From sequence record DRR723986_21860: a stretch of DNA of 64,000 nucleotides; one strand, 5' to 3'. The notes under the pieces were generated by a model. The model had not been told where the DNA came from and searched no databases. It saw only the letters and a list, made by a program, of their open reading frames with translations. Positions 1 to 64,000 of the stretch are shown here, in pieces (positions within the stretch are counted from its first letter, which is position 1; each line of letters starts with the position of its first letter). Made by a program: the position numbers and the translations under genes.

Positions 1-49
1 AAATCGAAAATCGAAAATCGAAAATCGAATGACGAAGAACGAAAGACAA
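1..49. repeat. Heptamer tandem repeat (AAATCGA x4, then degenerate ATGACGA, AGAACGA, AAGACAA), truncated by the window edge
   Basis: 7-bp periodicity read directly from positions 1-49. Confidence 0.85.
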
Positions 50-53
50 ACGT

Positions 54-569
54 CTACTTCCCACCATTATCACCCGTACCAACCTCCATAGTTGGCTCTG
101 GTAACACCGGTAATTGAATTTTATCTTGAACCACAACAGCTGTAGGATAAGTACCCAATAAATCTTGCTTTAATTTATCCGCTTCTAATTGCGTTCTAAA
201 ATTGCCAACTCGTACCCTATAATTAGGCGCTAAATAGTCAATATAAGTCTTGTGATCTTCATAAATTGACATGAATCTAGCTTTCTGCTGTTCTGCACTG
301 GTTTTATCCTGATCAAAATAAATCAAAACACGATATCCATCAATTAAAACCCCGTCTAACGACTCTTCACCGGCACGCACAAATGCTTCCATTTTTTTAA
401 TGCGGTCGTCCTGATGAATTGTCACAGTACCGTCATCCTGGGTATAATCTAACTCAGCTTTTTCAACTGTCACAGAATCAGTATTTCCCGGAAAACTAAG
501 CCATCCTTCATTTTGTCCGAAACCCAGGCTAGATGCCAGTAACAAGGTAATTAATGCCGTCTTTTTCAT
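54..569 (-). CDS. SPOR domain-containing secreted protein (peptidoglycan-binding)
   Basis: Start moved to MKKTALITLLL (569): signal peptide ending GFG-Q, and a TACATTTG promoter lies inside the longer ORF. C-terminal GYRVLIY...PNYRVRVGNFRT...A is SPOR-like; position divergent from actA is typical of Bacteroidota. Confidence 0.8.
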   Translation of the reverse strand: MKKTALITLLLASSLGFGQNEGWLSFPGNTDSVTVEKAELDYTQDDGTVTIHQDDRIKKMEAFVRAGEESLDGVLIDGYRVLIYFDQDKTSAEQQKARFMSIYEDHKTYIDYLAPNYRVRVGNFRTQLEADKLKQDLLGTYPTAVVVQDKIQLPVLPEPTMEVGTGDNGGK

Positions 570-591
570 AATCAAATTATCGTTCTGTGAA

Positions 592-599
592 CAAATGTA
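592..599 (-). promoter_or_regulatory. Bacteroidota -7 promoter element (TACATTTG) for the SPOR gene
   Basis: Matches TAnnTTTG about 22 nt upstream of the ATG at 569. Confidence 0.55.
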
Positions 600-702
600 T
601 AAAATTCCATTTGACCCACTAATTTTTATCCTACTCTTATCGTTCAAATTTATTATTGAACAGCTTGAAGTTATTATGAACTAAGACTTTGCGATTATTT
701 GC

Positions 703-725
703 TTATTTAGAATCATTTTAAATTA
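703..725. promoter_or_regulatory. Imperfect 11-1-11 palindrome TTATTTAGAAT-C-ATTTTAAATTA, candidate Fur-like operator
   Basis: 2 mismatches from a perfect inverted repeat; lies upstream of the heme/Fe-S-rich act operon promoter. Confidence 0.5.
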
Positions 726-779
726 AGAAATAACGACTTAAAAAGTTAGTCACCAACCCCGATTAAATCGACTTTCTGC

Positions 780-787
780 TATTTTTG
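780..787 (+). promoter_or_regulatory. Bacteroidota -7 promoter element (TATTTTTG) for the act-cox operon
   Basis: Matches TAnnTTTG; overlaps the ORF-track TTG start, supporting ATG 839 as the real start. Confidence 0.55.
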
Positions 788-838
788 TCGGTGATTAAGT
801 ATCTAGAATACACAAGCAAAAAGCTTAAAATTTTGCAA

Positions 839-2194
839 ATGAAAATATTAAAATCATTTATCTCACAGAGATTCAAGTCGTTAGCCTTAGCTGCGATTGC
901 ACTTCTTTCATTCACATACAACATTCATGCCCAAGAGGGTGATGTCGCTGCAGGTGAAGTCTTGTTTAAGGCTAACTGTGCTTCTTGTCACTTTCCTCAC
1001 AAGGACATGACGGGTCCTGCACTTAAAGGTGCAAGAGAACGTTGGATTGAAAATTCTACTGAAGAAAACTTTTACTCATGGGTGAAGAACTCTCAAAGTG
1101 TAGTTAAGAGTGGAGATTCTTACGCTAACTCTTTGTTTGCTGAATGGGGAAAAAGTGTGATGACGCCACAAGCGGTGAATGATCAACAAATTGATGACAT
1201 TTTTGCTTATGTGGAAGCTTTTGTTGAGCCAGTTGAGGAGGTTGTAGTGTCAGACGGACCTACAGGGTCAACACAGGAGGAAAGCACAATGATTTATTGG
1301 ATTCTAGCTACTCTTTTACTTATTGTAATTGGTGCAGTTGGAATGGCAAGAGGAAACTTGTCAAAAGCTTTAAAAGCTCAAAACGGTGAAGTAATCAATG
1401 ATAACGAAACTTGGGGTCAAGGTGTAAGATCTTGGGCTTGGGCCAACAGAGGTTGGGTTGGAGTTGGAACATTACTGATTGTGATTGTATTGCTAGTAAT
1501 CGGCATGTTAGATTTAATGAAAATCGGTGTATTTGAAGATTATAAACCTGAGCAACCAATTGCTTATTCTCACGAATTACACGCTGGTGACTTGGGTATC
1601 GATTGTAAATACTGTCACAATGCGGTTACTAAATCCAAACACGCTACAATTCCTACAACTAACGTTTGTATGAACTGTCATAAAACTGTAAATGAAGGTA
1701 CAACAACTGGTACTGAAGAAATCGCTAAGATTTATGAAGCTGCTGGATGGGATCCAGAAGTAAAAGCTTATACAGGTGTAACGAAGCCAGTTAAATGGGT
1801 GAAAGTTCACAACTTACCTGATCACGTATATTTCAATCACTCTCAACACGTTGAAGTTGGTGGAATTGATTGTGCTCAATGTCATGGTGATATGAAAAAA
1901 GAAACTGTTGCTCGTGTAATGACTACTGAGGATTTGAATGCAGTTGAAGAGAACAAAATCAAATTCACTAGACCGACTCTAACAATGGGATGGTGTATTG
2001 AGTGTCACAGACAATCAAGCGTAGATGTTGCTGGAAGTCATATAGACGGCGCAACTGAAGAAAATGATACTTACTATGGTGTGATCCACCAAAGATTATT
2101 GAAAGATAAGAAGACTTATCAAGGAATTTTAGAAGATGACATGATCACAGTTGCTGAATTAGGCGGACTTGAATGTGCGAAATGTCACTATTAA
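839..2194 (+). CDS. actA: Alternative complex III subunit A: N-terminal monoheme domain plus pentaheme cytochrome c
   Basis: Six CxxCH motifs (CASCH; CKYCH, CMNCH, CAQCH, CIECH, CAKCH), two TM helices between the domains, PEQPIAYSH and LPDHVYFNHSQH motifs; first gene of the act operon. Confidence 0.93.
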   Translation: MKILKSFISQRFKSLALAAIALLSFTYNIHAQEGDVAAGEVLFKANCASCHFPHKDMTGPALKGARERWIENSTEENFYSWVKNSQSVVKSGDSYANSLFAEWGKSVMTPQAVNDQQIDDIFAYVEAFVEPVEEVVVSDGPTGSTQEESTMIYWILATLLLIVIGAVGMARGNLSKALKAQNGEVINDNETWGQGVRSWAWANRGWVGVGTLLIVIVLLVIGMLDLMKIGVFEDYKPEQPIAYSHELHAGDLGIDCKYCHNAVTKSKHATIPTTNVCMNCHKTVNEGTTTGTEEIAKIYEAAGWDPEVKAYTGVTKPVKWVKVHNLPDHVYFNHSQHVEVGGIDCAQCHGDMKKETVARVMTTEDLNAVEENKIKFTRPTLTMGWCIECHRQSSVDVAGSHIDGATEENDTYYGVIHQRLLKDKKTYQGILEDDMITVAELGGLECAKCHY

Positions 2195-2221
2195 TAAAGA
2201 ATTAAGAGGCTTAATATAGAT

Positions 2222-5200
2222 ATGGGAACAAATAAGAAATACTGGAAAGGTTTTGACGAGCTCGAACAAACTCCTGAGTTTTTAGAAAATGCTCAGAGCG
2301 AGTTTCCTCAAGAACTAAGTGTTGACCAATTTTTAGCTGATGATAAAGTCAGTGAAGCATCAACAGGACGAAGAGATTTTCTGAAGTTTTTAGGCTTTAG
2401 TGTTGCAGCTGCAACATTGGCTGCTTGTGAAGCTCCAGTAATTAAAGCGACTCCTTATGTTGTGAAACCAGAGGACGTAACACCAGGTGTTGCGAATTGG
2501 TATGCTTCAACTTACTATGATGGTGCAAATTATGCATCAATTCTAGTGAAATCTAGAGAAGGTCGTCCTATTCATATCAAAGGAAATAAAGATTGGGGAT
2601 TCACCAATGGTGCTGTAAACCCTCAAATCGCTGCTTCTGTACTTTCTTTATATAATGCTGATAGACTTGCATCTCCTCAAATTAACGGTGAGGCTGTTTC
2701 TTGGGCTGATGCTGACGCGGCAGTCGCTAAAGGATTAGGTGCAGTTGGATCAAAAAAAATTGCCTTATTGTCAGGAACAGAATTAAGCCCTTCTGCAATG
2801 ACTGCAATTCAAGGATTCAAAGCTAAATATGGAGGTGTTGAAATGCCTGCTGTTGAAAATGTAGATGTTGCTGCTGTGCCTGTTGAAGGTGAAGAAGGAG
2901 CTGCAAACGCAGAACAACAAGCAATGCTTGAAGTTCCTGAAGGAAAAGTGATTCATGTACAGTATGATGCTGTTTCATATAACGGAATTAGAGAAGCAAA
3001 CCTTGAGTCATTCGGAAAAAGAGTGATTCCTGATTATGATTTCTCTAAAGCAAAAGTAATTGTTTCAGTTGCTGCTGATTTCTTAAATTCTTGGGTTTTA
3101 CCAACGCAGTTTGTAGGTCAATATGCTTCAAGAAGAAATCCGGATGGTGAATGGATGTCTAAGCACTTCCAGTTTGAAGCAAACATGTCTCAAACAGGTT
3201 CAAACGCTGACTACAGAGGTTTAATTAAACCTTCTCAACAAGGTGCTGCCTTAGCTTACTTGCACAAAGCAGTTGGTGCTGGTGCTGTTAGCGGAGTAGA
3301 TACTTCGGCTTTATTACCAGAAACAATTGAAATTCTTGATAAAGCTGCTGCAGCTCTTAAAGAAGCTAAAGGGAAATCTTTAGTAGTTTCAGGATCAAAC
3401 AGAAAATCAATTCAAGTAGTTGTTAATTCAATTAACGCTCACTTAAATAATTATAGCGCTACTATTAACATGAATAACCCAATCATGTTACATCTGTCAG
3501 AAGATGAAAAAGTAGCAAACTTGATTAAGGATATGAACGCTGGAAAAATTGGTGCCATCATCATGTGGAATACCAACCCAGTTTATTCTTTAGCAAACGG
3601 AGAAGAATTTAAAACAGCATTAGCGAATGTTGGAACTTCAGTTTCAATGTCACAATTTGCTGATGAAACGGCTTCTGCTTGTCAAATCATTTGTCCAGAA
3701 AGTCATGCATTAGAGTCTTGGAACGATTATGCTCCTAAGATGAATTCTTATGCAATTGCACAACCAACTATTAGACCATTGTTTGATACTCGTCCTGTTG
3801 GAGAGTCGTTCTTAGTTTGGTCAGGTGCAGCAACGCATCAAGGAAAAGATAGCACAAATTATCACGATCATATTAAAGCGCTTTGGAAACAATACGGATT
3901 CCCTACGCAAACTGAGCATGCAACATTCAATGCATACTGGAATGCTATGGTTCACCAAAGTTGTGGATCAGAAGAAGGTGCTCCAAAAGCATCAGCTGTT
4001 TCATTCAATGGTTCGCTTGGTAAAGCTGGTAAAGATATCGCTTCAATTAGCGCTGGATCTTTTGAAATCGCATTGTATCAAAAAGCTGGAATCGGAAACG
4101 GTTCTCAAGCAGCTAACCCTTGGTTACAAGAGATGCCTGATACGGTAACTAAAGTAACTTGGGATAACTATGTAACCATGTCTTACGAAGACATGGCAAA
4201 ATTAGGTTGTGAAACTGGTTTAGGACAAGAAACACCTTCAACAGTTGTTTCAGTGAAAGTTGGAGAAACTACGCTAGACCTTCCAGCATACCCTCAAGCA
4301 GGTCAAATGCCAGGTACTATCGGTATCGCATTAGGATATGGTAGAGGAGCTGGTGCTGAAAAGATTGGAAAATCTGCTTATCACCAAACTGGTTATTACG
4401 GAGAATCTACTACTGAGCCAATCGGTAAAAACGCATTTAGATTAGTTGCTAACGGCGATTTTGATGTATATGATGCAGCTGTTTCTAAGACAGACGCAAC
4501 TTATAACCTTGCTTGTACTCAAACGCACAGTACAGTAATGGCAAGAAATTCTATCGTTAAAGAAACAACTTTAGATATTTACAAGCACCAACCAAAAGGA
4601 GCTTATAACCATCAGCATACTTTGCATATGGGATGGAACCATGAAGAGAAGCCAGTAGGTGAATTCGATTTATGGGAAGAGCATCCGGTTGAGCACGTAG
4701 GTCACAGATGGGGAATGACAATTGATTTGAGTTCTTGTATTGGATGTGGATCTTGTTTAGTGGCTTGTCAATCAGAAAATAATGTACCAGTTGTTGGTAA
4801 AGATGAAGTGAGAAGAGGTCGTGAAATGCACTGGTTGCGTTTAGATCGTTACTATGCTTCAGATATTGAGCCAGCAGTTGGAACAAGAGATCAGGAAGCT
4901 TTTGATGAAGGTGGATACGGTGCTTTAAAAACACCTGCCGCTAATCCGAAAGTAGTACACATGCCAATGATGTGTCACCACTGTAATCACGCTCCATGTG
5001 AAACTGTTTGTCCGGTTGCGGCAACAACTCACTCAAATGAGGGGCTGAATCAAATGGCTTATAACAGATGTATCGGTACGAGATATTGCGGAAACAACTG
5101 TCCTTATAAAGTAAGAAGATTTAACTGGTTCAACTATCCATCTTATAGAAAATTTGTTGAGGTAAACCCTGCACAGGATGATTTAGGAAGAATGGTGTTG

Positions 5201-5620
5201 AATCCAGATGTAGTTGTTAGAACTAGAGGGGTAATGGAGAAATGTTCTTTCTGTGTTCAACGTATCCAAGGTGGTAAGTTAGAAGCGAAGAAAGATGACA
5301 GAAAAGTAGTTGATGGGGATGTTGTAACGGCATGTGCTGATGTTTGTCCTACAAATGCAATCACAATGGGTGATTGGAATGATACTGAATCTGCTGTAAG
5401 AGCAAGTTCTGAGGATGACAGAGCATACCAAGCATTAGAAGAAATTGGTGTTAAACCAAATATCTGGTATAAAGTGAAAGTGAGAAATGAAGAGAATGAA
5501 GCTTTAGCTGCCATTCAACAAGATCACGGACACGGAGATAGCCATGGAGATGAACATGCAGAAGAAGGACATGAAGAAGGTGGGCATGAAGAGGTTGATA
5601 ACCACGGTGGAGGACACTAA
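2222..5620 (+). CDS. actB: Alternative complex III subunit B (Tat-exported lipoprotein; molybdopterin-oxidoreductase-like fold plus Fe-S domain)
   Basis: KKYWKG N-terminus, twin-arginine RRDFLK, lipobox LAAC, Fe-S motifs CIGCGSCLVAC, CHHCNHAPCETVCP, CIGTRYCGNNCPY, CSFC, CADVCP. Confidence 0.93.
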   Translation: MGTNKKYWKGFDELEQTPEFLENAQSEFPQELSVDQFLADDKVSEASTGRRDFLKFLGFSVAAATLAACEAPVIKATPYVVKPEDVTPGVANWYASTYYDGANYASILVKSREGRPIHIKGNKDWGFTNGAVNPQIAASVLSLYNADRLASPQINGEAVSWADADAAVAKGLGAVGSKKIALLSGTELSPSAMTAIQGFKAKYGGVEMPAVENVDVAAVPVEGEEGAANAEQQAMLEVPEGKVIHVQYDAVSYNGIREANLESFGKRVIPDYDFSKAKVIVSVAADFLNSWVLPTQFVGQYASRRNPDGEWMSKHFQFEANMSQTGSNADYRGLIKPSQQGAALAYLHKAVGAGAVSGVDTSALLPETIEILDKAAAALKEAKGKSLVVSGSNRKSIQVVVNSINAHLNNYSATINMNNPIMLHLSEDEKVANLIKDMNAGKIGAIIMWNTNPVYSLANGEEFKTALANVGTSVSMSQFADETASACQIICPESHALESWNDYAPKMNSYAIAQPTIRPLFDTRPVGESFLVWSGAATHQGKDSTNYHDHIKALWKQYGFPTQTEHATFNAYWNAMVHQSCGSEEGAPKASAVSFNGSLGKAGKDIASISAGSFEIALYQKAGIGNGSQAANPWLQEMPDTVTKVTWDNYVTMSYEDMAKLGCETGLGQETPSTVVSVKVGETTLDLPAYPQAGQMPGTIGIALGYGRGAGAEKIGKSAYHQTGYYGESTTEPIGKNAFRLVANGDFDVYDAAVSKTDATYNLACTQTHSTVMARNSIVKETTLDIYKHQPKGAYNHQHTLHMGWNHEEKPVGEFDLWEEHPVEHVGHRWGMTIDLSSCIGCGSCLVACQSENNVPVVGKDEVRRGREMHWLRLDRYYASDIEPAVGTRDQEAFDEGGYGALKTPAANPKVVHMPMMCHHCNHAPCETVCPVAATTHSNEGLNQMAYNRCIGTRYCGNNCPYKVRRFNWFNYPSYRKFVEVNPAQDDLGRMVLNPDVVVRTRGVMEKCSFCVQRIQGGKLEAKKDDRKVVDGDVVTACADVCPTNAITMGDWNDTESAVRASSEDDRAYQALEEIGVKPNIWYKVKVRNEENEALAAIQQDHGHGDSHGDEHAEEGHEEGGHEEVDNHGGGH

Positions 5621-5659
5621 GAAATTGAAATAATTGAGATAAAACTAAACTAAGCAAGA

Positions 5660-7426
5660 ATGCATAAGGAAGCTGCGATTAGAGAACCATTAATTTTAGG
5701 TCACAAAACCTACAGTGATATCACTGAAGACGTTTGTAGACCTATTGAAGGAAAAGCGCCTAGAGCTTGGTACATCATGTTTGGTATTTCCCTTTTAGTT
5801 GGGTTATACGGAATTGGATGTATCCTTTACCTTTTAGGTACCGGTATTGGTACTTGGGGATTGAATAAAACCGTTGAATGGGCTTGGGATATTACCAACT
5901 TCGTTTGGTGGGTAGGTATTGGTCACGCCGGAACATTGATTTCAGCTGTACTATTACTATTCAGACAAAGATGGAGAATGGCGATTAACCGTTCTGCAGA
6001 GGCAATGACCATCTTCGCCGTATTTATGGCAGGTTTATTCCCACTAATCCACATGGGACGTTTATGGGTAGGATACTGGGTAATGCCAATTCCAAATCAA
6101 TTCGGTTCTCTTTGGGTTAACTTCAACTCACCACTATTATGGGATGTGTTCGCAATCTCAACTTATTTATCTGTTTCAGTTTCTTTCTGGTATATCGGAT
6201 TAATTCCTGATTTCGCAACAATCAGAGATAGAGCTAAAGGAGCTGTTTCTAAAAGAATGTACGGAATCCTTTCTTTCGGTTGGTCTGGTAGAGCTAAACA
6301 TTGGAATAGATTTGAATTGGTTTCATTAGTATTAGCAGGATTAGCAACGCCACTTGTATTCTCAGTACACTCAATTGTATCATTTGACTTCGCAACTTCA
6401 GTAATTCCAGGATGGCATACAACAATTTTCCCTCCTTACTTCGTTGCAGGTGCAGTATTCTCAGGATTCGCAATGGTACAAACACTATTGTTGATTCTTA
6501 GAAAAGGAATGAAGCTAGAGGCTTACATCCACACTAAGCACGTGGAGTACATGAACATTGTAATCATGGTTACAGGTTCAATAGTAGGTGTAGCGTATTT
6601 AACTGAGTTATTCATCTCTTGGTATTCAGGGGTTGAATACGAATCATATGCTTTCATTAACAGAGCAACAGGACCGTATTGGTGGGCTTATGCTTCAATG
6701 ATGACATGTAACGTTATCTCACCGCAATTAATGTGGTTCAAGAAATTAAGAAGAAGCTTATTGTTTACATTCTTCATTTCAATTGTCGTAAACATTGGTA
6801 TGTGGTTTGAGCGTTTCGTAATTATCGTTACTTCAATCCACCAAGATTATTTACCTTCTTCTTGGAGCATGTTCTATCCTACATGGACGGATATCGGAGT
6901 ATTCATTGGAACAATCGGAATCTTCTTCGCATTCTATTTAGCATTTGCAAGATACTTCCCAGTGTTGGCAATGGCCGAGTTGAAAACTATCCTTAAGATT
7001 TCAGGTGAGTCTTACAAAAACGATACTGCTGGAGGTCATGATGATCACGGTGGAGGAGATGCCCATGTAGAAGTGGCTCCGGTTGTTGAAGAAAAAGCCG
7101 TAGAGGCAGTAGAAAAGGTAGAAGAGAAAGTGGAGGAAATAAAAGAGGAGAAAATCTCTGATGAAGAGAAAACTAAAAGAATTTCTTCTTTAATTGAAAA
7201 GTTAGGAGCAGGTGATGCTACTGCTAAAGATGATTTAAAAGAGATTTCAGGAGTTGGTCCTAAAATGGAAGAAACACTGAATAGCATTGGGATTTACTCT
7301 TACGAACAAGTGAGTAAAATGACTGATGCAGAATACGAATTACTTGATTCAATTACAGAATCTTTCCCTGGCAGAGCTAAGAGAGATGATTGGGCTGGAC
7401 AAGCAAAAGGTTTAATGAATAAATAA
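5660..7426 (+). CDS. actC: Alternative complex III subunit C (NrfD/PsrC family, quinol-binding) with a C-terminal helix-hairpin-helix extension
   Basis: WDITNFVWWVGIGHAGTLISA, NRSAEAMT, HMGR and SPLLWD motifs; about 10 TM helices; extra DDLKEISGVGPK domain at the C-terminus. Confidence 0.93.
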   Translation: MHKEAAIREPLILGHKTYSDITEDVCRPIEGKAPRAWYIMFGISLLVGLYGIGCILYLLGTGIGTWGLNKTVEWAWDITNFVWWVGIGHAGTLISAVLLLFRQRWRMAINRSAEAMTIFAVFMAGLFPLIHMGRLWVGYWVMPIPNQFGSLWVNFNSPLLWDVFAISTYLSVSVSFWYIGLIPDFATIRDRAKGAVSKRMYGILSFGWSGRAKHWNRFELVSLVLAGLATPLVFSVHSIVSFDFATSVIPGWHTTIFPPYFVAGAVFSGFAMVQTLLLILRKGMKLEAYIHTKHVEYMNIVIMVTGSIVGVAYLTELFISWYSGVEYESYAFINRATGPYWWAYASMMTCNVISPQLMWFKKLRRSLLFTFFISIVVNIGMWFERFVIIVTSIHQDYLPSSWSMFYPTWTDIGVFIGTIGIFFAFYLAFARYFPVLAMAELKTILKISGESYKNDTAGGHDDHGGGDAHVEVAPVVEEKAVEAVEKVEEKVEEIKEEKISDEEKTKRISSLIEKLGAGDATAKDDLKEISGVGPKMEETLNSIGIYSYEQVSKMTDAEYELLDSITESFPGRAKRDDWAGQAKGLMNK

Positions 7427-7434
7427 TATTACAG

Positions 7435-7980
7435 ATGGCAGATAGAGTAATATACGCTACTTATGATGATGATCATACATTGCTAGTAGGTGCTAAAAAA
7501 TTGGTTGCTGAAGGTGTTCATATCACTGATGTGTTTTCACCATTCCCAATTCACGGAATTGATCCAGTAATTGGTGTGAAGCAAACGAGATTAGGAATCG
7601 TTGCAATGATGTTCGCAGTAACAGGTTTAATGCTGGCTGTAATAGGATTCAGATTTATCATGATCCAAGACTGGCCAATGAACATTGGTGGTAAACCTAG
7701 TTTTTCTTTATTGCAAAACTTTCCAGCTTTCGTGCCGATTTCATTTGAGTTCACAGTATTATTTGCTGCGCACGGAATGGCCTTAACTTACATGTTAAGA
7801 AATAAGACATTACCAGGAATGCCAGCTGATAACCCTTACTTAAGAAATACAGACGATAGGTTTACAATGGAAATCAGATTATCTGATAACCATGGGATGA
7901 CTTCTGACGAGTTACATGCTAAGATTAAGCAAACGTCAATCGTTGAAATTGAAGAAAAAGACTACGTTCAGATTAAATAA
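7435..7980 (+). CDS. actD: Alternative complex III subunit D (DUF3341)
   Basis: FSPFPIHG, DWPMNIGGKP and PAFVPISFEFTVLFAAH motifs, 2 TM helices, operon position. Confidence 0.9.
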   Translation: MADRVIYATYDDDHTLLVGAKKLVAEGVHITDVFSPFPIHGIDPVIGVKQTRLGIVAMMFAVTGLMLAVIGFRFIMIQDWPMNIGGKPSFSLLQNFPAFVPISFEFTVLFAAHGMALTYMLRNKTLPGMPADNPYLRNTDDRFTMEIRLSDNHGMTSDELHAKIKQTSIVEIEEKDYVQIK

Positions 7981-7986
7981 TATTTC

Positions 7987-8754
7987 ATGAAGATGATGAA
8001 TATAAAATATTTTGGAATGGCATTAATTGCGGGAACTATGGTTTCATGCGTTAATGATTCAAATTCTCCAGGACTAGAGTATATGCCAGATATGTACCGA
8101 TCTCCTGCCGTTGAAGCTTATGTAGATTACGGTGAAGTGAGAGGGGTTTACAATGAAGATGCGCACGCATTGATAGCAGAAAAGTTCTCTTTTACTCCTC
8201 CAGTAGGTACAATTCCTTACCAAGGGTCAAATGAGTATGCTTCAGTAATGATGCCTTATGAGCATGGAGCGCCTTTGAATGCTGATAAAACTCACGGTCT
8301 TTATGGTGTTAGACAAGATACTGCAGGAATTATCAATGCATCTTTTGATGTGAATCCAATTCCATTTTCTGATGATGTATTAAAAGAAGGGGAAGTATTG
8401 TACGGACGTTTTTGTATTCACTGTCATGGTGAATCAGGAGCAGGTGACGGAGGTGTTCCAGCTACTGGAAAATTCCCACCTCCAGGTGCATACAACGGTC
8501 CATTAAAAGACAAAACAGCAGGTGATATCTTCTATACAATTACTTACGGTAAAGGTGCAATGGGATCACATGCTTCTCAATTGAATAAAGAAGAAAGATG
8601 GAAAGTTGTTTATTATGTTCAAAAACTTCAAGGTAAAGATCCAGGGGCTGCTGTTGTAGTTCCAACAGGTGACGCAGAAGTTATTGATGGAGCTGAGTTG
8701 GTTGAACCAGAAGCAGTGAATAACGATAATGAGCACAACGAAGAAGGACATTAA
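7987..8754 (+). CDS. actE: Alternative complex III subunit E, monoheme cytochrome c lipoprotein
   Basis: Lipobox MVSC, YMPDMY, CIHCH, axial Met in GKGAMGSHASQL, ERW motif. Confidence 0.9.
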   Translation: MKMMNIKYFGMALIAGTMVSCVNDSNSPGLEYMPDMYRSPAVEAYVDYGEVRGVYNEDAHALIAEKFSFTPPVGTIPYQGSNEYASVMMPYEHGAPLNADKTHGLYGVRQDTAGIINASFDVNPIPFSDDVLKEGEVLYGRFCIHCHGESGAGDGGVPATGKFPPPGAYNGPLKDKTAGDIFYTITYGKGAMGSHASQLNKEERWKVVYYVQKLQGKDPGAAVVVPTGDAEVIDGAELVEPEAVNNDNEHNEEGH

Positions 8755-8782
8755 TAGATTTTAATTAAGAAAAGACAATTAC

Positions 8783-10003
8783 ATGGAATATCAAATTTCA
8801 TCAAAAGCTAAAAGAACAATATTTGCGACAATCGGTGTCGGGTTGATATTGTTTATTATCGGAGCGATCGTTGATAGTGGCTCTGAGCAATTTCAGACGA
8901 GAATGTTATCCAATTTTCTAATTGATGGATTCTTCTTCTTTGCTATCGCATTAGGTGCATTATTCTTTCTTGCATTGCAATATGCAACTGAAACAGGATG
9001 GTCTGTAGCCATTAAAAGAATCGTTGAAGGTGTCGCATCTTATGTTCAGGTTGGTATTGTTATACTGATTTTAGTATTCGCGGTAATTTCAATGATGTCA
9101 GGTGGATATACTGTAGATGCACACGGTCATCACGTTGGTCACATTTACCAATGGATGGACCCAGAGGTGGTTGCTCATGATACTATGATTGCTAACAAAG
9201 CACCATTCTTAACACAACCATTTTTCTGGATTGCGACATTAATTTACTTTGCTACTTACTTCTTATTCTATAAAGGTTTTAGAAAAAGATCTTTACAAGA
9301 GGATATTGAAGGTGGAACAGCTATTCACATGAAGAACTTTGCGAAAGGTGCATTATTCTTAGTGTTATTTGGATACATGTCATCAACTTCATCATGGCAC
9401 TGGATTATGTCGATTGATGCGCACTGGTTTTCTACACTATTCGGATGGTATACATTCGGTGGAATGTGGTGTACTTCAATGACGACAATCATGTTATTGT
9501 TGATTTACCTTAAAAAGAACGGATATTTAGAAAAAGTGAATGATTCACACATCCATGATGTGGGTAAATGGATCTTCGCAACTTCTTTCCTTTGGTCTTA
9601 TTTATTTTTCTCTCAGTTCATGTTGTATTGGTACGCCGATATTCCTGAAGAAGTAATATACTATGTTCAAAGAATCGAACAATACCCTGTAATTTTCTGG
9701 GGAATGTTTATGATCAACTTCATCATTCCAATGTTGATTTTGATGTCAAGAGAAGCGAAAAGAAATCCTGGAATATTAATGGCAGTTTGTGTAATCATCA
9801 TTTTGGGTCACTGGGCTGATGTATTCATGCTTGTTACTCCTGGATCCATGGGTGAGTTTGGAACTATTGGGTTAATTGAGGTAGGATTATTCTTAGCATT
9901 TGCTGGTGGATTCACATTCTTTATCCTGAATACATTGACTAAGGCTCCATTAATGCCTAAGAATCACCCTTATTTGGATGAAAGTAAACACCACGAGATT
10001 TAA
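8783..10003 (+). CDS. actF: Alternative complex III subunit F (NrfD-like membrane subunit)
   Basis: About 10 TM helices; WIMSIDAHWFSTLFGWY and FSQFMLYWYADIPEE motifs. Confidence 0.9.
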   Translation: MEYQISSKAKRTIFATIGVGLILFIIGAIVDSGSEQFQTRMLSNFLIDGFFFFAIALGALFFLALQYATETGWSVAIKRIVEGVASYVQVGIVILILVFAVISMMSGGYTVDAHGHHVGHIYQWMDPEVVAHDTMIANKAPFLTQPFFWIATLIYFATYFLFYKGFRKRSLQEDIEGGTAIHMKNFAKGALFLVLFGYMSSTSSWHWIMSIDAHWFSTLFGWYTFGGMWCTSMTTIMLLLIYLKKNGYLEKVNDSHIHDVGKWIFATSFLWSYLFFSQFMLYWYADIPEEVIYYVQRIEQYPVIFWGMFMINFIIPMLILMSREAKRNPGILMAVCVIIILGHWADVFMLVTPGSMGEFGTIGLIEVGLFLAFAGGFTFFILNTLTKAPLMPKNHPYLDESKHHEI

Positions 10004-10030
10004 TAGATTATAGCGTAAAAAGATTTTAAA

Positions 10031-11284
10031 ATGGGAATGAAATTAATTGTACTAGTCGTAATCGTTTTAGCAGTAATTGCTGTGGCGCAATTGATGCGTG
10101 TTTACGAACTTTCTGCCAAATTAAAAGGGCATAAAGAAGAGGAGGTTAACCTAAAGACAAACAATATGAATGCTGGCCTCATGCTTGTATTCATGGCTAT
10201 TTTCTTTGGCTCGTTAATCTACATGTTAGCAAAGTATGGTAATGGTATGTTACCTGAAGCAGCTTCTGAACACGGTCAAGATGTTGACTGGTTGTTCGGA
10301 TTGAACTGGGTAATTGTATTTACAGTTTACTTCGCCTGTAACTTCTTACTTTTCTATTTTGCATATAAGTATTCTTATCATCCAGATAGAAAGGCTCATT
10401 TCTTTCCTCATGATAATAAATTAGAAATGATCTGGACAGTAGTTCCGGCAATCGCTTTGGCTTTCATTATTATTTTTGGATTGATAACCTGGAACAAAAT
10501 TACGGGTGCACCATCAGATGATGCAGTTGTGGTTGAGTTATACGCAAAACAGTTCGACTGGACAGCGCGTTACTCAGGCGAAGACAATAAATTAGGTTAT
10601 GCTGATTACAAATTGGTAAATGGAGAAAATCCGTTAGGAGTAATCACTGCTGAAAACATTGACGCAAGAGTTGCTGAAATTGATGAAATTATCGCGGGTA
10701 ACCAAGCGGCATTGGATGGATTAGATTCTGGAACAGTGATTTTATCTGTTGCGAACCAAATCAAAATGCAATCAGAACTTGAAAAATTGGGAAGAATTAA
10801 AGAAAGAATTTTGACAATGGCTGAGACAATGGGTGACTCTGTATATACAATGGCTCAAGATGATTTCACATCAAAATCAGCTTTATTCTTAATAAAAGAC
10901 CAAGAGTATCAATTTATCTTTAGATCTAGAGATGTAATTCACTCGGCTTATTTCCCTCACTTTAGAGCTCAAATGAACTGTGTTCCTGGGCAACGCACTA
11001 AATTGAAGTTTAAGCCAATCTTTACAACAGCAGAAATGAAGGAGAAAACAGGAAATCCTAATTTCGAATATGTATTGATGTGTAATAAGATTTGCGGAGT
11101 ATCTCACTCAAATATGTGGCTACCAGTTAAAGTTGGTACTGCAGAAGAGTTTGAGGCTTGGAGAACAGACGGAATTAGCACAGCAAAAGTAATTGCTGAT
11201 CCTGCGGTTGAAGAAACAGCAGAGGTTATTGAAGAGCCTGTGGTTGAAGTAGAGGAAATTGTGGAAGAAAACGCAAACCACTAG
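10031..11284 (+). CDS. ctaC: Cytochrome c oxidase subunit II (CuA)
   Basis: LEMIWTVVP, AKQFDWTARY, DVIHS and CuA loop CNKICGVSHSNM. Confidence 0.92.
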   Translation: MGMKLIVLVVIVLAVIAVAQLMRVYELSAKLKGHKEEEVNLKTNNMNAGLMLVFMAIFFGSLIYMLAKYGNGMLPEAASEHGQDVDWLFGLNWVIVFTVYFACNFLLFYFAYKYSYHPDRKAHFFPHDNKLEMIWTVVPAIALAFIIIFGLITWNKITGAPSDDAVVVELYAKQFDWTARYSGEDNKLGYADYKLVNGENPLGVITAENIDARVAEIDEIIAGNQAALDGLDSGTVILSVANQIKMQSELEKLGRIKERILTMAETMGDSVYTMAQDDFTSKSALFLIKDQEYQFIFRSRDVIHSAYFPHFRAQMNCVPGQRTKLKFKPIFTTAEMKEKTGNPNFEYVLMCNKICGVSHSNMWLPVKVGTAEEFEAWRTDGISTAKVIADPAVEETAEVIEEPVVEVEEIVEENANH

Positions 11285-11334
11285 GATTAGATAGAATTGA
11301 ATTAATAAGATTAGAAAAAATTAAAGAATAAATT

Positions 11335-13125
11335 ATGTCAGCAGCAGCAGCTCACGATCACGGACATCACCACAAAGAAAGCTTCATCACGAAGTATATT
11401 TTCAGTCAGGATCATAAAATGATTGGAAAACAGTTTCTTGTTACAGCCATTGTAATGGCGGTGGTAGCAGTTATTTTGTCAGTATTATTCAGAATTCAAT
11501 TAGGTTGGCCAGGAGAAAGCAATAGTGCTTTATCATTTTTCTTAGGTGATACTTGGGCACCAAATGGTGTGCTTGATCGAGGTATGTATCTCGGATTGGT
11601 TACCATTCACGGTACCATTATGGTATTCTTCGTATTGACAGGTGGTTTATCAGGAACATTCTCTAACTTATTAATTCCACTTCAGTTAGGAGCACGTGAT
11701 ATGGCTTCTGGTTTACTAAATATGATCTCATATTGGTTGTTCTTTATTTCGTCTTGTTTGATGCTGTACTCTTTATTCATTGAGACAGGACCTGCATCTG
11801 CTGGATGGACGATTTATCCTCCATTATCAGTTTATGAAGAAACAATCGGTGGTTCTGGACAAGGAATGACTTTATGGTTATTGTCTATGACAATATTCAT
11901 TGCTTCATCTTTATTAGGTTCATTGAACTATGTTGTAACAGTATTAAACTTAAGAACAAAAGGAATGAAAATGACCAGAATGCCATTGACTATTTGGGCG
12001 TTCTTTATTACTGCGGTAATTGGTATCCTTTCTTTCCCAGTTTTAGTTTCAGCAGTTGTTTTGATGTTGATGGATAGAACAATGGGTACTTCATTTTATG
12101 TAAATGATACAATTGTTGGAACAGAAATTTTAGAGCAATCAGGTGGATCACCAATATTGTTTGAGCACTTATTCTGGTTCTTAGGTCACCCTGAGGTATA
12201 CATTGTATTACTTCCGGCGCTAGGTTTAACTTCTGAAATCGTTTCTACTAACTCTAGAAAACCAATTTTCGGATACCGAGCAATGATCGGATCAATTTTA
12301 GCAATTGCATTCTTATCATTTATCGTTTGGGGTCACCACATGTTCATTACAGGTATGAACCCATTCTTAGGAGGTGTATTCGTATTTACGACCTTGTTGA
12401 TTGCAATTCCATCTGCCGTAAAAGTATTTAACTACTTAACGACTTTATGGAAAGGTAACATCAAATATACGCCTGCAATGTTGTTCTCAATCGGATTGGT
12501 TTCATCATTCATCACTGGTGGTATTACGGGTGTTATCCTTGCGGATTCAGCTTTAGATATCGCAGTACATGATACTTACTTTGTTGTGGCTCACTTCCAT
12601 GTTGTAATGGGATTATCTGCCATCTTCGGTATGTTTGCTGGTGTTTATCACTGGTTCCCTAAGATGTATGGTAGAATGATGAATTCTAAATTAGGTATGG
12701 TTCACTTCTGGTTAACTTTAGTTTCTGCCTATGGGGTATTCTTCCCAATGCACTTTGTTGGAATTGGTGGAGCTCCAAGAAGATACTACGATTACTCTGT
12801 GTACGAGAACTTTGATACGAACCAATTAGAGATGATGTTGGATTTAAATCAAATCATTTCAATCTTCGCAATCATTGGAGCATTAGCACAAGCGATCTTT
12901 ATTTTTAACTTCTTCTACAGCACTAGAAGAGGTCAAGTAGCGCCGCAAAACCCATGGAAAGGAAATTCACTTGAATGGACTACTCCTGTGGAACACATTC
13001 ATGGTAACTGGCCTGGTGAAATACCAACAGTTCACAGATGGCCTTATGACTATTCTAAGCCTGGAATGGAAGAGGATTATTGTCCTCAAAACGTTCCATT
13101 GCAAGAAGGCGAAGAAGAACATTAA
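11335..13125 (+). CDS. ctaD: Cytochrome c oxidase subunit I, A1-type heme-copper oxidase
   Basis: HGTIM, GWTIYPPLS, FWFLGHPEVY (A1 signature), VWGHHMF, HDTYFVVAHFH, PRRY. Confidence 0.96.
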   Translation: MSAAAAHDHGHHHKESFITKYIFSQDHKMIGKQFLVTAIVMAVVAVILSVLFRIQLGWPGESNSALSFFLGDTWAPNGVLDRGMYLGLVTIHGTIMVFFVLTGGLSGTFSNLLIPLQLGARDMASGLLNMISYWLFFISSCLMLYSLFIETGPASAGWTIYPPLSVYEETIGGSGQGMTLWLLSMTIFIASSLLGSLNYVVTVLNLRTKGMKMTRMPLTIWAFFITAVIGILSFPVLVSAVVLMLMDRTMGTSFYVNDTIVGTEILEQSGGSPILFEHLFWFLGHPEVYIVLLPALGLTSEIVSTNSRKPIFGYRAMIGSILAIAFLSFIVWGHHMFITGMNPFLGGVFVFTTLLIAIPSAVKVFNYLTTLWKGNIKYTPAMLFSIGLVSSFITGGITGVILADSALDIAVHDTYFVVAHFHVVMGLSAIFGMFAGVYHWFPKMYGRMMNSKLGMVHFWLTLVSAYGVFFPMHFVGIGGAPRRYYDYSVYENFDTNQLEMMLDLNQIISIFAIIGALAQAIFIFNFFYSTRRGQVAPQNPWKGNSLEWTTPVEHIHGNWPGEIPTVHRWPYDYSKPGMEEDYCPQNVPLQEGEEEH

Positions 13126-13148
13126 TAGACATTCAATTTAATTATATT

Positions 13149-13181
13149 AAAATCCCATCTAGTTTGCTAGGTGGGATTTTT
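13149..13181 (+). terminator. Rho-independent terminator of the act-cox operon
   Basis: Stem AAAATCCCATCTAG-TTTG-CTAGGTGGGATTTT followed by T residues. Confidence 0.85.
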
Positions 13182-13250
13182 GCTTTAATTACTTGACTTT
13201 CTGGTCTTTTTTCCTTATGTTATAGTATGAAGAAACAAATACTAAGCAAA

Positions 13251-13790
13251 ATGAAAACAATTTTAATAACATCATTAATTCTTGGATTTGCTTGAACTTC
13301 TAAGTCCCAATCTTTGGAACTTAGTGAAGCAATGAAAGGTCAAATTTATATAGAGGCCGTTGTAGATAACGAGCCTGCAATTTTAAGTAGTGAAGACCTC
13401 ATTATTTTCTTAGATGAGACTGAGGCCACATTTAGGTATATTCTCGACCCAGCAACCTTAAAAGGTCTAAATGATGAATATCAGCAGAGGCTTAATCAAT
13501 TAGAAAGCAAAATTGTAATTGAAGGCTTTCTAGAAATGCAGAAAATACCGCAAACGAGTCATGAACCTATGAGGGTAGATGTTCAAGCATCAACGAGTGG
13601 GTCTGAAATGAATGAACTGGCATTCGGTGAGGCGAATCTGAGGTATATGCACAGTCAATGGTTTGACACTTTATTAAAAATGAATTTAACCATTAAAAAG
13701 GGGATGTTGGGTATTGCAAGTGTATTAAATATAACCTCTGATGAAATCCACATAACAATCAAACACCCGGTCATTCACCAGAATATATAA
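13251..13790 (+). pseudogene. Secreted hypothetical protein with an in-frame TGA (13293-13295) at the end of its signal peptide; the downstream part is the 13314-13790 ORF
   Basis: MKTILITSLILGFA*TSKSQSLELSEAM is a single reading frame (a further in-frame ATG is at 13227); the ORF track starts at TTG 13314 only because of the stop. Confidence 0.6.
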
Positions 13791-13852
13791 GATAAACATC
13801 ACTTTGTTATCCATTTTTACTCTACAAGAGAAATAGTCTTTTCTTAAAGCTG

Positions 13853-13860
13853 TATATTTG
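13853..13860 (+). promoter_or_regulatory. Bacteroidota -7 promoter element (TATATTTG) for ruvB, implying a very short leader
   Basis: TAnnTTTG with 8 nt between it and ATG 13869. Confidence 0.55.
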
Positions 13861-13868
13861 AGCTAAAG

Positions 13869-14906
13869 ATGGAAGAACTAGAGTCATTTGATTATAGGGG
13901 AGAAGAAAATTTCTCAGGCAAAGAAGAAGAAATCGATAAAGTCTTACGACCTAAGATGTTCAACGACTTTGCTGGTCAACATAAAGTCATTGAAAATTTA
14001 GAAGTTTTCGTTGAGGCCGCTAAACAGAGAAACGAATCTTTAGATCACGTGCTTTTACATGGCCCTCCAGGCCTTGGTAAAACGACTTTAGCAAATATTT
14101 TAGCCAACGAACTAGGCGTGGGAATTAAAATCACCACGGGTCCTGTACTGGATAAACCTGGAGATTTGGCTGGTCTTTTGACCAATCTTGAAGAGGGTGA
14201 CGTATTGTTCATAGATGAAATTCATAGACTTTCACCAGTAATAGAAGAATATCTTTATTCTGCCATGGAAGATTTTATGATCGATATCATGATTGATTCT
14301 GGACCATCAGCAAGAACAGTTCAACTGACACTGAATTCTTTTACTTTAATTGGAGCAACAACAAGATCAGGTCTTTTAACTTCACCCTTAAGAGCACGAT
14401 TCGGCATCAATAGTCGACTTGAATATTACGACACAGAAGTTTTATCCAATATTGTGACTAGAGCAGCGGGTATTTTGAATGTAGAAATAATTGAAAATGC
14501 AGCCATAGAAATTGCTAGAAGAAGTAGAGGTACACCTAGAATTGCTAACGCATTGTTAAGAAGAGTCCGAGATTTTGCCCAAATAAAGGGTAATGGAGTA
14601 ATAGATTTAGACATTGCCAATATTGCATTAGAAGCACTAAATGTGGATCAAAATGGCTTAGATGAAATGGATAACAAGATTTTATCTGTCATTATAGATA
14701 AGTTCAATGGTGGACCGGTTGGGTTAACGACAATTGCCACTGCTGTTGGAGAAAATGCTGGAACCATTGAGGAAGTTTACGAACCATTCTTAATCAAAGA
14801 AGGATACATTATGCGAACTCCACGTGGAAGGAAAGTTACTGAGAAAGCATATAAACATCTAGGTCGAGATCTGGGCTTTTTCCAAAAAGGCTTATTCAAT
14901 GAATAA
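13869..14906 (+). CDS. ruvB: Holliday junction branch migration helicase RuvB
   Basis: [15 protein letters not shown] Walker [45 protein letters not shown]. Confidence 0.98.
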
Positions 14907-15822
14907 GGAGCAAATTTCTGCTCTCATAAAATCCCATGCAGATCGCTTGGGATTTTTATCTTGTGGAATATCACGCGTACAATTTTTAGAACAGGAGGCA
15001 AAGCACCTTGAGAATTGGTTAGCTAAAAATTACAACGGTAAAATGGCTTACATGGCCAATCATTTTGATAAGCGTTTGAATCCATCTTTGCTGGTAGATG
15101 ATGCCAAATCTGTCATCTCTGTCTTAGTCAATTATTATCCTGAAAAAGATTTGTTCGATCAAAAAGAAATTAAAATTTCAAAGTATGCCTATGGCAAAGA
15201 TTACCATCAGGTAATCAGAGCAAAATTGAATGAGTTGATTGATATCATAACTGAAGAGGTTGGAGAAGTCAATGCTCGTTGTTTCACAGATTCAGCTCCT
15301 GTTTTAGATAAAGCTTGGGCAGAGCGATCAGGGCTTGGATGGATTGGAAAAAACGCTAATCTGATTTCAACTCAAAAAGGATCTTTTTTTTTCATTGGAG
15401 AGATTATTATTGATCTTGAACTTGCTTATGACCTTCCAGCAACTGATCACTGCGGAACTTGTACTAAATGTATAGATGCTTGTCCAACTGAAGCAATAGT
15501 GCAACCTCAACTTGTAGATGGATCAAAATGCATTTCTTACCTCACCATAGAATTGAAAGATGAAATTTTACCTCCATCATTTAAAGATCAAATGGATGGT
15601 TGGGCTTTTGGCTGTGACGTTTGTCAAGATGTTTGTCCGTGGAATCGATTTTCAAAGCCGCATGCTGAAGAAAGCTTTAAGCCGCATCCGGAATTGGAAT
15701 CTGCAGATTTGACTCAGCTCACCAAAGAAACCTTCAATGAACTATTCAGAAAATCGGCGATTAAAAGAACAAAGTTTGAAGGGCTCAAGAGAAATATAGA
15801 ATTCTTAAAAAAGAAGGCATAA
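14899..15822 (+). CDS. queG: tRNA epoxyqueuosine(34) reductase QueG
   Basis: [60 protein letters not shown]. Confidence 0.96.
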
Positions 15823-15853
15823 AAAAATCCCGTCCTTATCAGAACGGGATTTG
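15821..15853. terminator. Hairpin terminator between convergent queG and the small ORF
   Basis: AAATCCCGT...ACGGGATTT stem with an A7 run on the left and T-rich sequence on the right. Confidence 0.75.
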
Positions 15854-15870
15854 TTATAAATTTTGTTCGT

Positions 15871-16056
15871 TTAAGCTTTCTTAAAAGCTACTCTTAAAAC
15901 ATCTGGATAGGTACTTCCGAAATTTGATATGCACCACTCCTTAAATCCATCAATTTCATCAGATTTCAACCAGCTTAACGCTTTCTTCAATTCTTTCTGA
16001 AATAATAATTTGTCGAAACTAACTTTCGTTAGGATCTCCTTGCATAATTCTAACAT
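15871..16056 (-). CDS. Small (61 aa) hypothetical protein
   Basis: ATG start, own TATTTTTG element (16082-16089, minus strand) and downstream terminator; ILTKVSFD..LF.KEL.KA resembles a small conserved Bacteroidota family (from memory). Confidence 0.75.
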   Translation of the reverse strand: MLELCKEILTKVSFDKLLFQKELKKALSWLKSDEIDGFKEWCISNFGSTYPDVLRVAFKKA

Positions 16057-16308
16057 ATGATTCGGTTCTTAAATAGTTCCACAAAAATACCCTTTTGTTC
16101 GACTAAACATTGAAAATTAAAGACGAACTTATTAACAATTCTTCTTTCAATTAACATTAGGTACTTTTTATAAGACGCTATTTGGTTTGGTTTATTTTCT
16201 ATAAGGTACTAAAAAAATGTTAATTCTCCTTAATAAAATTCTTTAGGATTTAAACTTTAACAGAATTTTTGTTGTGTAGAATATTTTAACAGTTCGTATC
16301 TTAGCTCA

Positions 16309-17163
16309 ATGAGAAAAATACTAATACTCTTTTCCCTAATTTCATGTGTTCAAATTAGCATGGCGAGTGTCGTTCAGGATACCTTATACATCTATAAAGA
16401 CACAATCACCATTGCAAACGTTAATGTGCAGATGTGTGTTTTTAGCGACAGCGCTTTTTTCAAACCAGAAAATTTTACGTTTGAATTGAATTCAGATGAC
16501 ACCCTAGATCTACATGTTATCAATAATGACACATTAGCTCATACCTTTACCATTGATGGTGTCCTCACTAGTTCAAATACAATTGCAGCCAGTTCTTCAG
16601 CTGACTTTCTAATCGACTTGCCATCTGATGGAGCTTTTAGGTATTATTCTGATATGACTTATGGCCATTTCCTTGGGGCTTCCGGAATTATAATGAAGGG
16701 GTACTCTTCATATCCAAAATTTTATTGGAATATGTTCGAGCAAAACGGCTCGTTGTCTTACGCCTTTGCTGATTTAACTGTGACAAATACACCATTAAAC
16801 TATGTTCCAGATTTATTTACGATAAATTTTGATGTTCATCCAAATTTAGAGTTTGATCCATTAGCCAAAGTCATTGGTAATGTGGGTGACACCTTAATCA
16901 TCACAGTTGTAAATTCAGGTCAAATGGAGCATACGTTACATTTTCACGGATTTCATATTGAGATTCTTGAAGCGTCCTTGAATACAAAAATGATTGGCTG
17001 GAGTAAAGATACTTTTCCAATTGAATTGACTGAAGTTATAGTAATGCGCTTAATTCCACATCAAGAGGGGCTTTATCCAGTGCATGAACACAACTTAATA
17101 AATGTAACTTCTTCCGGAGTATATCCGGGAGGAATGTTGAATTTAATTGACATACAGCCATGA
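16309..17163 (+). CDS. Multicopper-oxidase-domain protein A (two cupredoxin domains; HxxHxH and HxH present, no type-1 Cys)
   Basis: Signal peptide; HTLHFHGFH and YPVHEHNL...PGGM in the second domain; degenerate first domain (AHTF...YYSD...GH). Confidence 0.8.
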   Translation: MRKILILFSLISCVQISMASVVQDTLYIYKDTITIANVNVQMCVFSDSAFFKPENFTFELNSDDTLDLHVINNDTLAHTFTIDGVLTSSNTIAASSSADFLIDLPSDGAFRYYSDMTYGHFLGASGIIMKGYSSYPKFYWNMFEQNGSLSYAFADLTVTNTPLNYVPDLFTINFDVHPNLEFDPLAKVIGNVGDTLIITVVNSGQMEHTLHFHGFHIEILEASLNTKMIGWSKDTFPIELTEVIVMRLIPHQEGLYPVHEHNLINVTSSGVYPGGMLNLIDIQP

Positions 17164-18323
17164 GAAAGACATTGTTATTGTTAGGAATTTTGTTCAGTTC
17201 AATTGTTTACTCTCAAAATGTAGACACGTGGTTGGGAGCTCAAATGCTTGGAAACAAATTGTTAGACAATGGAAATATTGTTCAAATATGGGGTTATGGT
17301 TTGTATAGTCCTGGATTATGGGGGATAACAGTACCAGCACCTGTTTTAGAGTATAATCAAGGCGACACCGTGACACTTCATTTTATAAATGATTCACCTG
17401 AAGACCACACCATTCATCTACACGGCTTGGATGTACCTACAATTTATGATGGAGTACCTTCAACTTCTTTTGAAGTTAACCCAAATGATACTACAGAATA
17501 CGTTTTTATAGCTGAAAACGAAGGGTCATTTTTGTATCACTGCCATGTGCTCACAACACTGCACCTTACCATGGGAATGTATGGAATGATTGTGGTTCAT
17601 CCTGACCCTAATCAGCAGCTTGTTTATACAGGGGGGCCATCTTATAACATAGATTATAATTTTTTGAATTCAGATATGGACGAGTCGGTGAATGACAATC
17701 CTCTATCACCAGGTCCTTTCAATGAGTTTCAGATGGATTATTTTATGGTGAATGGATTGTCTGGTAATCAGTTGTATAATTCTACGGCTAATCATGTATT
17801 TGCACATGCAGGTGATTCGGTATTGCTGAGAATCGGTAGCATGGCCTATTCGAAATCGATCTATTATTTCCCACCAGAATTGAACGCTCGAGCTTATACA
17901 AGTGACGGTAGAGTCTTACCGAATCCTTTTAATTGTGATACGTTGGTTGTGCATTCAGGTGAGCGTTATGGCGTACTATTAACTCCAATTGCGGATGTAG
18001 ATACTGATATTAGAGTCGAATCTATTGAGATGAGAACAAATGAACTAAAACATACAAATCTAATAAGACTCAATACCGATTTAGGATTTGAAAGTGACAA
18101 CATGAATGATAATTTAATCTATCCAAACCCAACAAATGGTCAACTATATTTTGTGACAGATAACCCAGGATCAGAAATAGAGATTTATAATATACAAGGA
18201 GCAATAGTAAATAAATTACTAATTAATTCAAATCAAGAATTTTTAGATTTATCAAAATTGGAAAACGGCTCTTATTTCATCAAGTATCAACAAGAAACGT
18301 ATAAAGTCATTTTAGTAAAATAG
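17160..18323 (+). CDS. Multicopper-oxidase-domain protein B with a type-1 Cu site and T9SS type A C-terminal domain
   Basis: HTIHLHG and YHCHVLTTLHLTMGM; second cupredoxin-like domain (FMVNG...SGERY) lacks the His motifs; YPNP...KVILVK CTD; ATGA overlap with the upstream gene. Confidence 0.85.
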   Translation: MRKTLLLLGILFSSIVYSQNVDTWLGAQMLGNKLLDNGNIVQIWGYGLYSPGLWGITVPAPVLEYNQGDTVTLHFINDSPEDHTIHLHGLDVPTIYDGVPSTSFEVNPNDTTEYVFIAENEGSFLYHCHVLTTLHLTMGMYGMIVVHPDPNQQLVYTGGPSYNIDYNFLNSDMDESVNDNPLSPGPFNEFQMDYFMVNGLSGNQLYNSTANHVFAHAGDSVLLRIGSMAYSKSIYYFPPELNARAYTSDGRVLPNPFNCDTLVVHSGERYGVLLTPIADVDTDIRVESIEMRTNELKHTNLIRLNTDLGFESDNMNDNLIYPNPTNGQLYFVTDNPGSEIEIYNIQGAIVNKLLINSNQEFLDLSKLENGSYFIKYQQETYKVILVK

Positions 18324-18438
18324 ACTTTTTTTCTGGAAGCCTTAGGTGAAATTAAAACGACCGTGTCTTATTCTTTAAATACCTTTCTAATACTAAAACA
18401 CTGTGAGTCAATCACTTTTTGCTGTTGGAATTTGCAGG

Positions 18439-19134
18439 TTATAGAACAACAATTTTACTTTCTGAAATAACTTGATCGTCTGCCAAAACTTTGTAGAAAT
18501 AAACTCCAGTACCAGTTGAGATATTCAAATTTAATTGTCCATTACCTTCAACCAGTTTCTTACTTTGAATTCTCTGACCCATTTTATTGAATAAGATAAG
18601 TTCAGCTTCCTTACTTCCAGAATACTTGATATTAAAGGTACCATCTGTACTCGGGTTTGGGTATATCATCAAATTAATAAAGTCTGTTTGCTCATTAATT
18701 CCAACGGTACTAATAATACCAGTCCAAGTCAGCAATACATAATCGTTTGGCATATCCTGTTGAAAAAGTCTCACGGTGACAGTGCTCTCACCAGCATTTC
18801 CGTTAGGATAGTAATGTAAATTCATAATTCTATTTAGTGCCGAAGTGGGCATGTTAAAGTCAAAAGTCGAGGTGCCTATTGCATGACATGCTGAAGGATC
18901 ACAAACCGAATATTGCCAGCCCGGTTCAACGTTAGCGGACTCAACTTGCCAAGTCATTGGAAAGCTGGTTGTACTATCATTGTATAAAATGAATTTAGAA
19001 TCAAAATCTGAATCAGTAATATTTCCATAAAATGTGGTATCCGTATCTGAAACTGAAAAGCTCTGTGCCATTATAGATGAACTTCCAAAGAGAGCACAGA
19101 TTAAACTAGCAATTATTTTCTTTTTCATAATCAT
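18439..19134 (-). CDS. T9SS type A sorting domain protein (small Ig-like domain with W..SVCDPSAC)
   Basis: Signal peptide ending MA-Q; IYPNPS...GVYFYK...KIVVL CTD. Confidence 0.85.
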   Translation of the reverse strand: MIMKKKIIASLICALFGSSSIMAQSFSVSDTDTTFYGNITDSDFDSKFILYNDSTTSFPMTWQVESANVEPGWQYSVCDPSACHAIGTSTFDFNMPTSALNRIMNLHYYPNGNAGESTVTVRLFQQDMPNDYVLLTWTGIISTVGINEQTDFINLMIYPNPSTDGTFNIKYSGSKEAELILFNKMGQRIQSKKLVEGNGQLNLNISTGTGVYFYKVLADDQVISESKIVVL

Positions 19135-19164
19135 TTCATTTAAAGCAGGTTAAAGATAGCGATT

Positions 19165-21222
19165 TTATTTTAATATTATTTTGCTCAATTTTATCTCGCC
19201 CATGTCAGATGTATACTTCATACTGTATAAACCGCTTTCTTCACTGAGAGATACTTGCTGTGAGCTAGAGTTAACGATAGAAGAATATACTAATCTCCCT
19301 TGCATATCGAAAACTTCGATAAGACCATTTAAGGTCTTTTCTGACAAAATTTCAAATGTACCATTTGATGGGTTCGGATAAATATTGAACTCCAAATTCA
19401 ATTCTTGAACACCCACGGCTGGAGCCTCAACACGATAAACTCCATTAGAGTTATAGTCAACAAACCAAATTCTACCATCTGGTCCAATTTTAACACCTTG
19501 TAAACTGTTCAGCTCCGTGTTAATTCTATGGAGCTCTAATGCAGGAATGACCGAAATGTCATAAATAATAATATCACCTGATTCATATTCGCTTACAATC
19601 ATTCGATCATCTATTACGTCTATACCGGCAGGTTTTGATAAATCGCCAGCGGCCACCACAGTTTCTTGAGTGTAACCTGTAAATTCAGAATATTCAACCA
19701 ACGCTTCATTCTGTGGGTAATCAACAGTACCTCCCTGATCAGAACCGGTTGTAATATCAATCCTGATAACCCTGTTATTACCATGATCAACAACATAAAG
19801 CCATTTTTTATCTTTATCTAAGACCAAATGTGAAACTATTTGGTCATTCGGATCTTTTGCAATTGCGTCATCTGAATATCTTCGAACTATTGCATCCCCA
19901 TGAAAAGAGTTTCCTGGACCATGATCTTCTGCAAAATCGTAACGCACGATATCATTCGTATAGCCATCAAAAATCCAAAATACATTATCAACTTCCGCAG
20001 CAATACCTTGAGAATACGGGCTCAAATGAAGCATGTCCAAGTGGCTTCCATTACCTCCCGAAGGCTCTCCATAAATCGCCATATCACTTGACCATAATGC
20101 CGGGCCGGTAAATGCATCCCCTCCATTATGGTTTGCATCATAAACACCAGGAGAGTTAGCCCAATTTCCATTATCACTAAAGGCAATTCCAGTTGGCAAC
20201 GACATAAAATGCCAAGCATTTCCATCCACTTTGTGAATTGAAGTTTGAGAGCTCGAACCAGCGTTGTAAATAGTCACCGTACTACCTCCCTGATTTTCTG
20301 TTCGTTTGTTGCATACCCACAGCTCATAATTTGATAGCACAGGATGAAAATCGAGATCAGTAGGCGTGCTAATTTGTTCAGCAGGACCAGCGATTTGAAC
20401 AATATTCGTCCAGTTATTTCCAACGTAAGCATCAATGTAATTGGGCGTGCCAGGTCCGGCTTCAGTCACTTTAATAAGTGTATCATTCGAGTTGTTTTCA
20501 TCAATATTTGATCCATTAATGTTGTCCGCCCAAATTTTTATAGAATATATACCGTTGGAAGCAATAGATATTGGAATGTTGTGTTGAACTTCTTCATCAC
20601 TAAAATTCGGAAGGCTAGTAGCTGTAACGGCATGCGTTTGTGTAGCACCGCCATTCACTTTATAATTTAAATCATATGAAGTGATATTTGCTGTTCCATT
20701 ATTAAACACATGGGCGTCTAAATCATACGAACCAATTGTTAAATAACTATAGATGTTTGAACCAGTAACCGCTAAATCATATTGAGGCGGTTCTTCTGCT
20801 GTGAAAGTAAAAGTAGCACCTAATCCAATGCCATCAAATGATTGCGTTTGATAACCATTCACATTGACGTTAAAATTAAATCCTCCATCTCCCCAATCAT
20901 CAACATAAATTAGATCGTACTGATTCCCCTCAATCAGACACCAAGGGCCCTCATTAATGGTCAAATTATTACCATATCCACCAGGAGTTTGATTTTGTAA
21001 GCCAGCTCCATTACAGCCAACCGCAGTGTTACCGCCTTCGGCAATAGTTGCAGTACCACAAGTATTGCCGTTAGGGACAAGCTGCCAATAACCTTCATAC
21101 CCGTAATCATCTGTTGATATATCTATTGTGACTTCAACTTCACCTATATTACATTGACCAAATCCAATTTCGCAAACAAATACAATTAGTATTAAAAATA
21201 GTTTATCCTTCATTGCTTTCAC
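19165..21222 (-). CDS. T9SS type A cargo: DxYxxE/DxWGDG module, CARDB-like domain and His/Met-rich beta-propeller
   Basis: Signal peptide; PTDLDFHP, PTGIAF, PAGIDV and QGVKIGPDGRIWFVD propeller-blade motifs; IYPNPS...KIILK CTD. Confidence 0.8.
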   Translation of the reverse strand: MKAMKDKLFLILIVFVCEIGFGQCNIGEVEVTIDISTDDYGYEGYWQLVPNGNTCGTATIAEGGNTAVGCNGAGLQNQTPGGYGNNLTINEGPWCLIEGNQYDLIYVDDWGDGGFNFNVNVNGYQTQSFDGIGLGATFTFTAEEPPQYDLAVTGSNIYSYLTIGSYDLDAHVFNNGTANITSYDLNYKVNGGATQTHAVTATSLPNFSDEEVQHNIPISIASNGIYSIKIWADNINGSNIDENNSNDTLIKVTEAGPGTPNYIDAYVGNNWTNIVQIAGPAEQISTPTDLDFHPVLSNYELWVCNKRTENQGGSTVTIYNAGSSSQTSIHKVDGNAWHFMSLPTGIAFSDNGNWANSPGVYDANHNGGDAFTGPALWSSDMAIYGEPSGGNGSHLDMLHLSPYSQGIAAEVDNVFWIFDGYTNDIVRYDFAEDHGPGNSFHGDAIVRRYSDDAIAKDPNDQIVSHLVLDKDKKWLYVVDHGNNRVIRIDITTGSDQGGTVDYPQNEALVEYSEFTGYTQETVVAAGDLSKPAGIDVIDDRMIVSEYESGDIIIYDISVIPALELHRINTELNSLQGVKIGPDGRIWFVDYNSNGVYRVEAPAVGVQELNLEFNIYPNPSNGTFEILSEKTLNGLIEVFDMQGRLVYSSIVNSSSQQVSLSEESGLYSMKYTSDMGEIKLSKIILK

Positions 21223-21314
21223 ATTAATTTTGCACTAAGTTAGACGTCTGCATAGATTAGGCAGAAAAAAAAAGAGAGACTCTTGAAATCCTAATTTCGC
21301 TTATTTTGAGTTTA

Positions 21315-22187
21315 TTAGTTGTTTTCAAACATCATCTTTTTCTGACCAACAAACTCACCATTTACGTGCACCCCCAAGATAATTATTTGAGTTGGGAGAT
21401 TATTGTCTAATTCAATTTTAAAATCATTTAATCCTTTTTCAGAATTAATTTGAGAAGCGTATAGTATTTTACCAGTAATGTCATAAATATCTATTTTTAA
21501 CTGAGAAGTTTTTTTTAGGTAAATTGAACCATGAAGCTCATTGGAATTAATATTTTGCCAGATGTTAAATTGCTTCGTGTACTTGGGGTCATCAGTAATT
21601 TGCAGAGAGCTTGATTGAAATATGGTATTTTGTCCTAAGAAAATGGAATCGCCCAAAACATTACCGGAATTATCCGACTTGTTAAAAGAATAATATGCGG
21701 TTAAATTACCCATGTTAGTGCTAGGGGCCGTCCATTGAAAAGACCACTGAATATTGTTCTTATTTGTTTGACTCATATATTGCCTCAATCCGGAATTCGT
21801 AATTGTAGAACCTGTTCCTGCAATGAACTCCCCTGCTTTTATAGCGTTATTATCCAAAATTGTCATTTGAAATCCGTTAACCTGATTATTTGGTACACCA
21901 ATAGTAATGGTGTAAGTGCTATCAGGAAGATATTCATCTTGATTTCCTGAAAATGAGACGTCAATCTGAGTGTTACCATCATATGTATTACCTGAATGAC
22001 ATTGAGTACAATCATTTTCGCCTGGAGCTCCAGTTCTTTGGGGAGGTGGATTCACACTATAAGTGGAAATATCTGTTTCTTCATATTCTTCTAATTCAGA
22101 TGCTGATGCCCAGCTAATAAGAACTGAACATAATATGATAGAGGTTGCTAGAATTGAAATGAGTTTAAGGTGATTTAGTGGTTTCAT
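21315..22187 (-). CDS. Choice-of-anchor V / Reeler-like protein with CxxCH and a degenerate T9SS type A CTD
   Basis: TGAPGENDCTQCH, Y.P..TYTITI, GFQMT and WSFQWTAP motifs; IYDITGK...KKMM C-terminus. Confidence 0.75.
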   Translation of the reverse strand: MKPLNHLKLISILATSIILCSVLISWASASELEEYEETDISTYSVNPPPQRTGAPGENDCTQCHSGNTYDGNTQIDVSFSGNQDEYLPDSTYTITIGVPNNQVNGFQMTILDNNAIKAGEFIAGTGSTITNSGLRQYMSQTNKNNIQWSFQWTAPSTNMGNLTAYYSFNKSDNSGNVLGDSIFLGQNTIFQSSSLQITDDPKYTKQFNIWQNINSNELHGSIYLKKTSQLKIDIYDITGKILYASQINSEKGLNDFKIELDNNLPTQIIILGVHVNGEFVGQKKMMFENN

Positions 22188-22222
22188 AAAATATAAGTGA
22201 TTTAAAAAAGGCTTATTTAAGT

Positions 22223-22597
22223 TTAGTTATTTTTCTTTCCCTGTTGAATCCAACAATAGAATTTTTGAATTAAGGAATCAGCAATTCTGACATCTTCTGA
22301 TGGCATTGGAATATATCCACTATCATGAGCCATGGACTTATACATAGAATGTGTAATTGGGACGATTTTTTCATGTACTGTGAAATCAAGACCAGATGGT
22401 TCTGAGATACTATTGTGGCATGAAGTATTACTGCATGTTTTATTAATTATTTGTGGCAAAATTTCATTATTAAAAGATACCGAGTCTGTGCACGGTTCCG
22501 GAATGAATTTGTCAAATTTTGAACTTTGATTTTTTTGACAGGAAAACACGAAACTTGATAGGACGAATAAACGGTAAATATATTTTTTAGAGTTCAT
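22223..22597 (-). CDS. Small lipoprotein with a cytochrome-c-like CxxxxCH motif
   Basis: Probable start MNSKKY (22597), lipobox VFSC, VSFNNEILP...CSNTSCH...MP...WIQQG. Confidence 0.65.
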   Translation of the reverse strand: MNSKKYIYRLFVLSSFVFSCQKNQSSKFDKFIPEPCTDSVSFNNEILPQIINKTCSNTSCHNSISEPSGLDFTVHEKIVPITHSMYKSMAHDSGYIPMPSEDVRIADSLIQKFYCWIQQGKKNN

Positions 22598-22598
22598 T

Positions 22599-24344
22599 TT
22601 AGTAGTTTTTAGGATTTCTAATTTCATTTTTCACCTCTCCGCAACCCATCATTTTTTCACCATAATAGGGGTTCCTAATCTCATTTTCTTTGCTTAACCA
22701 ATAACCACCTTCTTTACTGTTGGCCATTGGACAATACATTTCATAAGATTGGCCTCCAATGCCAAAAGATTTAGTTACAGCAATCATTGATTTTGACAGC
22801 TTACCGAAAGCCTTGCGCTGCTCTGTAATCAAGTTTGAGCTCTGAATTAATGTTGCCTGGTGTTCAATTTCTTCTGATTTTTTCATCCAAAAAATATGGG
22901 CTTCACCTTTTACCTTTTTCATATCAACTTTGCTTAGCTTAATGGTTAATTCTTCTGCTGCGCTACTTGCTGATTTGGAATCAGAGTTTACAAGACTTTC
23001 TTTTACTTGGATATATTCGCTGAATACAAGCTCTAATTGATTCTTGAAAGCATCAGAAGCATCCAAAACGAAATCAGGAGTGCTTTCAATAGTCTTTGTT
23101 TGATCTTGAGATGATAATTGATTCATCATACTTGCTTGGTTGTTCAACTGAGCGGATGCATCAATAACAAATGCCCCTTGTGTTACAACTTGTTCACCTG
23201 ATTTTAAGCCTGATTTTATAATGTAGTTGTCGCCTATAGATGTTCCAAGAACCACTTCTCTATATTCAAATGACGGGATTTCGGTGTTTTCTAATTGTAC
23301 ATAAACAACTGATCTTGTTCCTGTCCACATAACTGATGATTTAGGAATTGTTAATCCTGAAGAAGCGTTTGTATTAGATGAAAGATAACCCCTTACAAAC
23401 ATCTCTGGTTTCAGACTAGTGGTAGAATTTGAAATCTCTGCTCTAATCTTTGCGGTTCTTGTTTGAGAATTAATGGAAGGATCTATAAAGACAATTTTAG
23501 ATTCGTAATTAATTCCTGGATTAGACGTGGTTGAAAATGAGATGACGTCTCCGATATTCACGGTTGAAATGTCTTTTTCATATACATCAAATACAACCCA
23601 TAGATCCTTTAAGTTTTGAATATCAAATAGCACATCACCTTTACTAATATAATCGCCAACTGAAACTTTCTTTTTTTGAACAACTCCTGAGTATGCTGCG
23701 TAAATATTAAAGGTTTCTATTACCTCTTTAGCTGATAAAATTTCTTCAATTTGGTTATCGGTGATTTTCCAAAACTTTAATTTGTTTTTAGCTGCTTCAA
23801 ATAATTGCGGTTGACTTGCCTTGATTTTTTGAGCTTCAAGCAATTCTTTTTGAGCGGTGATTAGAAGTGGCGAATAAATGGAAGCAATTTTCTGACCTTT
23901 TGCAACCTGCTCTCCAGTGAAACTAATATATAGCTTTTCAATACGACCAGGAATGTGAGATACAATACTGGCTGCATTCGTTTCATTGACTTCTATTTTA
24001 CCTGCTACTTCTAAATCGGATTTTTCCGAATTTTTAGAACCGACAGTTGTGGTTTGGATTTGAGAGATTTTTACAGCCTCTTCAGACATTTCTAAAACAA
24101 AAGGATTATTGCTAGAATTTTCATCCAAGGGTATCAAGTCCATTCCACAAATAGGGCAAGCCCCAGGCTCATTTGATCTAATTTGTGGGTGCATTGAGCA
24201 GGTCCATATTTCATTATTACTTTCTTCGGAGCCGTGTAAATGTTCAGAATCAGCTGTTTTTGCAGAAGAATCTGCACCAAAAATTAGCCATCCTAAAAAG
24301 ACCCCGATAATCAGTGTTCCTACACTTATTAAATATTTATTCAT
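22599..24344 (-). CDS. cusB: CusB-like RND periplasmic adaptor with N-terminal heavy-metal-binding domain and C-terminal DUF3347
   Basis: WTCSMHPQIR...CPICGMDL, GRIEKL...YSP.L..AQ.EL, LKPEMF; C-terminal YCPMA...WLS...IRNPYYG..M..CG. Confidence 0.88.
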   Translation of the reverse strand: MNKYLISVGTLIIGVFLGWLIFGADSSAKTADSEHLHGSEESNNEIWTCSMHPQIRSNEPGACPICGMDLIPLDENSSNNPFVLEMSEEAVKISQIQTTTVGSKNSEKSDLEVAGKIEVNETNAASIVSHIPGRIEKLYISFTGEQVAKGQKIASIYSPLLITAQKELLEAQKIKASQPQLFEAAKNKLKFWKITDNQIEEILSAKEVIETFNIYAAYSGVVQKKKVSVGDYISKGDVLFDIQNLKDLWVVFDVYEKDISTVNIGDVISFSTTSNPGINYESKIVFIDPSINSQTRTAKIRAEISNSTTSLKPEMFVRGYLSSNTNASSGLTIPKSSVMWTGTRSVVYVQLENTEIPSFEYREVVLGTSIGDNYIIKSGLKSGEQVVTQGAFVIDASAQLNNQASMMNQLSSQDQTKTIESTPDFVLDASDAFKNQLELVFSEYIQVKESLVNSDSKSASSAAEELTIKLSKVDMKKVKGEAHIFWMKKSEEIEHQATLIQSSNLITEQRKAFGKLSKSMIAVTKSFGIGGQSYEMYCPMANSKEGGYWLSKENEIRNPYYGEKMMGCGEVKNEIRNPKNY

Positions 24345-24351
24345 ATCTCTA

Positions 24352-26829
24352 TTATTTTATAGTTTGTGCTCGTAGCCTTAAAGCATTCGCAATGACTGAA
24401 ACTGAACTGAAACTCATAGCCAATGCAGCAATCATTGGTGATAAAAGCAAACCAAAAACAGGAAACAAAACACCTGCGGCTATTGGAATTCCGATTGTGT
24501 TATAGGCCAAGGCGAAAAATAAATTCTGTTTGATATTCTTCATTACTTTGTGACTTAAAACCTTTGCTTTTACAATGCCATGTAAATCACCTTTTACCAA
24601 TGTGACATCTGAGCTTTCAATGGCTACATCAGTACCTGTTCCCATAGCAATTCCAACATCTGATAAAGCCAAAGCTGGGGCATCATTGATACCATCTCCC
24701 GCCATAGCTACAATGAATCCTTTTTCTTGTAACTCTTTAACCTTGTTTAGTTTATCTTCAGGCAAACAGTCAGCTACGAATTCATCTAATTCAACTTCTT
24801 TTGCCACAGCTTTGGCTGTATAGGCATTGTCTCCTGTCATCATGATAACCTGAATTCCTTTAGACTTCAATTCTTTTATTGCTTTTTGACTTGACTTTTT
24901 AATGGCATCAGAAATAACCAGATATCCAACCAACTTCTTACCAACTGCGATCAATGGAACGGTTTTACCTTTTTGCTGTTCAGTTTTTGATTGATCAAGA
25001 ATCTCACCTTTAAGTTGAATACCATGTTCGCTCATTAATTTTTCGTTGCCAACCAAAACAATTTTGTCGTCAATAATAGCTTTAACCCCCATCCCCGTGA
25101 CAGAATCAAAATCATTAATTTCTTTTAGTTCTATGTTTTTACTTTTAGCAAAAGAGACTGTCGCTTCAGCTAAAGGATGTTCACTTTGACTGTTCACTGA
25201 AGCCACTAACTGTGTTAGTTGATCAATGGAATATTCTGAGGTTGAAACTACTTTTTGAACAGAAGGCTTTCCTTCAGTAATAGTGCCCGTTTTATCTATG
25301 ATTAAGACATTTACTTTGTTTAATTTTTCAAGAGACTCAGCACTTTTAATTAAGACACCTTCTTGGGCTCCTTTTCCAACGCCAACCATCACTGACATAG
25401 GGGTAGCCAAACCTAAAGCACATGGGCAAGCAATTATCAAAACCGCAATTGCGTTGACAAAAGCATATACTAATGTTGGTTCTGGTCCAAGAAATTTCCA
25501 AAGTATGAATGTAATTATGGAGATCACAATAACAATCGGGACAAAATAGCCAGAAATTTTGTCAGCTAAATTTTGAATTGGTGCCTTACTTCTACTTGCA
25601 TTATTCACCATGTGTATGATTTGAGATAGTAAAGTGTCAGCTCCAACTTTCTCTGCTTCCATAACAAAAGACTGCTTTCCATTAATTGTACCTGATGTGA
25701 CCTTATCATTTTTTTCTTTATCAACTGGAACTGGTTCACCAGTGATCATTGATTCGTCAATCGAACTTTTTCCCTCTCTAATTACACCATCAACAGGAAT
25801 TTTATCACCAGGCTTAACCCTTAGTAGATCACCAATTTTAATATCATCTATACTTATTTCCTCTTCTTCATCTTCGTTAATGCGGATCGCCTTATTTGGA
25901 GCAAGTTTTAACAGTTCTTTCACCGCATTATTTGTTTTGCTATGGGCTTTAGCTTCTAAAAGTTGCCCCAAAAGAACTAAGGTCAAGATTACTGTGGCTG
26001 CTTCAAAATAAACATGAACAGTTCCGAAATTAGTTTTAAAATCATCTGGGAAAAGATTTGGAAAAATCAAACCAAATAAACTAAATAACCAAGCCACACC
26101 TGCACCTATTCCGATAAGCGTGAACATGTTAAGATTCATTGTTCTTATTGAAGTATAGGCGCGTTTAAAAAACATCCATGTAGCATAAAAAACAACAGGT
26201 ATAGAGAACCCAAACTGAAGCCAATTCCAATATTTGATATGCATCAATTGATATAAAGGATTGTCTTTTATCATTTCTGACATGGCAATGAAGAAAATTG
26301 GAAGAGTGAAGCTTGCAGCGATTATGAACTTCTTCAGCAATTTTTTATAGGTTTTTTGCTCCGCAGTTTCATTTGATTCTTTTGGTACCAAATCCATTCC
26401 ACATTTTGGACAGGATCCAGGTGAATCTTTCAGCACATCTGGATGCATAGGGCAGGTGTACATTTCTTGATTGGCTGCAATAGACACTTCGGCTACTAAA
26501 TCCATTCCGCAAACAGGACAATCTCCTGACTCATTATACGTTTTATCTCCTTCACAATGCATGGGACAGTAGTAAGTACCTTTAATTCCTTTTTCGTTTT
26601 TTTTACGAGTTTTAATTTCCTCATCCATTGAGTGAATCATATACTTTGATCCGAGAAATGGTTTTTTTAATTTTTCTAAAGGAATATGTTTAGACATTTC
26701 AAGTTCAGCTTCATTGTTTTCTAAATCAACTTGAACCTGTTCTATAAACTCAATGGATTCTAATGTTTCTTTAACGTGACTTTTGCAGCCATTGCACGTC
26801 ATTCCTGATATTTTATATGTATGTTTCAT
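24352..26829 (-). CDS. copA: Cu(I)-translocating P1B-1 ATPase
   Basis: HMA GMTCNGC, two YxCPMH...CPxCGM modules, TGE, CPC, DKTGT, HP, GDGIND, YN and MxxSS TM ligands. Confidence 0.94.
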   Translation of the reverse strand: MKHTYKISGMTCNGCKSHVKETLESIEFIEQVQVDLENNEAELEMSKHIPLEKLKKPFLGSKYMIHSMDEEIKTRKKNEKGIKGTYYCPMHCEGDKTYNESGDCPVCGMDLVAEVSIAANQEMYTCPMHPDVLKDSPGSCPKCGMDLVPKESNETAEQKTYKKLLKKFIIAASFTLPIFFIAMSEMIKDNPLYQLMHIKYWNWLQFGFSIPVVFYATWMFFKRAYTSIRTMNLNMFTLIGIGAGVAWLFSLFGLIFPNLFPDDFKTNFGTVHVYFEAATVILTLVLLGQLLEAKAHSKTNNAVKELLKLAPNKAIRINEDEEEEISIDDIKIGDLLRVKPGDKIPVDGVIREGKSSIDESMITGEPVPVDKEKNDKVTSGTINGKQSFVMEAEKVGADTLLSQIIHMVNNASRSKAPIQNLADKISGYFVPIVIVISIITFILWKFLGPEPTLVYAFVNAIAVLIIACPCALGLATPMSVMVGVGKGAQEGVLIKSAESLEKLNKVNVLIIDKTGTITEGKPSVQKVVSTSEYSIDQLTQLVASVNSQSEHPLAEATVSFAKSKNIELKEINDFDSVTGMGVKAIIDDKIVLVGNEKLMSEHGIQLKGEILDQSKTEQQKGKTVPLIAVGKKLVGYLVISDAIKKSSQKAIKELKSKGIQVIMMTGDNAYTAKAVAKEVELDEFVADCLPEDKLNKVKELQEKGFIVAMAGDGINDAPALALSDVGIAMGTGTDVAIESSDVTLVKGDLHGIVKAKVLSHKVMKNIKQNLFFALAYNTIGIPIAAGVLFPVFGLLLSPMIAALAMSFSSVSVIANALRLRAQTIK

Positions 26830-26886
26830 TGTGTTTTTTTTGTCAAAATTCGTTTATCACAGTATTTATTTCGTGCACTTCTTTGT

Positions 26887-27450
26887 TTAAATCATGTCTA
26901 ATTTTTGTCTATTTAATTTTGAAATGAATTGTGTGGGTGTTTGACCAGAAGCTTTTTTAAATTGTCTGGCAAAATGCTGAGGGGAACTGAAATCAAGTTC
27001 CTGGCTTACTTCAGAGATATTTAATTCACCGTAGGATAATAACTCCTTGGCTTTTTCTATTTTGTGTCTTAAAATGAATTGACTAATGGTTTGTCCTTGA
27101 TGTTTAGAGAAAACCTTACTCAAATAAGAATAGTTGAGGTTAAATTTTTGGGCTATAATTTGAGCGAATGTCAGCTCGTTATTTATGACACCAGAATAAT
27201 GAATTAAATCAACGATTTCAGACTTAATTGAATTCACTAGCTGGCTAGTTTTATCTATGATTAATTCAAAACCATTTGTGTGAAGAGATTCCTCAATCAA
27301 CTTCAATTTTTCAGATGATAATCTACCTTCAAAAATGACCATTCCTAATTTTACTTTCACCAGCTTAATTCCGTGTCTTTGCATAATCGATTCAACAGAT
27401 AAAATACATCTGTCACAAACCATGTTTTTGATGTGCAATTGATTTTCCAT
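26887..27450 (-). CDS. AraC-family regulator with an N-terminal metal-binding (HMA-like) domain
   Basis: IKNMVCDRC N-terminus; YSYLSKVF...KAKELL...FSSPQHFARQFKK..G.TPTQF HTH. Confidence 0.9.
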   Translation of the reverse strand: MENQLHIKNMVCDRCILSVESIMQRHGIKLVKVKLGMVIFEGRLSSEKLKLIEESLHTNGFELIIDKTSQLVNSIKSEIVDLIHYSGVINNELTFAQIIAQKFNLNYSYLSKVFSKHQGQTISQFILRHKIEKAKELLSYGELNISEVSQELDFSSPQHFARQFKKASGQTPTQFISKLNRQKLDMI

Positions 27451-27452
27451 AA

Positions 27453-28685
27453 TTAATACGCCGTTAACTTTTCAATTTTAGCAAACACTAGTTTTGATTG
27501 CAGTTGAGCATTTTCTATTTTGATTTCATTTTGAAGTAAATCATTATATAATTCAAGAATCTCGTCAAACCCAGAACCAGAACCAGAGTAATTTGAAAGC
27601 AGCACTTCAACGGCAAGTTTTGTGGTCTCATTTTGCTTCTTATAAAATGTTATTTGACTTAAGAATTTATCATAATCCGTTTTAAGGTTTAATAGTTGGC
27701 GCATTATTTCATCTTCTAAAGCGGTTTTTTGAAACCCTATGCCTTCTTGAATCAAAGTTTCTTCTGTCTGAATGGATTTGTTCTTTTTTTGATATAATGG
27801 AATTGTGAGCATAACTTTAGGGATTAAAATATCTCTTCCATTATAGGTAGGGTTCGCATCTAATCGTTCTCCTACCAAGCTATAGTCTATACCTATACCT
27901 AACATAGGAGAATTCATTTTTTGACTCAATAATTGTCTATTAGAAGAAGCTTCGATTTGATGGGTTAATTGCGCCATTTTTGGGTGCTTACTAAGGTTGC
28001 TTCTAAATTTGGTAGTGTCAAATTCTACAATCTCTAAATCGTCCTTTTCACCACTAGGGATAATCATGTTTTGGAGCGGCGCTTTAATTAATTGATTTAT
28101 AATTACAGAAAGTTGTTGGTTTTGAAAATTGATTTCAGCGATTTCTTGATCGATTTTTTGTTTTCTTAATTGTACACGATATACATTTGCGGTAGTGCCA
28201 TTTCCACTCTCAACTTTTGAAAGGGCTATTTGTTCTAATGATTCATATAGCTCTTTGTTTTCCTTTAATAATTCAGTTTTTTGAAAGTTAAAAACCAGAC
28301 GATAATAGGCTTCTTTTAATTGATAAACTAGATCTAATTTCAACAAAGCGACTTCATAATATTTCGCTTCAGACATTTGGATCATAACCGCCTCCCTAGT
28401 TTTAAAAGTTCCAAACCAAGGAAATATCTGTGTTGCGCTCACCATAGTAATTTGTGGCCCTAATCTTGTTTCCGGTCTCAAGACTGGGACTCCTACACCA
28501 ATTGTAGGATTTGACAGTTGACTTTCTTGTTGAATTCGCTCTTTTGCCGCTAAAAACTGATTATTGACAGCCTTTAACTCTGAATTATTTGCGACTAATT
28601 TTTCAAGAAGATCGGACAATTTTTGACTGTATAGCTGGGTAGAACTAAAAAGTGCCAGAAAGAGAATTAATAATCTATTTTTCAT
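27453..28685 (-). CDS. TolC/CusC-family outer membrane efflux protein
   Basis: Signal peptide, ETRLGPQ...Q.FPWFG motif, long amphipathic helices, overlaps cusA. Confidence 0.88.
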   Translation of the reverse strand: MKNRLLILFLALFSSTQLYSQKLSDLLEKLVANNSELKAVNNQFLAAKERIQQESQLSNPTIGVGVPVLRPETRLGPQITMVSATQIFPWFGTFKTREAVMIQMSEAKYYEVALLKLDLVYQLKEAYYRLVFNFQKTELLKENKELYESLEQIALSKVESGNGTTANVYRVQLRKQKIDQEIAEINFQNQQLSVIINQLIKAPLQNMIIPSGEKDDLEIVEFDTTKFRSNLSKHPKMAQLTHQIEASSNRQLLSQKMNSPMLGIGIDYSLVGERLDANPTYNGRDILIPKVMLTIPLYQKKNKSIQTEETLIQEGIGFQKTALEDEIMRQLLNLKTDYDKFLSQITFYKKQNETTKLAVEVLLSNYSGSGSGFDEILELYNDLLQNEIKIENAQLQSKLVFAKIEKLTAY

Positions 28686-31600
28686 CTGAAGTGTTTTTAA
28701 TTTTATTAAGTCTTAAGCTCCATTCTTTCCATATACAATAGAGTACAGGTACTGTAAACATTGTTATTACATTCAACACCATCCCGCCGAATGAAGGAAT
28801 TGCCATTGGTAGCATGATATCTGCTCCCTTACCAGTGGAAGTCAAAACAGGGAGCAGAGCCAAAATTGTGGTTGCCGTAGTCATCATTGCTGGCTTAACC
28901 CTTCGTAATCCTCCCTCAACCACAGCATCTCTTATGCCTGCTATGGTGTTTGGTTTATTTGTTTTGAAACTGTCTTTCAGAAATGTTCCGACTAAAACAC
29001 CATCATCTGTAGCAATGCCAAAAAGTGCTAAGAAACCTACCCAAACTGCCACACTTAAATTGATGGTACCTATTTGAAACAAGTCTCGCATGTTTGTACC
29101 GAAAACATCAAAATTCATGAACCAATCCTGACCGTAAAGCCAAATCATGATAAATCCTCCAGAGAATGCAACAAAAACACCTGAAAAGACGAACAAGGAA
29201 GTCATTATCGATTTAAAGTGAAAATAGAGTATCAAAAGGATAAGAACTAAGGCAATAGGAACCACTAAGCTAAGTCTTTCATTGGCTCTAATTTGTTGCT
29301 CATAGTTTCCAGCAAATCTGTAAGTTATACCTTTCGGGACAACTAATTCTCCGGAGTCAATTTTTTGGTTGATTAGCTTTTGAGCATTCTGAACTACTTC
29401 AACTTCAGCGTATTCATCCATTTTGTCAAACAATACAAAACCAATTAAAAAACCATCTTCACTTTTTATTGCTTGAGGTCCTTGCTCATATTTTACTTCA
29501 ACTAAATCACCGAGAGGAACTTCAACACCTGACGGAGTGCTAATTAGAATGTTTTTAATCTTATCTGGGTTATCTCTTAGTTCTCTTGGGTAACGAATTC
29601 TAATATTATATCTTTCTCTTCCTTCAACCGTTGTAGTCATTATCATCCCGCCTATAGCGGTTTGAATCTGATTTTGGACGTTAATTATTGAAAGACCATG
29701 TTTAGCAATTTCCTCCCTTTTTATATCTAACATCAGATAAGGTTTGCCCACAATTCGATCGGCAAAAACTGCCTCTATTTTAACTCCTTCAACTTGTTTC
29801 AAGTATTTTTCAATCTCTTTACCAAATGACTCAATGGTCTTCAAGTCTGTGCCTTGAATTTTAACGCCCATGGGCGCACGCATACCGGTTTGAAGCATAA
29901 CTAAACGCGTTTCAATTGGTTGAAGCTTTGGTGCTGAAGTTAGTCCTGGTAAATTGGTTGCTTTAACTATTTCATTCCAGATATCATCAGGAGATTGTAT
30001 ATGATCTCTCCATTGTCGGTAGTATTTTCCATTTTCGTTCGGAATTAGATTGCCAGTTGAGTCTTTCTCATATTCACCATCATTATTTACTTGATACCTG
30101 ATTCGCCTTCCATCTTCATCAGTCTTGTACTCAGATTTATAAATGATGATGTTTTCATACATTGACATTGGAGCAGGATCTAATGAACTTTCTACACGTC
30201 CTGCTTTACCGACTACCATTTCAACTTCTGGAATGGCAGTGACAGACATATCCAGTAATCTCAGATTAGATTCATTCATCTCCATACCCGTATGTGGCAT
30301 AGAGGTGGGCATTAAAAGGAAAGAACCTTCGTTCAAGCTTGGCATAAATTCCTGTCCTGTACGACTAAAAATTTGATATCCTGCAAAAAGTAAGAGAAGG
30401 ATTAGTCCTACAAAAACATACTTAATTCGGATCAAAAAGCGCAGAATTTGTTCGTAGTAATGAATGACTACGTAAAAGGTGCTAATTAATAGTCCTATGA
30501 TCAGAGCGACAAAAACGAAATTGGTAAAGTTTGATTTGTTGACTCCTAAAGGCATCCAAATTGTCGCCAATAACCAAGCAACTATAGTAGCATAAAGGAT
30601 ATTTTTGAAATACTCAAAACGCTTAAGCCATAGTTCAGATTTCGTCTCATTAAATTGAAGGGATAAAATTCCTGTAATACCAACTGTTAATCCAAATATC
30701 CCGAAGAAAGAATAATCAGTGAACAATAAAATAACGGATAGAATTGAAAGAATGCCGTTTGTGAAATAAGGTACTGTTTTATCTTTGCTTTTTAATTTGA
30801 ATATCTGTTCAGCCAGTGCAGGCAAAATCATAATTGCCAACATTATGGCAGCAAGAAGGGCAAACGATTTTGTAAATGCCAATGGTCTAAATAGTTTTCC
30901 TTCGGCAGCTTCCATTGTAAATACTGGAAGGAAACTTACAACTGTTGTAGCTACTGCAGTAACTATAGCGGAAGCAACTTCTGTAGTCGCTAAATAAACT
31001 GAAGTTTTTATTGACTGGGTGCTTGGAGCCTCTTTAATTTTAAGAACCATGCTTTCAGTCATGACAATACCCATATCTACCATTGTCCCCACGGCAATTG
31101 CTATCCCAGATAAGGCAACTATATTGGCGTCTACGCCAAAATATCGCATAGCAATGAAGCACATTAATACTGCAACAGGTAAAGTTGCGGAAATAAGGAG
31201 TGAAGACTTCAAATGAAGGAGCATTAACAGGACAACAATAATTGTAATTAAAATTTCCAGACTAAGCGCTTCCTCCAATGTGCCTATCGTTTCCTTTATC
31301 AACTCACTTCTATCATAAAATGGGACAACTGTAAGTTGTGATACAGTGCCGTCAGCCAAAGTTTTAGTAGGCATTCCACTTGAAAGCTGTAAAACCTTTT
31401 CCTTTACATTATTTATTACTTCTATAGGATTTGCACCATACCTTGCAACCACAACACCTCCTGCCACTGATGCTCCAGACTTATCTAGGATTCCTCTTCT
31501 CGTTGCGGGTCCAAGATGTACCGTTGCAATATCTTTAATTCTAATAGGAACATTATCTACCATCTTAACGACACTGCTTTCTATGTCTGTAATAGATTTT

Positions 31601-32361
31601 ACATAGCCTAGACCTCTAACAAAATATTCAGCCTTATTTATTTCAACAGTTTGCGCGCCAACGTCTAAATTACTTTGCTTTGTAGCAGACATCACTTGCT
31701 CCAGAGAAACGTCATAAACTCTCATTTTATCTGGATCTACATCTACCTGATATTCTTGAACGAAGCCACCAATTGAGGCAACTTCAGAAACCCCTTCTGC
31801 CGATTGAATGGCATATTTTACATAAAAATCTTGAGCGCTTCTAATTTCGTTTAAATCCCAACCCCCGGTGGCGTTTCCATCTTTATCTCTACCTTCTAAG
31901 GTATACCAATAAATCTGACCTAATGCTGTTGCATCTGGTCCTAAAGCTGGTTGTACACCATCAGGTAAAAGACCGGAAGGAAGTGAGTTAAGTTTTTCTA
32001 ATATTCTACTTCTGCTCCAATAGAATTCAACGTCTTCTTCGAATATCAAATAGATACTTGAGAATCCGAACATTGAATTACTACGAACACTTTTAACTCC
32101 TGGAACACCTAGCAATGCAGAAGTCAATGGGTAAGTAATTTGATCTTCTACATCTTGTGGTGAACGTCCCATCCATTTGGTGAAGACAATTTGTTGGTTT
32201 TCGCCAATATCGGGTATAGCATCAACGGCTACTGGGTCACGAGGTAATCCACTTTCTACGTCAAAAGGAGAAGTAACTAAGCCCCATCCTATAAACAATA
32301 AGAGTAAAAGCCAAGCAACAAGTTTATTATCAAGAAAGAATTTTATTATACGATTTAACAT
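28675..32361 (-). CDS. cusA: CusA/SilA-family heavy-metal efflux RND permease
   Basis: VDAIPDIGENQQIVFT, LGPDATALGQ, GIAIAVGTMVD; Met triad equivalents LLMP, PMSM and RLVML; R.KPAMMT. Confidence 0.92.
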   Translation of the reverse strand: MLNRIIKFFLDNKLVAWLLLLLFIGWGLVTSPFDVESGLPRDPVAVDAIPDIGENQQIVFTKWMGRSPQDVEDQITYPLTSALLGVPGVKSVRSNSMFGFSSIYLIFEEDVEFYWSRSRILEKLNSLPSGLLPDGVQPALGPDATALGQIYWYTLEGRDKDGNATGGWDLNEIRSAQDFYVKYAIQSAEGVSEVASIGGFVQEYQVDVDPDKMRVYDVSLEQVMSATKQSNLDVGAQTVEINKAEYFVRGLGYVKSITDIESSVVKMVDNVPIRIKDIATVHLGPATRRGILDKSGASVAGGVVVARYGANPIEVINNVKEKVLQLSSGMPTKTLADGTVSQLTVVPFYDRSELIKETIGTLEEALSLEILITIIVVLLMLLHLKSSLLISATLPVAVLMCFIAMRYFGVDANIVALSGIAIAVGTMVDMGIVMTESMVLKIKEAPSTQSIKTSVYLATTEVASAIVTAVATTVVSFLPVFTMEAAEGKLFRPLAFTKSFALLAAIMLAIMILPALAEQIFKLKSKDKTVPYFTNGILSILSVILLFTDYSFFGIFGLTVGITGILSLQFNETKSELWLKRFEYFKNILYATIVAWLLATIWMPLGVNKSNFTNFVFVALIIGLLISTFYVVIHYYEQILRFLIRIKYVFVGLILLLLFAGYQIFSRTGQEFMPSLNEGSFLLMPTSMPHTGMEMNESNLRLLDMSVTAIPEVEMVVGKAGRVESSLDPAPMSMYENIIIYKSEYKTDEDGRRIRYQVNNDGEYEKDSTGNLIPNENGKYYRQWRDHIQSPDDIWNEIVKATNLPGLTSAPKLQPIETRLVMLQTGMRAPMGVKIQGTDLKTIESFGKEIEKYLKQVEGVKIEAVFADRIVGKPYLMLDIKREEIAKHGLSIINVQNQIQTAIGGMIMTTTVEGRERYNIRIRYPRELRDNPDKIKNILISTPSGVEVPLGDLVEVKYEQGPQAIKSEDGFLIGFVLFDKMDEYAEVEVVQNAQKLINQKIDSGELVVPKGITYRFAGNYEQQIRANERLSLVVPIALVLILLILYFHFKSIMTSLFVFSGVFVAFSGGFIMIWLYGQDWFMNFDVFGTNMRDLFQIGTINLSVAVWVGFLALFGIATDDGVLVGTFLKDSFKTNKPNTIAGIRDAVVEGGLRRVKPAMMTTATTILALLPVLTSTGKGADIMLPMAIPSFGGMVLNVITMFTVPVLYCIWKEWSLRLNKIKNTSDEK

Positions 32362-32436
32362 TGATTATTATTGAATTGAAACAATAGAAAATTGGTCCAT
32401 CCCAAGAGGAACAGACGATTCAAAACAATAATTAAA

Positions 32437-32904
32437 TCAAATTAAAAAAGTTTGATACAGGACAGAAAAGTCTTGCCTTATCAGAGGAGGGTTGTAGTTT
32501 GAATAAGAAGGAGAGTGTTCTGCATCTACGAAAAAAGAATAATCGCATAAAATACACGCAACCATTACCAGCTGAACATCATGCGAAGAGATATCTAGTT
32601 TTTGTTCTTCAATTTCCTGATTAGCTTCGAAATTAAAGGTTTCATTGTAACAACAAATAGATTTTAAATCTCCATTTTCATGATGCGTGTTCTCAATTAA
32701 ATTTTTTAATTCCTTCAGCTTTTTTTGATGACATGGAGGAAGGTTTTCATCAATACCCCCCATGTCGCATGCTTCAGCTTCTCCAAAAAGGTTAATGCTT
32801 TTGGCTTCACCTTTACAAAAGTGCACATCAACGCTAAATCCAAGTGACGAAAAAAGTATCACTGGAATTAATAATATGGCTCCTATTTTTCTTAAAGCTT
32901 TCAC
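32437..32904 (-). CDS. HYC_CC_PP family protein
   Basis: VDVHFCKG, ICC and NPPL...YQTFLI motifs; first gene of the metal-efflux cluster; GTG start. Confidence 0.8.
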   Translation of the reverse strand: MKALRKIGAILLIPVILFSSLGFSVDVHFCKGEAKSINLFGEAEACDMGGIDENLPPCHQKKLKELKNLIENTHHENGDLKSICCYNETFNFEANQEIEEQKLDISSHDVQLVMVACILCDYSFFVDAEHSPSYSNYNPPLIRQDFSVLYQTFLI

Positions 32905-32914
32905 AATTCTAATA

Positions 32915-32922
32915 CAAAGTTA
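32915..32922 (-). promoter_or_regulatory. Bacteroidota -7 promoter element (TAACTTTG) for the copper-efflux cluster
   Basis: TAnnTTTG 10 nt upstream of the HYC_CC_PP start. Confidence 0.55.
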
Positions 32923-32987
32923 CATTATTGCCACTAGTAGCCGTGTTAAATTTTAGCTAATTTTTTAAGTAAATTAATTCAGGGTAT

Positions 32988-34442
32988 TTAGTTTTTAACT
33001 AACTTCTTAACAGTCGAATTTTGTCCTGAATTTAAATGTAAAAAATATGTTCCAGAGCTCAGAGAAGCACTAGTTATATACTCTGTAAAATAAAACTCAT
33101 CTGAGTAAATGTTTTTATATAGAATAATCTTACCATCAAGACTAATTAATTGCAACAATGCTTTTTGAGAATCCGAACGAAAACTGACTGTCCAAAATTC
33201 ATCAGTTGGATTTGGGTAAACTTCCAAATCTAATGACTTGTTTTCATTTATCAGACTTGAGCTAGACTCATAGGTTCCCATTCTGTATTTTACAGTATTC
33301 GTACTAATGTCTTCCCAAACCGTCCAAACTTCTGAAGAGCCGACTGCAATATCTGCATTGATCACATAATTTGTAGCTACCGTATCATAACCGGTGGGAA
33401 AACTTGCATTTATTTCATTACTGAATCTTACACAAGCTTTGTCGGTCCCATCATCCTGACGCCAAATGTAACCAACTGCGTTTCCTTTATTAGAAGTTCT
33501 CGGATAGTTTTGACTATTTATACCGGTCACGGAACTTGAGATTAAACTAGAATTTGACGGGGTAAGAGTAGGAATATCAAATGTATTGTAATAGGAGTAA
33601 ATATTTCCACTTGATCCATTCATGTTCGTTGAAAATAAGGTGTTATTCAAAATAAAACCATCTGGGCCCGAAGAAGGACAAGCGTTAATGTTCCAATTTA
33701 ATTGATCTAAATTATAACCAGATGTAAATGAAGCACCACCATCACTAGAAACTCCGCACCATGTGTCTCTTATGTTCCCATTATTATCTCGATAGAGCAT
33801 GATTACATCATTTCCCGATACCGTCAGTTTACCCGGACAACAATCACAAACCTCACTAGTTGGGCTACTCCATCCGCTCGCTAAAACATCCGCATTAAAT
33901 GTTAATCCATAGTCATTAGATTTTGTTACCACCCATCTTGGGTCTTGAAAACCAGGATCAAATTTCATAAATGCCACGAAAGGTTGCCCCGTTTCGTTTA
34001 CGGTTACTGTTGGAAAACGAGTTAAACTATCACCGGTATTATTTACCTGAACTGGCGAATTCCAATTCAGTCCACCATCCCACGAAGAAACAATTCTTAC
34101 GGGACTCGTATTCGCACTTTCAGGCGTTTCTTTGTAAACTACGTAAACCGTGTCACCAAATGAGGCTATATCAGGGCCTTGCCAACTTGCCGTTGCAACA
34201 GTAACACTGATTGGGTTAATTTGAACAGCAGGCATAAAGTTCGTTCCATCCCATCTAGAGAACATGACATTTCCGGTTGCTCCCCATAACACCATGGGAT
34301 TGTCGTTTTTATCTAAGACTATTCTAGGCTGCTCGTTGTTGTCTGTAAGACTAACATCTCCAGTAATCCCCCATGTGATTCCAGTTTGGCTGTAGCTGTT
34401 AAAAGTCAAAACCAAAAAGATTATTATAAAATTGTTTTTCAT
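32988..34442 (-). CDS. T9SS type A cargo: BNR/Asp-box beta-propeller with CDCC and CP motifs
   Basis: Asp boxes SWDGGLNW, SNDYGLTF, SSDGGASF; EVCDCCP and WNINACPSSGP; VYPNP...KKLVKN CTD. Confidence 0.82.
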   Translation of the reverse strand: MKNNFIIIFLVLTFNSYSQTGITWGITGDVSLTDNNEQPRIVLDKNDNPMVLWGATGNVMFSRWDGTNFMPAVQINPISVTVATASWQGPDIASFGDTVYVVYKETPESANTSPVRIVSSWDGGLNWNSPVQVNNTGDSLTRFPTVTVNETGQPFVAFMKFDPGFQDPRWVVTKSNDYGLTFNADVLASGWSSPTSEVCDCCPGKLTVSGNDVIMLYRDNNGNIRDTWCGVSSDGGASFTSGYNLDQLNWNINACPSSGPDGFILNNTLFSTNMNGSSGNIYSYYNTFDIPTLTPSNSSLISSSVTGINSQNYPRTSNKGNAVGYIWRQDDGTDKACVRFSNEINASFPTGYDTVATNYVINADIAVGSSEVWTVWEDISTNTVKYRMGTYESSSSLINENKSLDLEVYPNPTDEFWTVSFRSDSQKALLQLISLDGKIILYKNIYSDEFYFTEYITSASLSSGTYFLHLNSGQNSTVKKLVKN

Positions 34443-34521
34443 TTTATCTGATATAAGAAAATAAAAGATAGAACTCTTTTATCAATAAAACAAATAATTT
34501 GAAAATCAGGTGAAAAGAGTG

Positions 34522-35463
34522 TTAAAACTCGTGTTTGATAACTTGAAGTACCTCATAGGTATCAACATCAAACACATAGATTAGCAAATGATAATCTTCA
34601 TTTGTCATTCCGTCAGGAAGTTGATAAGAATAATCTAATCTACTTTTCGTTCCAGCGGTGTAATCAACCGATAATGTTCTTCCCCACGCTAAACCGTCAA
34701 TACATCCTCTAAATATATTGTGATGTTTGTACTTTGATACTTTAACTCCTGAGCTATCTTGGTAGTCTTTTACTTCGTTTTCCATCAAATTCACAACCAT
34801 GTTATATTGTGAGCCATTTAAGTCCTCAAGAAACTCAACTTCGGTATGTAAATAAAACCCATTCGTTTCTGTGTAATAATTACTTTTAGCTTGGATGTTA
34901 ACTTTCAAATCGTTATCGGCAAGTATTCCATCAACTCTTGTTTGCCAATTTGATACGGTTGTAAACATATCATTTCCCGTAAAGTTAATGCGGTTAATAT
35001 TTCCCTGCGGATTAGCAAAAAAGCCTACATCAGCTCCCCCAAAAGTTGCGCCATATTCTTCACCCTCATCACAATAAAAAACCGTGCAAAATTGATCATT
35101 TGGGTTACTGGCTTCACCACAATCAGATGCTAATGTTTGAAAACTAGACAATCCGGTTGGAGCAGCATGAACAGATGAAACGAAGACACGAGAAGGATTA
35201 GCTTGTTCAATATAATATGCTTGCCAATTGGCATTTGGGCAAGCTGGACATCTGTGCCCTGTATAATCTTCTAACATGATATTTCTTTCAGTATTGGTGT
35301 TTTCATCAAAGCTTGGAAACACATAATCCGCCCAATTGCCAGGATAAAGAGTGGTATCAACAGTAATTTCAGGTTTGATAGGGTTGGATACCTTATCACA
35401 TGAAGTGTTGAATTGACTCATTAAGATTAAAAACGTGAAAATAAACAGTGTATTCTTTTTCAT
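34522..35463 (-). CDS. Omp28-related outer membrane lipoprotein (thioredoxin-like CxxC plus Ig-like domain)
   Basis: Lipobox TSC-D, LEDYTGHRCPACP, P.G.INR, YKHHNIFR, YEVLQV. Confidence 0.85.
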   Translation of the reverse strand: MKKNTLFIFTFLILMSQFNTSCDKVSNPIKPEITVDTTLYPGNWADYVFPSFDENTNTERNIMLEDYTGHRCPACPNANWQAYYIEQANPSRVFVSSVHAAPTGLSSFQTLASDCGEASNPNDQFCTVFYCDEGEEYGATFGGADVGFFANPQGNINRINFTGNDMFTTVSNWQTRVDGILADNDLKVNIQAKSNYYTETNGFYLHTEVEFLEDLNGSQYNMVVNLMENEVKDYQDSSGVKVSKYKHHNIFRGCIDGLAWGRTLSVDYTAGTKSRLDYSYQLPDGMTNEDYHLLIYVFDVDTYEVLQVIKHEF

Positions 35464-35473
35464 AATCTAAGTT

Positions 35474-37126
35474 TTAAAAGCTTGATGTAAACGTAACAGT
35501 TAACCCATTTGTTGCAGGCACAGGTCTACATACACCGCCAATACAGAAAATCCCTTCTCGTTGTCTTCCATAGGATACCATGATTCTACTTGCCCCGAGT
35601 ATGTAACCAGTAGATACCAAAGGATAACTAATTCTTTGGTTAGCAACTGGATTTCCGTAATTGTATTGATACATTGCAGCAAAAAAGAAACTTGGAGAAA
35701 TATTATACTCTAAAAGCGCAGTTGCCCAGTTTCCTTTATCTTGTTTTGTCCAAAGACCTTGTAATTCGAGACGAAGAGAATGTTTTCTGTTGATTTTGTA
35801 TTGCACATCTACCACGGCAATGTCAGCATAAATAATTCCCGTTGCATCTTTAGTAACCACGTTTACAGCATTATTAAATTCAAAATGGAAATACTTCAAG
35901 CCAATTTTCCATTTTTTGTTCAACTTTCGTTTTATTTCAATGTTGAAGTCTTTGTAATAAAGGCTATCACTTTTTTCAAATAATCCCGTTTTATAAGTCA
36001 CACGTGTTGAGTCACCTGGTAAATTATAGCCAGTAGTGTGTCTCACCGGTCTGTAAGCAACGGCAAAATTCACACTAATATCGGTTCCGTATTTACCTCC
36101 TAATTTCGTTTTTTTCGGAATTTTATAGAATAAATCGGCCTGATAAGCAACTTCACCAACGGGTTGCGTTGCATAAGGGTACAAGGTGGCGGCTAAGTTA
36201 TACGTGTGTGTTTTTGTGAGCGCTGGCATAAAGTTTACTTGTAAATCTGTTAGAATTGCATCAGGATCGACTCTATAACTCATATTATCAATTGATTTCG
36301 CTTGAAGGATAACACCAAATCCTTTCATAGAATAACCTGCATTAATGAATGTTCCGTGTCCATTATTATAGATATATCCATTGTCAAAAGACGGGTCATT
36401 TTCTTTTATTATATGCTCACCGCCCAAGAAAAACTTCCCATATTTCATATCTATACGTCCACCATATGAACCTACGTTTTTAGGCATGTTATAATCGGGA
36501 TGATTTGCATTTTGGAATTTAGATACAAAACTACCTCCAATGGTCATTTTGAATTTTGATGAATCTAAAAGACCCAGAAAAGAACCGAAGTCAATTTCTC
36601 CATCAAATCCCCTCACTAAACCATCTGAGTTTTCAACTCGGTTATTAAAAGCATAACGCATTTTACCGTAAACGGCTTTAAGTGTTAAACCTGGAGTAGG
36701 TGTTAACTTCACTTGCAGTCCATCCATTGCATTGTCAATTCCTAGCTGACGTTGTTCGTAAGACCTGAAAATCATTCCAGACCCAAACTGATCATAGAAA
36801 TTACCAGCTGTAAACTCAATTTTTTCGTGTGAATAACCCACATATCTGTAACCCAATCCAGTTCCTGAATATCTATCGGGATATCCTAAAATGTGTGGTA
36901 AATATGATTCTATTCGAACTCCACCCCTAAATCCTTTGTTGCTGTAATTCACCAAAGCGTATGAATTTAGAACAGTTTTTTCAGCTGGTTGAACTGCCCC
37001 AATTAAGGTATCTTCATTGAGGTATTGAAAGGTCGTTTCAATATTACCAGAAACATTTGGCCCAAGTTGTTGAGTAAAACCTAAAGTACTACTCAATAAC
37101 AATAAGGGAAGAATTAATTTCTTCAT
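35474..37126 (-). CDS. DUF6029-family predicted outer membrane beta-barrel
   Basis: Signal peptide, TAGNFYDQFGSGMIFRSYE.RQLGIDNA.DG motif, alternating beta-strand pattern, C-terminal GIFCIGGVCR and terminal Phe. Confidence 0.8.
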   Translation of the reverse strand: MKKLILPLLLLSSTLGFTQQLGPNVSGNIETTFQYLNEDTLIGAVQPAEKTVLNSYALVNYSNKGFRGGVRIESYLPHILGYPDRYSGTGLGYRYVGYSHEKIEFTAGNFYDQFGSGMIFRSYEQRQLGIDNAMDGLQVKLTPTPGLTLKAVYGKMRYAFNNRVENSDGLVRGFDGEIDFGSFLGLLDSSKFKMTIGGSFVSKFQNANHPDYNMPKNVGSYGGRIDMKYGKFFLGGEHIIKENDPSFDNGYIYNNGHGTFINAGYSMKGFGVILQAKSIDNMSYRVDPDAILTDLQVNFMPALTKTHTYNLAATLYPYATQPVGEVAYQADLFYKIPKKTKLGGKYGTDISVNFAVAYRPVRHTTGYNLPGDSTRVTYKTGLFEKSDSLYYKDFNIEIKRKLNKKWKIGLKYFHFEFNNAVNVVTKDATGIIYADIAVVDVQYKINRKHSLRLELQGLWTKQDKGNWATALLEYNISPSFFFAAMYQYNYGNPVANQRISYPLVSTGYILGASRIMVSYGRQREGIFCIGGVCRPVPATNGLTVTFTSSF

Positions 37127-37164
37127 TTAGACTAATTAAATTGGATTTTGGGGTAAAAGGGTGA

Positions 37165-37680
37165 TTATTTTCCTGAAACTTCTAAAATATGATCGTACAA
37201 TTCTTGTTCATCTCCAGGTACATAATTGTTATGTGAATAAACAATCGTGCCTTCACCATCCAATAAAAAGGTGTGAGGTACAAAGTTAACTCCTAAAGCT
37301 CTTTTGAAGTCTCCATTAACATCCATCCAAATGTCATATTCCCAACCCGTAGCATTCACGTATGGCTCAACCATTTTTGTTGTCTTTTGATCATCAACAG
37401 AAACAGCTACTAATTTTACACCAGTCTCTTCTTGCCAATCTTCGTATTCCTCTGCAATTGTATTCAGTTCTTGTTTACACGGTTTGCACCAAGTTGCCCA
37501 AAACGAAAGTACAATCGGGTTACCATCATTAGAAACTTCAGCTGTATTGATAGCATTTCCTGCCATATCTTTAATGTTTACTGAAGGTAATTTTTTTCCT
37601 TTTTTATCATCATCTCCATTTGAAGTGAATGACAAAATTGCTAATGCGGCTATAGGAGCTAGTAAAAATATTTTTTTCAT
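37165..37680 (-). CDS. TlpA/ResA-family thiol-disulfide oxidoreductase
   Basis: Signal/anchor, SFWATWCKPCKQEL, cis-Pro motif VPHTFLLD. Confidence 0.92.
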   Translation of the reverse strand: MKKIFLLAPIAALAILSFTSNGDDDKKGKKLPSVNIKDMAGNAINTAEVSNDGNPIVLSFWATWCKPCKQELNTIAEEYEDWQEETGVKLVAVSVDDQKTTKMVEPYVNATGWEYDIWMDVNGDFKRALGVNFVPHTFLLDGEGTIVYSHNNYVPGDEQELYDHILEVSGK

Positions 37681-37865
37681 GATTTAATTTTATTGTGCTA
37701 ATTACAAAAAGCAGACCAAAACGTAATAAGTATAAAGATAGTTCTTTTTTCATCCTATGAAAATTGAAACTGATCTTTTACATTGGATTCCTAAGTCTCC
37801 ATGATTTCTTAGAATCCCTCATTTTTATGGCTTGTGTGTTTCAATACAATCTAATTGCTATTCAC

Positions 37866-37899
37866 AAAAAAACCCGTTGCAAATAAATGCAACGGGTTT
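37866..37899 (-). terminator. Rho-independent terminator downstream of the T9SS thioredoxin-like gene
   Basis: Perfect stem AAACCCGTTGCA-AATAAA-TGCAACGGGTTT with an A7 tract (U tract on the minus strand). Confidence 0.88.
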
Positions 37900-37918
37900 C
37901 AAGTTTTTTGTTTACTAA

Positions 37919-39451
37919 TTACTTAGCAACAGTAACTCTTTTAGTCATAATGTTTCCATTAACGTTAATGTTCATTAAGTACATTCCACCTTCTAAATCA
38001 GCAGTTGCAACTTCAACATTTTGGAATCCGTTAACTTCACCTAAATTGTTTGTGTAAACAATTTGTCCTAAAGCGTTATACATTTCAATTGTTACAACAG
38101 AAACTTCACTTAAGTTTAATTGAACATTTGTCATGTCAACAGCAGGGTTAGGGAATAATTCGATTGAAGTTACTGCAATAGCTTCTTCAACTCCTGTAAA
38201 TCCACCGTCACCAGCTTCCGTTACTTCGAATGCAAATGTTCCCATTGATCCGTAGTTAGTTGCGAATGTATTCGTAGTACCATCATCAGAGATTAATTTA
38301 AGGCTTGATCCTGATAACATTCCATCACCATAATCATCAAACATGATGAAGTGGTAGCATCCAGTAGCTAAACCTGGTACGTATACGTGCTGAGTTGAAC
38401 CATTAGCAGTCCAAGTTCCAATTGAAACGAAATCAATTAATCCAGTATAAGAACCACCATTTGCAGCACTGTACGCAGCAGAAGCGTCAGTTAAATACGG
38501 GTTTCCAGAAGCAACTGCAACACCTACTTCAGATGCGTAGTTGTCTAATTTTACTTCGATATCTAAATCTCCAGCTCCAGCGTCAACTGCTTGAACAACG
38601 TTGATAGGTGCAGAAATATCATCATTAGTTAAATCGTCATTCGCAGTTGTAATAGTAACTAATACGTTATTCATTCCTAAAGCTAAATTTACAGAACCAA
38701 CATTTACTTCAGTTGCAGCATAAGGCTGTAAGTTTAAAGTAGCGTTAGTTGTAGCAATTGGTGAGCCACCTAATGAAGCTTCAATAGTATAAGTTCCGTT
38801 AATTGCAGAAGTTGAATAGTTTTGAACCGCAACTTTAATATCAGTTGTAGCAGTTCCACCACCACATAAAGTGATGTCAGAAACAGAAGTGTTGTCAATG
38901 ATTCTTGGATCATTTGTGTTTGATGCAGTTGAGCCACAAGCATTAACAGCAGACACCCATCCAGCTGCAGAAGCCTGTCCTACCTCAGTTACAGTTCTAT
39001 CCGGACATATAAGTAATAAAGTCGGGTAATAAGCTAGATTCATTAGAGACGCAACACCATCATCATTACAAACTGGATAATCTGTTCCCGTAACCCAGTC
39101 CCCTATTGAATTTCCACCACCGTCTAATGTGTTCTCCGGTGTTGAAGGGTCTGCATCAACTGCTATTATAAATACCTCATCTGTTCCACCGGCTCCTATA
39201 TTATTATAAACATCTTCTAGAGTACCAGCTTGATGATAATTCCAACAAGGACCGCACCAAACGGCGAACAAGTCCAAAATTACTGGTTTTCCTGAATCAA
39301 GGATTGCATCAATATCGTAAGTTGTTCCACCAGGGTAATCAGTTAATGTTAATCCACCAGGATAAACACCATAATCAGGCAATTGCGCATTTGCAGAACC
39401 AGCAACGGTCATTAAAGCAGCAACTCCTAAAGATTGTAAAATTTTCTTCAT
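37919..39451 (-). CDS. T9SS type A cargo with an N-terminal thioredoxin-like domain (WCGPC)
   Basis: Signal ANA-Q, LDLFAVWCGPCW, YYPT, CARDB-like middle, DNYASE...DDYGDG module, LFPNP...KRVTVAK CTD. Confidence 0.85.
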   Translation of the reverse strand: MKKILQSLGVAALMTVAGSANAQLPDYGVYPGGLTLTDYPGGTTYDIDAILDSGKPVILDLFAVWCGPCWNYHQAGTLEDVYNNIGAGGTDEVFIIAVDADPSTPENTLDGGGNSIGDWVTGTDYPVCNDDGVASLMNLAYYPTLLLICPDRTVTEVGQASAAGWVSAVNACGSTASNTNDPRIIDNTSVSDITLCGGGTATTDIKVAVQNYSTSAINGTYTIEASLGGSPIATTNATLNLQPYAATEVNVGSVNLALGMNNVLVTITTANDDLTNDDISAPINVVQAVDAGAGDLDIEVKLDNYASEVGVAVASGNPYLTDASAAYSAANGGSYTGLIDFVSIGTWTANGSTQHVYVPGLATGCYHFIMFDDYGDGMLSGSSLKLISDDGTTNTFATNYGSMGTFAFEVTEAGDGGFTGVEEAIAVTSIELFPNPAVDMTNVQLNLSEVSVVTIEMYNALGQIVYTNNLGEVNGFQNVEVATADLEGGMYLMNINVNGNIMTKRVTVAK

Positions 39452-39480
39452 GATTTTCTTTTTAAATAATTTAGTTCTTC

Positions 39481-39488
39481 CAAATGTA
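39481..39488 (-). promoter_or_regulatory. Bacteroidota -7 promoter element (TACATTTG)
   Basis: TAnnTTTG about 30 nt upstream of ATG 39451. Confidence 0.55.
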
Positions 39489-39638
39489 CGTCACAACTTT
39501 CTTTTTCCAGCATTAAGTTGAACTCTATTCTTGGTTTCCTAAAAATTAGCTATTTGTTCAAGTTTATTAAGAAGGTATAATCTTTGCGTACTTTTTAGTA
39601 TCTTTAAATAAGATTTAGAAATTAAAGACAGATACACT

Positions 39639-40370
39639 ATGAAACAATTATACGCAGTAGCAGCAATATTTTTCTCTGGTTTTGCATATGGACAAAACTT
39701 TGTGGTCCACGATTATAATACAGGGCAGCCATTGGCGCAACCAATTGTCTTGACTGTGGATAGTGCTTCGACAGTTGAGTACGCTGATTCCAAATTTCAC
39801 ATTGTTAATGTTACTGGAGGAGATTTAGATTGCTCTTGGTCCAGGGAACGAAAAGCTCATGATGCTTCAATTGTGGAAGATCAGATATGTGATGATGAAT
39901 TATGTTTCACTGCAAATGATCAAACGTTATATTCGAGACCTTCGACTGGATTTTCGATCGCGGCAGGGGACAGTACATTTTTTCAGCCAAAGGTTTATCC
40001 TGGTGACGTTCCAGCTTGTGTGATTTATACGTACTATATCTATTCGGGGTTAGGCTCGTTGCAAGATTCTATCGAAATTAAATTTAGATTCGATTCTCAA
40101 GATTGTTTCTTGAGTGCAGAAGAGCAAGAGATTGACTTTTCAACTTATCCAAACCCTGCTTCAACTGACTTTAATATTCAATTAACTACAAACGGTGCAA
40201 GTGTTGATTTATTGGTTTATAACATTCTTGGAGAAACGGTAATGACTGAGCAGTTATTTGACGGATTAAATAACGTGAATATTGAGGGGTTAACGAATGG
40301 AGTTTATTTCTATTCAATTAGAAAAAATGGTAAAGCCATTGAAACGAAAAAACTAATTGTAAGAAAATAA
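39639..40370 (+). CDS. T9SS type A sorting domain protein (Ig-like domain with QICDDELC)
   Basis: Signal YG-Q; TYPNPA...YNILG...GVYFY...KKLIVRK CTD. Confidence 0.85.
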   Translation: MKQLYAVAAIFFSGFAYGQNFVVHDYNTGQPLAQPIVLTVDSASTVEYADSKFHIVNVTGGDLDCSWSRERKAHDASIVEDQICDDELCFTANDQTLYSRPSTGFSIAAGDSTFFQPKVYPGDVPACVIYTYYIYSGLGSLQDSIEIKFRFDSQDCFLSAEEQEIDFSTYPNPASTDFNIQLTTNGASVDLLVYNILGETVMTEQLFDGLNNVNIEGLTNGVYFYSIRKNGKAIETKKLIVRK

Positions 40371-40398
40371 TCTTATTGATAATATCATATAAAGCTAG

Positions 40399-40430
40399 AA
40401 GCCTTTCTGTTAAAAACGGGAAGGCTTTTT
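40399..40430 (+). terminator. Rho-independent terminator between convergent genes
   Basis: AAGCCTTTCTGTT...AACGGGAAGGCTT stem (with G-U pairs) followed by T residues. Confidence 0.75.
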
Positions 40431-40434
40431 GTTT

Positions 40435-41142
40435 TTAACTCTTGGAATCCTGAATTAGTGCATTCACCAATTCTGGTAATTTTTCAGTGGCTTTCCCTTG
40501 AAGATGAGTTAGATTCTTAAACTTTACTTTTGTCAATTCATTTACATCCACGATAAATTTCTGACAGTTCTTTTTACATGAATAGATTAAGTTGGCCGCA
40601 GGATAAACATTTAAAGACGTTCCCACAACGATAAAAATATCTGCATCCGCAACATATTTTTCTGCTTCATACATTCTTGGAACAGCTTCTCCAAACCAAA
40701 CGACATGTGGTCTAAGTTGATGTCCGCTAGACGATAATTCACCAATTTTTAAATCTGAGCCTGCCAGTTCTAGAACCTCATCTTCATTGGCACTGCATTG
40801 TGCTTTTCTTATTTCACCATGCAGATGTAAAACTTCGGATGAGCCGCTGCGCTCGTGCAAATCATCAATATTTTGGGTGATTATTTTAACATTGAAATGT
40901 TTTTCAAGATGGACTAGACATTCATGCGCCAAATTTGGCACCGCTTCTAGCACGAGTTTTCGTCTTAAATTGTAAAAGTCTAATACGAGTTCAGGGTTTT
41001 TTTCCCAAGCCTCAGGTGTGGCAACTTCACTTATATCGTATTGATCCCATAAGCCACCAACATCTCTAAATGTTCCCAGCCCGCTCTCGGCACTGATTCC
41101 AGCACCAGATAGTATTACAATATTTCGTTTAGATTTTAGCAT
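40435..41142 (-). CDS. cobB: NAD-dependent protein deacylase (class III sirtuin)
   Basis: GAGISAESG..TFR, FYNLRR (YxxR), TQNIDDLHE, HLHG, LRPHVVWFGE, GTSLNVYPAA; start placed at MLKSKR. Confidence 0.9.
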   Translation of the reverse strand: MLKSKRNIVILSGAGISAESGLGTFRDVGGLWDQYDISEVATPEAWEKNPELVLDFYNLRRKLVLEAVPNLAHECLVHLEKHFNVKIITQNIDDLHERSGSSEVLHLHGEIRKAQCSANEDEVLELAGSDLKIGELSSSGHQLRPHVVWFGEAVPRMYEAEKYVADADIFIVVGTSLNVYPAANLIYSCKKNCQKFIVDVNELTKVKFKNLTHLQGKATEKLPELVNALIQDSKS

Positions 41143-41240
41143 CCCGGACCTTAAGTCTTGTCTAAAATTAAACAAATAATTAATTCCCGTCAGTTCAGCT
41201 TTAATTTTTATCTTTATCGGCTTAATTCAACGCAAGCTTT

Positions 41241-43508
41241 ATGGCAAAAATAAGGAAACAATACGCTCTAGATTATCACGCAAATGGTAGACCAGGTAAA
41301 ATAGAGGTGATTCCAACCAAGCCTTATAGTACTCAACGAGACCTTACTTTGGCGTATTCGCCAGGTGTGGCTGAACCTTGTTTGGAAATTGCAGAAGACA
41401 AAGCGAATGCTTATAAGTATACAGCTAAAGGTAATTTGGTTGCCGTAATATCAAACGGTACCGCAGTTTTGGGTCTGGGAGATATTGGACCTGAAGCTTC
41501 TAAGCCAGTGATGGAAGGTAAGGGATTGTTGTTCAAGATATTTGCTGATATTGACGTTTTTGATATCGAAGTAGATGCATCTGATCCTGACTTGTTTATA
41601 CAAACGGTGAAAGCCATAGCACCAACTTTCGGCGGAATTAATCTTGAGGATATTAAGGCTCCTGAGGCCTTTGAAATTGAAAGAAGATTGAAAGAAGAGT
41701 TAGATATCCCTATCATGCATGATGATCAGCATGGAACAGCAATAATTTCATCAGCGGCGTTAATTAATGCTCTTGAACTTGCTAAAAAGGATATTAAAAA
41801 AGTAAAAATAGTTGTTGTAGGAGCAGGAGCTGCTGCTTTTTCATGTTGTAAATTGTATTTGGCATTAGGGGCTAAAAAAGAAAATATCTTCATGTATGAT
41901 TCTAAAGGGTTGCTTTCTGCTGTCCGAAAGGATATGGATGAGCATAAAGAGTTCTTTGCTGTTCATAAAAAAGACGTGAAACTGGTGGATGCTATGAAAA
42001 AAGCAGATGTGTTTTTAGGGTTATCTAAAGGAGGATTAATTTCAAAAGACATGATCAAATCAATGCCTAAAAACCCTATTGTTTTCGCATTGGCAAATCC
42101 TGAACCCGAAATTTCTTATGATGATGCTACTTCAGTTAGAAAGGATATCATCATGGCAACAGGACGATCTGATCATCCTAATCAGGTCAACAATGTTTTA
42201 GGTTTCCCTTTTATTTTTAGAGGAGCATTAGATGTACGTGCCACTGCAATTAATGAAGCTATGAAATTAGCAGCAGTTCACGCGATTGCAAATTTAGCGA
42301 AAGAGCAGGTTCCTGAAGAGGTGAATGAAGCATATAACGAAAAAAATATTTCATTCGGAAAAGACCAAATCATTCCGAAACCAATGGATCCAAGATTAAT
42401 TACTGCAGTTTCTCCTGCGGTAGCCAAGGCGGCCATGGATTCAGGAGTGGCTCAATTCAATATTGAAGATTGGGACGAATACGAATTCGAATTAAAGAAA
42501 AGATTAGGATTGGATAATAAAGTGGTAGATACCCTTACCACTAAAGCTGTTAACAATCCACAACGAGTTGTTTTTGCTGAAGCAGATAATTATAAAATTC
42601 TGAAAGCTGCCCAACTTGCAAAGGATGAAGGTTATGCCATTCCAATTTTATTAGGTAGAAAGGCTAAAATTCTTGATTTGATTGCAGAAAATGAAATCGA
42701 ATTAGAAGATGTAGAAATCATTGACCCCAAGGACGAAGAGCAAAGAGCAAAACGGAAAGCCTACGGCTTAGAGTTTTTTGAGAAAAGAAAACGTAAAGGT
42801 GTTACCTTATTTGAAGCAGAAAAATTAATGCGTGAGCGTAATTATTTTGGTTCTATGATGGTTGAAAAAGGTGAAGCTGACTGCATGATTTCGGGAATCA
42901 CTAGAAATTACAAAGACGTAATTCGCCCGGCTTTGCATGTGGTTGGAACTCAAGAAGGAGTGGATAAAGTGGCCGGAATGTATATTATGAGTACAAAAAG
43001 AGGACCGCTTGTACTAGCTGATACGACAGTAAACATAGATCCAACCGCAGAAGAATTGGCAGAGATCACTAATCTTGTCGCAAAAAAAGTAAGAAGATTA
43101 AATATTCATCCAAGAATTGCCCTTTTATCATATTCTAATTTTGGATCTGCCACCGGAAAGGATTCTGAAAAAATGTCTAAAGCGGTGAAAATCATTAATG
43201 AACGCTACCCAACCCTTATAGTGGACGGTGAAATTCAAGCAAACTTTGCGTTGAATAACGACCTATTAATGGAGAAATTTGCTTTTTCAGATCTTGCGAA
43301 TAAAAGTGTTAATACCTTAATCTTCCCAAATCTTGCATCTGGAAATATTGCTTACAAACTCCTTCAAGAAATGGGTGATGATGTAGATGCTATAGGTCCA
43401 ATTTTGGTAGGAATGAAAAAGTCTATTCACGTTTTACAGTTAGGAAGTACGGTGAGAGAAATTTTAAACATGGTTAAAATTGCCGTTGTAGACGCTCAAA
43501 TAAAATAA
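41241..43508 (+). CDS. maeB: NADP-dependent malic enzyme with phosphotransacetylase-like C-terminal domain
   Basis: LAYSPGVA, SNGTAVLGLG, KPVMEGK, INLEDI, HDDQHGTA, ATGRSDHPNQVNN; PTA domain VDGEIQAN, FPNLASGNIAYK. Confidence 0.96.
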   Translation: MAKIRKQYALDYHANGRPGKIEVIPTKPYSTQRDLTLAYSPGVAEPCLEIAEDKANAYKYTAKGNLVAVISNGTAVLGLGDIGPEASKPVMEGKGLLFKIFADIDVFDIEVDASDPDLFIQTVKAIAPTFGGINLEDIKAPEAFEIERRLKEELDIPIMHDDQHGTAIISSAALINALELAKKDIKKVKIVVVGAGAAAFSCCKLYLALGAKKENIFMYDSKGLLSAVRKDMDEHKEFFAVHKKDVKLVDAMKKADVFLGLSKGGLISKDMIKSMPKNPIVFALANPEPEISYDDATSVRKDIIMATGRSDHPNQVNNVLGFPFIFRGALDVRATAINEAMKLAAVHAIANLAKEQVPEEVNEAYNEKNISFGKDQIIPKPMDPRLITAVSPAVAKAAMDSGVAQFNIEDWDEYEFELKKRLGLDNKVVDTLTTKAVNNPQRVVFAEADNYKILKAAQLAKDEGYAIPILLGRKAKILDLIAENEIELEDVEIIDPKDEEQRAKRKAYGLEFFEKRKRKGVTLFEAEKLMRERNYFGSMMVEKGEADCMISGITRNYKDVIRPALHVVGTQEGVDKVAGMYIMSTKRGPLVLADTTVNIDPTAEELAEITNLVAKKVRRLNIHPRIALLSYSNFGSATGKDSEKMSKAVKIINERYPTLIVDGEIQANFALNNDLLMEKFAFSDLANKSVNTLIFPNLASGNIAYKLLQEMGDDVDAIGPILVGMKKSIHVLQLGSTVREILNMVKIAVVDAQIK

Positions 43509-43509
43509 G

Positions 43510-44085
43510 ATGATTGCTCACCTAAACGGAAGATTAATAGAAAAAACACCAACTCACATTATTGTTGAGTGCGGTGGTGTAGGATATTTTGTAAAAATCA
43601 GTTTGAATACTTTTTCAAAAATCGGACCGGATGAGTCAATAAAAATATTCACACAGCTTCAAGTTAGAGAAGATGCCCATACATTGTATGGTTTTTACTC
43701 AACTAGTGAACGCGACATGTTCAACCACTTGATTTCTGTATCAGGTATTGGCGCGAATACTGGCATATTGATGTTGTCAGCTATGACCTCTGATGAAATT
43801 GCTTCTGCAATTGTAAACGAAGAGGTCGGAGTTATTCAAAGCATAAAAGGAATAGGGGCAAAAACCGCACAGAGAGTCATTATCGACCTGAAAGATAAGG
43901 TGATGAAATCTGATTTTGTATCAGAAAATATTTTCGCTTCAAACAATACGAATCAAAATGATGCGTTAACTGCTCTGTTGGCTCTAGGTTTTGATAAAAA
44001 ACGAGCCGAAAAAGCAATTAATAAAATCCTCTCTGATGACCAATCTGTAGAGGAAATAATTAAAGAGGCATTAAAAGTATTGTAA
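43510..44085 (+). CDS. ruvA: Holliday junction branch migration protein RuvA
   Basis: MIAHLNG, GGVGY, VREDA..LYGF, VSGIG, IKGIGAKTAQR, AL.ALGF. Confidence 0.97.
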   Translation: MIAHLNGRLIEKTPTHIIVECGGVGYFVKISLNTFSKIGPDESIKIFTQLQVREDAHTLYGFYSTSERDMFNHLISVSGIGANTGILMLSAMTSDEIASAIVNEEVGVIQSIKGIGAKTAQRVIIDLKDKVMKSDFVSENIFASNNTNQNDALTALLALGFDKKRAEKAINKILSDDQSVEEIIKEALKVL

Positions 44086-44091
44086 AACTCT

Positions 44092-47000
44092 GTGAATAAA
44101 GGTCTACTCATAACACTAACGCTTATTTGGGTGAATTGTTCGTTTGGACAAACCGACACTTCTAAGCTAAAATATCCCATCAAGGATTATTATGATTATA
44201 CCCAAAAAACAGATCCGCGTATCGGATTACAAGACCCTTCAAATTTAAATACAACTGTAGTTTATAATCCTGAAACTGGATTGTATGAAATCTATCAAAT
44301 GATAGGCGGTGTGCAATACAGATATCCAACGGCAATGACTCTAGAAGAGTACATGGCCTATAAAAGAGAACAAGCTCTAAAAAACGGATTTCAGGAAAAA
44401 ATCGAACAAGCCAACGACCAAGAACACGGTAAAAATCTAATACCAGGTTTAAGTGTTAAGAACGAAGCTTTTGATGTAATTTTTGGTGGTGACGAAATCA
44501 ACATTCGTCCGCAAGGTTCTGCTGAATTATCATTTGGGGTGAACATTTCTAAGTATGACAATCCGGTTCTACCAATCAAACAAAGAAGGGTAACAACCTT
44601 TGATTTTCAACAACGAATTAACCTAAACTTAGTGGGTCAAATTGGAGATAAATTAAAGTTGACTATTGCACAAAATACAGAGGCGACCTTTAATTTCCAG
44701 AACAACGTTAAAATTGAATACACTGGATACGAAGATGAGATTATCCAAAAAATTGAAGCAGGGAATGTTAGTTTACCATTAAACACAACTTTAATTCAAG
44801 GGTCTCAAAGTTTGTTCGGTATACGGTCAGATCTAAGATGGGGACGCTTCACCACTAATTTGATTCTAGCACAGGAAAAAGGTAAAAGACAAGAAATTAA
44901 CGTTTCAGGAGGAGCACAAGTTCAAGAGTTTGAAGTAAAAGCAGATAACTATGAGGCCAACAAGCACTACTTCTTAAATTATTATCATAGAGAGCATTAT
45001 GATGAGGCAATGCAAACCATGCCTTTGGTACAGTCTGATGTACAAATCACAAAAATAGAAGTTTGGGTAACCAACAGAATTAACAAAGTCGAGAACACGA
45101 GAAACGTATTGGCATTTACCGATTTAGGTGAAGAGTCTCCTGTGAATTATGAAGGAGCACCAACTGCAGTAATGGGAAGTACCGTACCTGACAATGATGC
45201 CAACTCGCTCTATTCAGATTTATCTGCCGCCCCTCAAGTGCGAGAGTTTTCAAATGCTGTACCATTTTTATCAGCTCTTGGACCAACGCAGTCTGGACCT
45301 TTCAATCAGGCAACTCACTATGAAAAAGTTGAGAACGCAAGACAACTTTCAGAACAAGAGTTCACTTACAATGCACAATTGGGGTATATTTCATTGAAAT
45401 CTCCTTTGAATCAAGATGAGGTATTGGGTGTAGCTTATCAATATACGTTTGGAGGTAAAACTTATCAAGTAGGTGAATTCTCAAATGATGTACCAGTTGA
45501 AGAGGGTTCAAAAAGTGCATTAATCTTAAAACTATTAAAGCCAACTATTGTTAATCCGGCCAACAAAACTTGGGATTTGATGATGAAAAACGTTTACTCA
45601 ATTGGTGCATACCAAGTGAGCCAAACTGATTTTATCGTTGATCTTTATTACAATAATCCAAGAACATCTGTTGACATCAATTATCTGCCTTATGATGGTG
45701 TAAATAATAAATTGTTGATGCAAACCATGGATCTGGATCGTCTGAACATCCAAAATAATTTACAGCCAGATGGTCGATTTGATTATGTTCCAATTCAATA
45801 CATGGGGAACAAAGCAACTAACGGAGGAACAATTGACCCAAAAACGGGACGTGTTTTCTTTACCACCATTGAGCCGTTTGGTAAAACTTTAAAAGATAAA
45901 TTGGAAGCTTCGGGACAACTTTCTAATCTAGAAGTTAATGGTATTGTGTATCAAGAGTTATATGATTCAACTAAAACTGCGGCTCAACAAATCCCCAATA
46001 AAAATAGATTTAAACTGAAAGGTGAATATAAATCATCCGTTAGTTCTGACATTTCTTTGAATTCTTTGAACGTTCCTGAAGGTTCAGTAACGGTGACTGC
46101 TGGTGGTGTGAAACTTACCGAGGGAACAGATTATACCGTAGATTACAACTTAGGTAGGGTGAAGATATTAAACCAAGGAATTCTTGAATCTGGCACACCA
46201 ATCAAAGTACAGTTAGAAAGTAATTCGTTATTTGGATTCCAGCAAAAGTCATTAGTAGGAGCGCATTTTAATTATGAATTCAATAAAGATTTTAATTGGG
46301 GTGCTACGGTGATGAATTTGACAGAAAAACCATTGACTCAAAAGGTAAATGTTGGAGATGAACCCATAAGTAATACTGTTGTAGGCACAGACATATCATA
46401 TCGTAGAGACGTTCCGTTTTTAACCAAATTGGTGGATTTATTACCGATTATTTCAACGAAAGAAAAATCAAGCATCAATGCTTATGGTGAATTTGCATAC
46501 TTAATACCAGGCACTCAACGAGCAATTTCAAAAGAGGGAATATCTTATATTGATGGTTTTGAGGGCTCACAATCGGCAATTGATATCAAAAACTTCTCAG
46601 CTTGGAAATTAGCTTCTGTACCTCAAGGTCAGCCAGCCATGTTCCCTGAAGCACACACCAATTTATCTAGCCTAAGTTCTGGATACAACAGAGCAAAACT
46701 AGCCTGGTACGTGGTGGATCCAACAACCTTTTATCAAAATTCAACAGTAACTCCTGAACATTTGCAGAATAACAATGACGTATTGTGTGATTCAAGATGG
46801 CACATCTTAAGTCAAACCGCATTATTCCCGCAACAACAACCTGTAACGGGTACCCTAAATAATATTCCAGTTCTAGATTTGGCATACTATCCATCTGAAA
46901 GAGGTCAGTATAATTATGATACCACTGAGACGTTTATTGATGCTGATGGTAAGTTCACCAATCCAAGTGACCGTTGGGCTGGAGTAATGCGATCTTTGAC

Positions 47001-50000
47001 CACTACAAACTTTGAAACAGCAAATATTCAATTTATCCAATTTTGGATGTTGGACCCTTTTAATGATGATGCAACTGAAGGTGGAACAACAAATATGGGA
47101 GGTGGAGATTTGTATTTCAACCTAGGTAATATTTCAGAAGATATCTTACCAGATTCGAGAAAAAGTTTTGAAAATGGATTACCAGCAAGTAGTAATTTTA
47201 CGGCGGATGACTATGATACTACCAAATGGGCCGTTGTTTATAACCAGCAGGTAATTGTCAATGCTTTTGATAACAATGTTAGTTCAAGAAGATATCAAGA
47301 TGTTGGATTAGATGGACTTTCAGATGCAGCCGAAGCTGCTTGGTTCAGTGATTTTGTGAACTGGGTAAATTCAAGTGGATTGAATGCGGATGCTAAAGCA
47401 CAACTGGTAAGTGACCCATCATCTGATAATTATCAATACTATTTGGATACACAACACGATATTGATTCCAACAACATTGTTCGTAGATATAAAAACTTCA
47501 ACGGAACAGAAGGGAATTCACCAACCGCAGAGATGTCAGATTCCATTACTGGAGGAGCAGGTTATACAATTCAAGCAACTACTACACCAGATATCGAAGA
47601 TTTAAATCAAGATAATAACCTAAGTGAGACTGAAAGTTATTTCCAGTATCATGTAAGTTTAAGACCGCAGGACATGCAAATAGGTCAAAACTTTATTACC
47701 AACGCACAAGTTGTTCAGCAAGATGATGCCTGTGGGGGAAAGACAGAAACATGGTACCAATTTAAAATTCCAATTGAAGAGTTTGATTCAAAAGTGAATG
47801 GAATAGCGGACTTTAGATCTATACGATTTATTAGAATGTTTATGAACGAATTCGATCATCCTGTGGTGGTTCGATTTGCCCGATTAGAATTGATTAGAGG
47901 TGAGTGGCGTAAATATCTTGATGATTTGGATGAGCCAGGTGAGATTATACAAGATGATCCTAATTCAACTGAGTTCAATATTGCAGCAGTGAACTTAGAA
48001 GAAAATGAAGGTAAAGATCCAGTAGGATATTGGACACCTCCAGGGATTTTAAGAGAGCAAGATCAAGGTTCAATTAACTTAAGACAATTGAATGAGCAAG
48101 CATTATCATTAGAGGTTTGCGGATTAAAAGACGGAGAGGCAAGAGCTGCATATAAAAATGTAAGCTTCGATATCCGATCATATAAGAAATTGAAAATGTT
48201 CATCCATGCAGAACAACAGCAAAAAGCTGGTTGGGTGGAGTCAGATTTACAAGATGATCAATTGACGGTATTCATTCGATTAGGAACAGATTTCGAAGAC
48301 AATTATTATGAGTATGAAATTCCTTTAAAATTAACGGCATGGGGAACTTCTCCAGGTTCTGACGCCAATGCCGATTTAATTTGGCCTACAGCGAACAATT
48401 TAGAGGTGGTTTTCGATTCGTTGACCCAATTGAAAATCTTCAGAGATGCTCTGGGTAATGTGCCAAATGGCACCGAGTATGTCAAGGTATTGCCGCCTGA
48501 TGCAAATGGAACCGTGACAAGAATTAAAGTAAAAGGAAATCCTAACCTCCAAGGAATGAAAGTGATCATGATTGGGGTTAGAAATCCCGGGAAAGATACC
48601 AATCACCCATGGATGGCAGCTGAAGATGGTCTGGATAAATGCGGAGAAGTTTGGGTGAATGAGTTGAGGTTGACTGACTTTGATCAAAGAGGTGGATGGG
48701 CAAGTACTGCTAGGGTAAATGTTCAATTGGCAGATTTCGCTACAGTGAACTTAGCGGGGAATTATTCTACACCAAATTGGGGGTCAATTGAGAAAAAGGT
48801 AAGCGAACGTCAAAGAGATACTCAGAAATCATTCGATTTATCTACCAACGTTGAATTGGGTCAATTTTTTGGTAGAAAAGCCAACATACAAGTGCCGTTT
48901 TATTATGGATATTCAGTAGCAGCTATTGATCCAGAATTTGATTTATTGGCTCCTGATATCAGACTGAACGAACTTCCACCTGATTTGAAGGCTGAAAGAG
49001 CCAAGATGTCTAGAGATTTGACAATCCGAAAATCTTACAATTTTACCAATGTCAGAAGAGAAAGACCTGCAGGAAAAGATGTACATTTTTGGGATATTGA
49101 AAACTGGTCCGCTACTTATTCTTACAATGAATTATACAGGCGAGATATCAACACAGAATATGACAGAACAAGAACCTGGAGGGGTGGGTTAAATTATACG
49201 TATTCTAACAAACCAATTGTAGTTGAACCTTTCAAAAACGTTAAGGCCTTGCGAAAGTCAAAGTGGTTTAGAATTATCAAGGACATTAACTTTAATCTAG
49301 GACCTAAATCATTTAGCTTTAATAATGACTTGACGAGAATGTATAATGAACGAAAAAACCGCGATTTATCTGGAGATTCATTGGCACCAGTCTTTGATCC
49401 AACAGTGTTAAAAAACTTTGCTTGGACAAGGCAGTATGACTTGAAATATGACTTCACTAAACAGTTGAAATTTACATTCAACGCGAATAACTCGTCTATT
49501 TTGACTGAACCGAACGGGGTAATTAATAGAAAATCAAATGACCCTGAGGAAATCGAGGCCTATAGAGGTTTTATAAATGCCTTCCAAAGTGCCTTTAATG
49601 GCCGAAGAGGTTCGTTTTTAGATTCTAATAATGTGATGCAGTATGTGGATGGAGCAGATTCAATTGGAGTAGGAGGTTACAACATGAACTACGGTCATGC
49701 GTATAACCTAACCTACAAGTTACCATTGAACAAAATTCCGATCACAGATTGGATATCTACCAATGTAAAATTAAGGGGAAGTTATGATTGGCAACGTGCA
49801 CCATTAGCACAACCGTTGTACGGAAATACCATCCAAAACTCTAGAAATTTCAGTGTAAACGGGCAATTAAATTTTGTAAATCTTTATAACAAAATAGATT
49901 ACTTTAAGCGCATCAATAATGATGGTAAAAAAGGCAGAGGAGGTAGAGGTCGCCAAACGAATGAACCGAAAAAAGAGACAAAAGAAGAGAAAGCAGAGCG

Positions 50001-51636
50001 TCTGAAAAAAGAGAAAGAAAAGAAAAAGAAGCAAGACGAACTAGATAAAAAGAATTGGCCTGAATTCCCAGATTCTACCTTCTTGGCAAAAAAGAAGATG
50101 ACCGAAAAAGAGTATAAAAAAGCGAGAAAAGCTTACTTCAAAAAGAAAGCAAAAGACGAGAAAGCTAAGAAAGAAAAGCGAACCATTACAACTCCTGAGA
50201 AAATCGCGGGACAGTTAATAATGTCATTAAGAAATGTTTCATTCACGTATAGCGAAACGGATGGAATGCTCTTGCCGGGCTTTGCTGGTGAAACCAATGT
50301 ATTGGGAATGGGTAATAATTTAGGAGGATATAGGGCACCTTCCTTGGCCTTCGTTTCGGGGGCTCAGAATAAAAACTTACTCGGTCAGCAGACATCTGTT
50401 TGGGGTGCTGATGGTGATTTTGCAACTTGGGCGAGTAACAGAGATTGGTTAGTGCAGAATCCACAATTGAACATTCAACATACTGTATCGCATACGCAGA
50501 ATATTAATGGTAGGGCGCAGTTTGAACCATTTAAAGATTTAACGGTCAATTTGACCATAGATAGAAAGTATACCGAAAATGATAATAGTTTCTTTAGATA
50601 CAATGATTCTGTTGTTGATCCTCAAACATTGGAAATAGGCCCAGGTTGGGGTTATCAAAACCCTGTGAGAGGTGGTTCATTAAACTTTACTACAATTACC
50701 TGGAAGACAGCATTTACCCGAATTAATGATACTCTTTATACTGATAAGATTTTTGGTGAAATGAGAAATTATAGATCTACCGTATCATCTCAATTAGGTC
50801 AAGAAGCGGGTACCACTTTAGGTTCTGATGGATATTATGACGGATTCGGAGCCAACCAGCAAGATGTTCTTATTGGTTCATTCTTGGCGGCCTATACCGG
50901 CATGGGGTCTAACGAAAAGTTCTTTGATATTTTTAAAGCCATACCGCTTCCGAATTGGGACATTAGATATGATGGATTATCGAAGATGGATTTCATGAAA
51001 AAACTGGTTCGAAACTTTACCTTGAAGCATGCTTATAGATCTACAATATCTCTATCAAACTTCCAAACTAACTTAGGTGCATTTGATGAATTTGGAAATC
51101 AATTGAGAGACGCTTCAAATAACTTCATAGCCGACCGTCAAATTTCATCTGTGACGATTACAGAGCAATTTGCACCATTTTTAGGGGTAGACGCTACTTG
51201 GATAATCGGTAAAAACGGCTTAATAACTTCATTAGAATTTAAGCGTGATCGATCACTCGGGATGAACGTGCCGAATATGCAAATCACGGAGATGAGAGGT
51301 CGAGAATGGGTGATTGGTGCAGGATATAAATTCTCTAAAGTTAAGTTGCCATTTACGTTTATGGGCGAACGTCCTGAAAGTGATTTGAATTTCAGATTTG
51401 ATTTATCGATAAGGAACAATATTACGGTGAGTAGAAATATTATCGAGAACACAAATCAGGCAACCTCTGGTCAAAGAATGTATTCAGTTAAGTTTAGGGT
51501 AGATTATAATATTGGACCTAACTTGAATGTGGCCTACTATTTTGATAGGGTTGTAAATACTCCTGTATTATCCAATGCTTACCCAACCGCCAATACGGCA
51601 ACAGGTATAACGCTTCGATTCAACTTAGCGCAATAA
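44092..51636 (+). CDS. sprA: T9SS outer membrane translocon SprA
   Basis: 2514 aa; IRPQGSAE, KIEYTG.EDEII.KIEAGNVS, WDLMMKNVY, DYTVDY..GRV, EVWVNELR; follows maeB-ruvA; GTG start. Confidence 0.95.
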   Translation: MNKGLLITLTLIWVNCSFGQTDTSKLKYPIKDYYDYTQKTDPRIGLQDPSNLNTTVVYNPETGLYEIYQMIGGVQYRYPTAMTLEEYMAYKREQALKNGFQEKIEQANDQEHGKNLIPGLSVKNEAFDVIFGGDEINIRPQGSAELSFGVNISKYDNPVLPIKQRRVTTFDFQQRINLNLVGQIGDKLKLTIAQNTEATFNFQNNVKIEYTGYEDEIIQKIEAGNVSLPLNTTLIQGSQSLFGIRSDLRWGRFTTNLILAQEKGKRQEINVSGGAQVQEFEVKADNYEANKHYFLNYYHREHYDEAMQTMPLVQSDVQITKIEVWVTNRINKVENTRNVLAFTDLGEESPVNYEGAPTAVMGSTVPDNDANSLYSDLSAAPQVREFSNAVPFLSALGPTQSGPFNQATHYEKVENARQLSEQEFTYNAQLGYISLKSPLNQDEVLGVAYQYTFGGKTYQVGEFSNDVPVEEGSKSALILKLLKPTIVNPANKTWDLMMKNVYSIGAYQVSQTDFIVDLYYNNPRTSVDINYLPYDGVNNKLLMQTMDLDRLNIQNNLQPDGRFDYVPIQYMGNKATNGGTIDPKTGRVFFTTIEPFGKTLKDKLEASGQLSNLEVNGIVYQELYDSTKTAAQQIPNKNRFKLKGEYKSSVSSDISLNSLNVPEGSVTVTAGGVKLTEGTDYTVDYNLGRVKILNQGILESGTPIKVQLESNSLFGFQQKSLVGAHFNYEFNKDFNWGATVMNLTEKPLTQKVNVGDEPISNTVVGTDISYRRDVPFLTKLVDLLPIISTKEKSSINAYGEFAYLIPGTQRAISKEGISYIDGFEGSQSAIDIKNFSAWKLASVPQGQPAMFPEAHTNLSSLSSGYNRAKLAWYVVDPTTFYQNSTVTPEHLQNNNDVLCDSRWHILSQTALFPQQQPVTGTLNNIPVLDLAYYPSERGQYNYDTTETFIDADGKFTNPSDRWAGVMRSLTTTNFETANIQFIQFWMLDPFNDDATEGGTTNMGGGDLYFNLGNISEDILPDSRKSFENGLPASSNFTADDYDTTKWAVVYNQQVIVNAFDNNVSSRRYQDVGLDGLSDAAEAAWFSDFVNWVNSSGLNADAKAQLVSDPSSDNYQYYLDTQHDIDSNNIVRRYKNFNGTEGNSPTAEMSDSITGGAGYTIQATTTPDIEDLNQDNNLSETESYFQYHVSLRPQDMQIGQNFITNAQVVQQDDACGGKTETWYQFKIPIEEFDSKVNGIADFRSIRFIRMFMNEFDHPVVVRFARLELIRGEWRKYLDDLDEPGEIIQDDPNSTEFNIAAVNLEENEGKDPVGYWTPPGILREQDQGSINLRQLNEQALSLEVCGLKDGEARAAYKNVSFDIRSYKKLKMFIHAEQQQKAGWVESDLQDDQLTVFIRLGTDFEDNYYEYEIPLKLTAWGTSPGSDANADLIWPTANNLEVVFDSLTQLKIFRDALGNVPNGTEYVKVLPPDANGTVTRIKVKGNPNLQGMKVIMIGVRNPGKDTNHPWMAAEDGLDKCGEVWVNELRLTDFDQRGGWASTARVNVQLADFATVNLAGNYSTPNWGSIEKKVSERQRDTQKSFDLSTNVELGQFFGRKANIQVPFYYGYSVAAIDPEFDLLAPDIRLNELPPDLKAERAKMSRDLTIRKSYNFTNVRRERPAGKDVHFWDIENWSATYSYNELYRRDINTEYDRTRTWRGGLNYTYSNKPIVVEPFKNVKALRKSKWFRIIKDINFNLGPKSFSFNNDLTRMYNERKNRDLSGDSLAPVFDPTVLKNFAWTRQYDLKYDFTKQLKFTFNANNSSILTEPNGVINRKSNDPEEIEAYRGFINAFQSAFNGRRGSFLDSNNVMQYVDGADSIGVGGYNMNYGHAYNLTYKLPLNKIPITDWISTNVKLRGSYDWQRAPLAQPLYGNTIQNSRNFSVNGQLNFVNLYNKIDYFKRINNDGKKGRGGRGRQTNEPKKETKEEKAERLKKEKEKKKKQDELDKKNWPEFPDSTFLAKKKMTEKEYKKARKAYFKKKAKDEKAKKEKRTITTPEKIAGQLIMSLRNVSFTYSETDGMLLPGFAGETNVLGMGNNLGGYRAPSLAFVSGAQNKNLLGQQTSVWGADGDFATWASNRDWLVQNPQLNIQHTVSHTQNINGRAQFEPFKDLTVNLTIDRKYTENDNSFFRYNDSVVDPQTLEIGPGWGYQNPVRGGSLNFTTITWKTAFTRINDTLYTDKIFGEMRNYRSTVSSQLGQEAGTTLGSDGYYDGFGANQQDVLIGSFLAAYTGMGSNEKFFDIFKAIPLPNWDIRYDGLSKMDFMKKLVRNFTLKHAYRSTISLSNFQTNLGAFDEFGNQLRDASNNFIADRQISSVTITEQFAPFLGVDATWIIGKNGLITSLEFKRDRSLGMNVPNMQITEMRGREWVIGAGYKFSKVKLPFTFMGERPESDLNFRFDLSIRNNITVSRNIIENTNQATSGQRMYSVKFRVDYNIGPNLNVAYYFDRVVNTPVLSNAYPTANTATGITLRFNLAQ

Positions 51637-51668
51637 ACATTATCCATCTTTTTATTTAACTTAATGGC

Positions 51669-52124
51669 ATGAATGATACCATTGATGTGCGTTGGGCTGT
51701 AGCCAAAGATATGCCACGAGTTTTAGAATTAATTACAGAACTCGCCGTTTACGAAAAAGAAGAAGATCAAGTAGAAAATACTGTTGCTCAACTAGTGGAA
51801 GATGGATTTGGTCCAAGCCCGACCTTTGAGTGTATTGTGGCCGAAAAGGAGGGTCAAGTAATCGGGTTCGCGATCTTTTATACTAGTTATTCCACGTGGA
51901 AAGGAAATTGTCTCTATCTGGAAGATTTATTGGTAACTGAGCAATATAGAAGATTTGGAGTAGGTAAGCTCTTATTTGATTTTGTCTTGAATTTGGCAAA
52001 GTCAAGGGGCGCAAAGAGAATGGAATGGCAAGTCTTGGACTGGAATGAACCGGCCATAAATTTCTATAAAAAGTACAATGCTGATTTAGATCCTACTTGG
52101 ATAAATGGTAAACTATTCCTCTAG
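51669..52124 (+). CDS. GNAT N-acetyltransferase (SSAT/diamine acetyltransferase-like)
   Basis: ELAVYEK, YSTWKG..LYLEDL.V...YRRFGVG, WQVLDWNEPAINFY. Confidence 0.9.
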   Translation: MNDTIDVRWAVAKDMPRVLELITELAVYEKEEDQVENTVAQLVEDGFGPSPTFECIVAEKEGQVIGFAIFYTSYSTWKGNCLYLEDLLVTEQYRRFGVGKLLFDFVLNLAKSRGAKRMEWQVLDWNEPAINFYKKYNADLDPTWINGKLFL

Positions 52125-52646
52125 CAACAAATCAAATCTACCTGATTCAAACGTTAATACCTTCCCAAACTCATCAATCGCCGAGAACGAAAATTTGCCT
52201 GCAATGATGTTGTTGATCGTATCGATACAATTGAATTCGATTAAGTTTTGATGAGCTGGATTTAAAGAATATATTTCACTGGACATATCTTTATTCTCTC
52301 CGTAGTAGTAGGTTTGATAAACGGCTTTACAAGTAGAGTTGATAATTTCGAATTTCCCCTCTTTTAATTGAGGATTAAATGTTTCTACACAAAACCAATT
52401 ACGACAATGATTTTTTTCGTCTATTCTTGTTGCTGAAATTCTTATCAGACTATCATCTATTTTGACTTTAGGTAACTGATGTTCTTTATACATTTCAGTG
52501 TCTTTCGGAATCCACGGATCATGATTTACAAAAAAACCAAGCTCATGTTTGCCCTCACAAGTCGGCAATGGCAATGATTGATTTTCGGTGCGCTTATCGC
52601 ACGAAAACATCAAAATTAGTAACACACACAAAAATCCATCTCTCAT
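52113..52646 (-). CDS. Hypothetical lipoprotein
   Basis: Probable start MRDGFL, lipobox MFSC-DK, C-terminal IIAGKFSF...GRFD beta-rich motif; converges on and overlaps the GNAT 3' end by 12 bp. Confidence 0.7.
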   Translation of the reverse strand: MRDGFLCVLLILMFSCDKRTENQSLPLPTCEGKHELGFFVNHDPWIPKDTEMYKEHQLPKVKIDDSLIRISATRIDEKNHCRNWFCVETFNPQLKEGKFEIINSTCKAVYQTYYYGENKDMSSEIYSLNPAHQNLIEFNCIDTINNIIAGKFSFSAIDEFGKVLTFESGRFDLLLEE

Positions 52647-52726
52647 ACCTATACCCACGGTAAATAACGGGTTGAGGTTGGTCTAGTTACGTAAAATTAC
52701 GGTTTGATTGATTGAATGGTATGAAT

Positions 52727-53755
52727 CTATGATTCTCTGCCCAATAAATACATAGCCAAGGCTTTTAAAGGAAGCTTTTTATCTTCAGGGATATTGATGG
52801 CAGCCAAATTCTCCATAGCCGTATTATAAAAGGCATTCATTTGTTGTTCAGCTTTATTGCGAATGTCTAATTCAGCATAGAGTTGTTTGACGCCTTCAAC
52901 TTTTTTAGCATGGTCTGATTCGTTAAAAAGCAACTTTAATCGAGCCAGTTGATCTTCGTTCGCATCCTCCAAAGCGGTCAACATTAAATATGTTTTTTTA
53001 TTGGCGATAATATCTCCTCCAACTTGTTTCCCGAACTTTTCTTGGTCGGCATAAACATCTAAAATGTCATCCTGCAATTGGAACGCAATGCCTAAGTTGC
53101 AACCGAAATTATAAATGGCTTTTGCGTTTTCGTCTGATGCTTTTGCAACTAAAGCTCCTAATTGTAAACTACATCCAAGAAGTACTGCAGTCTTTAGTCT
53201 GATCATTTCAATGTAATCATTGATTTTTACATCTGATCTTACTTCAAAGTCCATGTCCATTTGCTGTCCTTGGCAAACTTCTATAGCTGTACTATTATAC
53301 AATCTTAACAGTTGAGGAAGTATTGCGGCATCATATTTTGCAAGACGCTTATACGATTCAATCATCAACACATCACCACTCAGTAAACCCACATTTTCAT
53401 TCCATTTTGTATGAACGGTTTCCTTGCCTCTTCGCAACGGTGCAGCATCCATCATATCATCATGAATCAAGGTGAAATTATGAAAGATTTCAACACTCAT
53501 GGCAGCGTCAGTTGCCGTTTCATATTCACCACTAAATAGTTCGCAGGCCATCATTGATAGAATCGGTCTCATCCGTTTTCCGCCTAAATCGAGAATGTAT
53601 CTAACAGGGTCGTATAAATTATTGGGATTGGTTGGAAATTGTGCACTTACCAGTTGATTAGAAATATAATTTCTGTAGCCGTCTAATTGTTGTAGCATTG
53701 CTTTAAGATTTTCGTCCTTTTGCATTATAACAGCTCTAAAAGTGTTTTGGTTCAA
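52727..53755 (-). CDS. Short-chain polyprenyl diphosphate synthase (FPP/GGPP synthase)
   Basis: GGKRMRP, HNFTLIHDDMMD (Phe at -5 suggests a short product), RRG, GQQMD, KTA, FQLQDDILD; the true start may be a downstream Met. Confidence 0.92.
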   Translation of the reverse strand: MNQNTFRAVIMQKDENLKAMLQQLDGYRNYISNQLVSAQFPTNPNNLYDPVRYILDLGGKRMRPILSMMACELFSGEYETATDAAMSVEIFHNFTLIHDDMMDAAPLRRGKETVHTKWNENVGLLSGDVLMIESYKRLAKYDAAILPQLLRLYNSTAIEVCQGQQMDMDFEVRSDVKINDYIEMIRLKTAVLLGCSLQLGALVAKASDENAKAIYNFGCNLGIAFQLQDDILDVYADQEKFGKQVGGDIIANKKTYLMLTALEDANEDQLARLKLLFNESDHAKKVEGVKQLYAELDIRNKAEQQMNAFYNTAMENLAAINIPEDKKLPLKALAMYLLGRES

Positions 53756-53760
53756 ATGGG

Positions 53761-56385
53761 CTAGTTGTCCTCGTTAAGATTTTTAGAATCTTCTTCCCGA
53801 TACCGCTCCAAAGTTTGCTCAATTTCTAAATGCTCCAATTCAATATCCTCTTCTTCATTGTATAATTGAAGTAGTGGCTCTGCCAAAGCTTTGTCAGCTA
53901 ATTTTTGCTCCATCCCTAAAAGTATGCTTGGTAAAATCATCAGATTGGCAAACATGGCAATCAATAAGGTTAAAGATACTAAAAGACCTAGTGCCTTTGT
54001 ACCCCCAAACTGCGAGAAGGTGAACATCAAGAAACCAAAGAACAAGACGATTGACGTGTAAATCATACTGATTCCAGTTTCTCTTAGGGCCACCAAAATA
54101 CATCTTCTTAAATCATGTCTGTGTTGCTTCATTTCTTGTCTAAACTTAGCCAAGAAGTGAATGGTGTCATCCACAGATATTCCAAAAGCAATACTAAATA
54201 CTAATAGGGTTGAAGGTTTAATTGGTATGCCAGTGTATCCCATGATTCCTGCAGTGAAAAGCAGTGGAATGAAGTTCGGGATTAAAGAGGCCACAACCAT
54301 TCTCCATGATCTAAATAATAAGGCCATTAAAATTCCAATTAATACAATTGCACATCCTAAAGAGATAAATAAGTTCGTCACCAAATACTGTGTGCCATTT
54401 GATGCCACTACAGCTGTTCCCGTAATTGTCACATCCCATGTATGTAAATATACGGCTTGATCTAAGCTGTCTTCAAAATTATCTTTTTGATTCACCGCCA
54501 TTAAACTTGCTTCATCAATGGTTGAGAACATATTCTCCATTCTCATTTTTAACGCTGGAACTTTTTGATACAATTCAGTTACGGCCGCATCTTTGTCAGA
54601 CCCATTGGCAGATTTAATCTTTTTAACTTGTGAAGTAATGTATTCACTGTCAGGATTAATAAGTTTAAAGATTTCAGGTTTTACTTCGTCCACTATGGCC
54701 TTAATTTCATAGGATCCAGTATCCTTAATTTGCATAGAAATTCGGGTCAATTTTTTAGTGGAATCTAAAACGCCTATTGCCTCTCCATTTGCAGTGTTCT
54801 TGACATAGTCAGCAATTCGCGCCATCTTTTGTACGGACGGAATTTCGAATTTATCTGGGTTGTTGTCAGAGTAGGCCATACTCAACAATTTGACTCCGTC
54901 AGCCGCGGAAAGCGATTTAGAAAAGACATCTTTCTTAGCTAGATATTCCTGAACGTCTTCAATTTCTTCGAAACGCTTGAAAAAAGCGTTCTCTTCTTTA
55001 GTGTCTATTAAAATGTCGAAAGGAATAGAGCCTCCGAAATGTTTTTCAATGAACTTCAAATCGGTTGTTATCGGATCATTTTTTGGTAAATCACCTGTAA
55101 TATTACCAGTAGCTTTCGTTTGTAGAGTCCCGATAATTGCAACAACAATTAACACGCCCGTAACGCCGTAAACCCATTTTCTTTTGTAGAGACTTAGGTA
55201 TTCTAATTTCTCAACAGCTAAATGAAGCCATTGTTTTTCTAGATGCTTTAAGTGTTTAGATTTCGGAATAGCAGAATAACTAAGTATTATCGGTAGTATA
55301 GTAATTGACAATAAGAATACCACTAGAATATTCAGAGATGCAATAATTCCGAATTCTGATAGTCGTTCTGAATTGGTGAAAATAAATGTAGAGAATCCTA
55401 GGGCTGTTGTAAGATTAGTAAGAAAAGTCGCGTTTCCTATTTTTTGAATTACCCGTGAAAGTGCTTTAGCTTTGTTCCCATGTTCAATGATTTCCTGATG
55501 GAATTTATTGATTAAGAAGATACAGTTTGGTATGGAGATCACAATGATTAATGGCGGAATCAAGACCATTAGTATCGATAGTTGAAAGTTGAATGCACCA
55601 ATTGATCCAAGAGACCAAATCACACCAACAAAAACAACCATGTTACAGATCAACACAATTTTTAAGGATCTAAAAAAGATAAACAGAAGAAGTGAAGTCA
55701 TCCCAATTGATAGGGCTATGAATAAACCTAATTCATCCTTTAACTTTGCACCAACTGCCACCCTAATATGAGGCATTCCTGATATACGGACTTTGCCTAA
55801 AACATCCTCATATTCATAGGCGATATCCTCAACATCAAAAAGTATGTTTGCAGTTTTAATGTCTTTCATGATGTCCTCAGAAATGAAGGCCATCATAATT
55901 GAAGCCCCGGTTTCTGAATTAAACAAAAGGCCATCATAAAAAGGATTTCCTCGAATTATCTGTTTTATAGAATCAACTTCTTCTTGGCTCGTTGGTTTGC
56001 TTTGAACAATGCTCTCAAAATTGAATTGCTTGTTTTCAGTATCCTTTGATAGCTGATACATATGAGCTTCGGATAGAACAGAATCAACAGCATCAAACTC
56101 TTTGATACGTTCACCCATTTCATACCAAGCCGTAAAATTTTCTAATGTGTAAAGATCCTCGCATTGAATAGAAAAAATCAGCAATGATTCATTTCCACCA
56201 AATGATTTTTTTAACTGTACGTAATCTTTTTTAGCTTGAGAGTCTTTCGGAAGCATTGTTCCGTAGCGATTGTCAACTTTAATATTGGTTAAACCAAAAT
56301 ACCCGAATAGCCCCGTTATACCAAGTAGCATGGCAATAATGAGAAGCCTATTCCGAAGAATGAATTGGGAGAGTTTAAACCACAT
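53761..56385 (-). CDS. MMPL/RND-family transporter
   Basis: Two repeats of TM plus periplasmic domain plus 5 TM; LTNLTTALGF and SIAFGISVDDTIHFL. Confidence 0.9.
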   Translation of the reverse strand: MWFKLSQFILRNRLLIIAMLLGITGLFGYFGLTNIKVDNRYGTMLPKDSQAKKDYVQLKKSFGGNESLLIFSIQCEDLYTLENFTAWYEMGERIKEFDAVDSVLSEAHMYQLSKDTENKQFNFESIVQSKPTSQEEVDSIKQIIRGNPFYDGLLFNSETGASIMMAFISEDIMKDIKTANILFDVEDIAYEYEDVLGKVRISGMPHIRVAVGAKLKDELGLFIALSIGMTSLLLFIFFRSLKIVLICNMVVFVGVIWSLGSIGAFNFQLSILMVLIPPLIIVISIPNCIFLINKFHQEIIEHGNKAKALSRVIQKIGNATFLTNLTTALGFSTFIFTNSERLSEFGIIASLNILVVFLLSITILPIILSYSAIPKSKHLKHLEKQWLHLAVEKLEYLSLYKRKWVYGVTGVLIVVAIIGTLQTKATGNITGDLPKNDPITTDLKFIEKHFGGSIPFDILIDTKEENAFFKRFEEIEDVQEYLAKKDVFSKSLSAADGVKLLSMAYSDNNPDKFEIPSVQKMARIADYVKNTANGEAIGVLDSTKKLTRISMQIKDTGSYEIKAIVDEVKPEIFKLINPDSEYITSQVKKIKSANGSDKDAAVTELYQKVPALKMRMENMFSTIDEASLMAVNQKDNFEDSLDQAVYLHTWDVTITGTAVVASNGTQYLVTNLFISLGCAIVLIGILMALLFRSWRMVVASLIPNFIPLLFTAGIMGYTGIPIKPSTLLVFSIAFGISVDDTIHFLAKFRQEMKQHRHDLRRCILVALRETGISMIYTSIVLFFGFLMFTFSQFGGTKALGLLVSLTLLIAMFANLMILPSILLGMEQKLADKALAEPLLQLYNEEEDIELEHLEIEQTLERYREEDSKNLNEDN

Positions 56386-56411
56386 TAGTTATTATATCAC
56401 TTTTAGGGCTA

Positions 56412-56419
56412 CAAAAGTA
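56412..56419 (-). promoter_or_regulatory. Bacteroidota -7 promoter element (TACTTTTG) for the MMPL gene
   Basis: TAnnTTTG about 26 nt upstream of ATG 56385. Confidence 0.5.
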
Positions 56420-56484
56420 ACTAAACCAATTCTAAATGCTAGGTCAAATGCGAATAATTGTGCCAAAAAGATATCGTTGATAAC

Positions 56485-57333
56485 TTATTTGTTAAAATTA
56501 ATAAAGTCTTGAGGGTTTAATGGTACCCCAGATTTCCATAATTCAAAATGAAGATGTGGTCCAGTTGTGTGCTTGCCCGAATTCCCAACCAATCCTATTG
56601 GATCGCCAGATTGTACGCGGTCTCCAAGTTTTTTCAGCAGAGACGAACAATGTTTGTAAACCGATATAAATCCATTGTTGTGTTGAACCATAATCAATTC
56701 ACCGTCATCAGGTGTCCAACTTGCATAAATTACTGTTCCTTCAAGGCAAGATTTTATCGGTGCCTCAGATTCGGTCACAATATCAACCCCATAATGTCGG
56801 GTTTGATAATTGAATGATTTTGAAATTGTTCCTTTCACCGGAGCAAAGAAAAAGTCATATTCTAAATTAACTTTAGGTTTGCCTTCATTTTCAACCTTAA
56901 TTCTCAGCAAAGAATCTTCTTCTGATTTTTGAAAATTAGCCTGATAGTTTCTGAAGATAGAATCGTTGGTGCCGCTACCTAGACTGTCATCAAAAGGCTG
57001 GTCCAAAAGTATTCTCTTCAAGTCATCCAGGTACATTTGAGTTGATTCAGCTTGTTTTTTTAAGGAATCTAAATTACTTCTATTTTCATTAACTTGCTCT
57101 GTCTGAATCGGACTACTACCTTCTCCAAAAATCGAACTCAAACCAGTAAATTTAATGAGCATTATGACAGTTATTATCAGTACAATACTGTATAAGACAA
57201 GAAGCATCCAGAGATTCATAGATGATACTCTAAGACTCCATTTTTCATCATAAGTGGTGTCATTCGTGAAGCTTAATTTGTGCTTTTCACGACTTCTGGA
57301 TAGAAAATTTTTTATTCGTTCTGAAAATGACAT
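56485..57333 (-). CDS. M23 family metallopeptidase
   Basis: N-terminal TM, coiled coil, HYGVD, YKH, TGPHLHFE. Confidence 0.93.
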   Translation of the reverse strand: MSFSERIKNFLSRSREKHKLSFTNDTTYDEKWSLRVSSMNLWMLLVLYSIVLIITVIMLIKFTGLSSIFGEGSSPIQTEQVNENRSNLDSLKKQAESTQMYLDDLKRILLDQPFDDSLGSGTNDSIFRNYQANFQKSEEDSLLRIKVENEGKPKVNLEYDFFFAPVKGTISKSFNYQTRHYGVDIVTESEAPIKSCLEGTVIYASWTPDDGELIMVQHNNGFISVYKHCSSLLKKLGDRVQSGDPIGLVGNSGKHTTGPHLHFELWKSGVPLNPQDFINFNK

Positions 57334-57554
57334 GATGAAAATCTGTTTTCAAAGTTAAAACTCCTTATTTAGAAATCACCGTTTAATCGGTTAAAATCAA
57401 CATAAACTCAATAATTAGTGTTTTTGGCTCGTTTCTTGTTGTTTAATAGACAACCAAATAGGAAGTTAATCGTTTGTTATAATAGGGGTTATTCTCAATT
57501 AATTCGACTATCTTTATAAGTTGGCTGACCCCAAAATAAATGAGAACTTAAAAT

Positions 57555-59960
57555 ATGCTCAAAATTGTCAAATTCATAACCGTCTTCTCACTCTTGATAT
57601 CAGGAGTAGGATCTTATGGACAATTGACAACTTCTACAGCAATGACTCCAACCCAATTAGTTCAAAATATTTTGGTAGGTAACGGAGTGGCTGTTTCGAA
57701 CATAACTTATACCGGAAGTGCAAATGCTATTGGTTCATTCAATGGGGCAAGTTCAAATATTGGACTGTCATCTGGGGTAATTTTAACAACTGGAACTGTT
57801 GTTGACAATGGAGATGGACCTCAAGGGCCAAACAATTCGAACAGTTCAGGAACTGACAATGGAGTAGCTGGAAATTCATTGTTAACTAATATTGCGGGAA
57901 ACACGACTTATAACGCTGCTGTACTCGAATTTGATTTCGTGCCGCAATCTGACTCCATTAAATTCAGATATGTTTTTGGTTCAGAAGAATATCCAGAATA
58001 TGTTTGTGCTGATGTAAATGATGTTTTTGCATTTTTTATTTCAGGAAATAATCCTTCAGGCGGAACGTATAACAATCAAAACATAGCACTGGTTCCTGGA
58101 ACATCAACTCCTATCACGATAAATACAGTTAATGGAGGTGTTGAAGGAGCGAATGGAACGGGAAACTGCTCGTCATTCGGATTGTCTAATGCTGCTTTTT
58201 ATGTAGATAACACAAATGGTTCAACAGTACAATATGATGGATTCACAATTCCAATTGAAGCATCAGCTAAAGTAAATTGTGGTGAAACCTACCACTTGAG
58301 AATTGCTATAGCGGATGCCGGGGATGGTGTGTTTGATTCTGGAATTTTTCTTGAGGCAAACAGTCTTAACAGTTTTTTACCCATTCAAATGAATGGTTCA
58401 TTGGCCTTGGATGGCTTTGGAGATGGAACAACAATGGCTGAAGGATGTGAAACGGCGACTGTAACAGTAACAAGAGACCCATCAATGGCTGGTAGTTCTT
58501 TAACAATACCAGTTATGGCTTCAGGTACAGCTACCGAAGGAGTTGATTATGAATCTTTGCCGGCATCTATTACGTTCAATCCGGGACAAACAAGTGTAAG
58601 TTTTGATTTTGATGTGTTTTCTGATGCTTTAGCTGAGGGAGTTGAAACCGTTTTAATTCAATTGGCTCAAGCTGACCCATGTGGAAATAATAATTTCATC
58701 ACATTGCCTTTAAAAATATCGGATGTAGCTGCTTTACAAGCTTCAGTGGCTGATGTAACTGTTCACTGTCCAGGGGAAGATGCAGAACTGAAAGTGGTAG
58801 TTACAGGTGGATTACCTACTTATACTTATAATTGGAGTAGTGGTTCTACTGCCGATAATACCATTGTAAATCCAAATACAACAACTACATATACCGTTAC
58901 GGTTAATGATGCATGTTTGGGTGTTCCAGTCACAACAACAGGAACGGTAAATGTACCAGTTTATCCTCCTCTGATTATGGTGACTTCTAATGACACAACG
59001 GTACTTTGTCCTAATACGCCTCAAACCTTATATGCTGAAGCAACAGGTGGTGAAGGAGTTTACGACTACGAATGGACCGCAAATGGAAACGTGATTTCAA
59101 ATTCAACTTTTGTTGATGTCTCACCAATGGTGACTACAACTTACACAGTTACTGTGACGGATGCTTGTGGTGTAGAAATAGATAAAGACATTACTATTAC
59201 AGTTACCGCATCAGTACTAGAATTAGAAATGAGTCCTGATCAATTAATTTGCCCAGGTGATTCAGCAGATATCTGGGTCATAGCCACTGAAGGTCTAGGA
59301 AATTACACTTACCATTGGCATCACAGTGGTGAAACAACAGATCAAGTGAATGTACGTCCGAATAACACAACCTCATACACAGTTTCAGTAGAAGATGCTT
59401 GTCATACTTATCACATTGATGGAACAACAACTGTGAATGTAGTAAGGCCCCAAGCCAACTTTAATGTCTTGTCGTCCGATCCTATGGAAAATTTACTCGT
59501 ATCATTTCAAAATACCTCAGTAGGCGGCGTTAATTGGTATTGGGATTTAGGGAATGGAGATAACTCTACGCAGAATTCGCCTGGTACAGTCTACAGTCCT
59601 TGGGGTTGGTATAATGTAACATTGATTGCTTACAATGAAATTGGTTGTACAGATACGATAACTAAGCCGGTTTATATTAAACCAGAATTTTATTTCTATG
59701 CACCAAATGCATTTACTCCTGACGGAAATAGATTTAATAATTCTTATGCCGTTTCTGTAATTGGTTCGATAGATTTTGAATTTCAAATATTCAATCGTTG
59801 GGGTGAACTTATTTTTCAAACAGAAGATCCTAACTTTAGATGGGACGGAGATTATCAGGGCAATTTAGTAGCAGATGGCGTTTTGGTCTACAAAGCAAAG
59901 ATTGTTGATCTCGAAGAAAATGTCCATGATTATACTGGGATGATCACCATTCTGCGTTAA
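57555..59960 (+). CDS. Choice-of-anchor L domain protein with Calx-beta-like, Ig/PKD repeats and T9SS type B (gliding-motility-associated) CTD
   Basis: LEFDFVP...FRYVFGSEEYPEY...NDVFAFFISG, YDGFT, DGVFDSGIFLEA; GTATEGVDY; T.TYTVTV.D.C repeats; WDLGNG PKD; APNAFTPDGN..N...IFNRWGE...WDG. Confidence 0.88.
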   Translation: MLKIVKFITVFSLLISGVGSYGQLTTSTAMTPTQLVQNILVGNGVAVSNITYTGSANAIGSFNGASSNIGLSSGVILTTGTVVDNGDGPQGPNNSNSSGTDNGVAGNSLLTNIAGNTTYNAAVLEFDFVPQSDSIKFRYVFGSEEYPEYVCADVNDVFAFFISGNNPSGGTYNNQNIALVPGTSTPITINTVNGGVEGANGTGNCSSFGLSNAAFYVDNTNGSTVQYDGFTIPIEASAKVNCGETYHLRIAIADAGDGVFDSGIFLEANSLNSFLPIQMNGSLALDGFGDGTTMAEGCETATVTVTRDPSMAGSSLTIPVMASGTATEGVDYESLPASITFNPGQTSVSFDFDVFSDALAEGVETVLIQLAQADPCGNNNFITLPLKISDVAALQASVADVTVHCPGEDAELKVVVTGGLPTYTYNWSSGSTADNTIVNPNTTTTYTVTVNDACLGVPVTTTGTVNVPVYPPLIMVTSNDTTVLCPNTPQTLYAEATGGEGVYDYEWTANGNVISNSTFVDVSPMVTTTYTVTVTDACGVEIDKDITITVTASVLELEMSPDQLICPGDSADIWVIATEGLGNYTYHWHHSGETTDQVNVRPNNTTSYTVSVEDACHTYHIDGTTTVNVVRPQANFNVLSSDPMENLLVSFQNTSVGGVNWYWDLGNGDNSTQNSPGTVYSPWGWYNVTLIAYNEIGCTDTITKPVYIKPEFYFYAPNAFTPDGNRFNNSYAVSVIGSIDFEFQIFNRWGELIFQTEDPNFRWDGDYQGNLVADGVLVYKAKIVDLEENVHDYTGMITILR

Positions 59961-59965
59961 AATAT

Positions 59966-59973
59966 TACATTTG
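59966..59973 (+). promoter_or_regulatory. Bacteroidota -7 promoter element (TACATTTG)
   Basis: TAnnTTTG 17 nt upstream of ATG 59991. Confidence 0.5.
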
Positions 59974-59990
59974 TCACCAGATGTAATTGC

Positions 59991-62633
59991 ATGGCTACTA
60001 AGAACTTAATTCGACTTTTATTTATATGCCCGCTTTTTATATTTTTTCAATGTAAAAGCGACCCTCAAGAGGTAATATCGGACGCTCCGATCATTGAAAA
60101 TAATCAATGGGCTGATTCAATTTTTGGGAATTTATCTGCTAAACAGCAGTATCATCAGCATTTTATAGTACAGGTCCCTAAAAGCTATCAAAGCAATGCT
60201 GATAGTCTAGTGAATTGGATAGTTCAGAATGAGCCTGGAGCTATCGAATTGATAAATTGGAATCCAGACAGCATCTCGTATTTAAAAAATCGTTTAGATA
60301 CTTTTACTATTATTCAACCGTTCATTGTAGCAAATTTCTTTGAGATTTTAGACCTTCCCGAATATCCATATTGGAGAGCGACTACTGATGATGATCTTCA
60401 ATTGATGCAAACATTTAGAAAAATGAATGCAGGCTTACTAGATTTCGGAAATAGTTTAGAGCTAAACTCTGAAGATCTTAAATGGATGGATTCACTTGAT
60501 GAAACTCATGGAGTGAAATCGATAACCAATCATTTTTCTGACCGCAACCTCAAAAAAGACTTTAACGAATTTTTAAAAGTAACACGGACTTCAAATCTAC
60601 CCGTACAACTTGATTTAGCACTCCTTGATACTGCTGACTTGAATAAATATAGAGACCTGAATAAATATGATGGCCTCTATGTGGTGAAAACTCCTCAGAC
60701 GAAAATGAATGATCATTTGCAAACTGGGGCTGATCTAATTTATTGTCAGTTAGAAAAAGGCATTCCATTTAATGAATGGAAAGGCCCTGTGAATGAAAAA
60801 CAATTCAATGAGAGTACAAAAAGAATTTTGAATCAAAAGAGCTTTATCATGAAAAATCCGAAGCGGATTAATCTAGATGCTGACTTAAAGTATTCAAAAT
60901 TAAACCTTGCACATAACGCAGTTTCAGTGATATCAAATCAAGCAAACATTCTCCCTGTTACAACTAAGTTCGCGATTTACTCAGAGCAAAAAATGAAATC
61001 CTCTCAGAAAGTCAGAAAAGAGAATCGTGTGAGTTTTAGCCAACAGGAATTGGATCTAAAAGCTATTAAAAAAATCACTAAAACATCAGGTACAAAAGTA
61101 TTGTTCTTGAGTGATACGGTTGATGAAGAATCTCTCAAGCATTTGAATAATTTGGAGGCATCTTCCAAGACGATAGTTTGTTTCTCAAACCCTTCACATT
61201 ACGAGCAATTAAATGAGTCACCAACCTTGATTTTTGTTCCGAATTATACTGATTTTAATGCGGATATTTTTGCGCAGCAATTGGCTGGGAGAATTTCGAT
61301 AAATGGATCTTTTGTAAGAGGAAATGAGTTGATTGAAGGAGAAGAAATAATTGCAAGCAAATTGGCAAGATCGATTCCCGAGTTTACCGGATTAGATTCA
61401 GATACTTTATCACGAATAAACTGGGCGGTTAATAGCGCTATGAGTGGAAGGGCATTCCCAGGCTGTCAGGTATTACTGGCAAAAAACGGATGTATAGTTT
61501 ATGACCGTCAGTTTGGGCATCACTCGTATCAAAGGCAAAAAGTGGTTACGGATGAATCTATCTATGATTTGGCATCACTGACTAAAGTAGTCGCTACCAC
61601 AATGGTGGGAATGAAATTATATGAGCTAGGGGCCTACCAATTAAAAGACAGTTTAGAGGCCTATCTTCCCGATTCTTTAAAGGATCACTTAAGATATCCG
61701 AGTACAATTCGTAACATCACATTTGAAGAATTGTTTATTCATAAAAGTGGAATGCCAGCAGGGTTCCCGATTATTCGATACATGCAGTATACCTCAGAAA
61801 ATGTTGATCGATTTGATAAATATTATTGTGATGTTTCAGATACATCCTATTGCATAGAAGTAGCTGAGAATTTCTTTTTAGAAAAAGAATATGGTGATTC
61901 AATGTGGTTAAAGTTGAATCAAATTTGGTTGGATAAATCCAAGCCTTATAAATACAGTGATGTCAATATGAATACGCTTTACATGATGTTTAAAAGTATT
62001 ATTGGCAAAACTCCAAGAAATTATGGATTTACTGAGCCTGAAAAGAAACTGAAAGAAAAAGATTTATTTGTAGAGTTTCTGTATGAGACTTTTTACAAAC
62101 CTCTGGGCATGAATCGTACACGTTACAAACCATTAAAACATTTTAATGTCAACAGTATCGTTCCAACTGAAGATGAATCCTATTGGCGAAAACAATTGTT
62201 GCAGGGACATGTACATGACCCAAATGCAGCGCTAATGGGAGGTGTAGGAGGTAATGCAGGAATGTTCTCGACAACAAATGATCTAGCAAAATTGTGTCAA
62301 ATGTTGTTGAATTTAGGAGTGTATGATGACCAAAGATACTTGAAGGCAGAAACGGTTAGAAAGTTTACGTCAGCCCAAGAGAATTCGAGCAGAGGATTAG
62401 GGTTCAATAAACGCACCATTTCCACCACCGGATACGGAATGGCTGATTCATCTTCGTTAATGACTTATGGCCATACAGGATTTACTGGTACTTGTTTTTG
62501 GGTCGATCCAGAAGAGGATCTGATTTATATCTTTTTATCTAACCGAGTTCACCCTAAAGTCAATAATAGAATTTATCAATACGGCATCAGAAAACGTATT
62601 CACAATGCGGCCTACGAAGCAAGGTTGAATTGA
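59991..62633 (+). CDS. Lipoprotein: degenerate GH3-like N-terminal region fused to a beta-lactamase-fold serine hydrolase
   Basis: Lipobox-like FFQC; C-domain PGCQV, YDLASLTK (SxxK), YKYSD, G.VHDPNA, YGHTGFTGT, FLSNRVHP; N-domain keeps GH3 scaffold remnants. Confidence 0.82.
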   Translation: MATKNLIRLLFICPLFIFFQCKSDPQEVISDAPIIENNQWADSIFGNLSAKQQYHQHFIVQVPKSYQSNADSLVNWIVQNEPGAIELINWNPDSISYLKNRLDTFTIIQPFIVANFFEILDLPEYPYWRATTDDDLQLMQTFRKMNAGLLDFGNSLELNSEDLKWMDSLDETHGVKSITNHFSDRNLKKDFNEFLKVTRTSNLPVQLDLALLDTADLNKYRDLNKYDGLYVVKTPQTKMNDHLQTGADLIYCQLEKGIPFNEWKGPVNEKQFNESTKRILNQKSFIMKNPKRINLDADLKYSKLNLAHNAVSVISNQANILPVTTKFAIYSEQKMKSSQKVRKENRVSFSQQELDLKAIKKITKTSGTKVLFLSDTVDEESLKHLNNLEASSKTIVCFSNPSHYEQLNESPTLIFVPNYTDFNADIFAQQLAGRISINGSFVRGNELIEGEEIIASKLARSIPEFTGLDSDTLSRINWAVNSAMSGRAFPGCQVLLAKNGCIVYDRQFGHHSYQRQKVVTDESIYDLASLTKVVATTMVGMKLYELGAYQLKDSLEAYLPDSLKDHLRYPSTIRNITFEELFIHKSGMPAGFPIIRYMQYTSENVDRFDKYYCDVSDTSYCIEVAENFFLEKEYGDSMWLKLNQIWLDKSKPYKYSDVNMNTLYMMFKSIIGKTPRNYGFTEPEKKLKEKDLFVEFLYETFYKPLGMNRTRYKPLKHFNVNSIVPTEDESYWRKQLLQGHVHDPNAALMGGVGGNAGMFSTTNDLAKLCQMLLNLGVYDDQRYLKAETVRKFTSAQENSSRGLGFNKRTISTTGYGMADSSSLMTYGHTGFTGTCFWVDPEEDLIYIFLSNRVHPKVNNRIYQYGIRKRIHNAAYEARLN

Positions 62634-62739
62634 CTTCAAGGCTTGTTTGAGTGATCCTTACGGATAGTCAGGATAGTATCGAGAACACATTGAAATCAGT
62701 GGTGCTTTAATTTGTTTTCAGTTAATAAGCGCCAGTTAA

Positions 62740-62856
62740 CTTATTTGTTTCCAGGTTGGAGCCCTTAAAATTTTCGGTCACCGAACGGAGTCCTTTCAAT
62801 TTTTGATCACCAAGTGTAGTCTTTTTAATTTTTGGTCACCGAGCGGAGCCGAGGTG
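62740..62856. repeat. Degenerate 29-bp tandem repeat (3 clear units plus 1 decayed) ending in a REP-like GGTCACCGAGCGGAGCCGAGGTG element
   Basis: Units start at 62740, 62769, 62798 and 62827, e.g. AATTTTCGGTCACCGAACGGAGTCCTTTC / AATTTTTGATCACCAAGTGTAGTCTTTTT / AATTTTTGGTCACCGAGCGGAGCCGAGGT. Confidence 0.75.
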
Positions 62857-62862
62857 CAAAAA

Positions 62863-63648
62863 TTATAAACTTTTTGTTCTACCACCATCAACAGGAATAT
62901 TAATTCCATTGATGTAGCTAGCAGCTGGAGAAGCTAAAAATGCAATAGCATTAGCAACTTCATCAGGTTGAGCAATTCGCTTCATAGGTGATGCGTTACT
63001 CATTTCATTTAGGATTTCATCATACGAACGTCCTGTTTTTGCTGCTTTATTTTCGATTATGGATTTTAATCGAACAGTATTTGTTGCACCCGGAAGAACG
63101 TTGTTTACAGTAATGTTAAATTCACCTAATTCATTTGCCAATGTTTTGCTCCAGTTGGCAACAGCACCTCTAATCGTGTTTGAAACTCCTAAGTTCGGAA
63201 GTGGTTGCTTCACAGAGGTTGAAATAACATTAATTATTCGTCCGTATCCAGACGCCTTCATACTTTCCTTAACCGACTGCACCAAAATTTGATTACAAAT
63301 CAGGTGCATATTAAAGGCAATTCTGAACTCATCAATACTAGCTTCATTTGCTGGTCCTCCAGCTGGCCCTCCAGTATTGTTAATTAAAACATGTATATTC
63401 TTACCAGGCAAAAATTCATCTAATTTAGATTTCAATTCATCTGCTTTCGAGAAATCAGCAACCAAGTATTCGTGATGTTGATTTTCAGGAGTCGGTAACT
63501 CAGCTTGAACAGCTTTTAACTTCTCCTCATTTCGGGCAATTAGAATAATTGTTGCCCCCATAGAAGCCAATTCCATAGCTGTTGCTTTACCAATTCCTTG
63601 TGTACTTCCACAAACAATAGCAGTTTTATCTCCTAAATCTAAATTCAT
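62863..63648 (-). CDS. SDR family oxidoreductase (FabG-like, NNTGGP subgroup)
   Basis: GSTQGIG, INNTGGP, SNTIR in place of YxxxK, NNVLPG, GINIPVDGG. Confidence 0.9.
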   Translation of the reverse strand: MNLDLGDKTAIVCGSTQGIGKATAMELASMGATIILIARNEEKLKAVQAELPTPENQHHEYLVADFSKADELKSKLDEFLPGKNIHVLINNTGGPAGGPANEASIDEFRIAFNMHLICNQILVQSVKESMKASGYGRIINVISTSVKQPLPNLGVSNTIRGAVANWSKTLANELGEFNITVNNVLPGATNTVRLKSIIENKAAKTGRSYDEILNEMSNASPMKRIAQPDEVANAIAFLASPAASYINGINIPVDGGRTKSL

Positions 63649-63664
63649 GCTGTTTAATTTGTTT

Positions 63665-63731
63665 CAAAAGTAATAACATCCGTGAATATGACATGGCTCA
63701 ATTAAGAATCAGTTCAATTGTTGTATTTTTG
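63665..63731. promoter_or_regulatory. Divergent -7 promoter elements (TACTTTTG minus 63665-63672; TATTTTTG plus 63724-63731)
   Basis: Both match TAnnTTTG shortly upstream of their start codons. Confidence 0.5.
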
Positions 63732-63749
63732 AAATCAAATTAGAAGATT

Positions 63750-64000
63750 ATGAAAAGATTTTTTGCTGGCGTTATAACGGTATTGCTTTTCTCTTGTGGA
63801 GAGGAAAAAGGGAGTAGTGGAGTTGTCGAAGAAGTTGAAGAATCTATTATGTATTTTACTGAATTAAGTGCCAATGAAACAGGTATTTCTTTTTCCAATG
63901 ACATTACAGAAACTGATTCCTTTAATTATTTCAATTATGAGTATATGTATAATGGAGGAGGGGTTGCAGTTGGTGATGTGAATAATGATGGGCTTGAAGA
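63750..64000 (+). CDS. 5' part of an FG-GAP/VCBS repeat lipoprotein (CRTAC1/ASPIC-UnbV-like), runs off the window; not in the ORF track
   Basis: Manual translation MKRFFAGVITVLLFSCGEE...ETGISFSNDITE...YMYNGGGVAVGDVNNDGLE. Confidence 0.85.
   Translation, partial: MKRFFAGVITVLLFSCGEEKGSSGVVEEVEESIMYFTELSANETGISFSNDITETDSFNYFNYEYMYNGGGVAVGDVNNDGLE

Follow-up and report, generated by a model that had tools for sequence, protein, structure and literature searches.

What would a helix-hairpin-helix (HhH) domain do on the membrane subunit of a respiratory complex? The question is raised by actC, the gene encoding the alternative complex III (ACIII) subunit ActC, in a 64,000-nucleotide stretch of sequence record DRR723986_21860 (here called the window). 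The accepted picture of ACIII is of an electron-transfer module that faces the periplasm and sits on a membrane core translocating protons, and its cytoplasmic face is viewed as a small, featureless domain. A first-pass annotation made from the letters of the window had read the end of this ActC as an HhH extension resembling those on some NuoE and bL21 proteins, and we followed this reading through profile, structure, and genome comparisons.

An extended ActC in an act-cox operon

The ORF list and its translation give 588 amino acids without an internal stop (ORF 5660-7426, plus strand), and the product matches Pfam NrfD (E 9.8e-16; 58.7 bits against a cut-off of 25.8). Residues 2 to 460 are near-identical in the alignment with the Flavobacterium johnsoniae subunit 6btm_C (E 2.5e-240), and 6f0k_C is matched at E 1.6e-177. 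The alignments with the four solved ActC proteins (6btm_C, 6f0k_C, 6lod_C, and 8k9e_C; 466 to 486 amino acids) end at query residues 446 to 467, which agrees with the first-pass annotation, in which structurally characterized ActC proteins are not known to carry this module. Positions 7010 to 7426 encode residues 451 to 588 and the stop codon. As had been read, ActC continues past its last transmembrane helix as one ORF, with all quoted strings present (GGHDDHGGGDAH at residues 458 to 469 and DDLKEISGVGPKMEETLNSIGIYSYEQVSKM...FPGRAKRDDWAGQAKGL at residues 524 to 585) and the Glu/Lys/Val-rich stretch as well. Hydrophobic stretches are absent beyond residue 445 and thus from the tail (maximum KD19 0.31). 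Passages of PMC5928083 and PMC8076601 put the two ends of ActC on the cytoplasmic (N) side; because the C-terminus is cytoplasmic, the HhH domain is placed on the cytoplasmic face of ACIII, in line with the earlier proposal of a domain recruited to a second respiratory complex on that side.

The start of actD follows the actC stop 8 nt later. Gene content and order are those of an ordinary actABCDEF-coxII-coxI operon, and the neighboring genes point to no partner for the HhH domain (Table 1).

Between the core and the folded domain, AF2 pLDDT stays below 50 across residues 440 to 498, and the two halves of the linker have net charges of -4 and -6. In this model the ~50-residue linker is a flexible leash carrying the folded domain. 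Among relatives the linker differs in both length and sequence; slippage was rejected as the source of this variation, with TRF returning only two weak two-copy rows. An antisense ORF at 7045-7287 (minus strand) lies within the linker-coding stretch and was not taken as a gene.

Table 1. Positions of the act and cox genes in the window and of the parts of ActC
Feature	Position	Strand	Description
actA	785-2194	+	Multiheme cytochrome c; upstream of actC; Pfam Cytochrome_C7/CIII
actB	2222-5620	+	Fe-S/molybdopterin-like; upstream of actC; Pfam Fer4 families
actC	5660-7426	+	588 codons plus stop; ACIII NrfD-like quinol-binding subunit with C-terminal extension
ActC membrane core, residues 1-450	5660-7009	+	Homolog of the ten-helix ActC in solved ACIII; 6btm_C and 6f0k_C alignments
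Linker, residues 451-498	7010-7153	+	Acidic, His/Gly-rich and then Glu/Lys/Val-rich; predicted disordered
(HhH)2-like domain, residues 499-588	7154-7423	+	Predicted N-terminal helix plus five-helix HhH core; AF2, NCBIfam/PDB matches
Hairpin 1, G531-V-G533, then P-K	7250-7258	+	Between predicted helices; G-h-G in relatives
Hairpin 2, G571-R-A-K-R575, then D-D-W	7370-7384	+	G-R-A-x-R in relatives
actD	7435-7980	+	Downstream of actC; Pfam ActD 3.9e-48
actE	7987-8754	+	Downstream of actC; Pfam cytochrome c
actF	8783-10003	+	Downstream of actC; match to 6btm_F 2.6e-81
coxII	10031-11284	+	Downstream of actC; Pfam COX2_TM/COX2
coxI	11335-13125	+	Downstream of actC; COX1 8.9e-139

Predicted fold and family of the C-terminal domain

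The AF2 model of residues 499 to 588 contains seven helices with a mean pLDDT of 93.7 and a pTM of 0.82. VIA searches matched it to the PolQ HLD, NusA AR1/AR2, and PolX (Z 7.0 to 5.6), and the best matches are all HhH or SAM-like (Z 7.0 to 5.0), although every Z is middling (at most 7.1) and values below 8 may reflect a common arrangement. Foldseek returned no PDB match at an E value of 1e-3 or lower with either model of the domain, and the Atlas neighbors are HHH_5/Cdd1 clusters at 0.90 to 0.91. The model is (HhH)2-like in its predicted fold, and its nearest neighbors, with Z values in the middle range, are NusA AR1/AR2, PolQ, and PolX. The HhH profile search suggested in the first-pass annotation gave a divided answer: the ends of COG3743-type NCBIfam profiles were matched, but Pfam HHH_5 remained sub-threshold on the single domain of the window (23.3 bits where the gathering score is 27; E 9.3e-5). 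Multi-copy relatives found with the domain as query pass the Pfam HHH_5, Cdd1, DUF4332, and IMS_HHH thresholds.

Both hairpins are strongly conserved. The G-h-G and G-R-A-x-R motifs are each present in 118 of the 118 ActC-type relatives among the matches listed, where G-h-G-P is followed by K in 92 proteins, by V in 13, and by Q in 12. The glycine columns of hairpin 1 show no variation in alignments A1 and A3, and W578, Q581, and A582 near hairpin 2 are also invariant in both. The domain has a net charge of -4 in the window and a mean of -1.9 (range, -6 to +3) over 75 ActC fusion proteins, 49 match rows having been left out by the motif filter. A two-copy complex prediction with alignment A3 scored 0.00 against a mark of 0.42, which speaks neither for nor against self-association.

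Local matches to the tail were found at the C-terminal ends of the NCBIfam models for NuoE (PRK12373; E 5.1e-23), bL21 (PRK12278; E 1.1e-15), the phasin PhaH (E 7.3e-15), and uS2 (PRK12311; E 1.3e-12), the profile-end matches being to NF009040, NF008915/6, NF045508, and NF008966 (E 5e-23 to 1e-12). The PDB chains 9wqv_a (E 2.3e-16) and 8yy9_O (E 9.9e-15) align with it residue by residue, and the COG3743/PRK12373-type similarity spans the whole module of ~70 to 80 residues, its F-P-G-R-x-x-R-D-x-W-x-x-Q-A end included. Matches of this kind are beyond chance. On these alignments, the ActC tail and the extensions that end alphaproteobacterial NuoE, bL21, uS2, PhaH, and Urf1/protein-O are members of one family, which bears out the resemblance to NuoE and bL21 noted earlier. 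As judged from the matches, that short list of carriers is to be widened to the RC-LH1-associated Urf1/protein-O, to bL17, bL27, uS2, and membrane-anchored coiled-coil proteins (all found, with bL21, in Bacteroidota), and to two subtypes on ActC itself. At an E value of 1e-3 or lower the family comprises 9,221 cluster representatives, headed by tandem arrays in which the domain is repeated up to 25 times. Among the tail relatives listed, 118 of 120 are NrfD/ActC-type proteins, the full-length ones having 540 to 610 amino acids. JGI automatic names for such fusions already read [quoted passage not shown]

Two other identities were considered and rejected. The NCBIfam "sunset domain variant" models for L17 and S2 are not the HhH domain and match the ribosomal part only. 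COG3743 goes by the name of a FEN-1-like 5' nuclease, but no nuclease family appeared in the Pfam and NCBIfam scans at an E value of 0.1 or lower. The tail has 138 residues, 90 of them in the HhH domain and the remainder disordered, and a PIN-like catalytic domain beside the HhH part is not seen. By these scans the ActC tail is not to be named a nuclease.

In the literature we found nothing joining alternative complex III with helix-hairpin-helix and, among the papers listed for PRK12373/DUF4332, no functional study of the domain; searches on HhH extensions of NuoE and ribosomal proteins did not find the domain, and those on the "sunset domain" and 9L94 (the eL32 HhH ribosome entry) gave nothing relevant. 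In their available portions, three recent structural papers call the function of the domain on energy-converting complexes obscure or unclear, and the C-terminal domain is treated in the accessible passages of PMC12079452, PMC12618627, and PMC13066640. The homologous domain of RC-LH1 structures is invisible in cryo-EM maps, and its function is called obscure by the authors in the passages available. A passage of PMC8686332 reports a Halomonas PhaC2 that carries COG3743 and, in another Halomonas strain, a PhaC2 with a histone-H1-like DNA-binding domain.

Distribution, selection, and origin of the fusion

The survey of ActC homologs that had been called for found the fusion in 44 of the 183 sampled family genomes having ActC and, by genus, in 11 of the 29 sampled; a second family retains it too. 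Marine Flavobacteriaceae commonly carry the fusion, and species of Winogradskyella, Maribacter, Lacinutrix, and Aquimarina are among the named carriers. The closest relative of the window, G074, has an ActC core that is 99% identical and lacks the domain. In the tree of ActC cores, five of the seven members of the genus clade are without it, and the window and G033 carry it. A separate ORF for the domain was not found in the domain-less relatives, and a ribosomal-protein fusion, looked for with both subtypes, was not found in the genus. In G033 the ActC tail is the sole copy of the domain found with either subtype as query. The nearest genome, G001, is uninformative, as an ActC match is absent with either query.

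Compared with G033, the domain has a dN/dS of 0.13, indicating purifying selection, and the two fusions show synonymous differences all along. The dN is ten times higher in the domain than in the core (0.115 versus 0.011), and both hairpins degenerate jointly in a few lineages (L023, L032, and L033). The domain of the window falls in the domain tree where vertical descent predicts. Inside the genus, the core tree is poorly supported (82 to 87% bootstrap) and does not give the direction of change, and dS for core versus domain is saturated or noisy, so that loss and regain are not separable by dS.

The tail of the window is of subtype A. Its sister, subtype B, which elsewhere sits on bL17, bL27, and uS2, likewise forms the ActC tail of G146 and G343, and the branch between the two subtypes on ActC has 100/100 support. 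Because the deeply separated subtype B is fused to ActC in two lineages, the fusion to ActC arose at least two times, from different subtypes. The fusion is conserved, selected, and frequently lost.

Possible roles on the cytoplasmic face and comparison with known systems

Our best guess, offered tentatively, is that the domain could tether the complex to nucleic acid on the cytoplasmic side and be dispensable. Carried on its flexible leash, it would contribute neither to quinol oxidation nor to proton transfer. The two hairpins with adjoining basic residues (K535; R572 and R575) would bind some ubiquitous polymer along its backbone, whatever the sequence; nucleic acid is the likeliest candidate, be it nucleoid DNA or RNA close to the membrane, and this binding would keep ACIII-caa3 near the nucleoid or translation zone. 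In parallel, tandem copies could serve membrane-anchored coiled-coil proteins likewise, and single copies could serve ribosomal proteins.

Tandem arrays of up to 25 copies point to a polymer-type target, as avidity on a polymer would predict, and since no copy besides the ActC tail was found in G033, a second carrier of the domain cannot be the partner there, as would suit a ubiquitous target. The carriers bL17, bL21, bL27, and uS2, taken with the Halomonas PhaC2 case in the accessible part of PMC8686332, suggest a link to nucleic acid. The dN/dS of 0.13 together with the absence from G074 and most family genomes suggests a domain that is selected yet dispensable, and any role would be accessory because close relatives live without it. 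Against a nucleic-acid tether, the mildly acidic domain and the strongly acidic linker would both weaken binding; NusA AR1/AR2, among the closest structural matches, bind proteins by their PDB titles (lambda N, RNAP alpha-CTD, and SuhB); and it is not evident what a respiratory complex would gain from being tied to nucleic acid.

The chief competing explanation is an adaptor for proteins resembling NusA AR1/AR2 or SAM, which would recruit a cytoplasmic protein or link ACIII to another assembly. NusA AR1/AR2 rank 2 to 6 in both VIA searches (Z 5.6 to 6.0, rmsd 2.3 to 2.8, 63 to 64 residues aligned), SAM domains crowd the list at Z 4 to 5, and the domain is acidic, as are the NusA repeats. The occurrence of the family on complex I subunits and an RC-LH1 accessory protein could mean a shared protein partner in energy metabolism, but the carriers are highly diverse (ribosomal proteins, a phasin, and coiled-coil proteins) and the ordinary act-cox neighborhood suggests no partner. 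With the G-h-G and G-R-A-x-R hairpins kept throughout the ActC-type relatives listed and 25-copy arrays that suit a polymer better than a single protein, we consider an adaptor somewhat unlikely.

It is improbable that the tail serves as an appendage for regulation that might also be cleaved. Proteases would easily attack a long disordered linker, the Urf1 of Rdv. sulfidophilum is cleaved in its loop so that the complex holds the N-terminal part alone, and a modulating role has been put forward, both according to the literature passages available; however, nothing suggests docking of a domain on a disordered linker of ~50 residues to the cytoplasmic face of ACIII, and ribosomal-protein carriers and 25-copy arrays are hard to square with an ACIII-specific regulator. 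We give an equally low chance to a near-neutral passenger, that is, an evolutionarily mobile module which by chance reached a disordered C-terminus able to accommodate it, does nothing for ACIII, and is at present disappearing. Losses in many lineages (five of seven in the genus clade included), the copies degenerate in both hairpins, and the tenfold dN are what such a module might show, whereas a dN/dS of 0.13, motifs that are unvarying in all 118 listed ActC-type relatives, and retention in 11 sampled genera plus a second family speak against it, and that a second subtype was independently taken up at this position argues for an advantage. An artifact in which a sequencing or assembly error fused two genes can be dismissed, since the same single frame is found in the 44 family-sample genomes and in 118 database proteins listed, the G033 fusion differs at synonymous sites all along, selection has acted on the domain, and domain-less relatives show no separate ORF.

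Returning to the nucleic-acid tether, a broader version of it, which we regard as doubtful, would make the COG3743-type (HhH)2 domain a general "address tag" to one common scaffold in the cytoplasm (the nucleoid or nucleic acid close to the membrane). The assemblies so addressed might, with the same doubt, be complex I (NuoE), RC-LH1 (Urf1), ACIII (ActC), ribosomes (bL17/bL21/bL27/uS2), and PHA granules (PhaH/PhaC2). If this were true, the scaffold would organize where respiration, photosynthesis, and translation occur in the cell, and the two independent acquisitions by ActC would mark selection for placement. About a quarter of the sampled Flavobacteriaceae carry a conserved DNA-binding-type domain on the cytoplasmic face of ACIII, and one appendage common to three unrelated energy-converting complexes and ribosomal proteins suggests an unrecognized spatial organization or regulation. 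Sister species with ActC cores 99% identical, one with the domain and one without, offer a natural experiment in which the function of the family is directly testable.

Among known systems, the solved F. johnsoniae ACIII has the same operon as the window, actABCDEF followed by cox genes, and the solved ActC proteins (6BTM chain C, 6F0K_C, 6LOD_C, and 8K9E_C) are like that of the window over residues 2 to 460. They end a few residues past the last membrane helix, whereas the ActC of the window has 128 more, comprising the disordered linker and the HhH domain. [quoted passage not shown] As far as the available passages describe them, the Urf1-type and NuoE proteins also share its layout, with a membrane-complex part followed by a long flexible loop and a compact cytoplasmic C-terminal domain. 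They are a complex I subunit and an RC-LH1 accessory protein of Alphaproteobacteria, while the carrier in the window is the ten-helix quinol-binding subunit of ACIII in Bacteroidota.

The predicted fold superposes on NusA AR1/AR2, the C-terminus of the PolQ helicase-like domain, PolX, and Rad51-paralog N-terminal domains over 60 to 65 residues (rmsd 1.9 to 2.8, Z 5.3 to 7.0). Hairpin 1 is the canonical G-h-G of (HhH)2 five-helix domains, with which sequence identity is 10 to 21% at middling Z. The ActC domain differs from these (HhH)2 domains by an extra N-terminal helix packed on it in the model and by a second hairpin with the family-specific G-R-A-x-R-D-D-W. The sister-subtype tails of Flavobacteriaceae bL17, bL27, and uS2 have the same build as the ActC of the window (a conserved protein, a low-complexity linker, and a C-terminal HhH), and bL21 in this family carries a subtype-A-like domain. 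Unlike subtype A, as found in the window, subtype B has an added C-terminal helix (...W.EL..WQDEL.GG).

The ActC tail and its operon

The window's actC lies in a compact operon, whose order is actA, actB, actC, actD, actE, actF, coxII, coxI. Residues 2 to 460 of its product align without gaps to Flavobacterium johnsoniae ActC (6btm_C, 466 aa; E 2.5e-240), and alignments to three other solved ActC chains, 6f0k_C (484 aa), 6lod_C (471 aa), and 8k9e_C (486 aa), end at query residues 446 to 467; the last 128 residues are therefore extra. By sequence alignment, all four solved chains end before this extension, as the first-pass annotation had stated, and the strings it quoted from the tail are all present in the translation.

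The tail consists of a linker (residues 451 to 498) and a helix-hairpin-helix (HhH)-type domain (residues 499 to 588). No hydrophobic stretch was found beyond residue 445, and passages of two papers place both ActC termini on the cytoplasmic (N) side (PMC5928083, PMC8076601). An AlphaFold2 model of residues 440 to 588, built from 21 fused ActC tails, has pLDDT values below 50 at 440 to 498 and of 83 to 90 at 499 to 588; the isolated domain (18 sequences) was modelled as seven short helices with a mean pLDDT of 93.7 and a pTM of 0.82. The linker is acidic (net charge -4 and -6 in its two halves) and variable in length and sequence among relatives. The domain opens with a conserved helix, ISSLIEKLG, followed by a canonical first hairpin (G531-V-G533-P-K) and a second (G571-R-A-K-R-D-D-W). 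Among the matches listed, G-h-G and G-R-A-x-R are both kept in 118/118 ActC-type relatives. Three ActC tails of full domain length, L023 (genome G120), L032 (G003), and L033 (G057), have lost both hairpin motifs together (for example TGLDAAL versus SGVGPKM, with G-R-A-x-R missing), and this joint decay suggests relaxed selection in their lineages.

Features of the ACIII-caa3 operon region and other reading frames in the window
Feature	Position	Strand	Remarks
actA	785-2194	+	multihaem cytochrome c
actB	2222-5620	+	Fe-S/molybdopterin-like
ActB C-terminus	5520-5617		His/acid-rich; 8 His in last 33 residues
actC	5660-7426	+	single open frame, 588 codons
ActC residues 458-469	7031-7066		His/acid-rich
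antisense ORF	7045-7287	-	80 aa; entirely within purine-rich linker-coding part of actC; no sign of gene
actD	7435-7980	+	Pfam ActD 3.9e-48
actE	7987-8754	+	cytochrome c
actF	8783-10003	+	6btm_F match 2.6e-81
coxII	10031-11284	+	
coxI	11335-13125	+	
CoxI N-terminus	11335-11380		His/acid-rich; 5 His in first 14 residues
ORF	44092-51636	+	2514 aa

Most subunits of the operon (all except ActA and ActD) carry a short His- and acid-rich stretch at an end, including the C-termini of ActE, ActF, CoxII, and CoxI. The His/Gly segment of ActC is retained in same-genus relatives even without the HhH domain. Such ends could serve to bind metal, or could be a habit of composition. A search of the window for tRNA genes found none.

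Family, fold, and other carriers of the domain

The first-pass annotation had likened the tail to the extension on alphaproteobacterial NuoE and bL21, and NCBIfam local matches agree: the tail matches the C-terminal ends of NuoE (PRK12373, 5.1e-23, profile positions 282 to 384 of 400), bL21 (PRK12278, 1.1e-15), phasin PhaH (7.3e-15), and uS2 (PRK12311, 1.3e-12). The Pfam HHH_5 match falls short of its threshold, at 23.3 bits against 27. Pfam and NCBIfam scans of ActC found no nuclease domain, and so the name "predicted 5' DNA nuclease" that goes with COG3743 is wrong for the tail. In the PDB, the tail has sequence matches to two chains, 9wqv_a (2.3e-16) and 8yy9_O (9.9e-15). According to passages of three RC-LH1 papers (including PMC12618627), both chains are Urf1, whose gene lies between nuoE and nuoF; the passages place an N-terminal membrane hairpin in the RC-LH1 of Rhodovulum sulfidophilum or Dinoroseobacter shibae and describe a compact C-terminal domain, past a long flexible loop, that is invisible in the structures and whose function is termed obscure or unclear. 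The same domain is described there as the distinguishing mark of clade-A NuoE (PMC12618627).

At E<=1e-3, an exhaustive HMMER scan returned 9221 cluster representatives, of which 1905 reach E<=1e-10; the best-scoring are tandem arrays with as many as 25 copies. In the shortest 97 of 150 listed representatives, which the feature scan covered, HhH-clan Pfam models exceed their thresholds and coiled coils are the sole other recognizable feature. A fold search with the domain model, whose outcome reproduced that of a prior search, returned HhH or SAM-like five-helix domains only, namely the PolQ helicase-like-domain C-terminus (Z 7.0, rmsd 1.9, 60 residues), NusA AR1 (Z 6.0), PolX (Z 5.8), NusA AR2 (Z 5.7), the Rad51-paralog N-terminal domain (Z 5.3), and SAM domains (Z 4 to 5), values that are middling by the search tool's own warning; Foldseek gave no match at E<=1e-3.

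In Flavobacteriaceae and other Bacteroidota, bL17, bL27, uS2, and bL21 proteins (L036-L045, L053) end in a low-complexity linker and an HhH domain, mostly of the sister subtype B. The NCBIfam "sunset domain variant" L17 and S2 models were rejected as models of this domain, their match here being confined to the ribosomal part. Another set of proteins (P0159, P0171, P0174, P0011, L051, L052, L054, L055) starts with a membrane anchor at the N-terminus, continues as a coiled coil several hundred residues long, and ends in one or two C-terminal domain copies, both subtypes standing in tandem in P0011; this layout looks like a membrane-to-something strut.

Distribution and history of the fusion

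The fusion is genuine and occurs widely. Searching by word index with the tail as query retrieved 152 proteins, and 118 of the 120 listed carry Pfam NrfD and are ActC-like. Among these matches, full-length fused relatives have 540 to 610 aa and shorter ones lie on short contigs; sources include Winogradskyella, Aquimarina, Lacinutrix, Gilvibacter, Flavivirga, Gelidibacter, Flagellimonas, Maribacter, and Lutibacter. The window's family was sampled evenly, with 201 genomes from 29 genera; ActC was detected in 183 of them and the domain in 59. The domain match falls within the ActC match in 43 genomes and G146 was added after a sequence check, giving a fusion in 44/183 ActC-bearing genomes; three more domain matches are on contig fragments (G162, G159, G039). 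Carriers span 11 of the 29 genera. Phylum-wide, 23/301 sampled genomes have the domain, six of them on ActC by sequence inspection, from two other families. The nearest of the genomes compared, G001 (44% of the window's sampled words shared; 400 contigs, 93% complete), gave no ActC match with the whole protein or the tail.

Within its genus, the window shares the fusion only with G033. The ActC of same-genus G074, like that of G105, G005, G056, and G091, ends in a short acidic low-complexity tail. The ActC cores of G074 and the window share 99.0% identity, and their DNA aligns through the His-rich segment and then diverges to an early stop just before actD. In an ActC-core tree of 37 hand-chosen sequences, enriched for carriers, the deepest branches are domain-bearing and domain-less proteins are nested in at least six places, a sequence pattern that fits an ancient presence of the domain on ActC followed by repeated loss. 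Within the genus the branching is weakly supported and would accommodate either loss or regain. In a tree built from 57 copies of the domain, the window's subtype A and its sister subtype B separate with 100/100 support. Subtype A holds 29 ActC copies, 14 from membrane-anchored coiled-coil/tandem proteins, one bL21, and one bL17; subtype B holds three uS2, three bL17, two bL27, two ActC (G146, G343), and two others. With ActC in both, the tree indicates that it was joined to a domain of this kind at least twice. The window's domain adjoins that of G033, then those of genera also nearest in the core tree.

A putative tether and its rivals

At somewhat under even confidence, we favour the ActC tail as a nucleic-acid tether: a flexibly leashed, non-catalytic appendage whose domain would bind nucleic acid independently of sequence. 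Such binding is suggested by the canonical hairpins, whose neighbouring Lys/Arg residues are invariant, by the tandem arrays, by the carriers among ribosomal proteins, and by two Halomonas PhaC2 cases, one with COG3743 and another with a histone-H1-like DNA-binding domain (passages of PMC8686332). The tail is the sole copy of either subtype found in G033, so its partner must be something present in every cell rather than another domain carrier; no copy of either subtype was found in G074 or G005. Counting against a nucleic-acid tether are the mildly acidic domain (mean net charge -1.9 over 75 fusions), the strongly acidic linker, and the presence of NusA AR1 and AR2, which are protein binders, among the nearest folds. 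A protein adaptor, to which those same folds would be suited, is the chief rival, at a lower probability. The tail as a cleavable regulator is improbable; in Rhodobacter capsulatus, the domain that marks clade-A NuoE can be removed by cleavage, according to a passage citing Herter 1998 (PMC12618627). We give similarly little credence to a near-neutral passenger: purifying selection on the domain is clear, with dN/dS at 0.13 between the window and G033 and 0.13 against G095. In favour of a passenger, the domain's dN is tenfold that of the membrane core (0.115 versus 0.011). An artefactual fusion is barely credible, the extension being part of one 588-codon frame, widespread, and under purifying selection.

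The literature searched held no paper joining "alternative complex III" with "helix-hairpin-helix", and the words "fusion", "fused", "extension", and "helix-hairpin" are all missing from the text of a review of NrfD-like subunits (PMC8076601). Fused proteins are already in public databases under automatic names, such as JGI's [quoted passage not shown]. The ActC-HhH combination, its patchy distribution, and its double recruitment are undescribed in that literature, and supplements of the RC-LH1 papers may add carriers; ACIII and the HhH family are each known already. Among known systems, the PHA-granule proteins PhaM and PhaF are nucleoid tethers, and Methanopyrus topoisomerase V has tandem HhH repeats that bind DNA even when salt is high.

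Follow-up and report, generated by a model that had tools for sequence, protein, structure and literature searches.

Genes A and B, which lie next to each other on the plus strand of the 64,000-nucleotide stretch of sequence record DRR723986_21860 analysed here (the window), probably encode the subunits of an obligate heteromeric two-domain multicopper oxidase (MCO). The full set of copper ligands is absent from A alone and from B alone but is present in the two proteins together: of the eight histidine residues of the trinuclear cluster, four are found only on domain 2 of A and four only on domain 1 of B. The initial annotation had assumed that neither chain has the usual two-domain ligand set, and this was confirmed in 81 pairs of homologues. 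Its further proposal of a heteromeric oxidase built from A and B is strongly supported by sequence comparison, namely by the linkage of the two genes, the invariant histidines, the concentration of conservation on the ligand-bearing domains and the existence of distant relatives with the layout of Tat hitchhikers. We infer the complex of A and B, its subunit ratio and the path of A from these comparisons.

Gene A (16309..17163, 284 aa) and gene B (17160..18323, 387 aa) overlap by the four bases ATGA (17160..17163), as had been noted before; the start codon of B overlaps the stop codon of A, a predicted translational coupling of the two open reading frames. Among 80 homologous pairs the junction is a 4-nt overlap in 43 and a 1-nt overlap in 17, and all remaining junctions lie within 50 nt, with the starts of B picked heuristically for this count. 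Two contigs from RNA libraries, X15 (16327-17590) and X18 (17122-17347), span the junction; they are weak support for joint transcription, DNA present in the libraries may be their source, and contigs cannot establish that both genes share one transcript. A scan of positions 15800-19300 returned 14 promoter-like sites against a shuffle mean of 15.1, that is no excess, and no terminator-like site between B and the downstream gene C.

Gene A codes for a predicted signal peptide, a degenerate cupredoxin domain 1 (16372..16713, residues 22-135) and a ligand-bearing cupredoxin domain 2 (16786..17160, residues 160-284). Re-translation placed HTLHFH, part of the longer motif HTLHFHGFH, at 16930-16947 (residues 208-213) and HEH at 17083-17091 (residues 259-261), and the domain has no type-1 cysteine. 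The four putative trinuclear-cluster histidines H211, H213, H259 and H261 are invariant in 81/81 rows of the alignment, and so are H216, N262, L263, G275 and M276. No match to a sorting domain was found in A, which alone is not a T9SS cargo. The initial annotation had described the ligand motifs and the missing type-1 cysteine and C-terminal domain correctly; the N-terminal cupredoxin domain, however, had been overlooked, in which the copper ligands are lost and only H78 is left (kept in 76/81 rows). Pfam assigns Cu-oxidase_2 (PF07731) to A with 36.6 bits (cut-off 20.4). An AF2 model of the protein (pLDDT 94.1, pTM 0.91) has its best whole-chain Foldseek matches in 2zwn (TMq 0.80) and 3g5w (TMq 0.81), domain 2 of A being aligned with domain 2 of 2zwn and its motifs HAMHSHG and HDH; among PDB chains, none is nearer to A than these canonical enzymes.

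In B a predicted signal peptide is followed by domain 1 (17277..17609, residues 40-150), a degenerate domain 2 (17712..18059, residues 185-300) and a T9SS type A C-terminal sorting domain (18117..18308, residues 320-383). HTIHLH is located at 17406-17423 (residues 83-88) and HCHVLTTLHLTMGM at 17538-17579 (residues 127-140) by re-translation. These motifs provide the type-1 site (H83, C128, H135 and M140) and four cluster histidines (H86, H88, H127 and H129), just as had been claimed, and all of these residues are invariant in 81/81 or 80/80 rows, one row of B being incomplete. Pfam detects Cu-oxidase_3 (PF07732, 72.2 bits) and Cu-oxidase_2 (PF07731, 53.8 bits) in B and, at residues 192-278 in the second domain, Cu-oxidase (PF00394, 21.6 bits); the genomes of three out of five relatives have no Cu-oxidase_3 match besides B. 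A phmmer alignment with 3g5w (E 7.2e-21, residues 57-275 of B to residues 30-241 of 3g5w) covers both domains, and HVHAIHTHGH of 3g5w corresponds to YSKSIYYFPPE in domain 2 of B. No conserved histidine is present in this domain across 81 rows, in agreement with the earlier view of a second cupredoxin domain devoid of both histidine motifs. The sorting domain, also predicted initially, is recognised by Por_Secre_tail (PF18962, 49.5 bits, E 5.3e-13, residues 320-383) and by the NCBIfam model of the T9SS type A sorting domain (TIGR04183, 40.7 bits), and PNP, G347, G370 and Y372 are conserved in it at 90% or more of 79 rows from Bacteroidota.

Both proteins belong to the multicopper oxidase/cupredoxin superfamily, with Pfam Cu-oxidase models above the gathering score, and the arrangement of two cupredoxin domains per chain that is typical of the trimeric enzymes is evident for A from its fold and for B from its alignment. 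Histidines on both sides of the type-1 cysteine are the pattern of MCOs, and B has this pattern. An identity of B as copper nitrite reductase (NirK) was ruled out by a TIGR02376 score of 50 bits against a cut-off of 296.3. Three-domain cuprous oxidases of the CueO or CopA type were likewise rejected (NF008205, 59 bits versus 525; TIGR01480, 71.5 versus 478.95), also because A and B have two cupredoxin domains each.

The ligand motifs are far beyond chance, since they are invariant in 81/81 (A) and 80/80 (B) homologous pairs. Columns conserved at 90% or more amount to 27/125 in domain 2 of A and 34/111 in domain 1 of B, against 4/114 in domain 1 of A and 11/116 in domain 2 of B; conservation is much stronger in the domains that carry ligands than in the degenerate ones. 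The profiles of A and B align colinearly over their length (hhalign, prob 99.8%, E 2.9e-28). The designation of the pair as a 'split' oxidase in the initial annotation is therefore misleading: A and B are full-length two-domain paralogues, and a gene split in half is ruled out by the two domains in each protein and by the colinear alignment. Judged by their sequences, they are paralogues of the type C two-domain MCOs that lost complementary sites after a duplication.

B lies directly after A in 79/79 related genome loci and in 9/9 usable loci from relatives. Two loci (L091, L092) have three genes in the order B-A-B, which may give a hint of the subunit ratio. Among 41 relatives, A was detected in 11 and B in 10, in the same genomes; in the eleventh genome with A (G001) the copy is cut by the end of the contig. 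A profile search with A yielded 150 clusters (50% identity) at E up to 1e-30 and 519 at E up to 1e-10, and cultured carriers include Brumimicrobium glaciale, B. oceani and Lishizhenia tianjinensis. A and B also diversify together (Pearson 0.87, ARI ~0.85), which is no independent evidence of binding because adjacent genes are co-inherited.

The paired arrangement is widespread, and the linkage extends to distant relatives. A set of 80 metagenome loci was found via Tat-type A-like proteins; the focal gene is A-like in 64 of these, and 50 of the 64 have at least 900 nt of downstream room and could be evaluated. In 50/50 an MCO gene follows downstream of the A-like gene, and in 42/50 it has the motif pattern of B. 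The A-like proteins carry an RR motif in 43/50 loci, and a hydrophobic N-terminus is missing from 43/50 of the partners; as a control of the hydropathy criterion, such an N-terminus was recognised in 77/79 A and likewise in 77/79 B proteins of Bacteroidota. By their sequences, the distant pairs usually show the layout of Tat co-export, in which a hitchhiker is carried by its partner, and one export signal for two proteins implies that in these relatives the complex would be formed before export. Homologues of A and B that are often unlinked, which the initial annotation had named as a finding that would count against a joint enzyme, were not found: the genes are adjacent at all 79 genome loci, all 50 distant loci have their downstream MCO gene, and a single fusion (P0122, see below) joins the two in one chain. 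In the phylogenetic tree, the A-like proteins (54 rows) and the B-like proteins (54 rows) are each set apart by a branch with SH-aLRT 100, and the canonical one-chain forms (12 rows) are on their own side of a branch with SH-aLRT 87. The separation of A-like and B-like proteins into two clades indicates one old duplication, which on this sequence evidence predates the divergence of Bacteroidota and Tat-type forms.

A and B might conceivably be independent homo-oligomers with partial copper sites and separate functions that are linked only by shared regulation. This is highly improbable and disfavoured in view of the linkage at 79/79 and 50/50 loci, of a presence and absence that agree over 41 relatives except for the contig-cut G001, and of the single export signal in the Tat-type relatives; moreover, the losses are exactly complementary and have been conserved since a duplication that is older than the divergence of Bacteroidota and Tat-type forms.

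A word-index search for fused relatives of A of 498-2000 aa returned none; an exhaustive profile search later identified P0122, a protein of 686 aa in which A is fused to B minus the signal peptide of B. P0122 stands alone in its cluster, comes from a single contig of 7.9 kb and may result from misassembly.

A further explanation is that A is a non-catalytic assembly, copper-loading or export-escort factor that docks transiently on the cluster face of B in the periplasm (in the cytoplasm in the Tat-type relatives), so that B, once exported, would be active by itself or in a homo-oligomer with a different, smaller copper site. The T9SS signal on B and its absence from A, as well as the poor conservation of domain 1 of A, agree with such a function, and an export signal on the A-like but not on the B-like protein of the Tat-type relatives is what would be expected of an escort. 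However, the invariance of the four cluster histidines and of H216, N262, L263, G275 and M276 of A in 81/81 rows is a severe constraint for a protein that would do no more than escort B, the fused P0122 retains both parts in one chain, and B alone has just four of the eight cluster histidines. To our knowledge, all eight are required for the trinuclear cluster in each MCO known so far. We consider an escort function of A unlikely.

The best sequence and fold matches of both A and B are the type C MCOs 3g5w (blue copper oxidase of Nitrosomonas europaea) and 2zwn (metagenomic mgLAC), which also have two cupredoxin domains per chain. The traits of type C enzymes are divided here: the N-terminal type-1 site (His, Cys, His, Met) is present in B and not in A, the domain-2 motifs HxxHxHGxH and HxH without cysteine are present in A, and in neither protein does one chain hold all eight cluster histidines. 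3g5w and 2zwn are homotrimers in which a single chain has all eight, whereas A and B have four each, on opposite domains and encoded by two genes, and the T9SS sorting domain of B is an extra feature. Two-domain MCOs are described as trimers with cluster ligands from two protomers, and type C enzymes as having the T1 site in the N-terminal domain (available part of PMC13151041). In the known two-domain enzymes, the O2-reducing trinuclear cluster is located between domain 1 of a protomer and domain 2 of the adjacent one.

Transferred to A and B, this architecture leads to the following model. A single type C two-domain MCO gene would have been duplicated once, long ago; in B the cluster ligands of domain 2 would then have been lost, and in A those of domain 1 along with the type-1 site. 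A complete eight-histidine cluster would be possible only where domain 1 of B meets domain 2 of A. The substrate would be oxidised at the type-1 copper of B (H83, C128, H135, M140), and electrons would pass via the H127-C128-H129 bridge to a cluster held by H86, H88, H127 and H129 of B and by H211, H213, H259 and H261 of A, where O2 would be reduced to water. A and B cannot alternate around a ring of three chains, and a trimer would contain one complete cluster at the most, with one of its interfaces mismatched. Ceruloplasmin is one polypeptide that forms a ring of six cupredoxin domains; it has three T1 sites and only one trinuclear cluster, at an interface of two domains; a trimer of A and B would share this layout, but with three chains from two genes.

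Other MCOs with unequal or additional subunits differ from this model. In the fungal POXA3 and NLAC enzymes, the small subunit gives no copper ligands and the large subunit is a complete three-domain MCO. They resemble A/B in that a multicopper oxidase works with a second polypeptide, and they are presented, in the available part of PMC10443355, as heterodimeric laccase-like enzymes whose partner is a small protein with no function assigned. A two-domain MCO trimer with non-identical protomers also came up in the sequence and fold searches, Nmar_1354 of Nitrosopumilus maritimus (PDB 9cck). It is described as an alpha-alpha-alpha-prime 'heterotrimer' from one gene, whose protomers are distinguished solely by a lost pendant cupredoxin domain (PMC11761707, in the part available); unlike A and B, every protomer has the full ligand set. 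No description of a two-gene heteromeric two-domain MCO was found in a literature search that covered few subscription journals.

Downstream of B, gene C (18439..19134, minus strand, 231 aa) is convergent at a distance of 115 nt and codes for an Ig-like domain with invariant W73, C78 and C83 and for a T9SS sorting domain. An AF2 model of C (pLDDT 87) gave only generic beta-sandwich matches with Foldseek, and no Pfam family was found for its N-domain. A member of the C family is located directly upstream of A in 39/80 homologous pairs, and C is a possible accessory protein of A/B; the link is uncertain at this locus because the closest relatives (L011, L012) have no C nearby. A heavy-metal or copper efflux island, assigned by Pfam, follows on the minus strand (22599..32361) with genes for a CusB-like protein with HMBD, a P-type ATPase with HMA and HMBD, an AraC regulator, an outer-membrane factor and an RND pump. 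Recurrent neighbours of A/B loci are MbnP and MbnH-like genes, HMA proteins and copper efflux genes, with a copper link in just 22/79 loci within short flanks. These neighbours are a weak hint that the substrate is Cu(I) or some other metal ion. Sorting domains are also present on the neighbouring MbnP-like and C proteins.

B has the properties of a T9SS type A cargo: it carries the C-terminal sorting domain and, judged by hydropathy, a Sec-type N-terminus as does A, and the machinery is encoded in the genome. The outer-membrane translocon SprA is located in the window itself (44092..51636, plus strand; PF14349 SprA_N, E 1.2e-179) and is also present in the relatives G001, G002 and G005. A and B would reach the periplasm by Sec, and B would then be steered to the T9SS by its C-terminal domain. 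A, without a T9SS signal, would either be a passenger on B or the enzyme would act before export; if B were exported alone, the two proteins would be separated. The idea that A is a lipoprotein of the surface and gets outside unaided was rejected, as just 4/79 A proteins have a lipobox-like motif. In Tat hitchhiker pairs such as NxrA/NxrB and hydrogenases, the signal is described on one subunit of a co-translocated complex (PMC3578206 and PMC9251779, as far as available). The distant A-like/B-like relatives resemble these pairs in having a twin-arginine signal only on the A-like protein, while the A and B of the window differ from them by Sec-type N-termini on both proteins, no RR motif and a T9SS signal on B only. 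The putative export of A on the T9SS signal of B becomes more plausible only by this analogy, as one subunit alone bears the export signal in the Tat-type relatives. A literature search that covered few subscription journals found no report of a partner that lacks a signal being co-exported through the T9SS.

Alternatively, the heteromer could be active in the periplasm, and the sorting domain would serve just to dispose of or display excess B, or no more than part of the B protein would be exported. Sec-type N-termini on both proteins, efflux genes 4 kb away that deliver copper to the periplasm and the periplasmic nature of the Tat-type enzymes are compatible with this location. The conservation of the sorting domain across the B family of Bacteroidota (PNP, G347, G370, Y372) argues against it, and the sorting domains on the MbnP-like and C neighbours suggest an extracellular module; we regard an enzyme that works in the periplasm as quite unlikely.

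Two-domain MCOs are treated as homotrimers, and surveys score oxidase genes by the presence of all four copper motifs. We tentatively suggest, as a possibility, that heteromeric two-domain MCOs are an old, widespread and undescribed class in which the O2-reducing trinuclear cluster exists only between two gene products, in a ceruloplasmin-like ring with a single active site, and that in Bacteroidota the copper-loaded A-B complex crosses the outer membrane via the T9SS on the single sorting domain of B. If this is true, a large number of genes that are annotated just as 'multicopper oxidase domain-containing protein' would each encode half an enzyme, functional only together with its partner, and screens based on the expression of single genes would miss them. 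A would be the first passenger cargo of the T9SS, in parallel to the same enzyme's Tat hitchhiking in other phyla, and the pair makes it possible to test directly whether a partner without a signal can be carried by the T9SS. A and B would represent a naturally occurring example of a gene duplication after which complementary parts of a metal site between subunits were lost. They would be a living intermediate on a route that has long been discussed, leading from trimeric two-domain oxidases to asymmetric enzymes with several domains such as laccase and ceruloplasmin.

The pair consists of gene A, an open reading frame of 284 aa (16309..17163, plus strand), and gene B, one of 387 aa (17160..18323, plus strand), which overlap at the sequence ATGA. 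Re-translation at the exact coordinates placed the copper motifs HTLHFH (16930-16947) and HEH (17083-17091) in A and the motifs HTIHLH (17406-17423) and HCHVLTTLHLTMGM (17538-17579) in B, all on the plus strand. Pfam matched A to Cu-oxidase_2, and B to Cu-oxidase_3, Cu-oxidase_2, Cu-oxidase and Por_Secre_tail (residues 320-383, E 5.3e-13), a tail named T9SS type A sorting domain by NCBIfam. The reading frames, motifs, overlap and export tail described in the initial annotation were hence confirmed. In both proteins the N-terminus is a short basic segment that leads into a hydrophobic one.

The best solved relative of B is the type C two-domain multicopper oxidase (MCO) of Nitrosomonas europaea (3g5w, E 7.2e-21), and the alignment spans both domains (B residues 57-275). 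In domain 2 the HVHAIHTHGH of 3g5w is replaced by YSKSIYYFPPE, and not a single histidine of this domain is conserved across 81 pairs, in agreement with the earlier description of a second cupredoxin domain devoid of His motifs. The C-terminal half of A aligns with domain 2 of 2zwn, a type C enzyme of metagenomic origin, whose HAMHSHG and HDH are the counterparts of HTLHFHG and HEH. An AF2 model of A (pLDDT 94.1, pTM 0.91) fits onto 2zwn (TMq 0.80) and 3g5w (0.81) across the entire chain, so that A is a two-domain protein as well, its N-terminal cupredoxin domain having lost the ligands. The layouts are accordingly a ligand-less domain 1 and a ligand-bearing domain 2 in A, and a ligand-bearing domain 1 with the type-1 (T1) copper site, a ligand-less domain 2 and the sorting domain in B. 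The initial annotation had spoken of a 'split' oxidase. This label has to be abandoned: in both domains the family profiles of A and B line up colinearly (18% identity; hhalign probability 99.8%, E 2.9e-28), thus the pair is not one gene cut in two, and A and B are full-length paralogues with complementary losses. Two-domain MCOs are described as trimers in which residues of two protomers coordinate the trinuclear copper cluster, with the T1 site of type C enzymes in the N-terminal domain (PMC13151041). On this architecture, a full eight-His cluster could only form between domain 1 of B and domain 2 of A.

Conservation of the ligands agrees with this arrangement. In A, H211, H213, H216, H259 and H261 are conserved in 81/81 pairs, H208 in 74/81 and H78, the sole conserved histidine of domain 1, in 76/81; in B, H83, H86 and H88 are conserved in all 81 pairs, and H127, C128, H129, H135 and M140 in 80/80, one row being truncated. 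The proposal that neither chain is complete while both together are was therefore upheld, with the cluster histidines invariant in 81 pairs. Overall constraint follows the same pattern, the ligand-bearing domains being more conserved than the ligand-less ones: alignment columns conserved at 90% or more number 27/125 in A domain 2 and 34/111 in B domain 1, against 4/114 in A domain 1 and 11/116 in B domain 2. Among 79 aligned B proteins, the motifs of the sorting domain likewise reach 90% conservation or more. As had been noted for the window, A lacks a C-terminal sorting domain, and the A proteins of the family (276-293 aa) have no tail. A lipobox-like motif occurs in only 4/79 A proteins, so A is not generally a lipoprotein.

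Linkage of the two genes was followed at two scales. Among 41 relatives of the nearest genome, A was present in 11 and B (E up to 1e-20) in 10 of these; in the eleventh (G001), the contig end truncates the copy 97 codons into A. B directly follows A in 9/9 of the relatives' loci with enough room, and in three of five relatives (G002, G006, G027) B is the sole Cu-oxidase_3 match of the genome. A wider scan with one genome per species returned 222 relatives of A, and a same-strand B came after A in 79/79 loci kept; the adjacency of the homologues, named in the initial annotation as a check, thus held throughout. The two genes overlap by 4 nt in 43/80 pairs and by 1 nt in 17/80, and in the others they are no more than 50 nt apart, B starts being chosen heuristically. 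Carriers are mostly Flavobacteriales (Crocinitomicaceae, Parvicellaceae, Salibacteraceae, Vicingaceae), Cytophagales and Saprospiraceae, cultured ones including Brumimicrobium glaciale, B. oceani and Lishizhenia tianjinensis. Some genomes have two pairs (L086, in tandem; L015/L036; L033/L040; L058/L077), and in L086 and L015/L036 the copies belong to different B clades. Nearly identical DNA was found in seawater, biofilm, ballast-water and biofloc metagenomes. Contigs from two RNA libraries span the A/B junction, X15 from 16327 to 17590 (1287 nt, 36 differences) and X18 from 17122 to 17347 (226 nt, 2 differences); they are compatible with co-transcription, though such libraries may contain DNA and contigs cannot prove a single transcript.

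When A was used in an exhaustive profile search, 2542 cluster representatives matched with E no higher than 0.001; a limit of 1e-10 left 519 and one of 1e-30 left 150. Many of those outside the Bacteroidota family measure 300-340 aa and combine a twin-arginine N-terminus with a ligand-less domain 1 and a ligand-bearing domain 2. With 13 of these Tat-type proteins as queries, a metagenome scan returned 437 relatives, and the focal genes of the 80 loci kept were 64 A-like, 9 of an A-like variant with HCH for the domain-2 HDH, and 7 canonical one-chain enzymes. An MCO gene follows the A-like gene in 50/50 loci with at least 900 nt of downstream room; the remaining 14/64 A-like loci run into contig ends and were left out of this count. 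The exact pattern of B (one HCH, one HxHG, no domain-2 HxH) was seen in 42/50 partners. An RR motif is present in 43/50 A-like proteins and a hydrophobic N-terminus is absent from 43/50 partners, several of which have their start within 1-7 residues from the mature core; in contrast, 77/79 A and 77/79 B proteins of the Bacteroidota sets have a hydrophobic N-terminus. Tat co-translocation, as described for other enzymes (PMC3578206; PMC9251779), likewise has two proteins share one export signal, and the RR signal on the A-like protein beside a partner lacking a hydrophobic N-terminus matches it. One signal for two proteins implies that the Tat-type pair would form a complex before export. Among the indirect lines of support for a heteromer we rank this layout first, and it is independent of the Bacteroidota data. 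In the HCH-variant loci (L153-L156, L158, L160, L163, L164, L166) the T1-loop His/Met downstream of the HCH are missing, and a B-like gene comes next in most. Two three-gene loci (L091, L092) have the order B-like, A-like, B-like, with a full T1 site and the domain-1 cluster histidines in both B-like genes.

As for stoichiometry, A and B cannot alternate in a three-membered ring, so that such a ring would offer a single complete cluster at best. The B-A-B loci hint at a putative trimer of 1 A to 2 B, which is speculation. With regard to export, the T9SS is described in a review as moving folded proteins (PMC9251779), and a literature search covering few subscription journals found no report of a signal-less passenger through this system.

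A tree of 120 two-domain cores (IQ-TREE quick mode) was calculated from 16 Bacteroidota pairs (each fifth one of the 79), 38 Tat-type pairs that were not identical and had 230 or more aligned residues, and 12 canonical enzymes. One branch sets all 54 A-like rows apart from the rest (SH-aLRT 100); another does so for all 54 B-like rows (SH-aLRT 100) and a third for the canonical rows (SH-aLRT 87). Bacteroidota A and B form mirrored subclades (100 and 99), each taking in the L168 pair, which is of the Bacteroidota type. The separate branches indicate that duplication and complementary losses took place once, before these lineages diverged. The only natural A-B fusion found, P0122 (686 aa), joins A (residues 1-284) via a non-hydrophobic linker, in place of the signal peptide of B, to B with its sorting domain (residues 337-677); we give it little weight because its cluster has no other member and it comes from a single 7.9-kb contig. 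Two high-GC proteins, P0227 (745 aa) and P0228, unite in one chain a type C unit of the canonical kind, an A-like unit with ligand-less domain 1 and ligand-bearing domain 2, and a C-terminal single cupredoxin; in P0242, a lower-GC relative, the A-like unit stands alone but for additional domains and a C-terminal cupredoxin. Full and half units are combined here in yet other ways. A giant protein, P0231 (6257 aa), contains about 10 tandem MCO units (10 HCH, 19 HxHG motifs).

The surroundings of the pair contain several T9SS- and copper-related genes. In 39/80 Bacteroidota pairs (L026-L089), a gene for a protein of about 230 aa immediately precedes A on the same strand. Its family has an Ig-like domain (invariant W, C, C) and a T9SS sorting domain in 43/43 members scanned; no Pfam family was found for the N-domain. 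The member in the window, gene C (18439-19134, minus strand), lies convergently downstream of B and gave only generic matches in a fold search; the family might provide a surface anchor or partner. An MbnP-family protein and a di-haem MauG/MbnH-like peroxidase follow B in 14/79 loci (L026, L028, L033, L040, L041, L046, L051, L058-L062, L068, L081), and the MbnP representative matches the T9SS sorting domain only weakly, with a score under the cut-off. In other bacteria, copper handling is a role linked to MbnP and MbnH; an MbnP, if extracellular, beside a secreted MCO looks like a copper module. Adding HMA, CopA-, CusB-, CusA-like and Cys/His-rich genes, a metal-linked neighbour is found within the short flanks of 22/79 loci. 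In the window, a heavy-metal/copper efflux island (22599-32361, minus strand) starts 4 kb downstream of B and comprises a CusB-like protein with HMBD, a copper-type P-type ATPase with HMA and HMBD, an AraC regulator, an outer-membrane factor and an RND pump. The neighbourhood points only weakly to copper handling, perhaps Cu(I) oxidation. The T9SS translocon protein SprA (2514 aa; 44092-51636, plus strand, preceded by ruvA) is encoded in the window, as are at least five proteins with T9SS sorting domains (B, C, 19165-21222, 32988-34442, 37919-39451). A choice-of-anchor V/Reeler-like domain protein (21315-22187, minus strand; NF041895, 75 bits) lies between T9SS proteins and the efflux island, and 785-13125 (plus strand) contains an alternative complex III operon (multihaem cytochrome c, Fe-S subunit, NrfD-like, ActD, cytochrome c) with the genes for cytochrome c oxidase subunits II and I after it. 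Genes for a DUF6029 and an Omp28-like protein immediately precede A-B, in the same orientation, in L011, L012, L014, L017, L031, L044 and L057; in the window they are 16 kb away on the opposite strand (34522-37126, minus), so that an inversion or insertion has moved them apart.

The PDB search found no chain closer to A than the canonical enzymes, and source names within the B family are generic ('multicopper oxidase domain-containing protein', 'FtsP/CotA-like', 'plastocyanin'). The 'heterotrimer' of Nmar_1354 is described as the product of a single gene, in forms that have or lack a pendant domain (PMC11761707), and differs from a pair of two genes, and fungal heterodimeric laccase-like enzymes are described as pairing with a small protein of unknown function (PMC10443355). 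Our literature search, with few subscription journals covered, found no two-gene, complementary-ligand MCO, which does not prove absence. Among known enzymes, the homotrimeric type C two-domain MCOs come nearest; they differ in that neither A nor B has all eight histidines in one chain. A and B very probably work like these homotrimers, and the comparative case for a putative A/B heteromer is unusually clean and the class large.

Follow-up and report, generated by a model that had tools for sequence, protein, structure and literature searches.

The DNA examined was a window of 64,000 nt from record DRR723986_21860, the window being the whole stretch analysed. Three co-oriented genes on its minus strand encode a TlpA/ResA-like protein, a DUF6029 β-barrel and an Omp28-type lipoprotein (Table 1), with intergenic gaps, by ORF coordinates, of 38 bp between tlpA and the DUF6029 gene and 10 bp between the DUF6029 gene and omp28. 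An earlier note on this DNA had described three closely packed genes of common orientation carrying the motifs WCKPC, CIGGVC and CPAC, and the ORFs and the positions of the cysteines bore this out. Upstream of the trio lies a gene for a T9SS-sorted protein with a thioredoxin motif, followed at its 3′ side by a terminator-like hairpin. The scan had listed this hairpin for the plus strand; read on the minus strand, the same hairpin is followed by a T-run and, judging from its sequence, would isolate the T9SS thioredoxin gene from the trio. A scan for sigma-70 promoters was uninformative (25 sites against 25.8 expected), and no gene for either CcdA or DsbD was found inside the window.

Table 1. 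Features of the tlpA-DUF6029-omp28 locus and its flank, in window positions.
Feature	Positions	Strand	Basis or detail
Omp28-type lipoprotein, 313 aa	34522..35463	-	PF11551
C72-P-A-C75 codons of Omp28	35239..35250	-	With the next residue, P76: family motif CxxCP
DUF6029 outer-membrane β-barrel, 550 aa, about 24 strands, C-terminal Phe	35474..37126	-	PF19494, AF2/DSSP
C528-I-G-G-V-C533 codons	35528..35545	-	Translation; Cys pair in loop L12 β-hairpin 525-529/532-536
TlpA/ResA-like thioredoxin-fold protein, 171 aa	37165..37680	-	ORF and Pfam AhpC-TSA/Redoxin
WCKPC active-site codons, TlpA residues 64-68	37477..37491	-	Translation
Terminator-like hairpin and T-run	37870..37899	-	3′ of the upstream T9SS thioredoxin gene; 12-bp stem, 6 GC pairs
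Accessory T9SS-sorted protein, 510 aa, N-terminal WCGPC thioredoxin motif	37919..39451	-	Por_Secre_tail 43.9 bits
Small T9SS-sorted protein, 243 aa, divergent	39639..40370	+	Por_Secre_tail 53.5 bits

The tlpA product has cysteines solely at positions 65 and 68, and W64, C65, P67 and C68 were invariant in the ortholog alignment. It matched the Pfam families AhpC-TSA (78.1 bits, cut-off 26), Redoxin (66.4 bits, cut-off 26.6) and Thioredoxin_8 (46.6 bits, cut-off 27). ResA and DsbE were the top NCBIfam models, both under their equivalog cut-offs, and the status of a named ortholog was not reached for ResA (87.9 of 170 bits), DsbE (62.5 of 123.15 bits) or TlpA (47.8 of 230 bits). On these family scores the window protein is TlpA-like and is none of the named orthologs ResA, DsbE and rhizobial TlpA. 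Its N terminus is hydrophobic and holds no lipobox cysteine; because of this, and of an N-terminal signal peptide assigned by eye, we predict a soluble periplasmic protein.

The product of the second gene matched PF19494 (DUF6029) with 595.9 bits (cut-off 27), residues 1-550 aligning to positions 1-538 of the 538-position profile. The Pfam scan returned no family other than DUF6029, and thus no plug or TonB-dependent-receptor family. The AF2 model of the protein (mean pLDDT 95.0, pTM 0.90) contained 24 long strands by DSSP, the first of which begins at residue 24. Foldseek against PDB gave 404 matches at E ≤ 0.001, and those listed were all outer-membrane barrels; they were generic large barrels, with TMq no higher than 0.47, and no informative relative of DUF6029 was among them. 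Ushers (FimD/PapC) and TonB-dependent transporters resemble the protein in their size of 22-24 strands, PapC being the best match (TMq 0.47); unlike them, DUF6029 has no plug and no periplasmic domains, and it shares no sequence similarity with them. Searching PDB with phmmer gave 0 matches, and a search for DUF6029 within long fusion proteins found no case, which by the tool's own account is weak evidence.

Residues 528 and 533 are the only cysteines of the barrel, and the codons listed for them in Table 1 do translate to the CIGGVC that the earlier note had claimed. By DSSP of the AF2 model, the hairpin that carries them sits between strands 513-522 and 539-549. From the DSSP string of the model and the usual rules of barrel topology, and not from coordinates, we infer that this hairpin lies in the last loop (L12), on the side taken as extracellular. 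The earlier note had proposed checking how far CxGGxC is conserved across DUF6029, and the motif proved near-invariant, being found in 120/120 close homologs and in 134/150 representatives at 50% identity. Most of the 16 representatives without it were short proteins: 14 had 206-402 aa, one had 490 aa and a match to the query that stops at residue 360, and a single full-length protein had lost the first cysteine. In the barrel alignment G531 and C533 were invariant and C528, G530, R534 and P537 were conserved at 90% or more. Loops L12 and L3 tied for the highest mean conservation of any barrel segment (0.73 each), against 0.38-0.60 for the strands. The pair C528/C533 may be a true electron relay or a structural or gating disulfide, and either may hold; a C-x4-C arrangement in a GG hairpin also fits a purely structural disulfide staple.

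The third protein matched PF11551 over residues 150-310 with 58.7 bits (cut-off 34.9). It stayed below the cut-off of the NCBIfam model lipoprot_Omp28 (100.6 against 150 bits) and is therefore called Omp28-related. Its cysteines are C22 of the lipobox, C72 and C75 of the CPAC motif, and the non-conserved residues 115, 126, 131 and 254. C72, C75, P76 and H99 were invariant in the ortholog alignment, and CxxCP was present in 72/72 orthologs from the loci described below and in 120/120 further homologs. When the ortholog profile was compared with PDB, P. gingivalis Omp28 was matched at E 1.2e-31 (2r2c), HBP35 at E 3.5e-9 over both domains (5y1a), and thioredoxins weakly; hhalign placed the CxxC of Omp28 on the CxxC of TlpA with a probability of 72%. 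The NCBIfam model "Omp28-related selenoprotein", known by its name alone, was matched weakly (1.1e-4). Judged by such profile comparisons, Omp28 is a thioredoxin-like domain, with CxxCP and an invariant histidine, joined to a C-terminal β-sandwich, and is homologous to HBP35. The two proteins share the order of a thioredoxin-like CxxC domain followed by a β-sandwich; unlike HBP35, which is anchored by a T9SS C-terminal domain, Omp28 here is a lipoprotein. With P. gingivalis Omp28 (PF11551) it shares a homologous C-terminal domain, which is the only part in the solved chain of 2r2c, and both are outer-membrane lipoproteins.

The lipid-bearing C22 was invariant in 71/71 aligned sequences. A lipobox was recognized by regular expression in 55/72 orthologs; inspection of the other 17 by eye revealed, in most, a cysteine followed by aspartate past a hydrophobic stretch, with none in the printed stretch of L042 and L049. 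Just 1/71 sequences had the strict surface-export signal C-X-K-(D/E)2 after the lipid cysteine, and aspartate occupied position +2 in 67/71 and aspartate or glutamate position +5 in 56/71. The definition of this motif (LES) is that given for Capnocytophaga in the available part of its source (PMC5080379). Predicted from its single sequence, Omp28 reached a mean pLDDT of 35.6 in AF2, too low for use, and the complex of the barrel (22-550) with Omp28 (22-313), likewise predicted from single sequences, scored 0.01 against a mark of 0.34, a value that speaks neither for nor against binding.

Recurrence of the trio was assessed in the best 80 of at least 600 matching Bacteroidota loci, drawn from a collection with one genome per species. 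Co-occurrence of DUF6029 with TlpA and Omp28, the other check that the earlier note had named, was near-constant in these 80 loci. TlpA was encoded directly upstream of DUF6029 in 73/76 loci having an upstream flank (71 counted by script, with L036 and L042 added by eye), and Omp28 directly downstream in 72/75 having a downstream flank (70 by script, with L040 and L070 added on closer inspection). Median gaps were 24.5 bp on the TlpA side and 11.5 bp on the Omp28 side. WCxPC was retained in 72/72 adjacent TlpA orthologs and Cx4C in the barrels of 79/79 assessable loci; two loci (L035 and L041) kept the barrel and Omp28 with no adjoining TlpA. The tlpA-DUF6029-omp28 unit is a widespread conserved operon of Bacteroidota, whose genes travel together and each encode a cysteine pair. 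A literature search found no publication describing this cassette. The synteny counts rule out chance adjacency of the three genes.

The neighbourhood of the operon also bears on the proposal that DUF6029 is a polysaccharide-export porin, which would rest on an HHpred likeness to Wzi-type barrels. The available part of one report notes a resemblance to DUF6029 in some Wzi-barrel-like proteins whose genes lie near those for OPX (PMC9603273). Such a role appears highly improbable: the 20 largest gene clusters shared among the 80 loci, not every one of which is annotated, included no recognizable polysaccharide-export gene, and the constant neighbours of DUF6029 are TlpA and Omp28.

Beyond the trio, the earlier note had suggested a link to T9SS cargo, and this found some support in two T9SS-sorted proteins with cysteine pairs that are encoded alongside in many loci. 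Relatives of the 510-aa thioredoxin-motif protein, with at least 400 aa, occurred in 26/80 loci and the small Cys-loop protein in 59/80. The 510-aa protein remained below cut-off for Thioredoxin and Redoxin, and its matches to thioredoxins in PDB went down to 2e-5. Compared by hhalign with the Omp28 profile, it aligned over the CxxC stretch alone with a probability of 4.9%, and homology of the two proteins beyond the thioredoxin motif is not claimed.

A copper island, comprising genes for a multicopper oxidase, a CopA-type ATPase, CusCBA and HYC_CC_PP, adjoins the cassette in the window. This layout, together with an Omp28 CxxC and invariant histidine that recall the arrangement in Sco, could be read as a system in which a soft metal or metalloid (Cu(I), Hg or Se) is handed over as a thiolate from one cysteine pair to the next across the envelope, as in MerP/MerT or TlpA-Sco. 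We consider this very unlikely. Copper genes were absent from the gene clusters common to at least 6 of the 80 loci, and no metal-binding family was matched. The copper link drawn in the earlier note is not conserved, the island adjoining the cassette in this window only and not in related loci; the survey of shared clusters in the 80 loci rules out copper as a conserved feature of the cassette.

The earlier interpretation was supported in part. The reading of the trio as a redox module draws support from the conserved trio, from the cysteine pairs and from the thioredoxin-like domain of Omp28. There is, in our estimate, about an even chance that the operon specifies an outer-membrane thiol-disulfide module. 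In such a module the barrel and Omp28 would form an outer-membrane pair, and Omp28 would work as an oxidoreductase on the cell surface or close to it, in many genomes together with the T9SS-anchored WCGPC thioredoxin. TlpA would be the periplasmic electron donor and would itself be fed by CcdA/DsbD of the inner membrane. The logic is that of DsbD/CcdA and its partners TlpA, ResA and CcmG, where reducing power is handed between cysteine pairs across a membrane and reaches an acceptor of thioredoxin fold, and the same TlpA family takes part. The likeness is one of logic only: unlike the helical, inner-membrane DsbD/CcdA, whose cysteines lie in transmembrane helices, the membrane component here is an unrelated outer-membrane β-barrel, and its part in transfer is a proposal. 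Pfam and NCBIfam scans gave no match to the DsbD family among the trio proteins.

In architecture the proposed module is analogous to MtrCAB (6r2q), which likewise combines a donor in the periplasm with a large barrel and a lipoprotein at the surface. MtrB was among the generic barrel matches to DUF6029, at a TMq of 0.38 that reflects a generic likeness of fold. Unlike MtrCAB, which relies on chains of haems, the DUF6029 barrel has two cysteines only and no CxxCH; multihaem CxxCH motifs were absent from the whole trio, TlpA having two cysteines and Omp28 no CxxCH.

Bacteroidota carry thioredoxin-fold proteins on their surface, of which HBP35 is the studied case, and to our knowledge there is no established route by which reducing power could cross the outer membrane to recycle them. 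HBP35 of Porphyromonas gingivalis is a cell-surface protein with cysteine-dependent thioredoxin activity in vitro, as stated in the available part of its description (PMC2907840). It is possible, if doubtful, that the three proteins use thiols to conduct electrons across the outer membrane, along a path from the cytoplasm through CcdA/DsbD, TlpA and the barrel to surface thiols. The electrons would then cross DUF6029 by way of either the hairpin cysteine pair or a thioredoxin domain lodged inside the lumen, and would end at the Omp28 lipoprotein and the T9SS-anchored surface thioredoxins. If true, such a conduit would do with cysteines what MtrCAB does with haems, and would account for the recycling of HBP35 and other surface thioredoxins.

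A strict relay would run from TlpA to C528/C533 of the barrel and on to Omp28, the barrel itself being the conduit across the outer membrane. The three cysteine pairs are conserved and co-inherited, and few parts of the barrel are as well conserved as the hairpin loop, in which a near-invariant arginine stands beside C533. There is a precedent in the N-terminal domain of DsbD, where a cysteine pair on a β-hairpin serves as a redox relay. A surface thioredoxin also needs a source of electrons, and in the available text on HBP35 none is known for it (PMC2907840). Against this, the model predicts that the hairpin lies in the last loop of the surface side, about the thickness of the membrane away from the periplasm, leaving the lumen as the only way for periplasmic TlpA to get to it. 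With the hairpin placed opposite the periplasm, either the step from TlpA to the barrel or that from the barrel to Omp28 must cross the lumen, and this, we infer, though not from coordinates, may be occupied by L3 and L7, both of them conserved loops. The strict relay is put forward as a tentative and rather unlikely form of the module.

The barrel and Omp28 might instead be a transport or binding pair, with the barrel as channel, Omp28 as its lid in the manner of SusCD or of a hemin-binding HBP35, the barrel cysteines as a structural staple, and TlpA as no more than a maturation helper that keeps or sets the proper thiol state of both proteins while they traverse the periplasm. Structural loop disulfides are common in large barrels, FhuA among them, and a barrel with an adjoining lipoprotein is a common layout in Bacteroidota. 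The invariant C72, C75 and H99 of Omp28 could bind a ligand. HBP35 itself is a hemin-binding protein that the cell requires when hemin is limiting, by the available part of its description (PMC2907840). We nevertheless judge such a pair unlikely. The scan that found neither a plug nor a TonB-dependent-receptor family argues against it, as does the adjacency of TlpA in 73/76 loci, which a helper in folding alone would rarely maintain. In addition, the name of the selenoprotein model matched by Omp28 and the co-located WCGPC thioredoxin suggest catalysis over binding.

An operon with matches at 600 or more places, and with an essentially invariant cysteine pair in each protein, offers a concrete and testable candidate for a reducing route across the outer membrane. 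Should the relay fail, the operon would still be the first functional context for DUF6029 and for Omp28, and the barrel-lipoprotein pair and its conserved sites are now defined.

In the small T9SS-sorted protein of 243 aa, two invariant cysteines flank a loop of variable length, and both were present in 60/60 ORFs. ESM Atlas searches returned just unnamed Bacteroidota clusters; those closest to the 243-aa protein were E-set-like/CTD proteins, which are noted as a lead only.

The three genes of the cassette (tlpA, the DUF6029 barrel gene and omp28; see table) were as the earlier note had described them in every checkable detail (ORFs, spacing, WCKPC, CIGGVC and CPAC), with intergenic gaps of 38 bp and 10 bp in the ORF listing. 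The first ORF matched AhpC-TSA/Redoxin thioredoxin-fold families; its nearest NCBIfam models were ResA, DsbE and TlpA, each scoring below the ortholog cut-off, and its sole cysteines, C65 and C68, lie within WCKPC. The second was DUF6029 over its full length (595.9 bits) and has only two cysteines, C528 and C533, in the CIGGVC translated from bases 35528-35545. The third carries a lipobox cysteine (Cys22) and CPAC (residues 72-75), and its C-terminal domain is of the Omp28 type. The hairpin and T-run preceding the cassette suggest that the trio forms its own transcription unit. The names of the closest homologs assign the host to the Crocinitomicaceae (order Flavobacteriales) or to a nearby lineage.

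Coordinates of the cassette, its neighbours and selected barrel features (window positions unless stated otherwise)
Feature	Position	Strand	Size	Remark
TlpA-like ORF	37165-37680	-	171 aa	
DUF6029 barrel ORF	35474-37126	-	550 aa	
Omp28 ORF	34522-35463	-	313 aa	
Terminator-like strong hairpin and T-run	37870-37899			3' of the gene upstream of the trio; sequence scan
T9SS-sorted protein, N-terminal classical thioredoxin motif WCGPC	37919-39451	-	510 aa	
Small T9SS-sorted protein	39639-40370	+	243 aa	divergent from trio
Copper-handling island	16309-32904			adjoins cassette in window
Multicopper oxidase domains, two overlapping ORFs	16309-17163; 17160-18323	+		
Alternative complex III-like set	785-13125	+		
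SprA (T9SS translocon)	44092-51636	+	2514 aa	
OMP_b-brl_2 barrel, example in related locus L029	8592-9206			locus positions
OMP_b-brl_2 barrel, example in related locus L070	8526-9170			locus positions
Barrel short turns	residues 64-65, 100-102, 142-146, 230-231, 268-269, 402-405, 445-448, 477-479, 511-512			DSSP of model
Barrel periplasmic turn T7	residues 337-347; about 36086-36118	-		

A search through a collection with one genome per species yielded at least 600 loci with a relative, of which the best 80 were analysed with their flanks by calling ORFs and searching these with the window proteins. Judged by record titles, the 80 loci cover Flavobacteriales families, Saprospiraceae, Sphingobacteriaceae, Bacteroidales and a bin labelled Chlorobi. 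Of the 76 loci having an upstream flank, 73 had a TlpA ortholog directly upstream of the barrel gene and co-oriented with it (71 by script, plus L036 and L042, assigned by eye since the barrel ORF start had been called too far upstream there). At two of the exceptions, L035 and L041, a UbiA-family gene takes its place, and at L038 a 311-aa ORF is inserted. Directly downstream, an Omp28 ortholog was present in 72 of the 75 loci having that flank (70 by script, plus L040, where the barrel is broken by masked bases, and L070, added by eye); T9SS thioredoxin genes separate the pair at L039 and L065, and among these 75 loci Omp28 was absent at L059. Median gaps were 24.5 bp (TlpA-barrel) and 11.5 bp (barrel-Omp28). 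The cysteine motifs were kept throughout: WCxPC in 72/72 TlpA orthologs, CxxCP in 72/72 Omp28 orthologs and 120/120 further homologs, and Cx4C in the barrels of all 79 assessable loci, L026 being cut by a contig end. The recurrent gene order and retained motifs establish the trio as a conserved operon and, over the best 80 loci, rule out chance adjacency; the barrel co-occurred with TlpA and Omp28 in nearly all of them.

The barrel Cys pair, whose conservation the earlier note had put forward as a check, was near-universal across DUF6029. C-x4-C was found inside the last 45 residues in 120/120 close homologs, and again in 134 of 150 representatives of a library clustered at 50% identity, with the consensus C-x-G-G-[VIL]-C. 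The 16 representatives without it comprised 14 short proteins (206-402 aa), one protein of 490 aa that aligned to the query no further than residue 360, and one full-length protein, P0248, in which the first cysteine is gone (SAGGIC). In a 136-sequence barrel alignment G531 and C533 were invariant, and C528, G530, R534 and P537 were at least 90% conserved.

With that alignment AF2 modelled the barrel at a mean pLDDT of 95.0 and a pTM of 0.90, and DSSP assigned 24 long strands, with short turns of 2-5 residues only after even-numbered strands and long variable loops after odd-numbered ones. Sequence and structure searches of the PDB found no close relative among solved structures. The cysteines are borne by a hairpin (525-529/532-536) near the seam of strands 1 and 24. 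Under the usual barrel rule termini and short turns are periplasmic, which would place the hairpin in the last surface-side loop, L12. Conservation peaked in L12 and in L3 (111-133, motif Y.QFG.G), at 0.73 each against 0.38-0.60 in the strands, a pattern suggesting that a site of function faces outward or into the lumen. Among the periplasmic turns, T7 (GG.YG, 0.65) was the most conserved and could be a docking site on the periplasmic face.

This predicted geometry weakens the proposed relay, in which TlpA would pass reductant through the barrel Cys pair to Omp28 across the outer membrane. With TlpA in the periplasm and the hairpin placed across the membrane from it, one hand-over would have to cross the barrel, whichever way Omp28 is oriented. 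The route stays conceivable because a barrel of 24 strands may have a wide bore, as in ushers, which pass folded pilins, and because a hairpin Cys pair works as a relay in the N-terminal domain of DsbD. A Cys pair around a GG turn looks equally like a structural staple. A strict through-barrel relay is a live sub-hypothesis, though a rather unlikely one. That the trio is instead a transport pair with a maturation helper appears unlikely. A role for DUF6029 in polysaccharide export has been speculated from an HHpred likeness (PMC9603273), but the gene neighbourhoods of the 80 loci gave it no support, and a polysaccharide porin is the most improbable reading of the barrel.

Omp28 was compared with the PDB using a profile from a 71-ortholog alignment, in which C22, C72, C75, P76, H99, P152 and G261 were invariant. 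The profile matched the solved C-terminal domain of P. gingivalis Omp28 (2r2c, 1.2e-31), HBP35 (5y1a, 3.5e-9) across both the CxxC and C-terminal domains and, weakly, several thioredoxins (0.005-1); profile-profile alignment superposed its CxxC region on that of TlpA with 72% probability. On these matches, Omp28 is a thioredoxin-like domain joined to a beta-sandwich. An NCBIfam model bearing the name 'Omp28-related selenoprotein' matched weakly (1.1e-4); selenocysteine variants are a mark of redox-active sites. HBP35 is a cell-surface P. gingivalis thioredoxin with Cys-dependent insulin reduction and hemin binding (PMC2907840). Conservation was striking behind the lipid-bearing cysteine of Omp28: D occupied +2 in 67/71 sequences, I/V +4 in 69/71, D/E +5 in 56/71 and P +7 in 64/71. 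The strict C-X-K-(D/E)2 export signal, defined in Capnocytophaga (PMC5080379), was present in 1/71; this conserved stretch could act as an export or docking signal peculiar to the family. Tandem Omp28 paralogs, two copies each, were seen at some loci (L005, L011 and L033), and in P0271 (516 aa) two tandem copies are fused into one protein, CxxC being absent from the first and kept in the second.

When every ORF in the 80 loci was clustered, three further recurrent neighbours emerged. Relatives of the small T9SS-sorted protein occurred in 59/80 loci, with two invariant cysteines in 60/60 ORFs and a loop of 3 to about 13 residues between them. This protein may be a surface substrate of the redox module or a partner to it. 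Relatives of the T9SS-sorted thioredoxin of at least 400 aa occurred in 26/80 loci, 17 of 28 such ORFs retaining WCGPC. A small OMP_b-brl_2 barrel (about 209 aa) lay downstream of Omp28 in 31/80 loci; the window has none. These neighbours strengthen the suggested link to surface thiol chemistry and T9SS cargo.

The other suggested role, in surface copper, fared differently: the copper island adjoins the cassette in the window, but copper genes were not among ORF clusters common to at least 6 of the 80 loci. The island encodes a multicopper oxidase, a CopA-type ATPase with HMBD domains, CusB/CusA/OEP (CusCBA), an AraC regulator, HYC_CC_PP and, besides the second of the two adjacent oxidase ORFs, two other proteins with T9SS tails. 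A frameshift or a sequencing error could explain the oxidase split, as could two genuinely separate genes. Metal hand-over between the Cys pairs is rated highly improbable. The earlier interpretation is partly supported: the copper link is not a conserved feature, the components and Cys conservation suit a thiol-disulfide module well, and the best reading of the trio, at about even chances, is a conserved outer-membrane thiol-redox module.

Searches of literature on Omp28 with thioredoxin, TlpA or PG2174, and more broadly, found no published account of the cassette. A 2026 preprint (PMC13404670) records T9SS thioredoxins resembling HBP35 in Muribaculaceae, along with a thioredoxin lipoprotein; its section on these thioredoxins mentions neither the barrel nor TlpA. 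In P. gingivalis vesicles, Omp28 is among 36 proteins found only after H2O2 (PMC12937337, Table 1), as are a 'DUF5723 domain-containing protein' (Q7MT24) and T9SS-tail Q7MT25; in UniRef some DUF6029 proteins also bear the DUF5723 name. The cassette is widespread and unstudied, and a thiol module of this kind would bear on the electron source of surface thioredoxins.

Elsewhere in the window, the sprA gene begins about 3.7 kb past the small T9SS protein, with Sir2, malic enzyme and RuvA genes between. Proximity of SprA and malic enzyme to the cassette is probably inherited gene order, since malic enzyme recurs near it in 24/80 loci. Genes for cytochrome oxidase subunits II and I come after the alternative complex III-like set (multihaem cytochrome, Fe-S subunit, NrfD, ActD and cytochrome c), gene content that indicates an aerobic respiratory chain.
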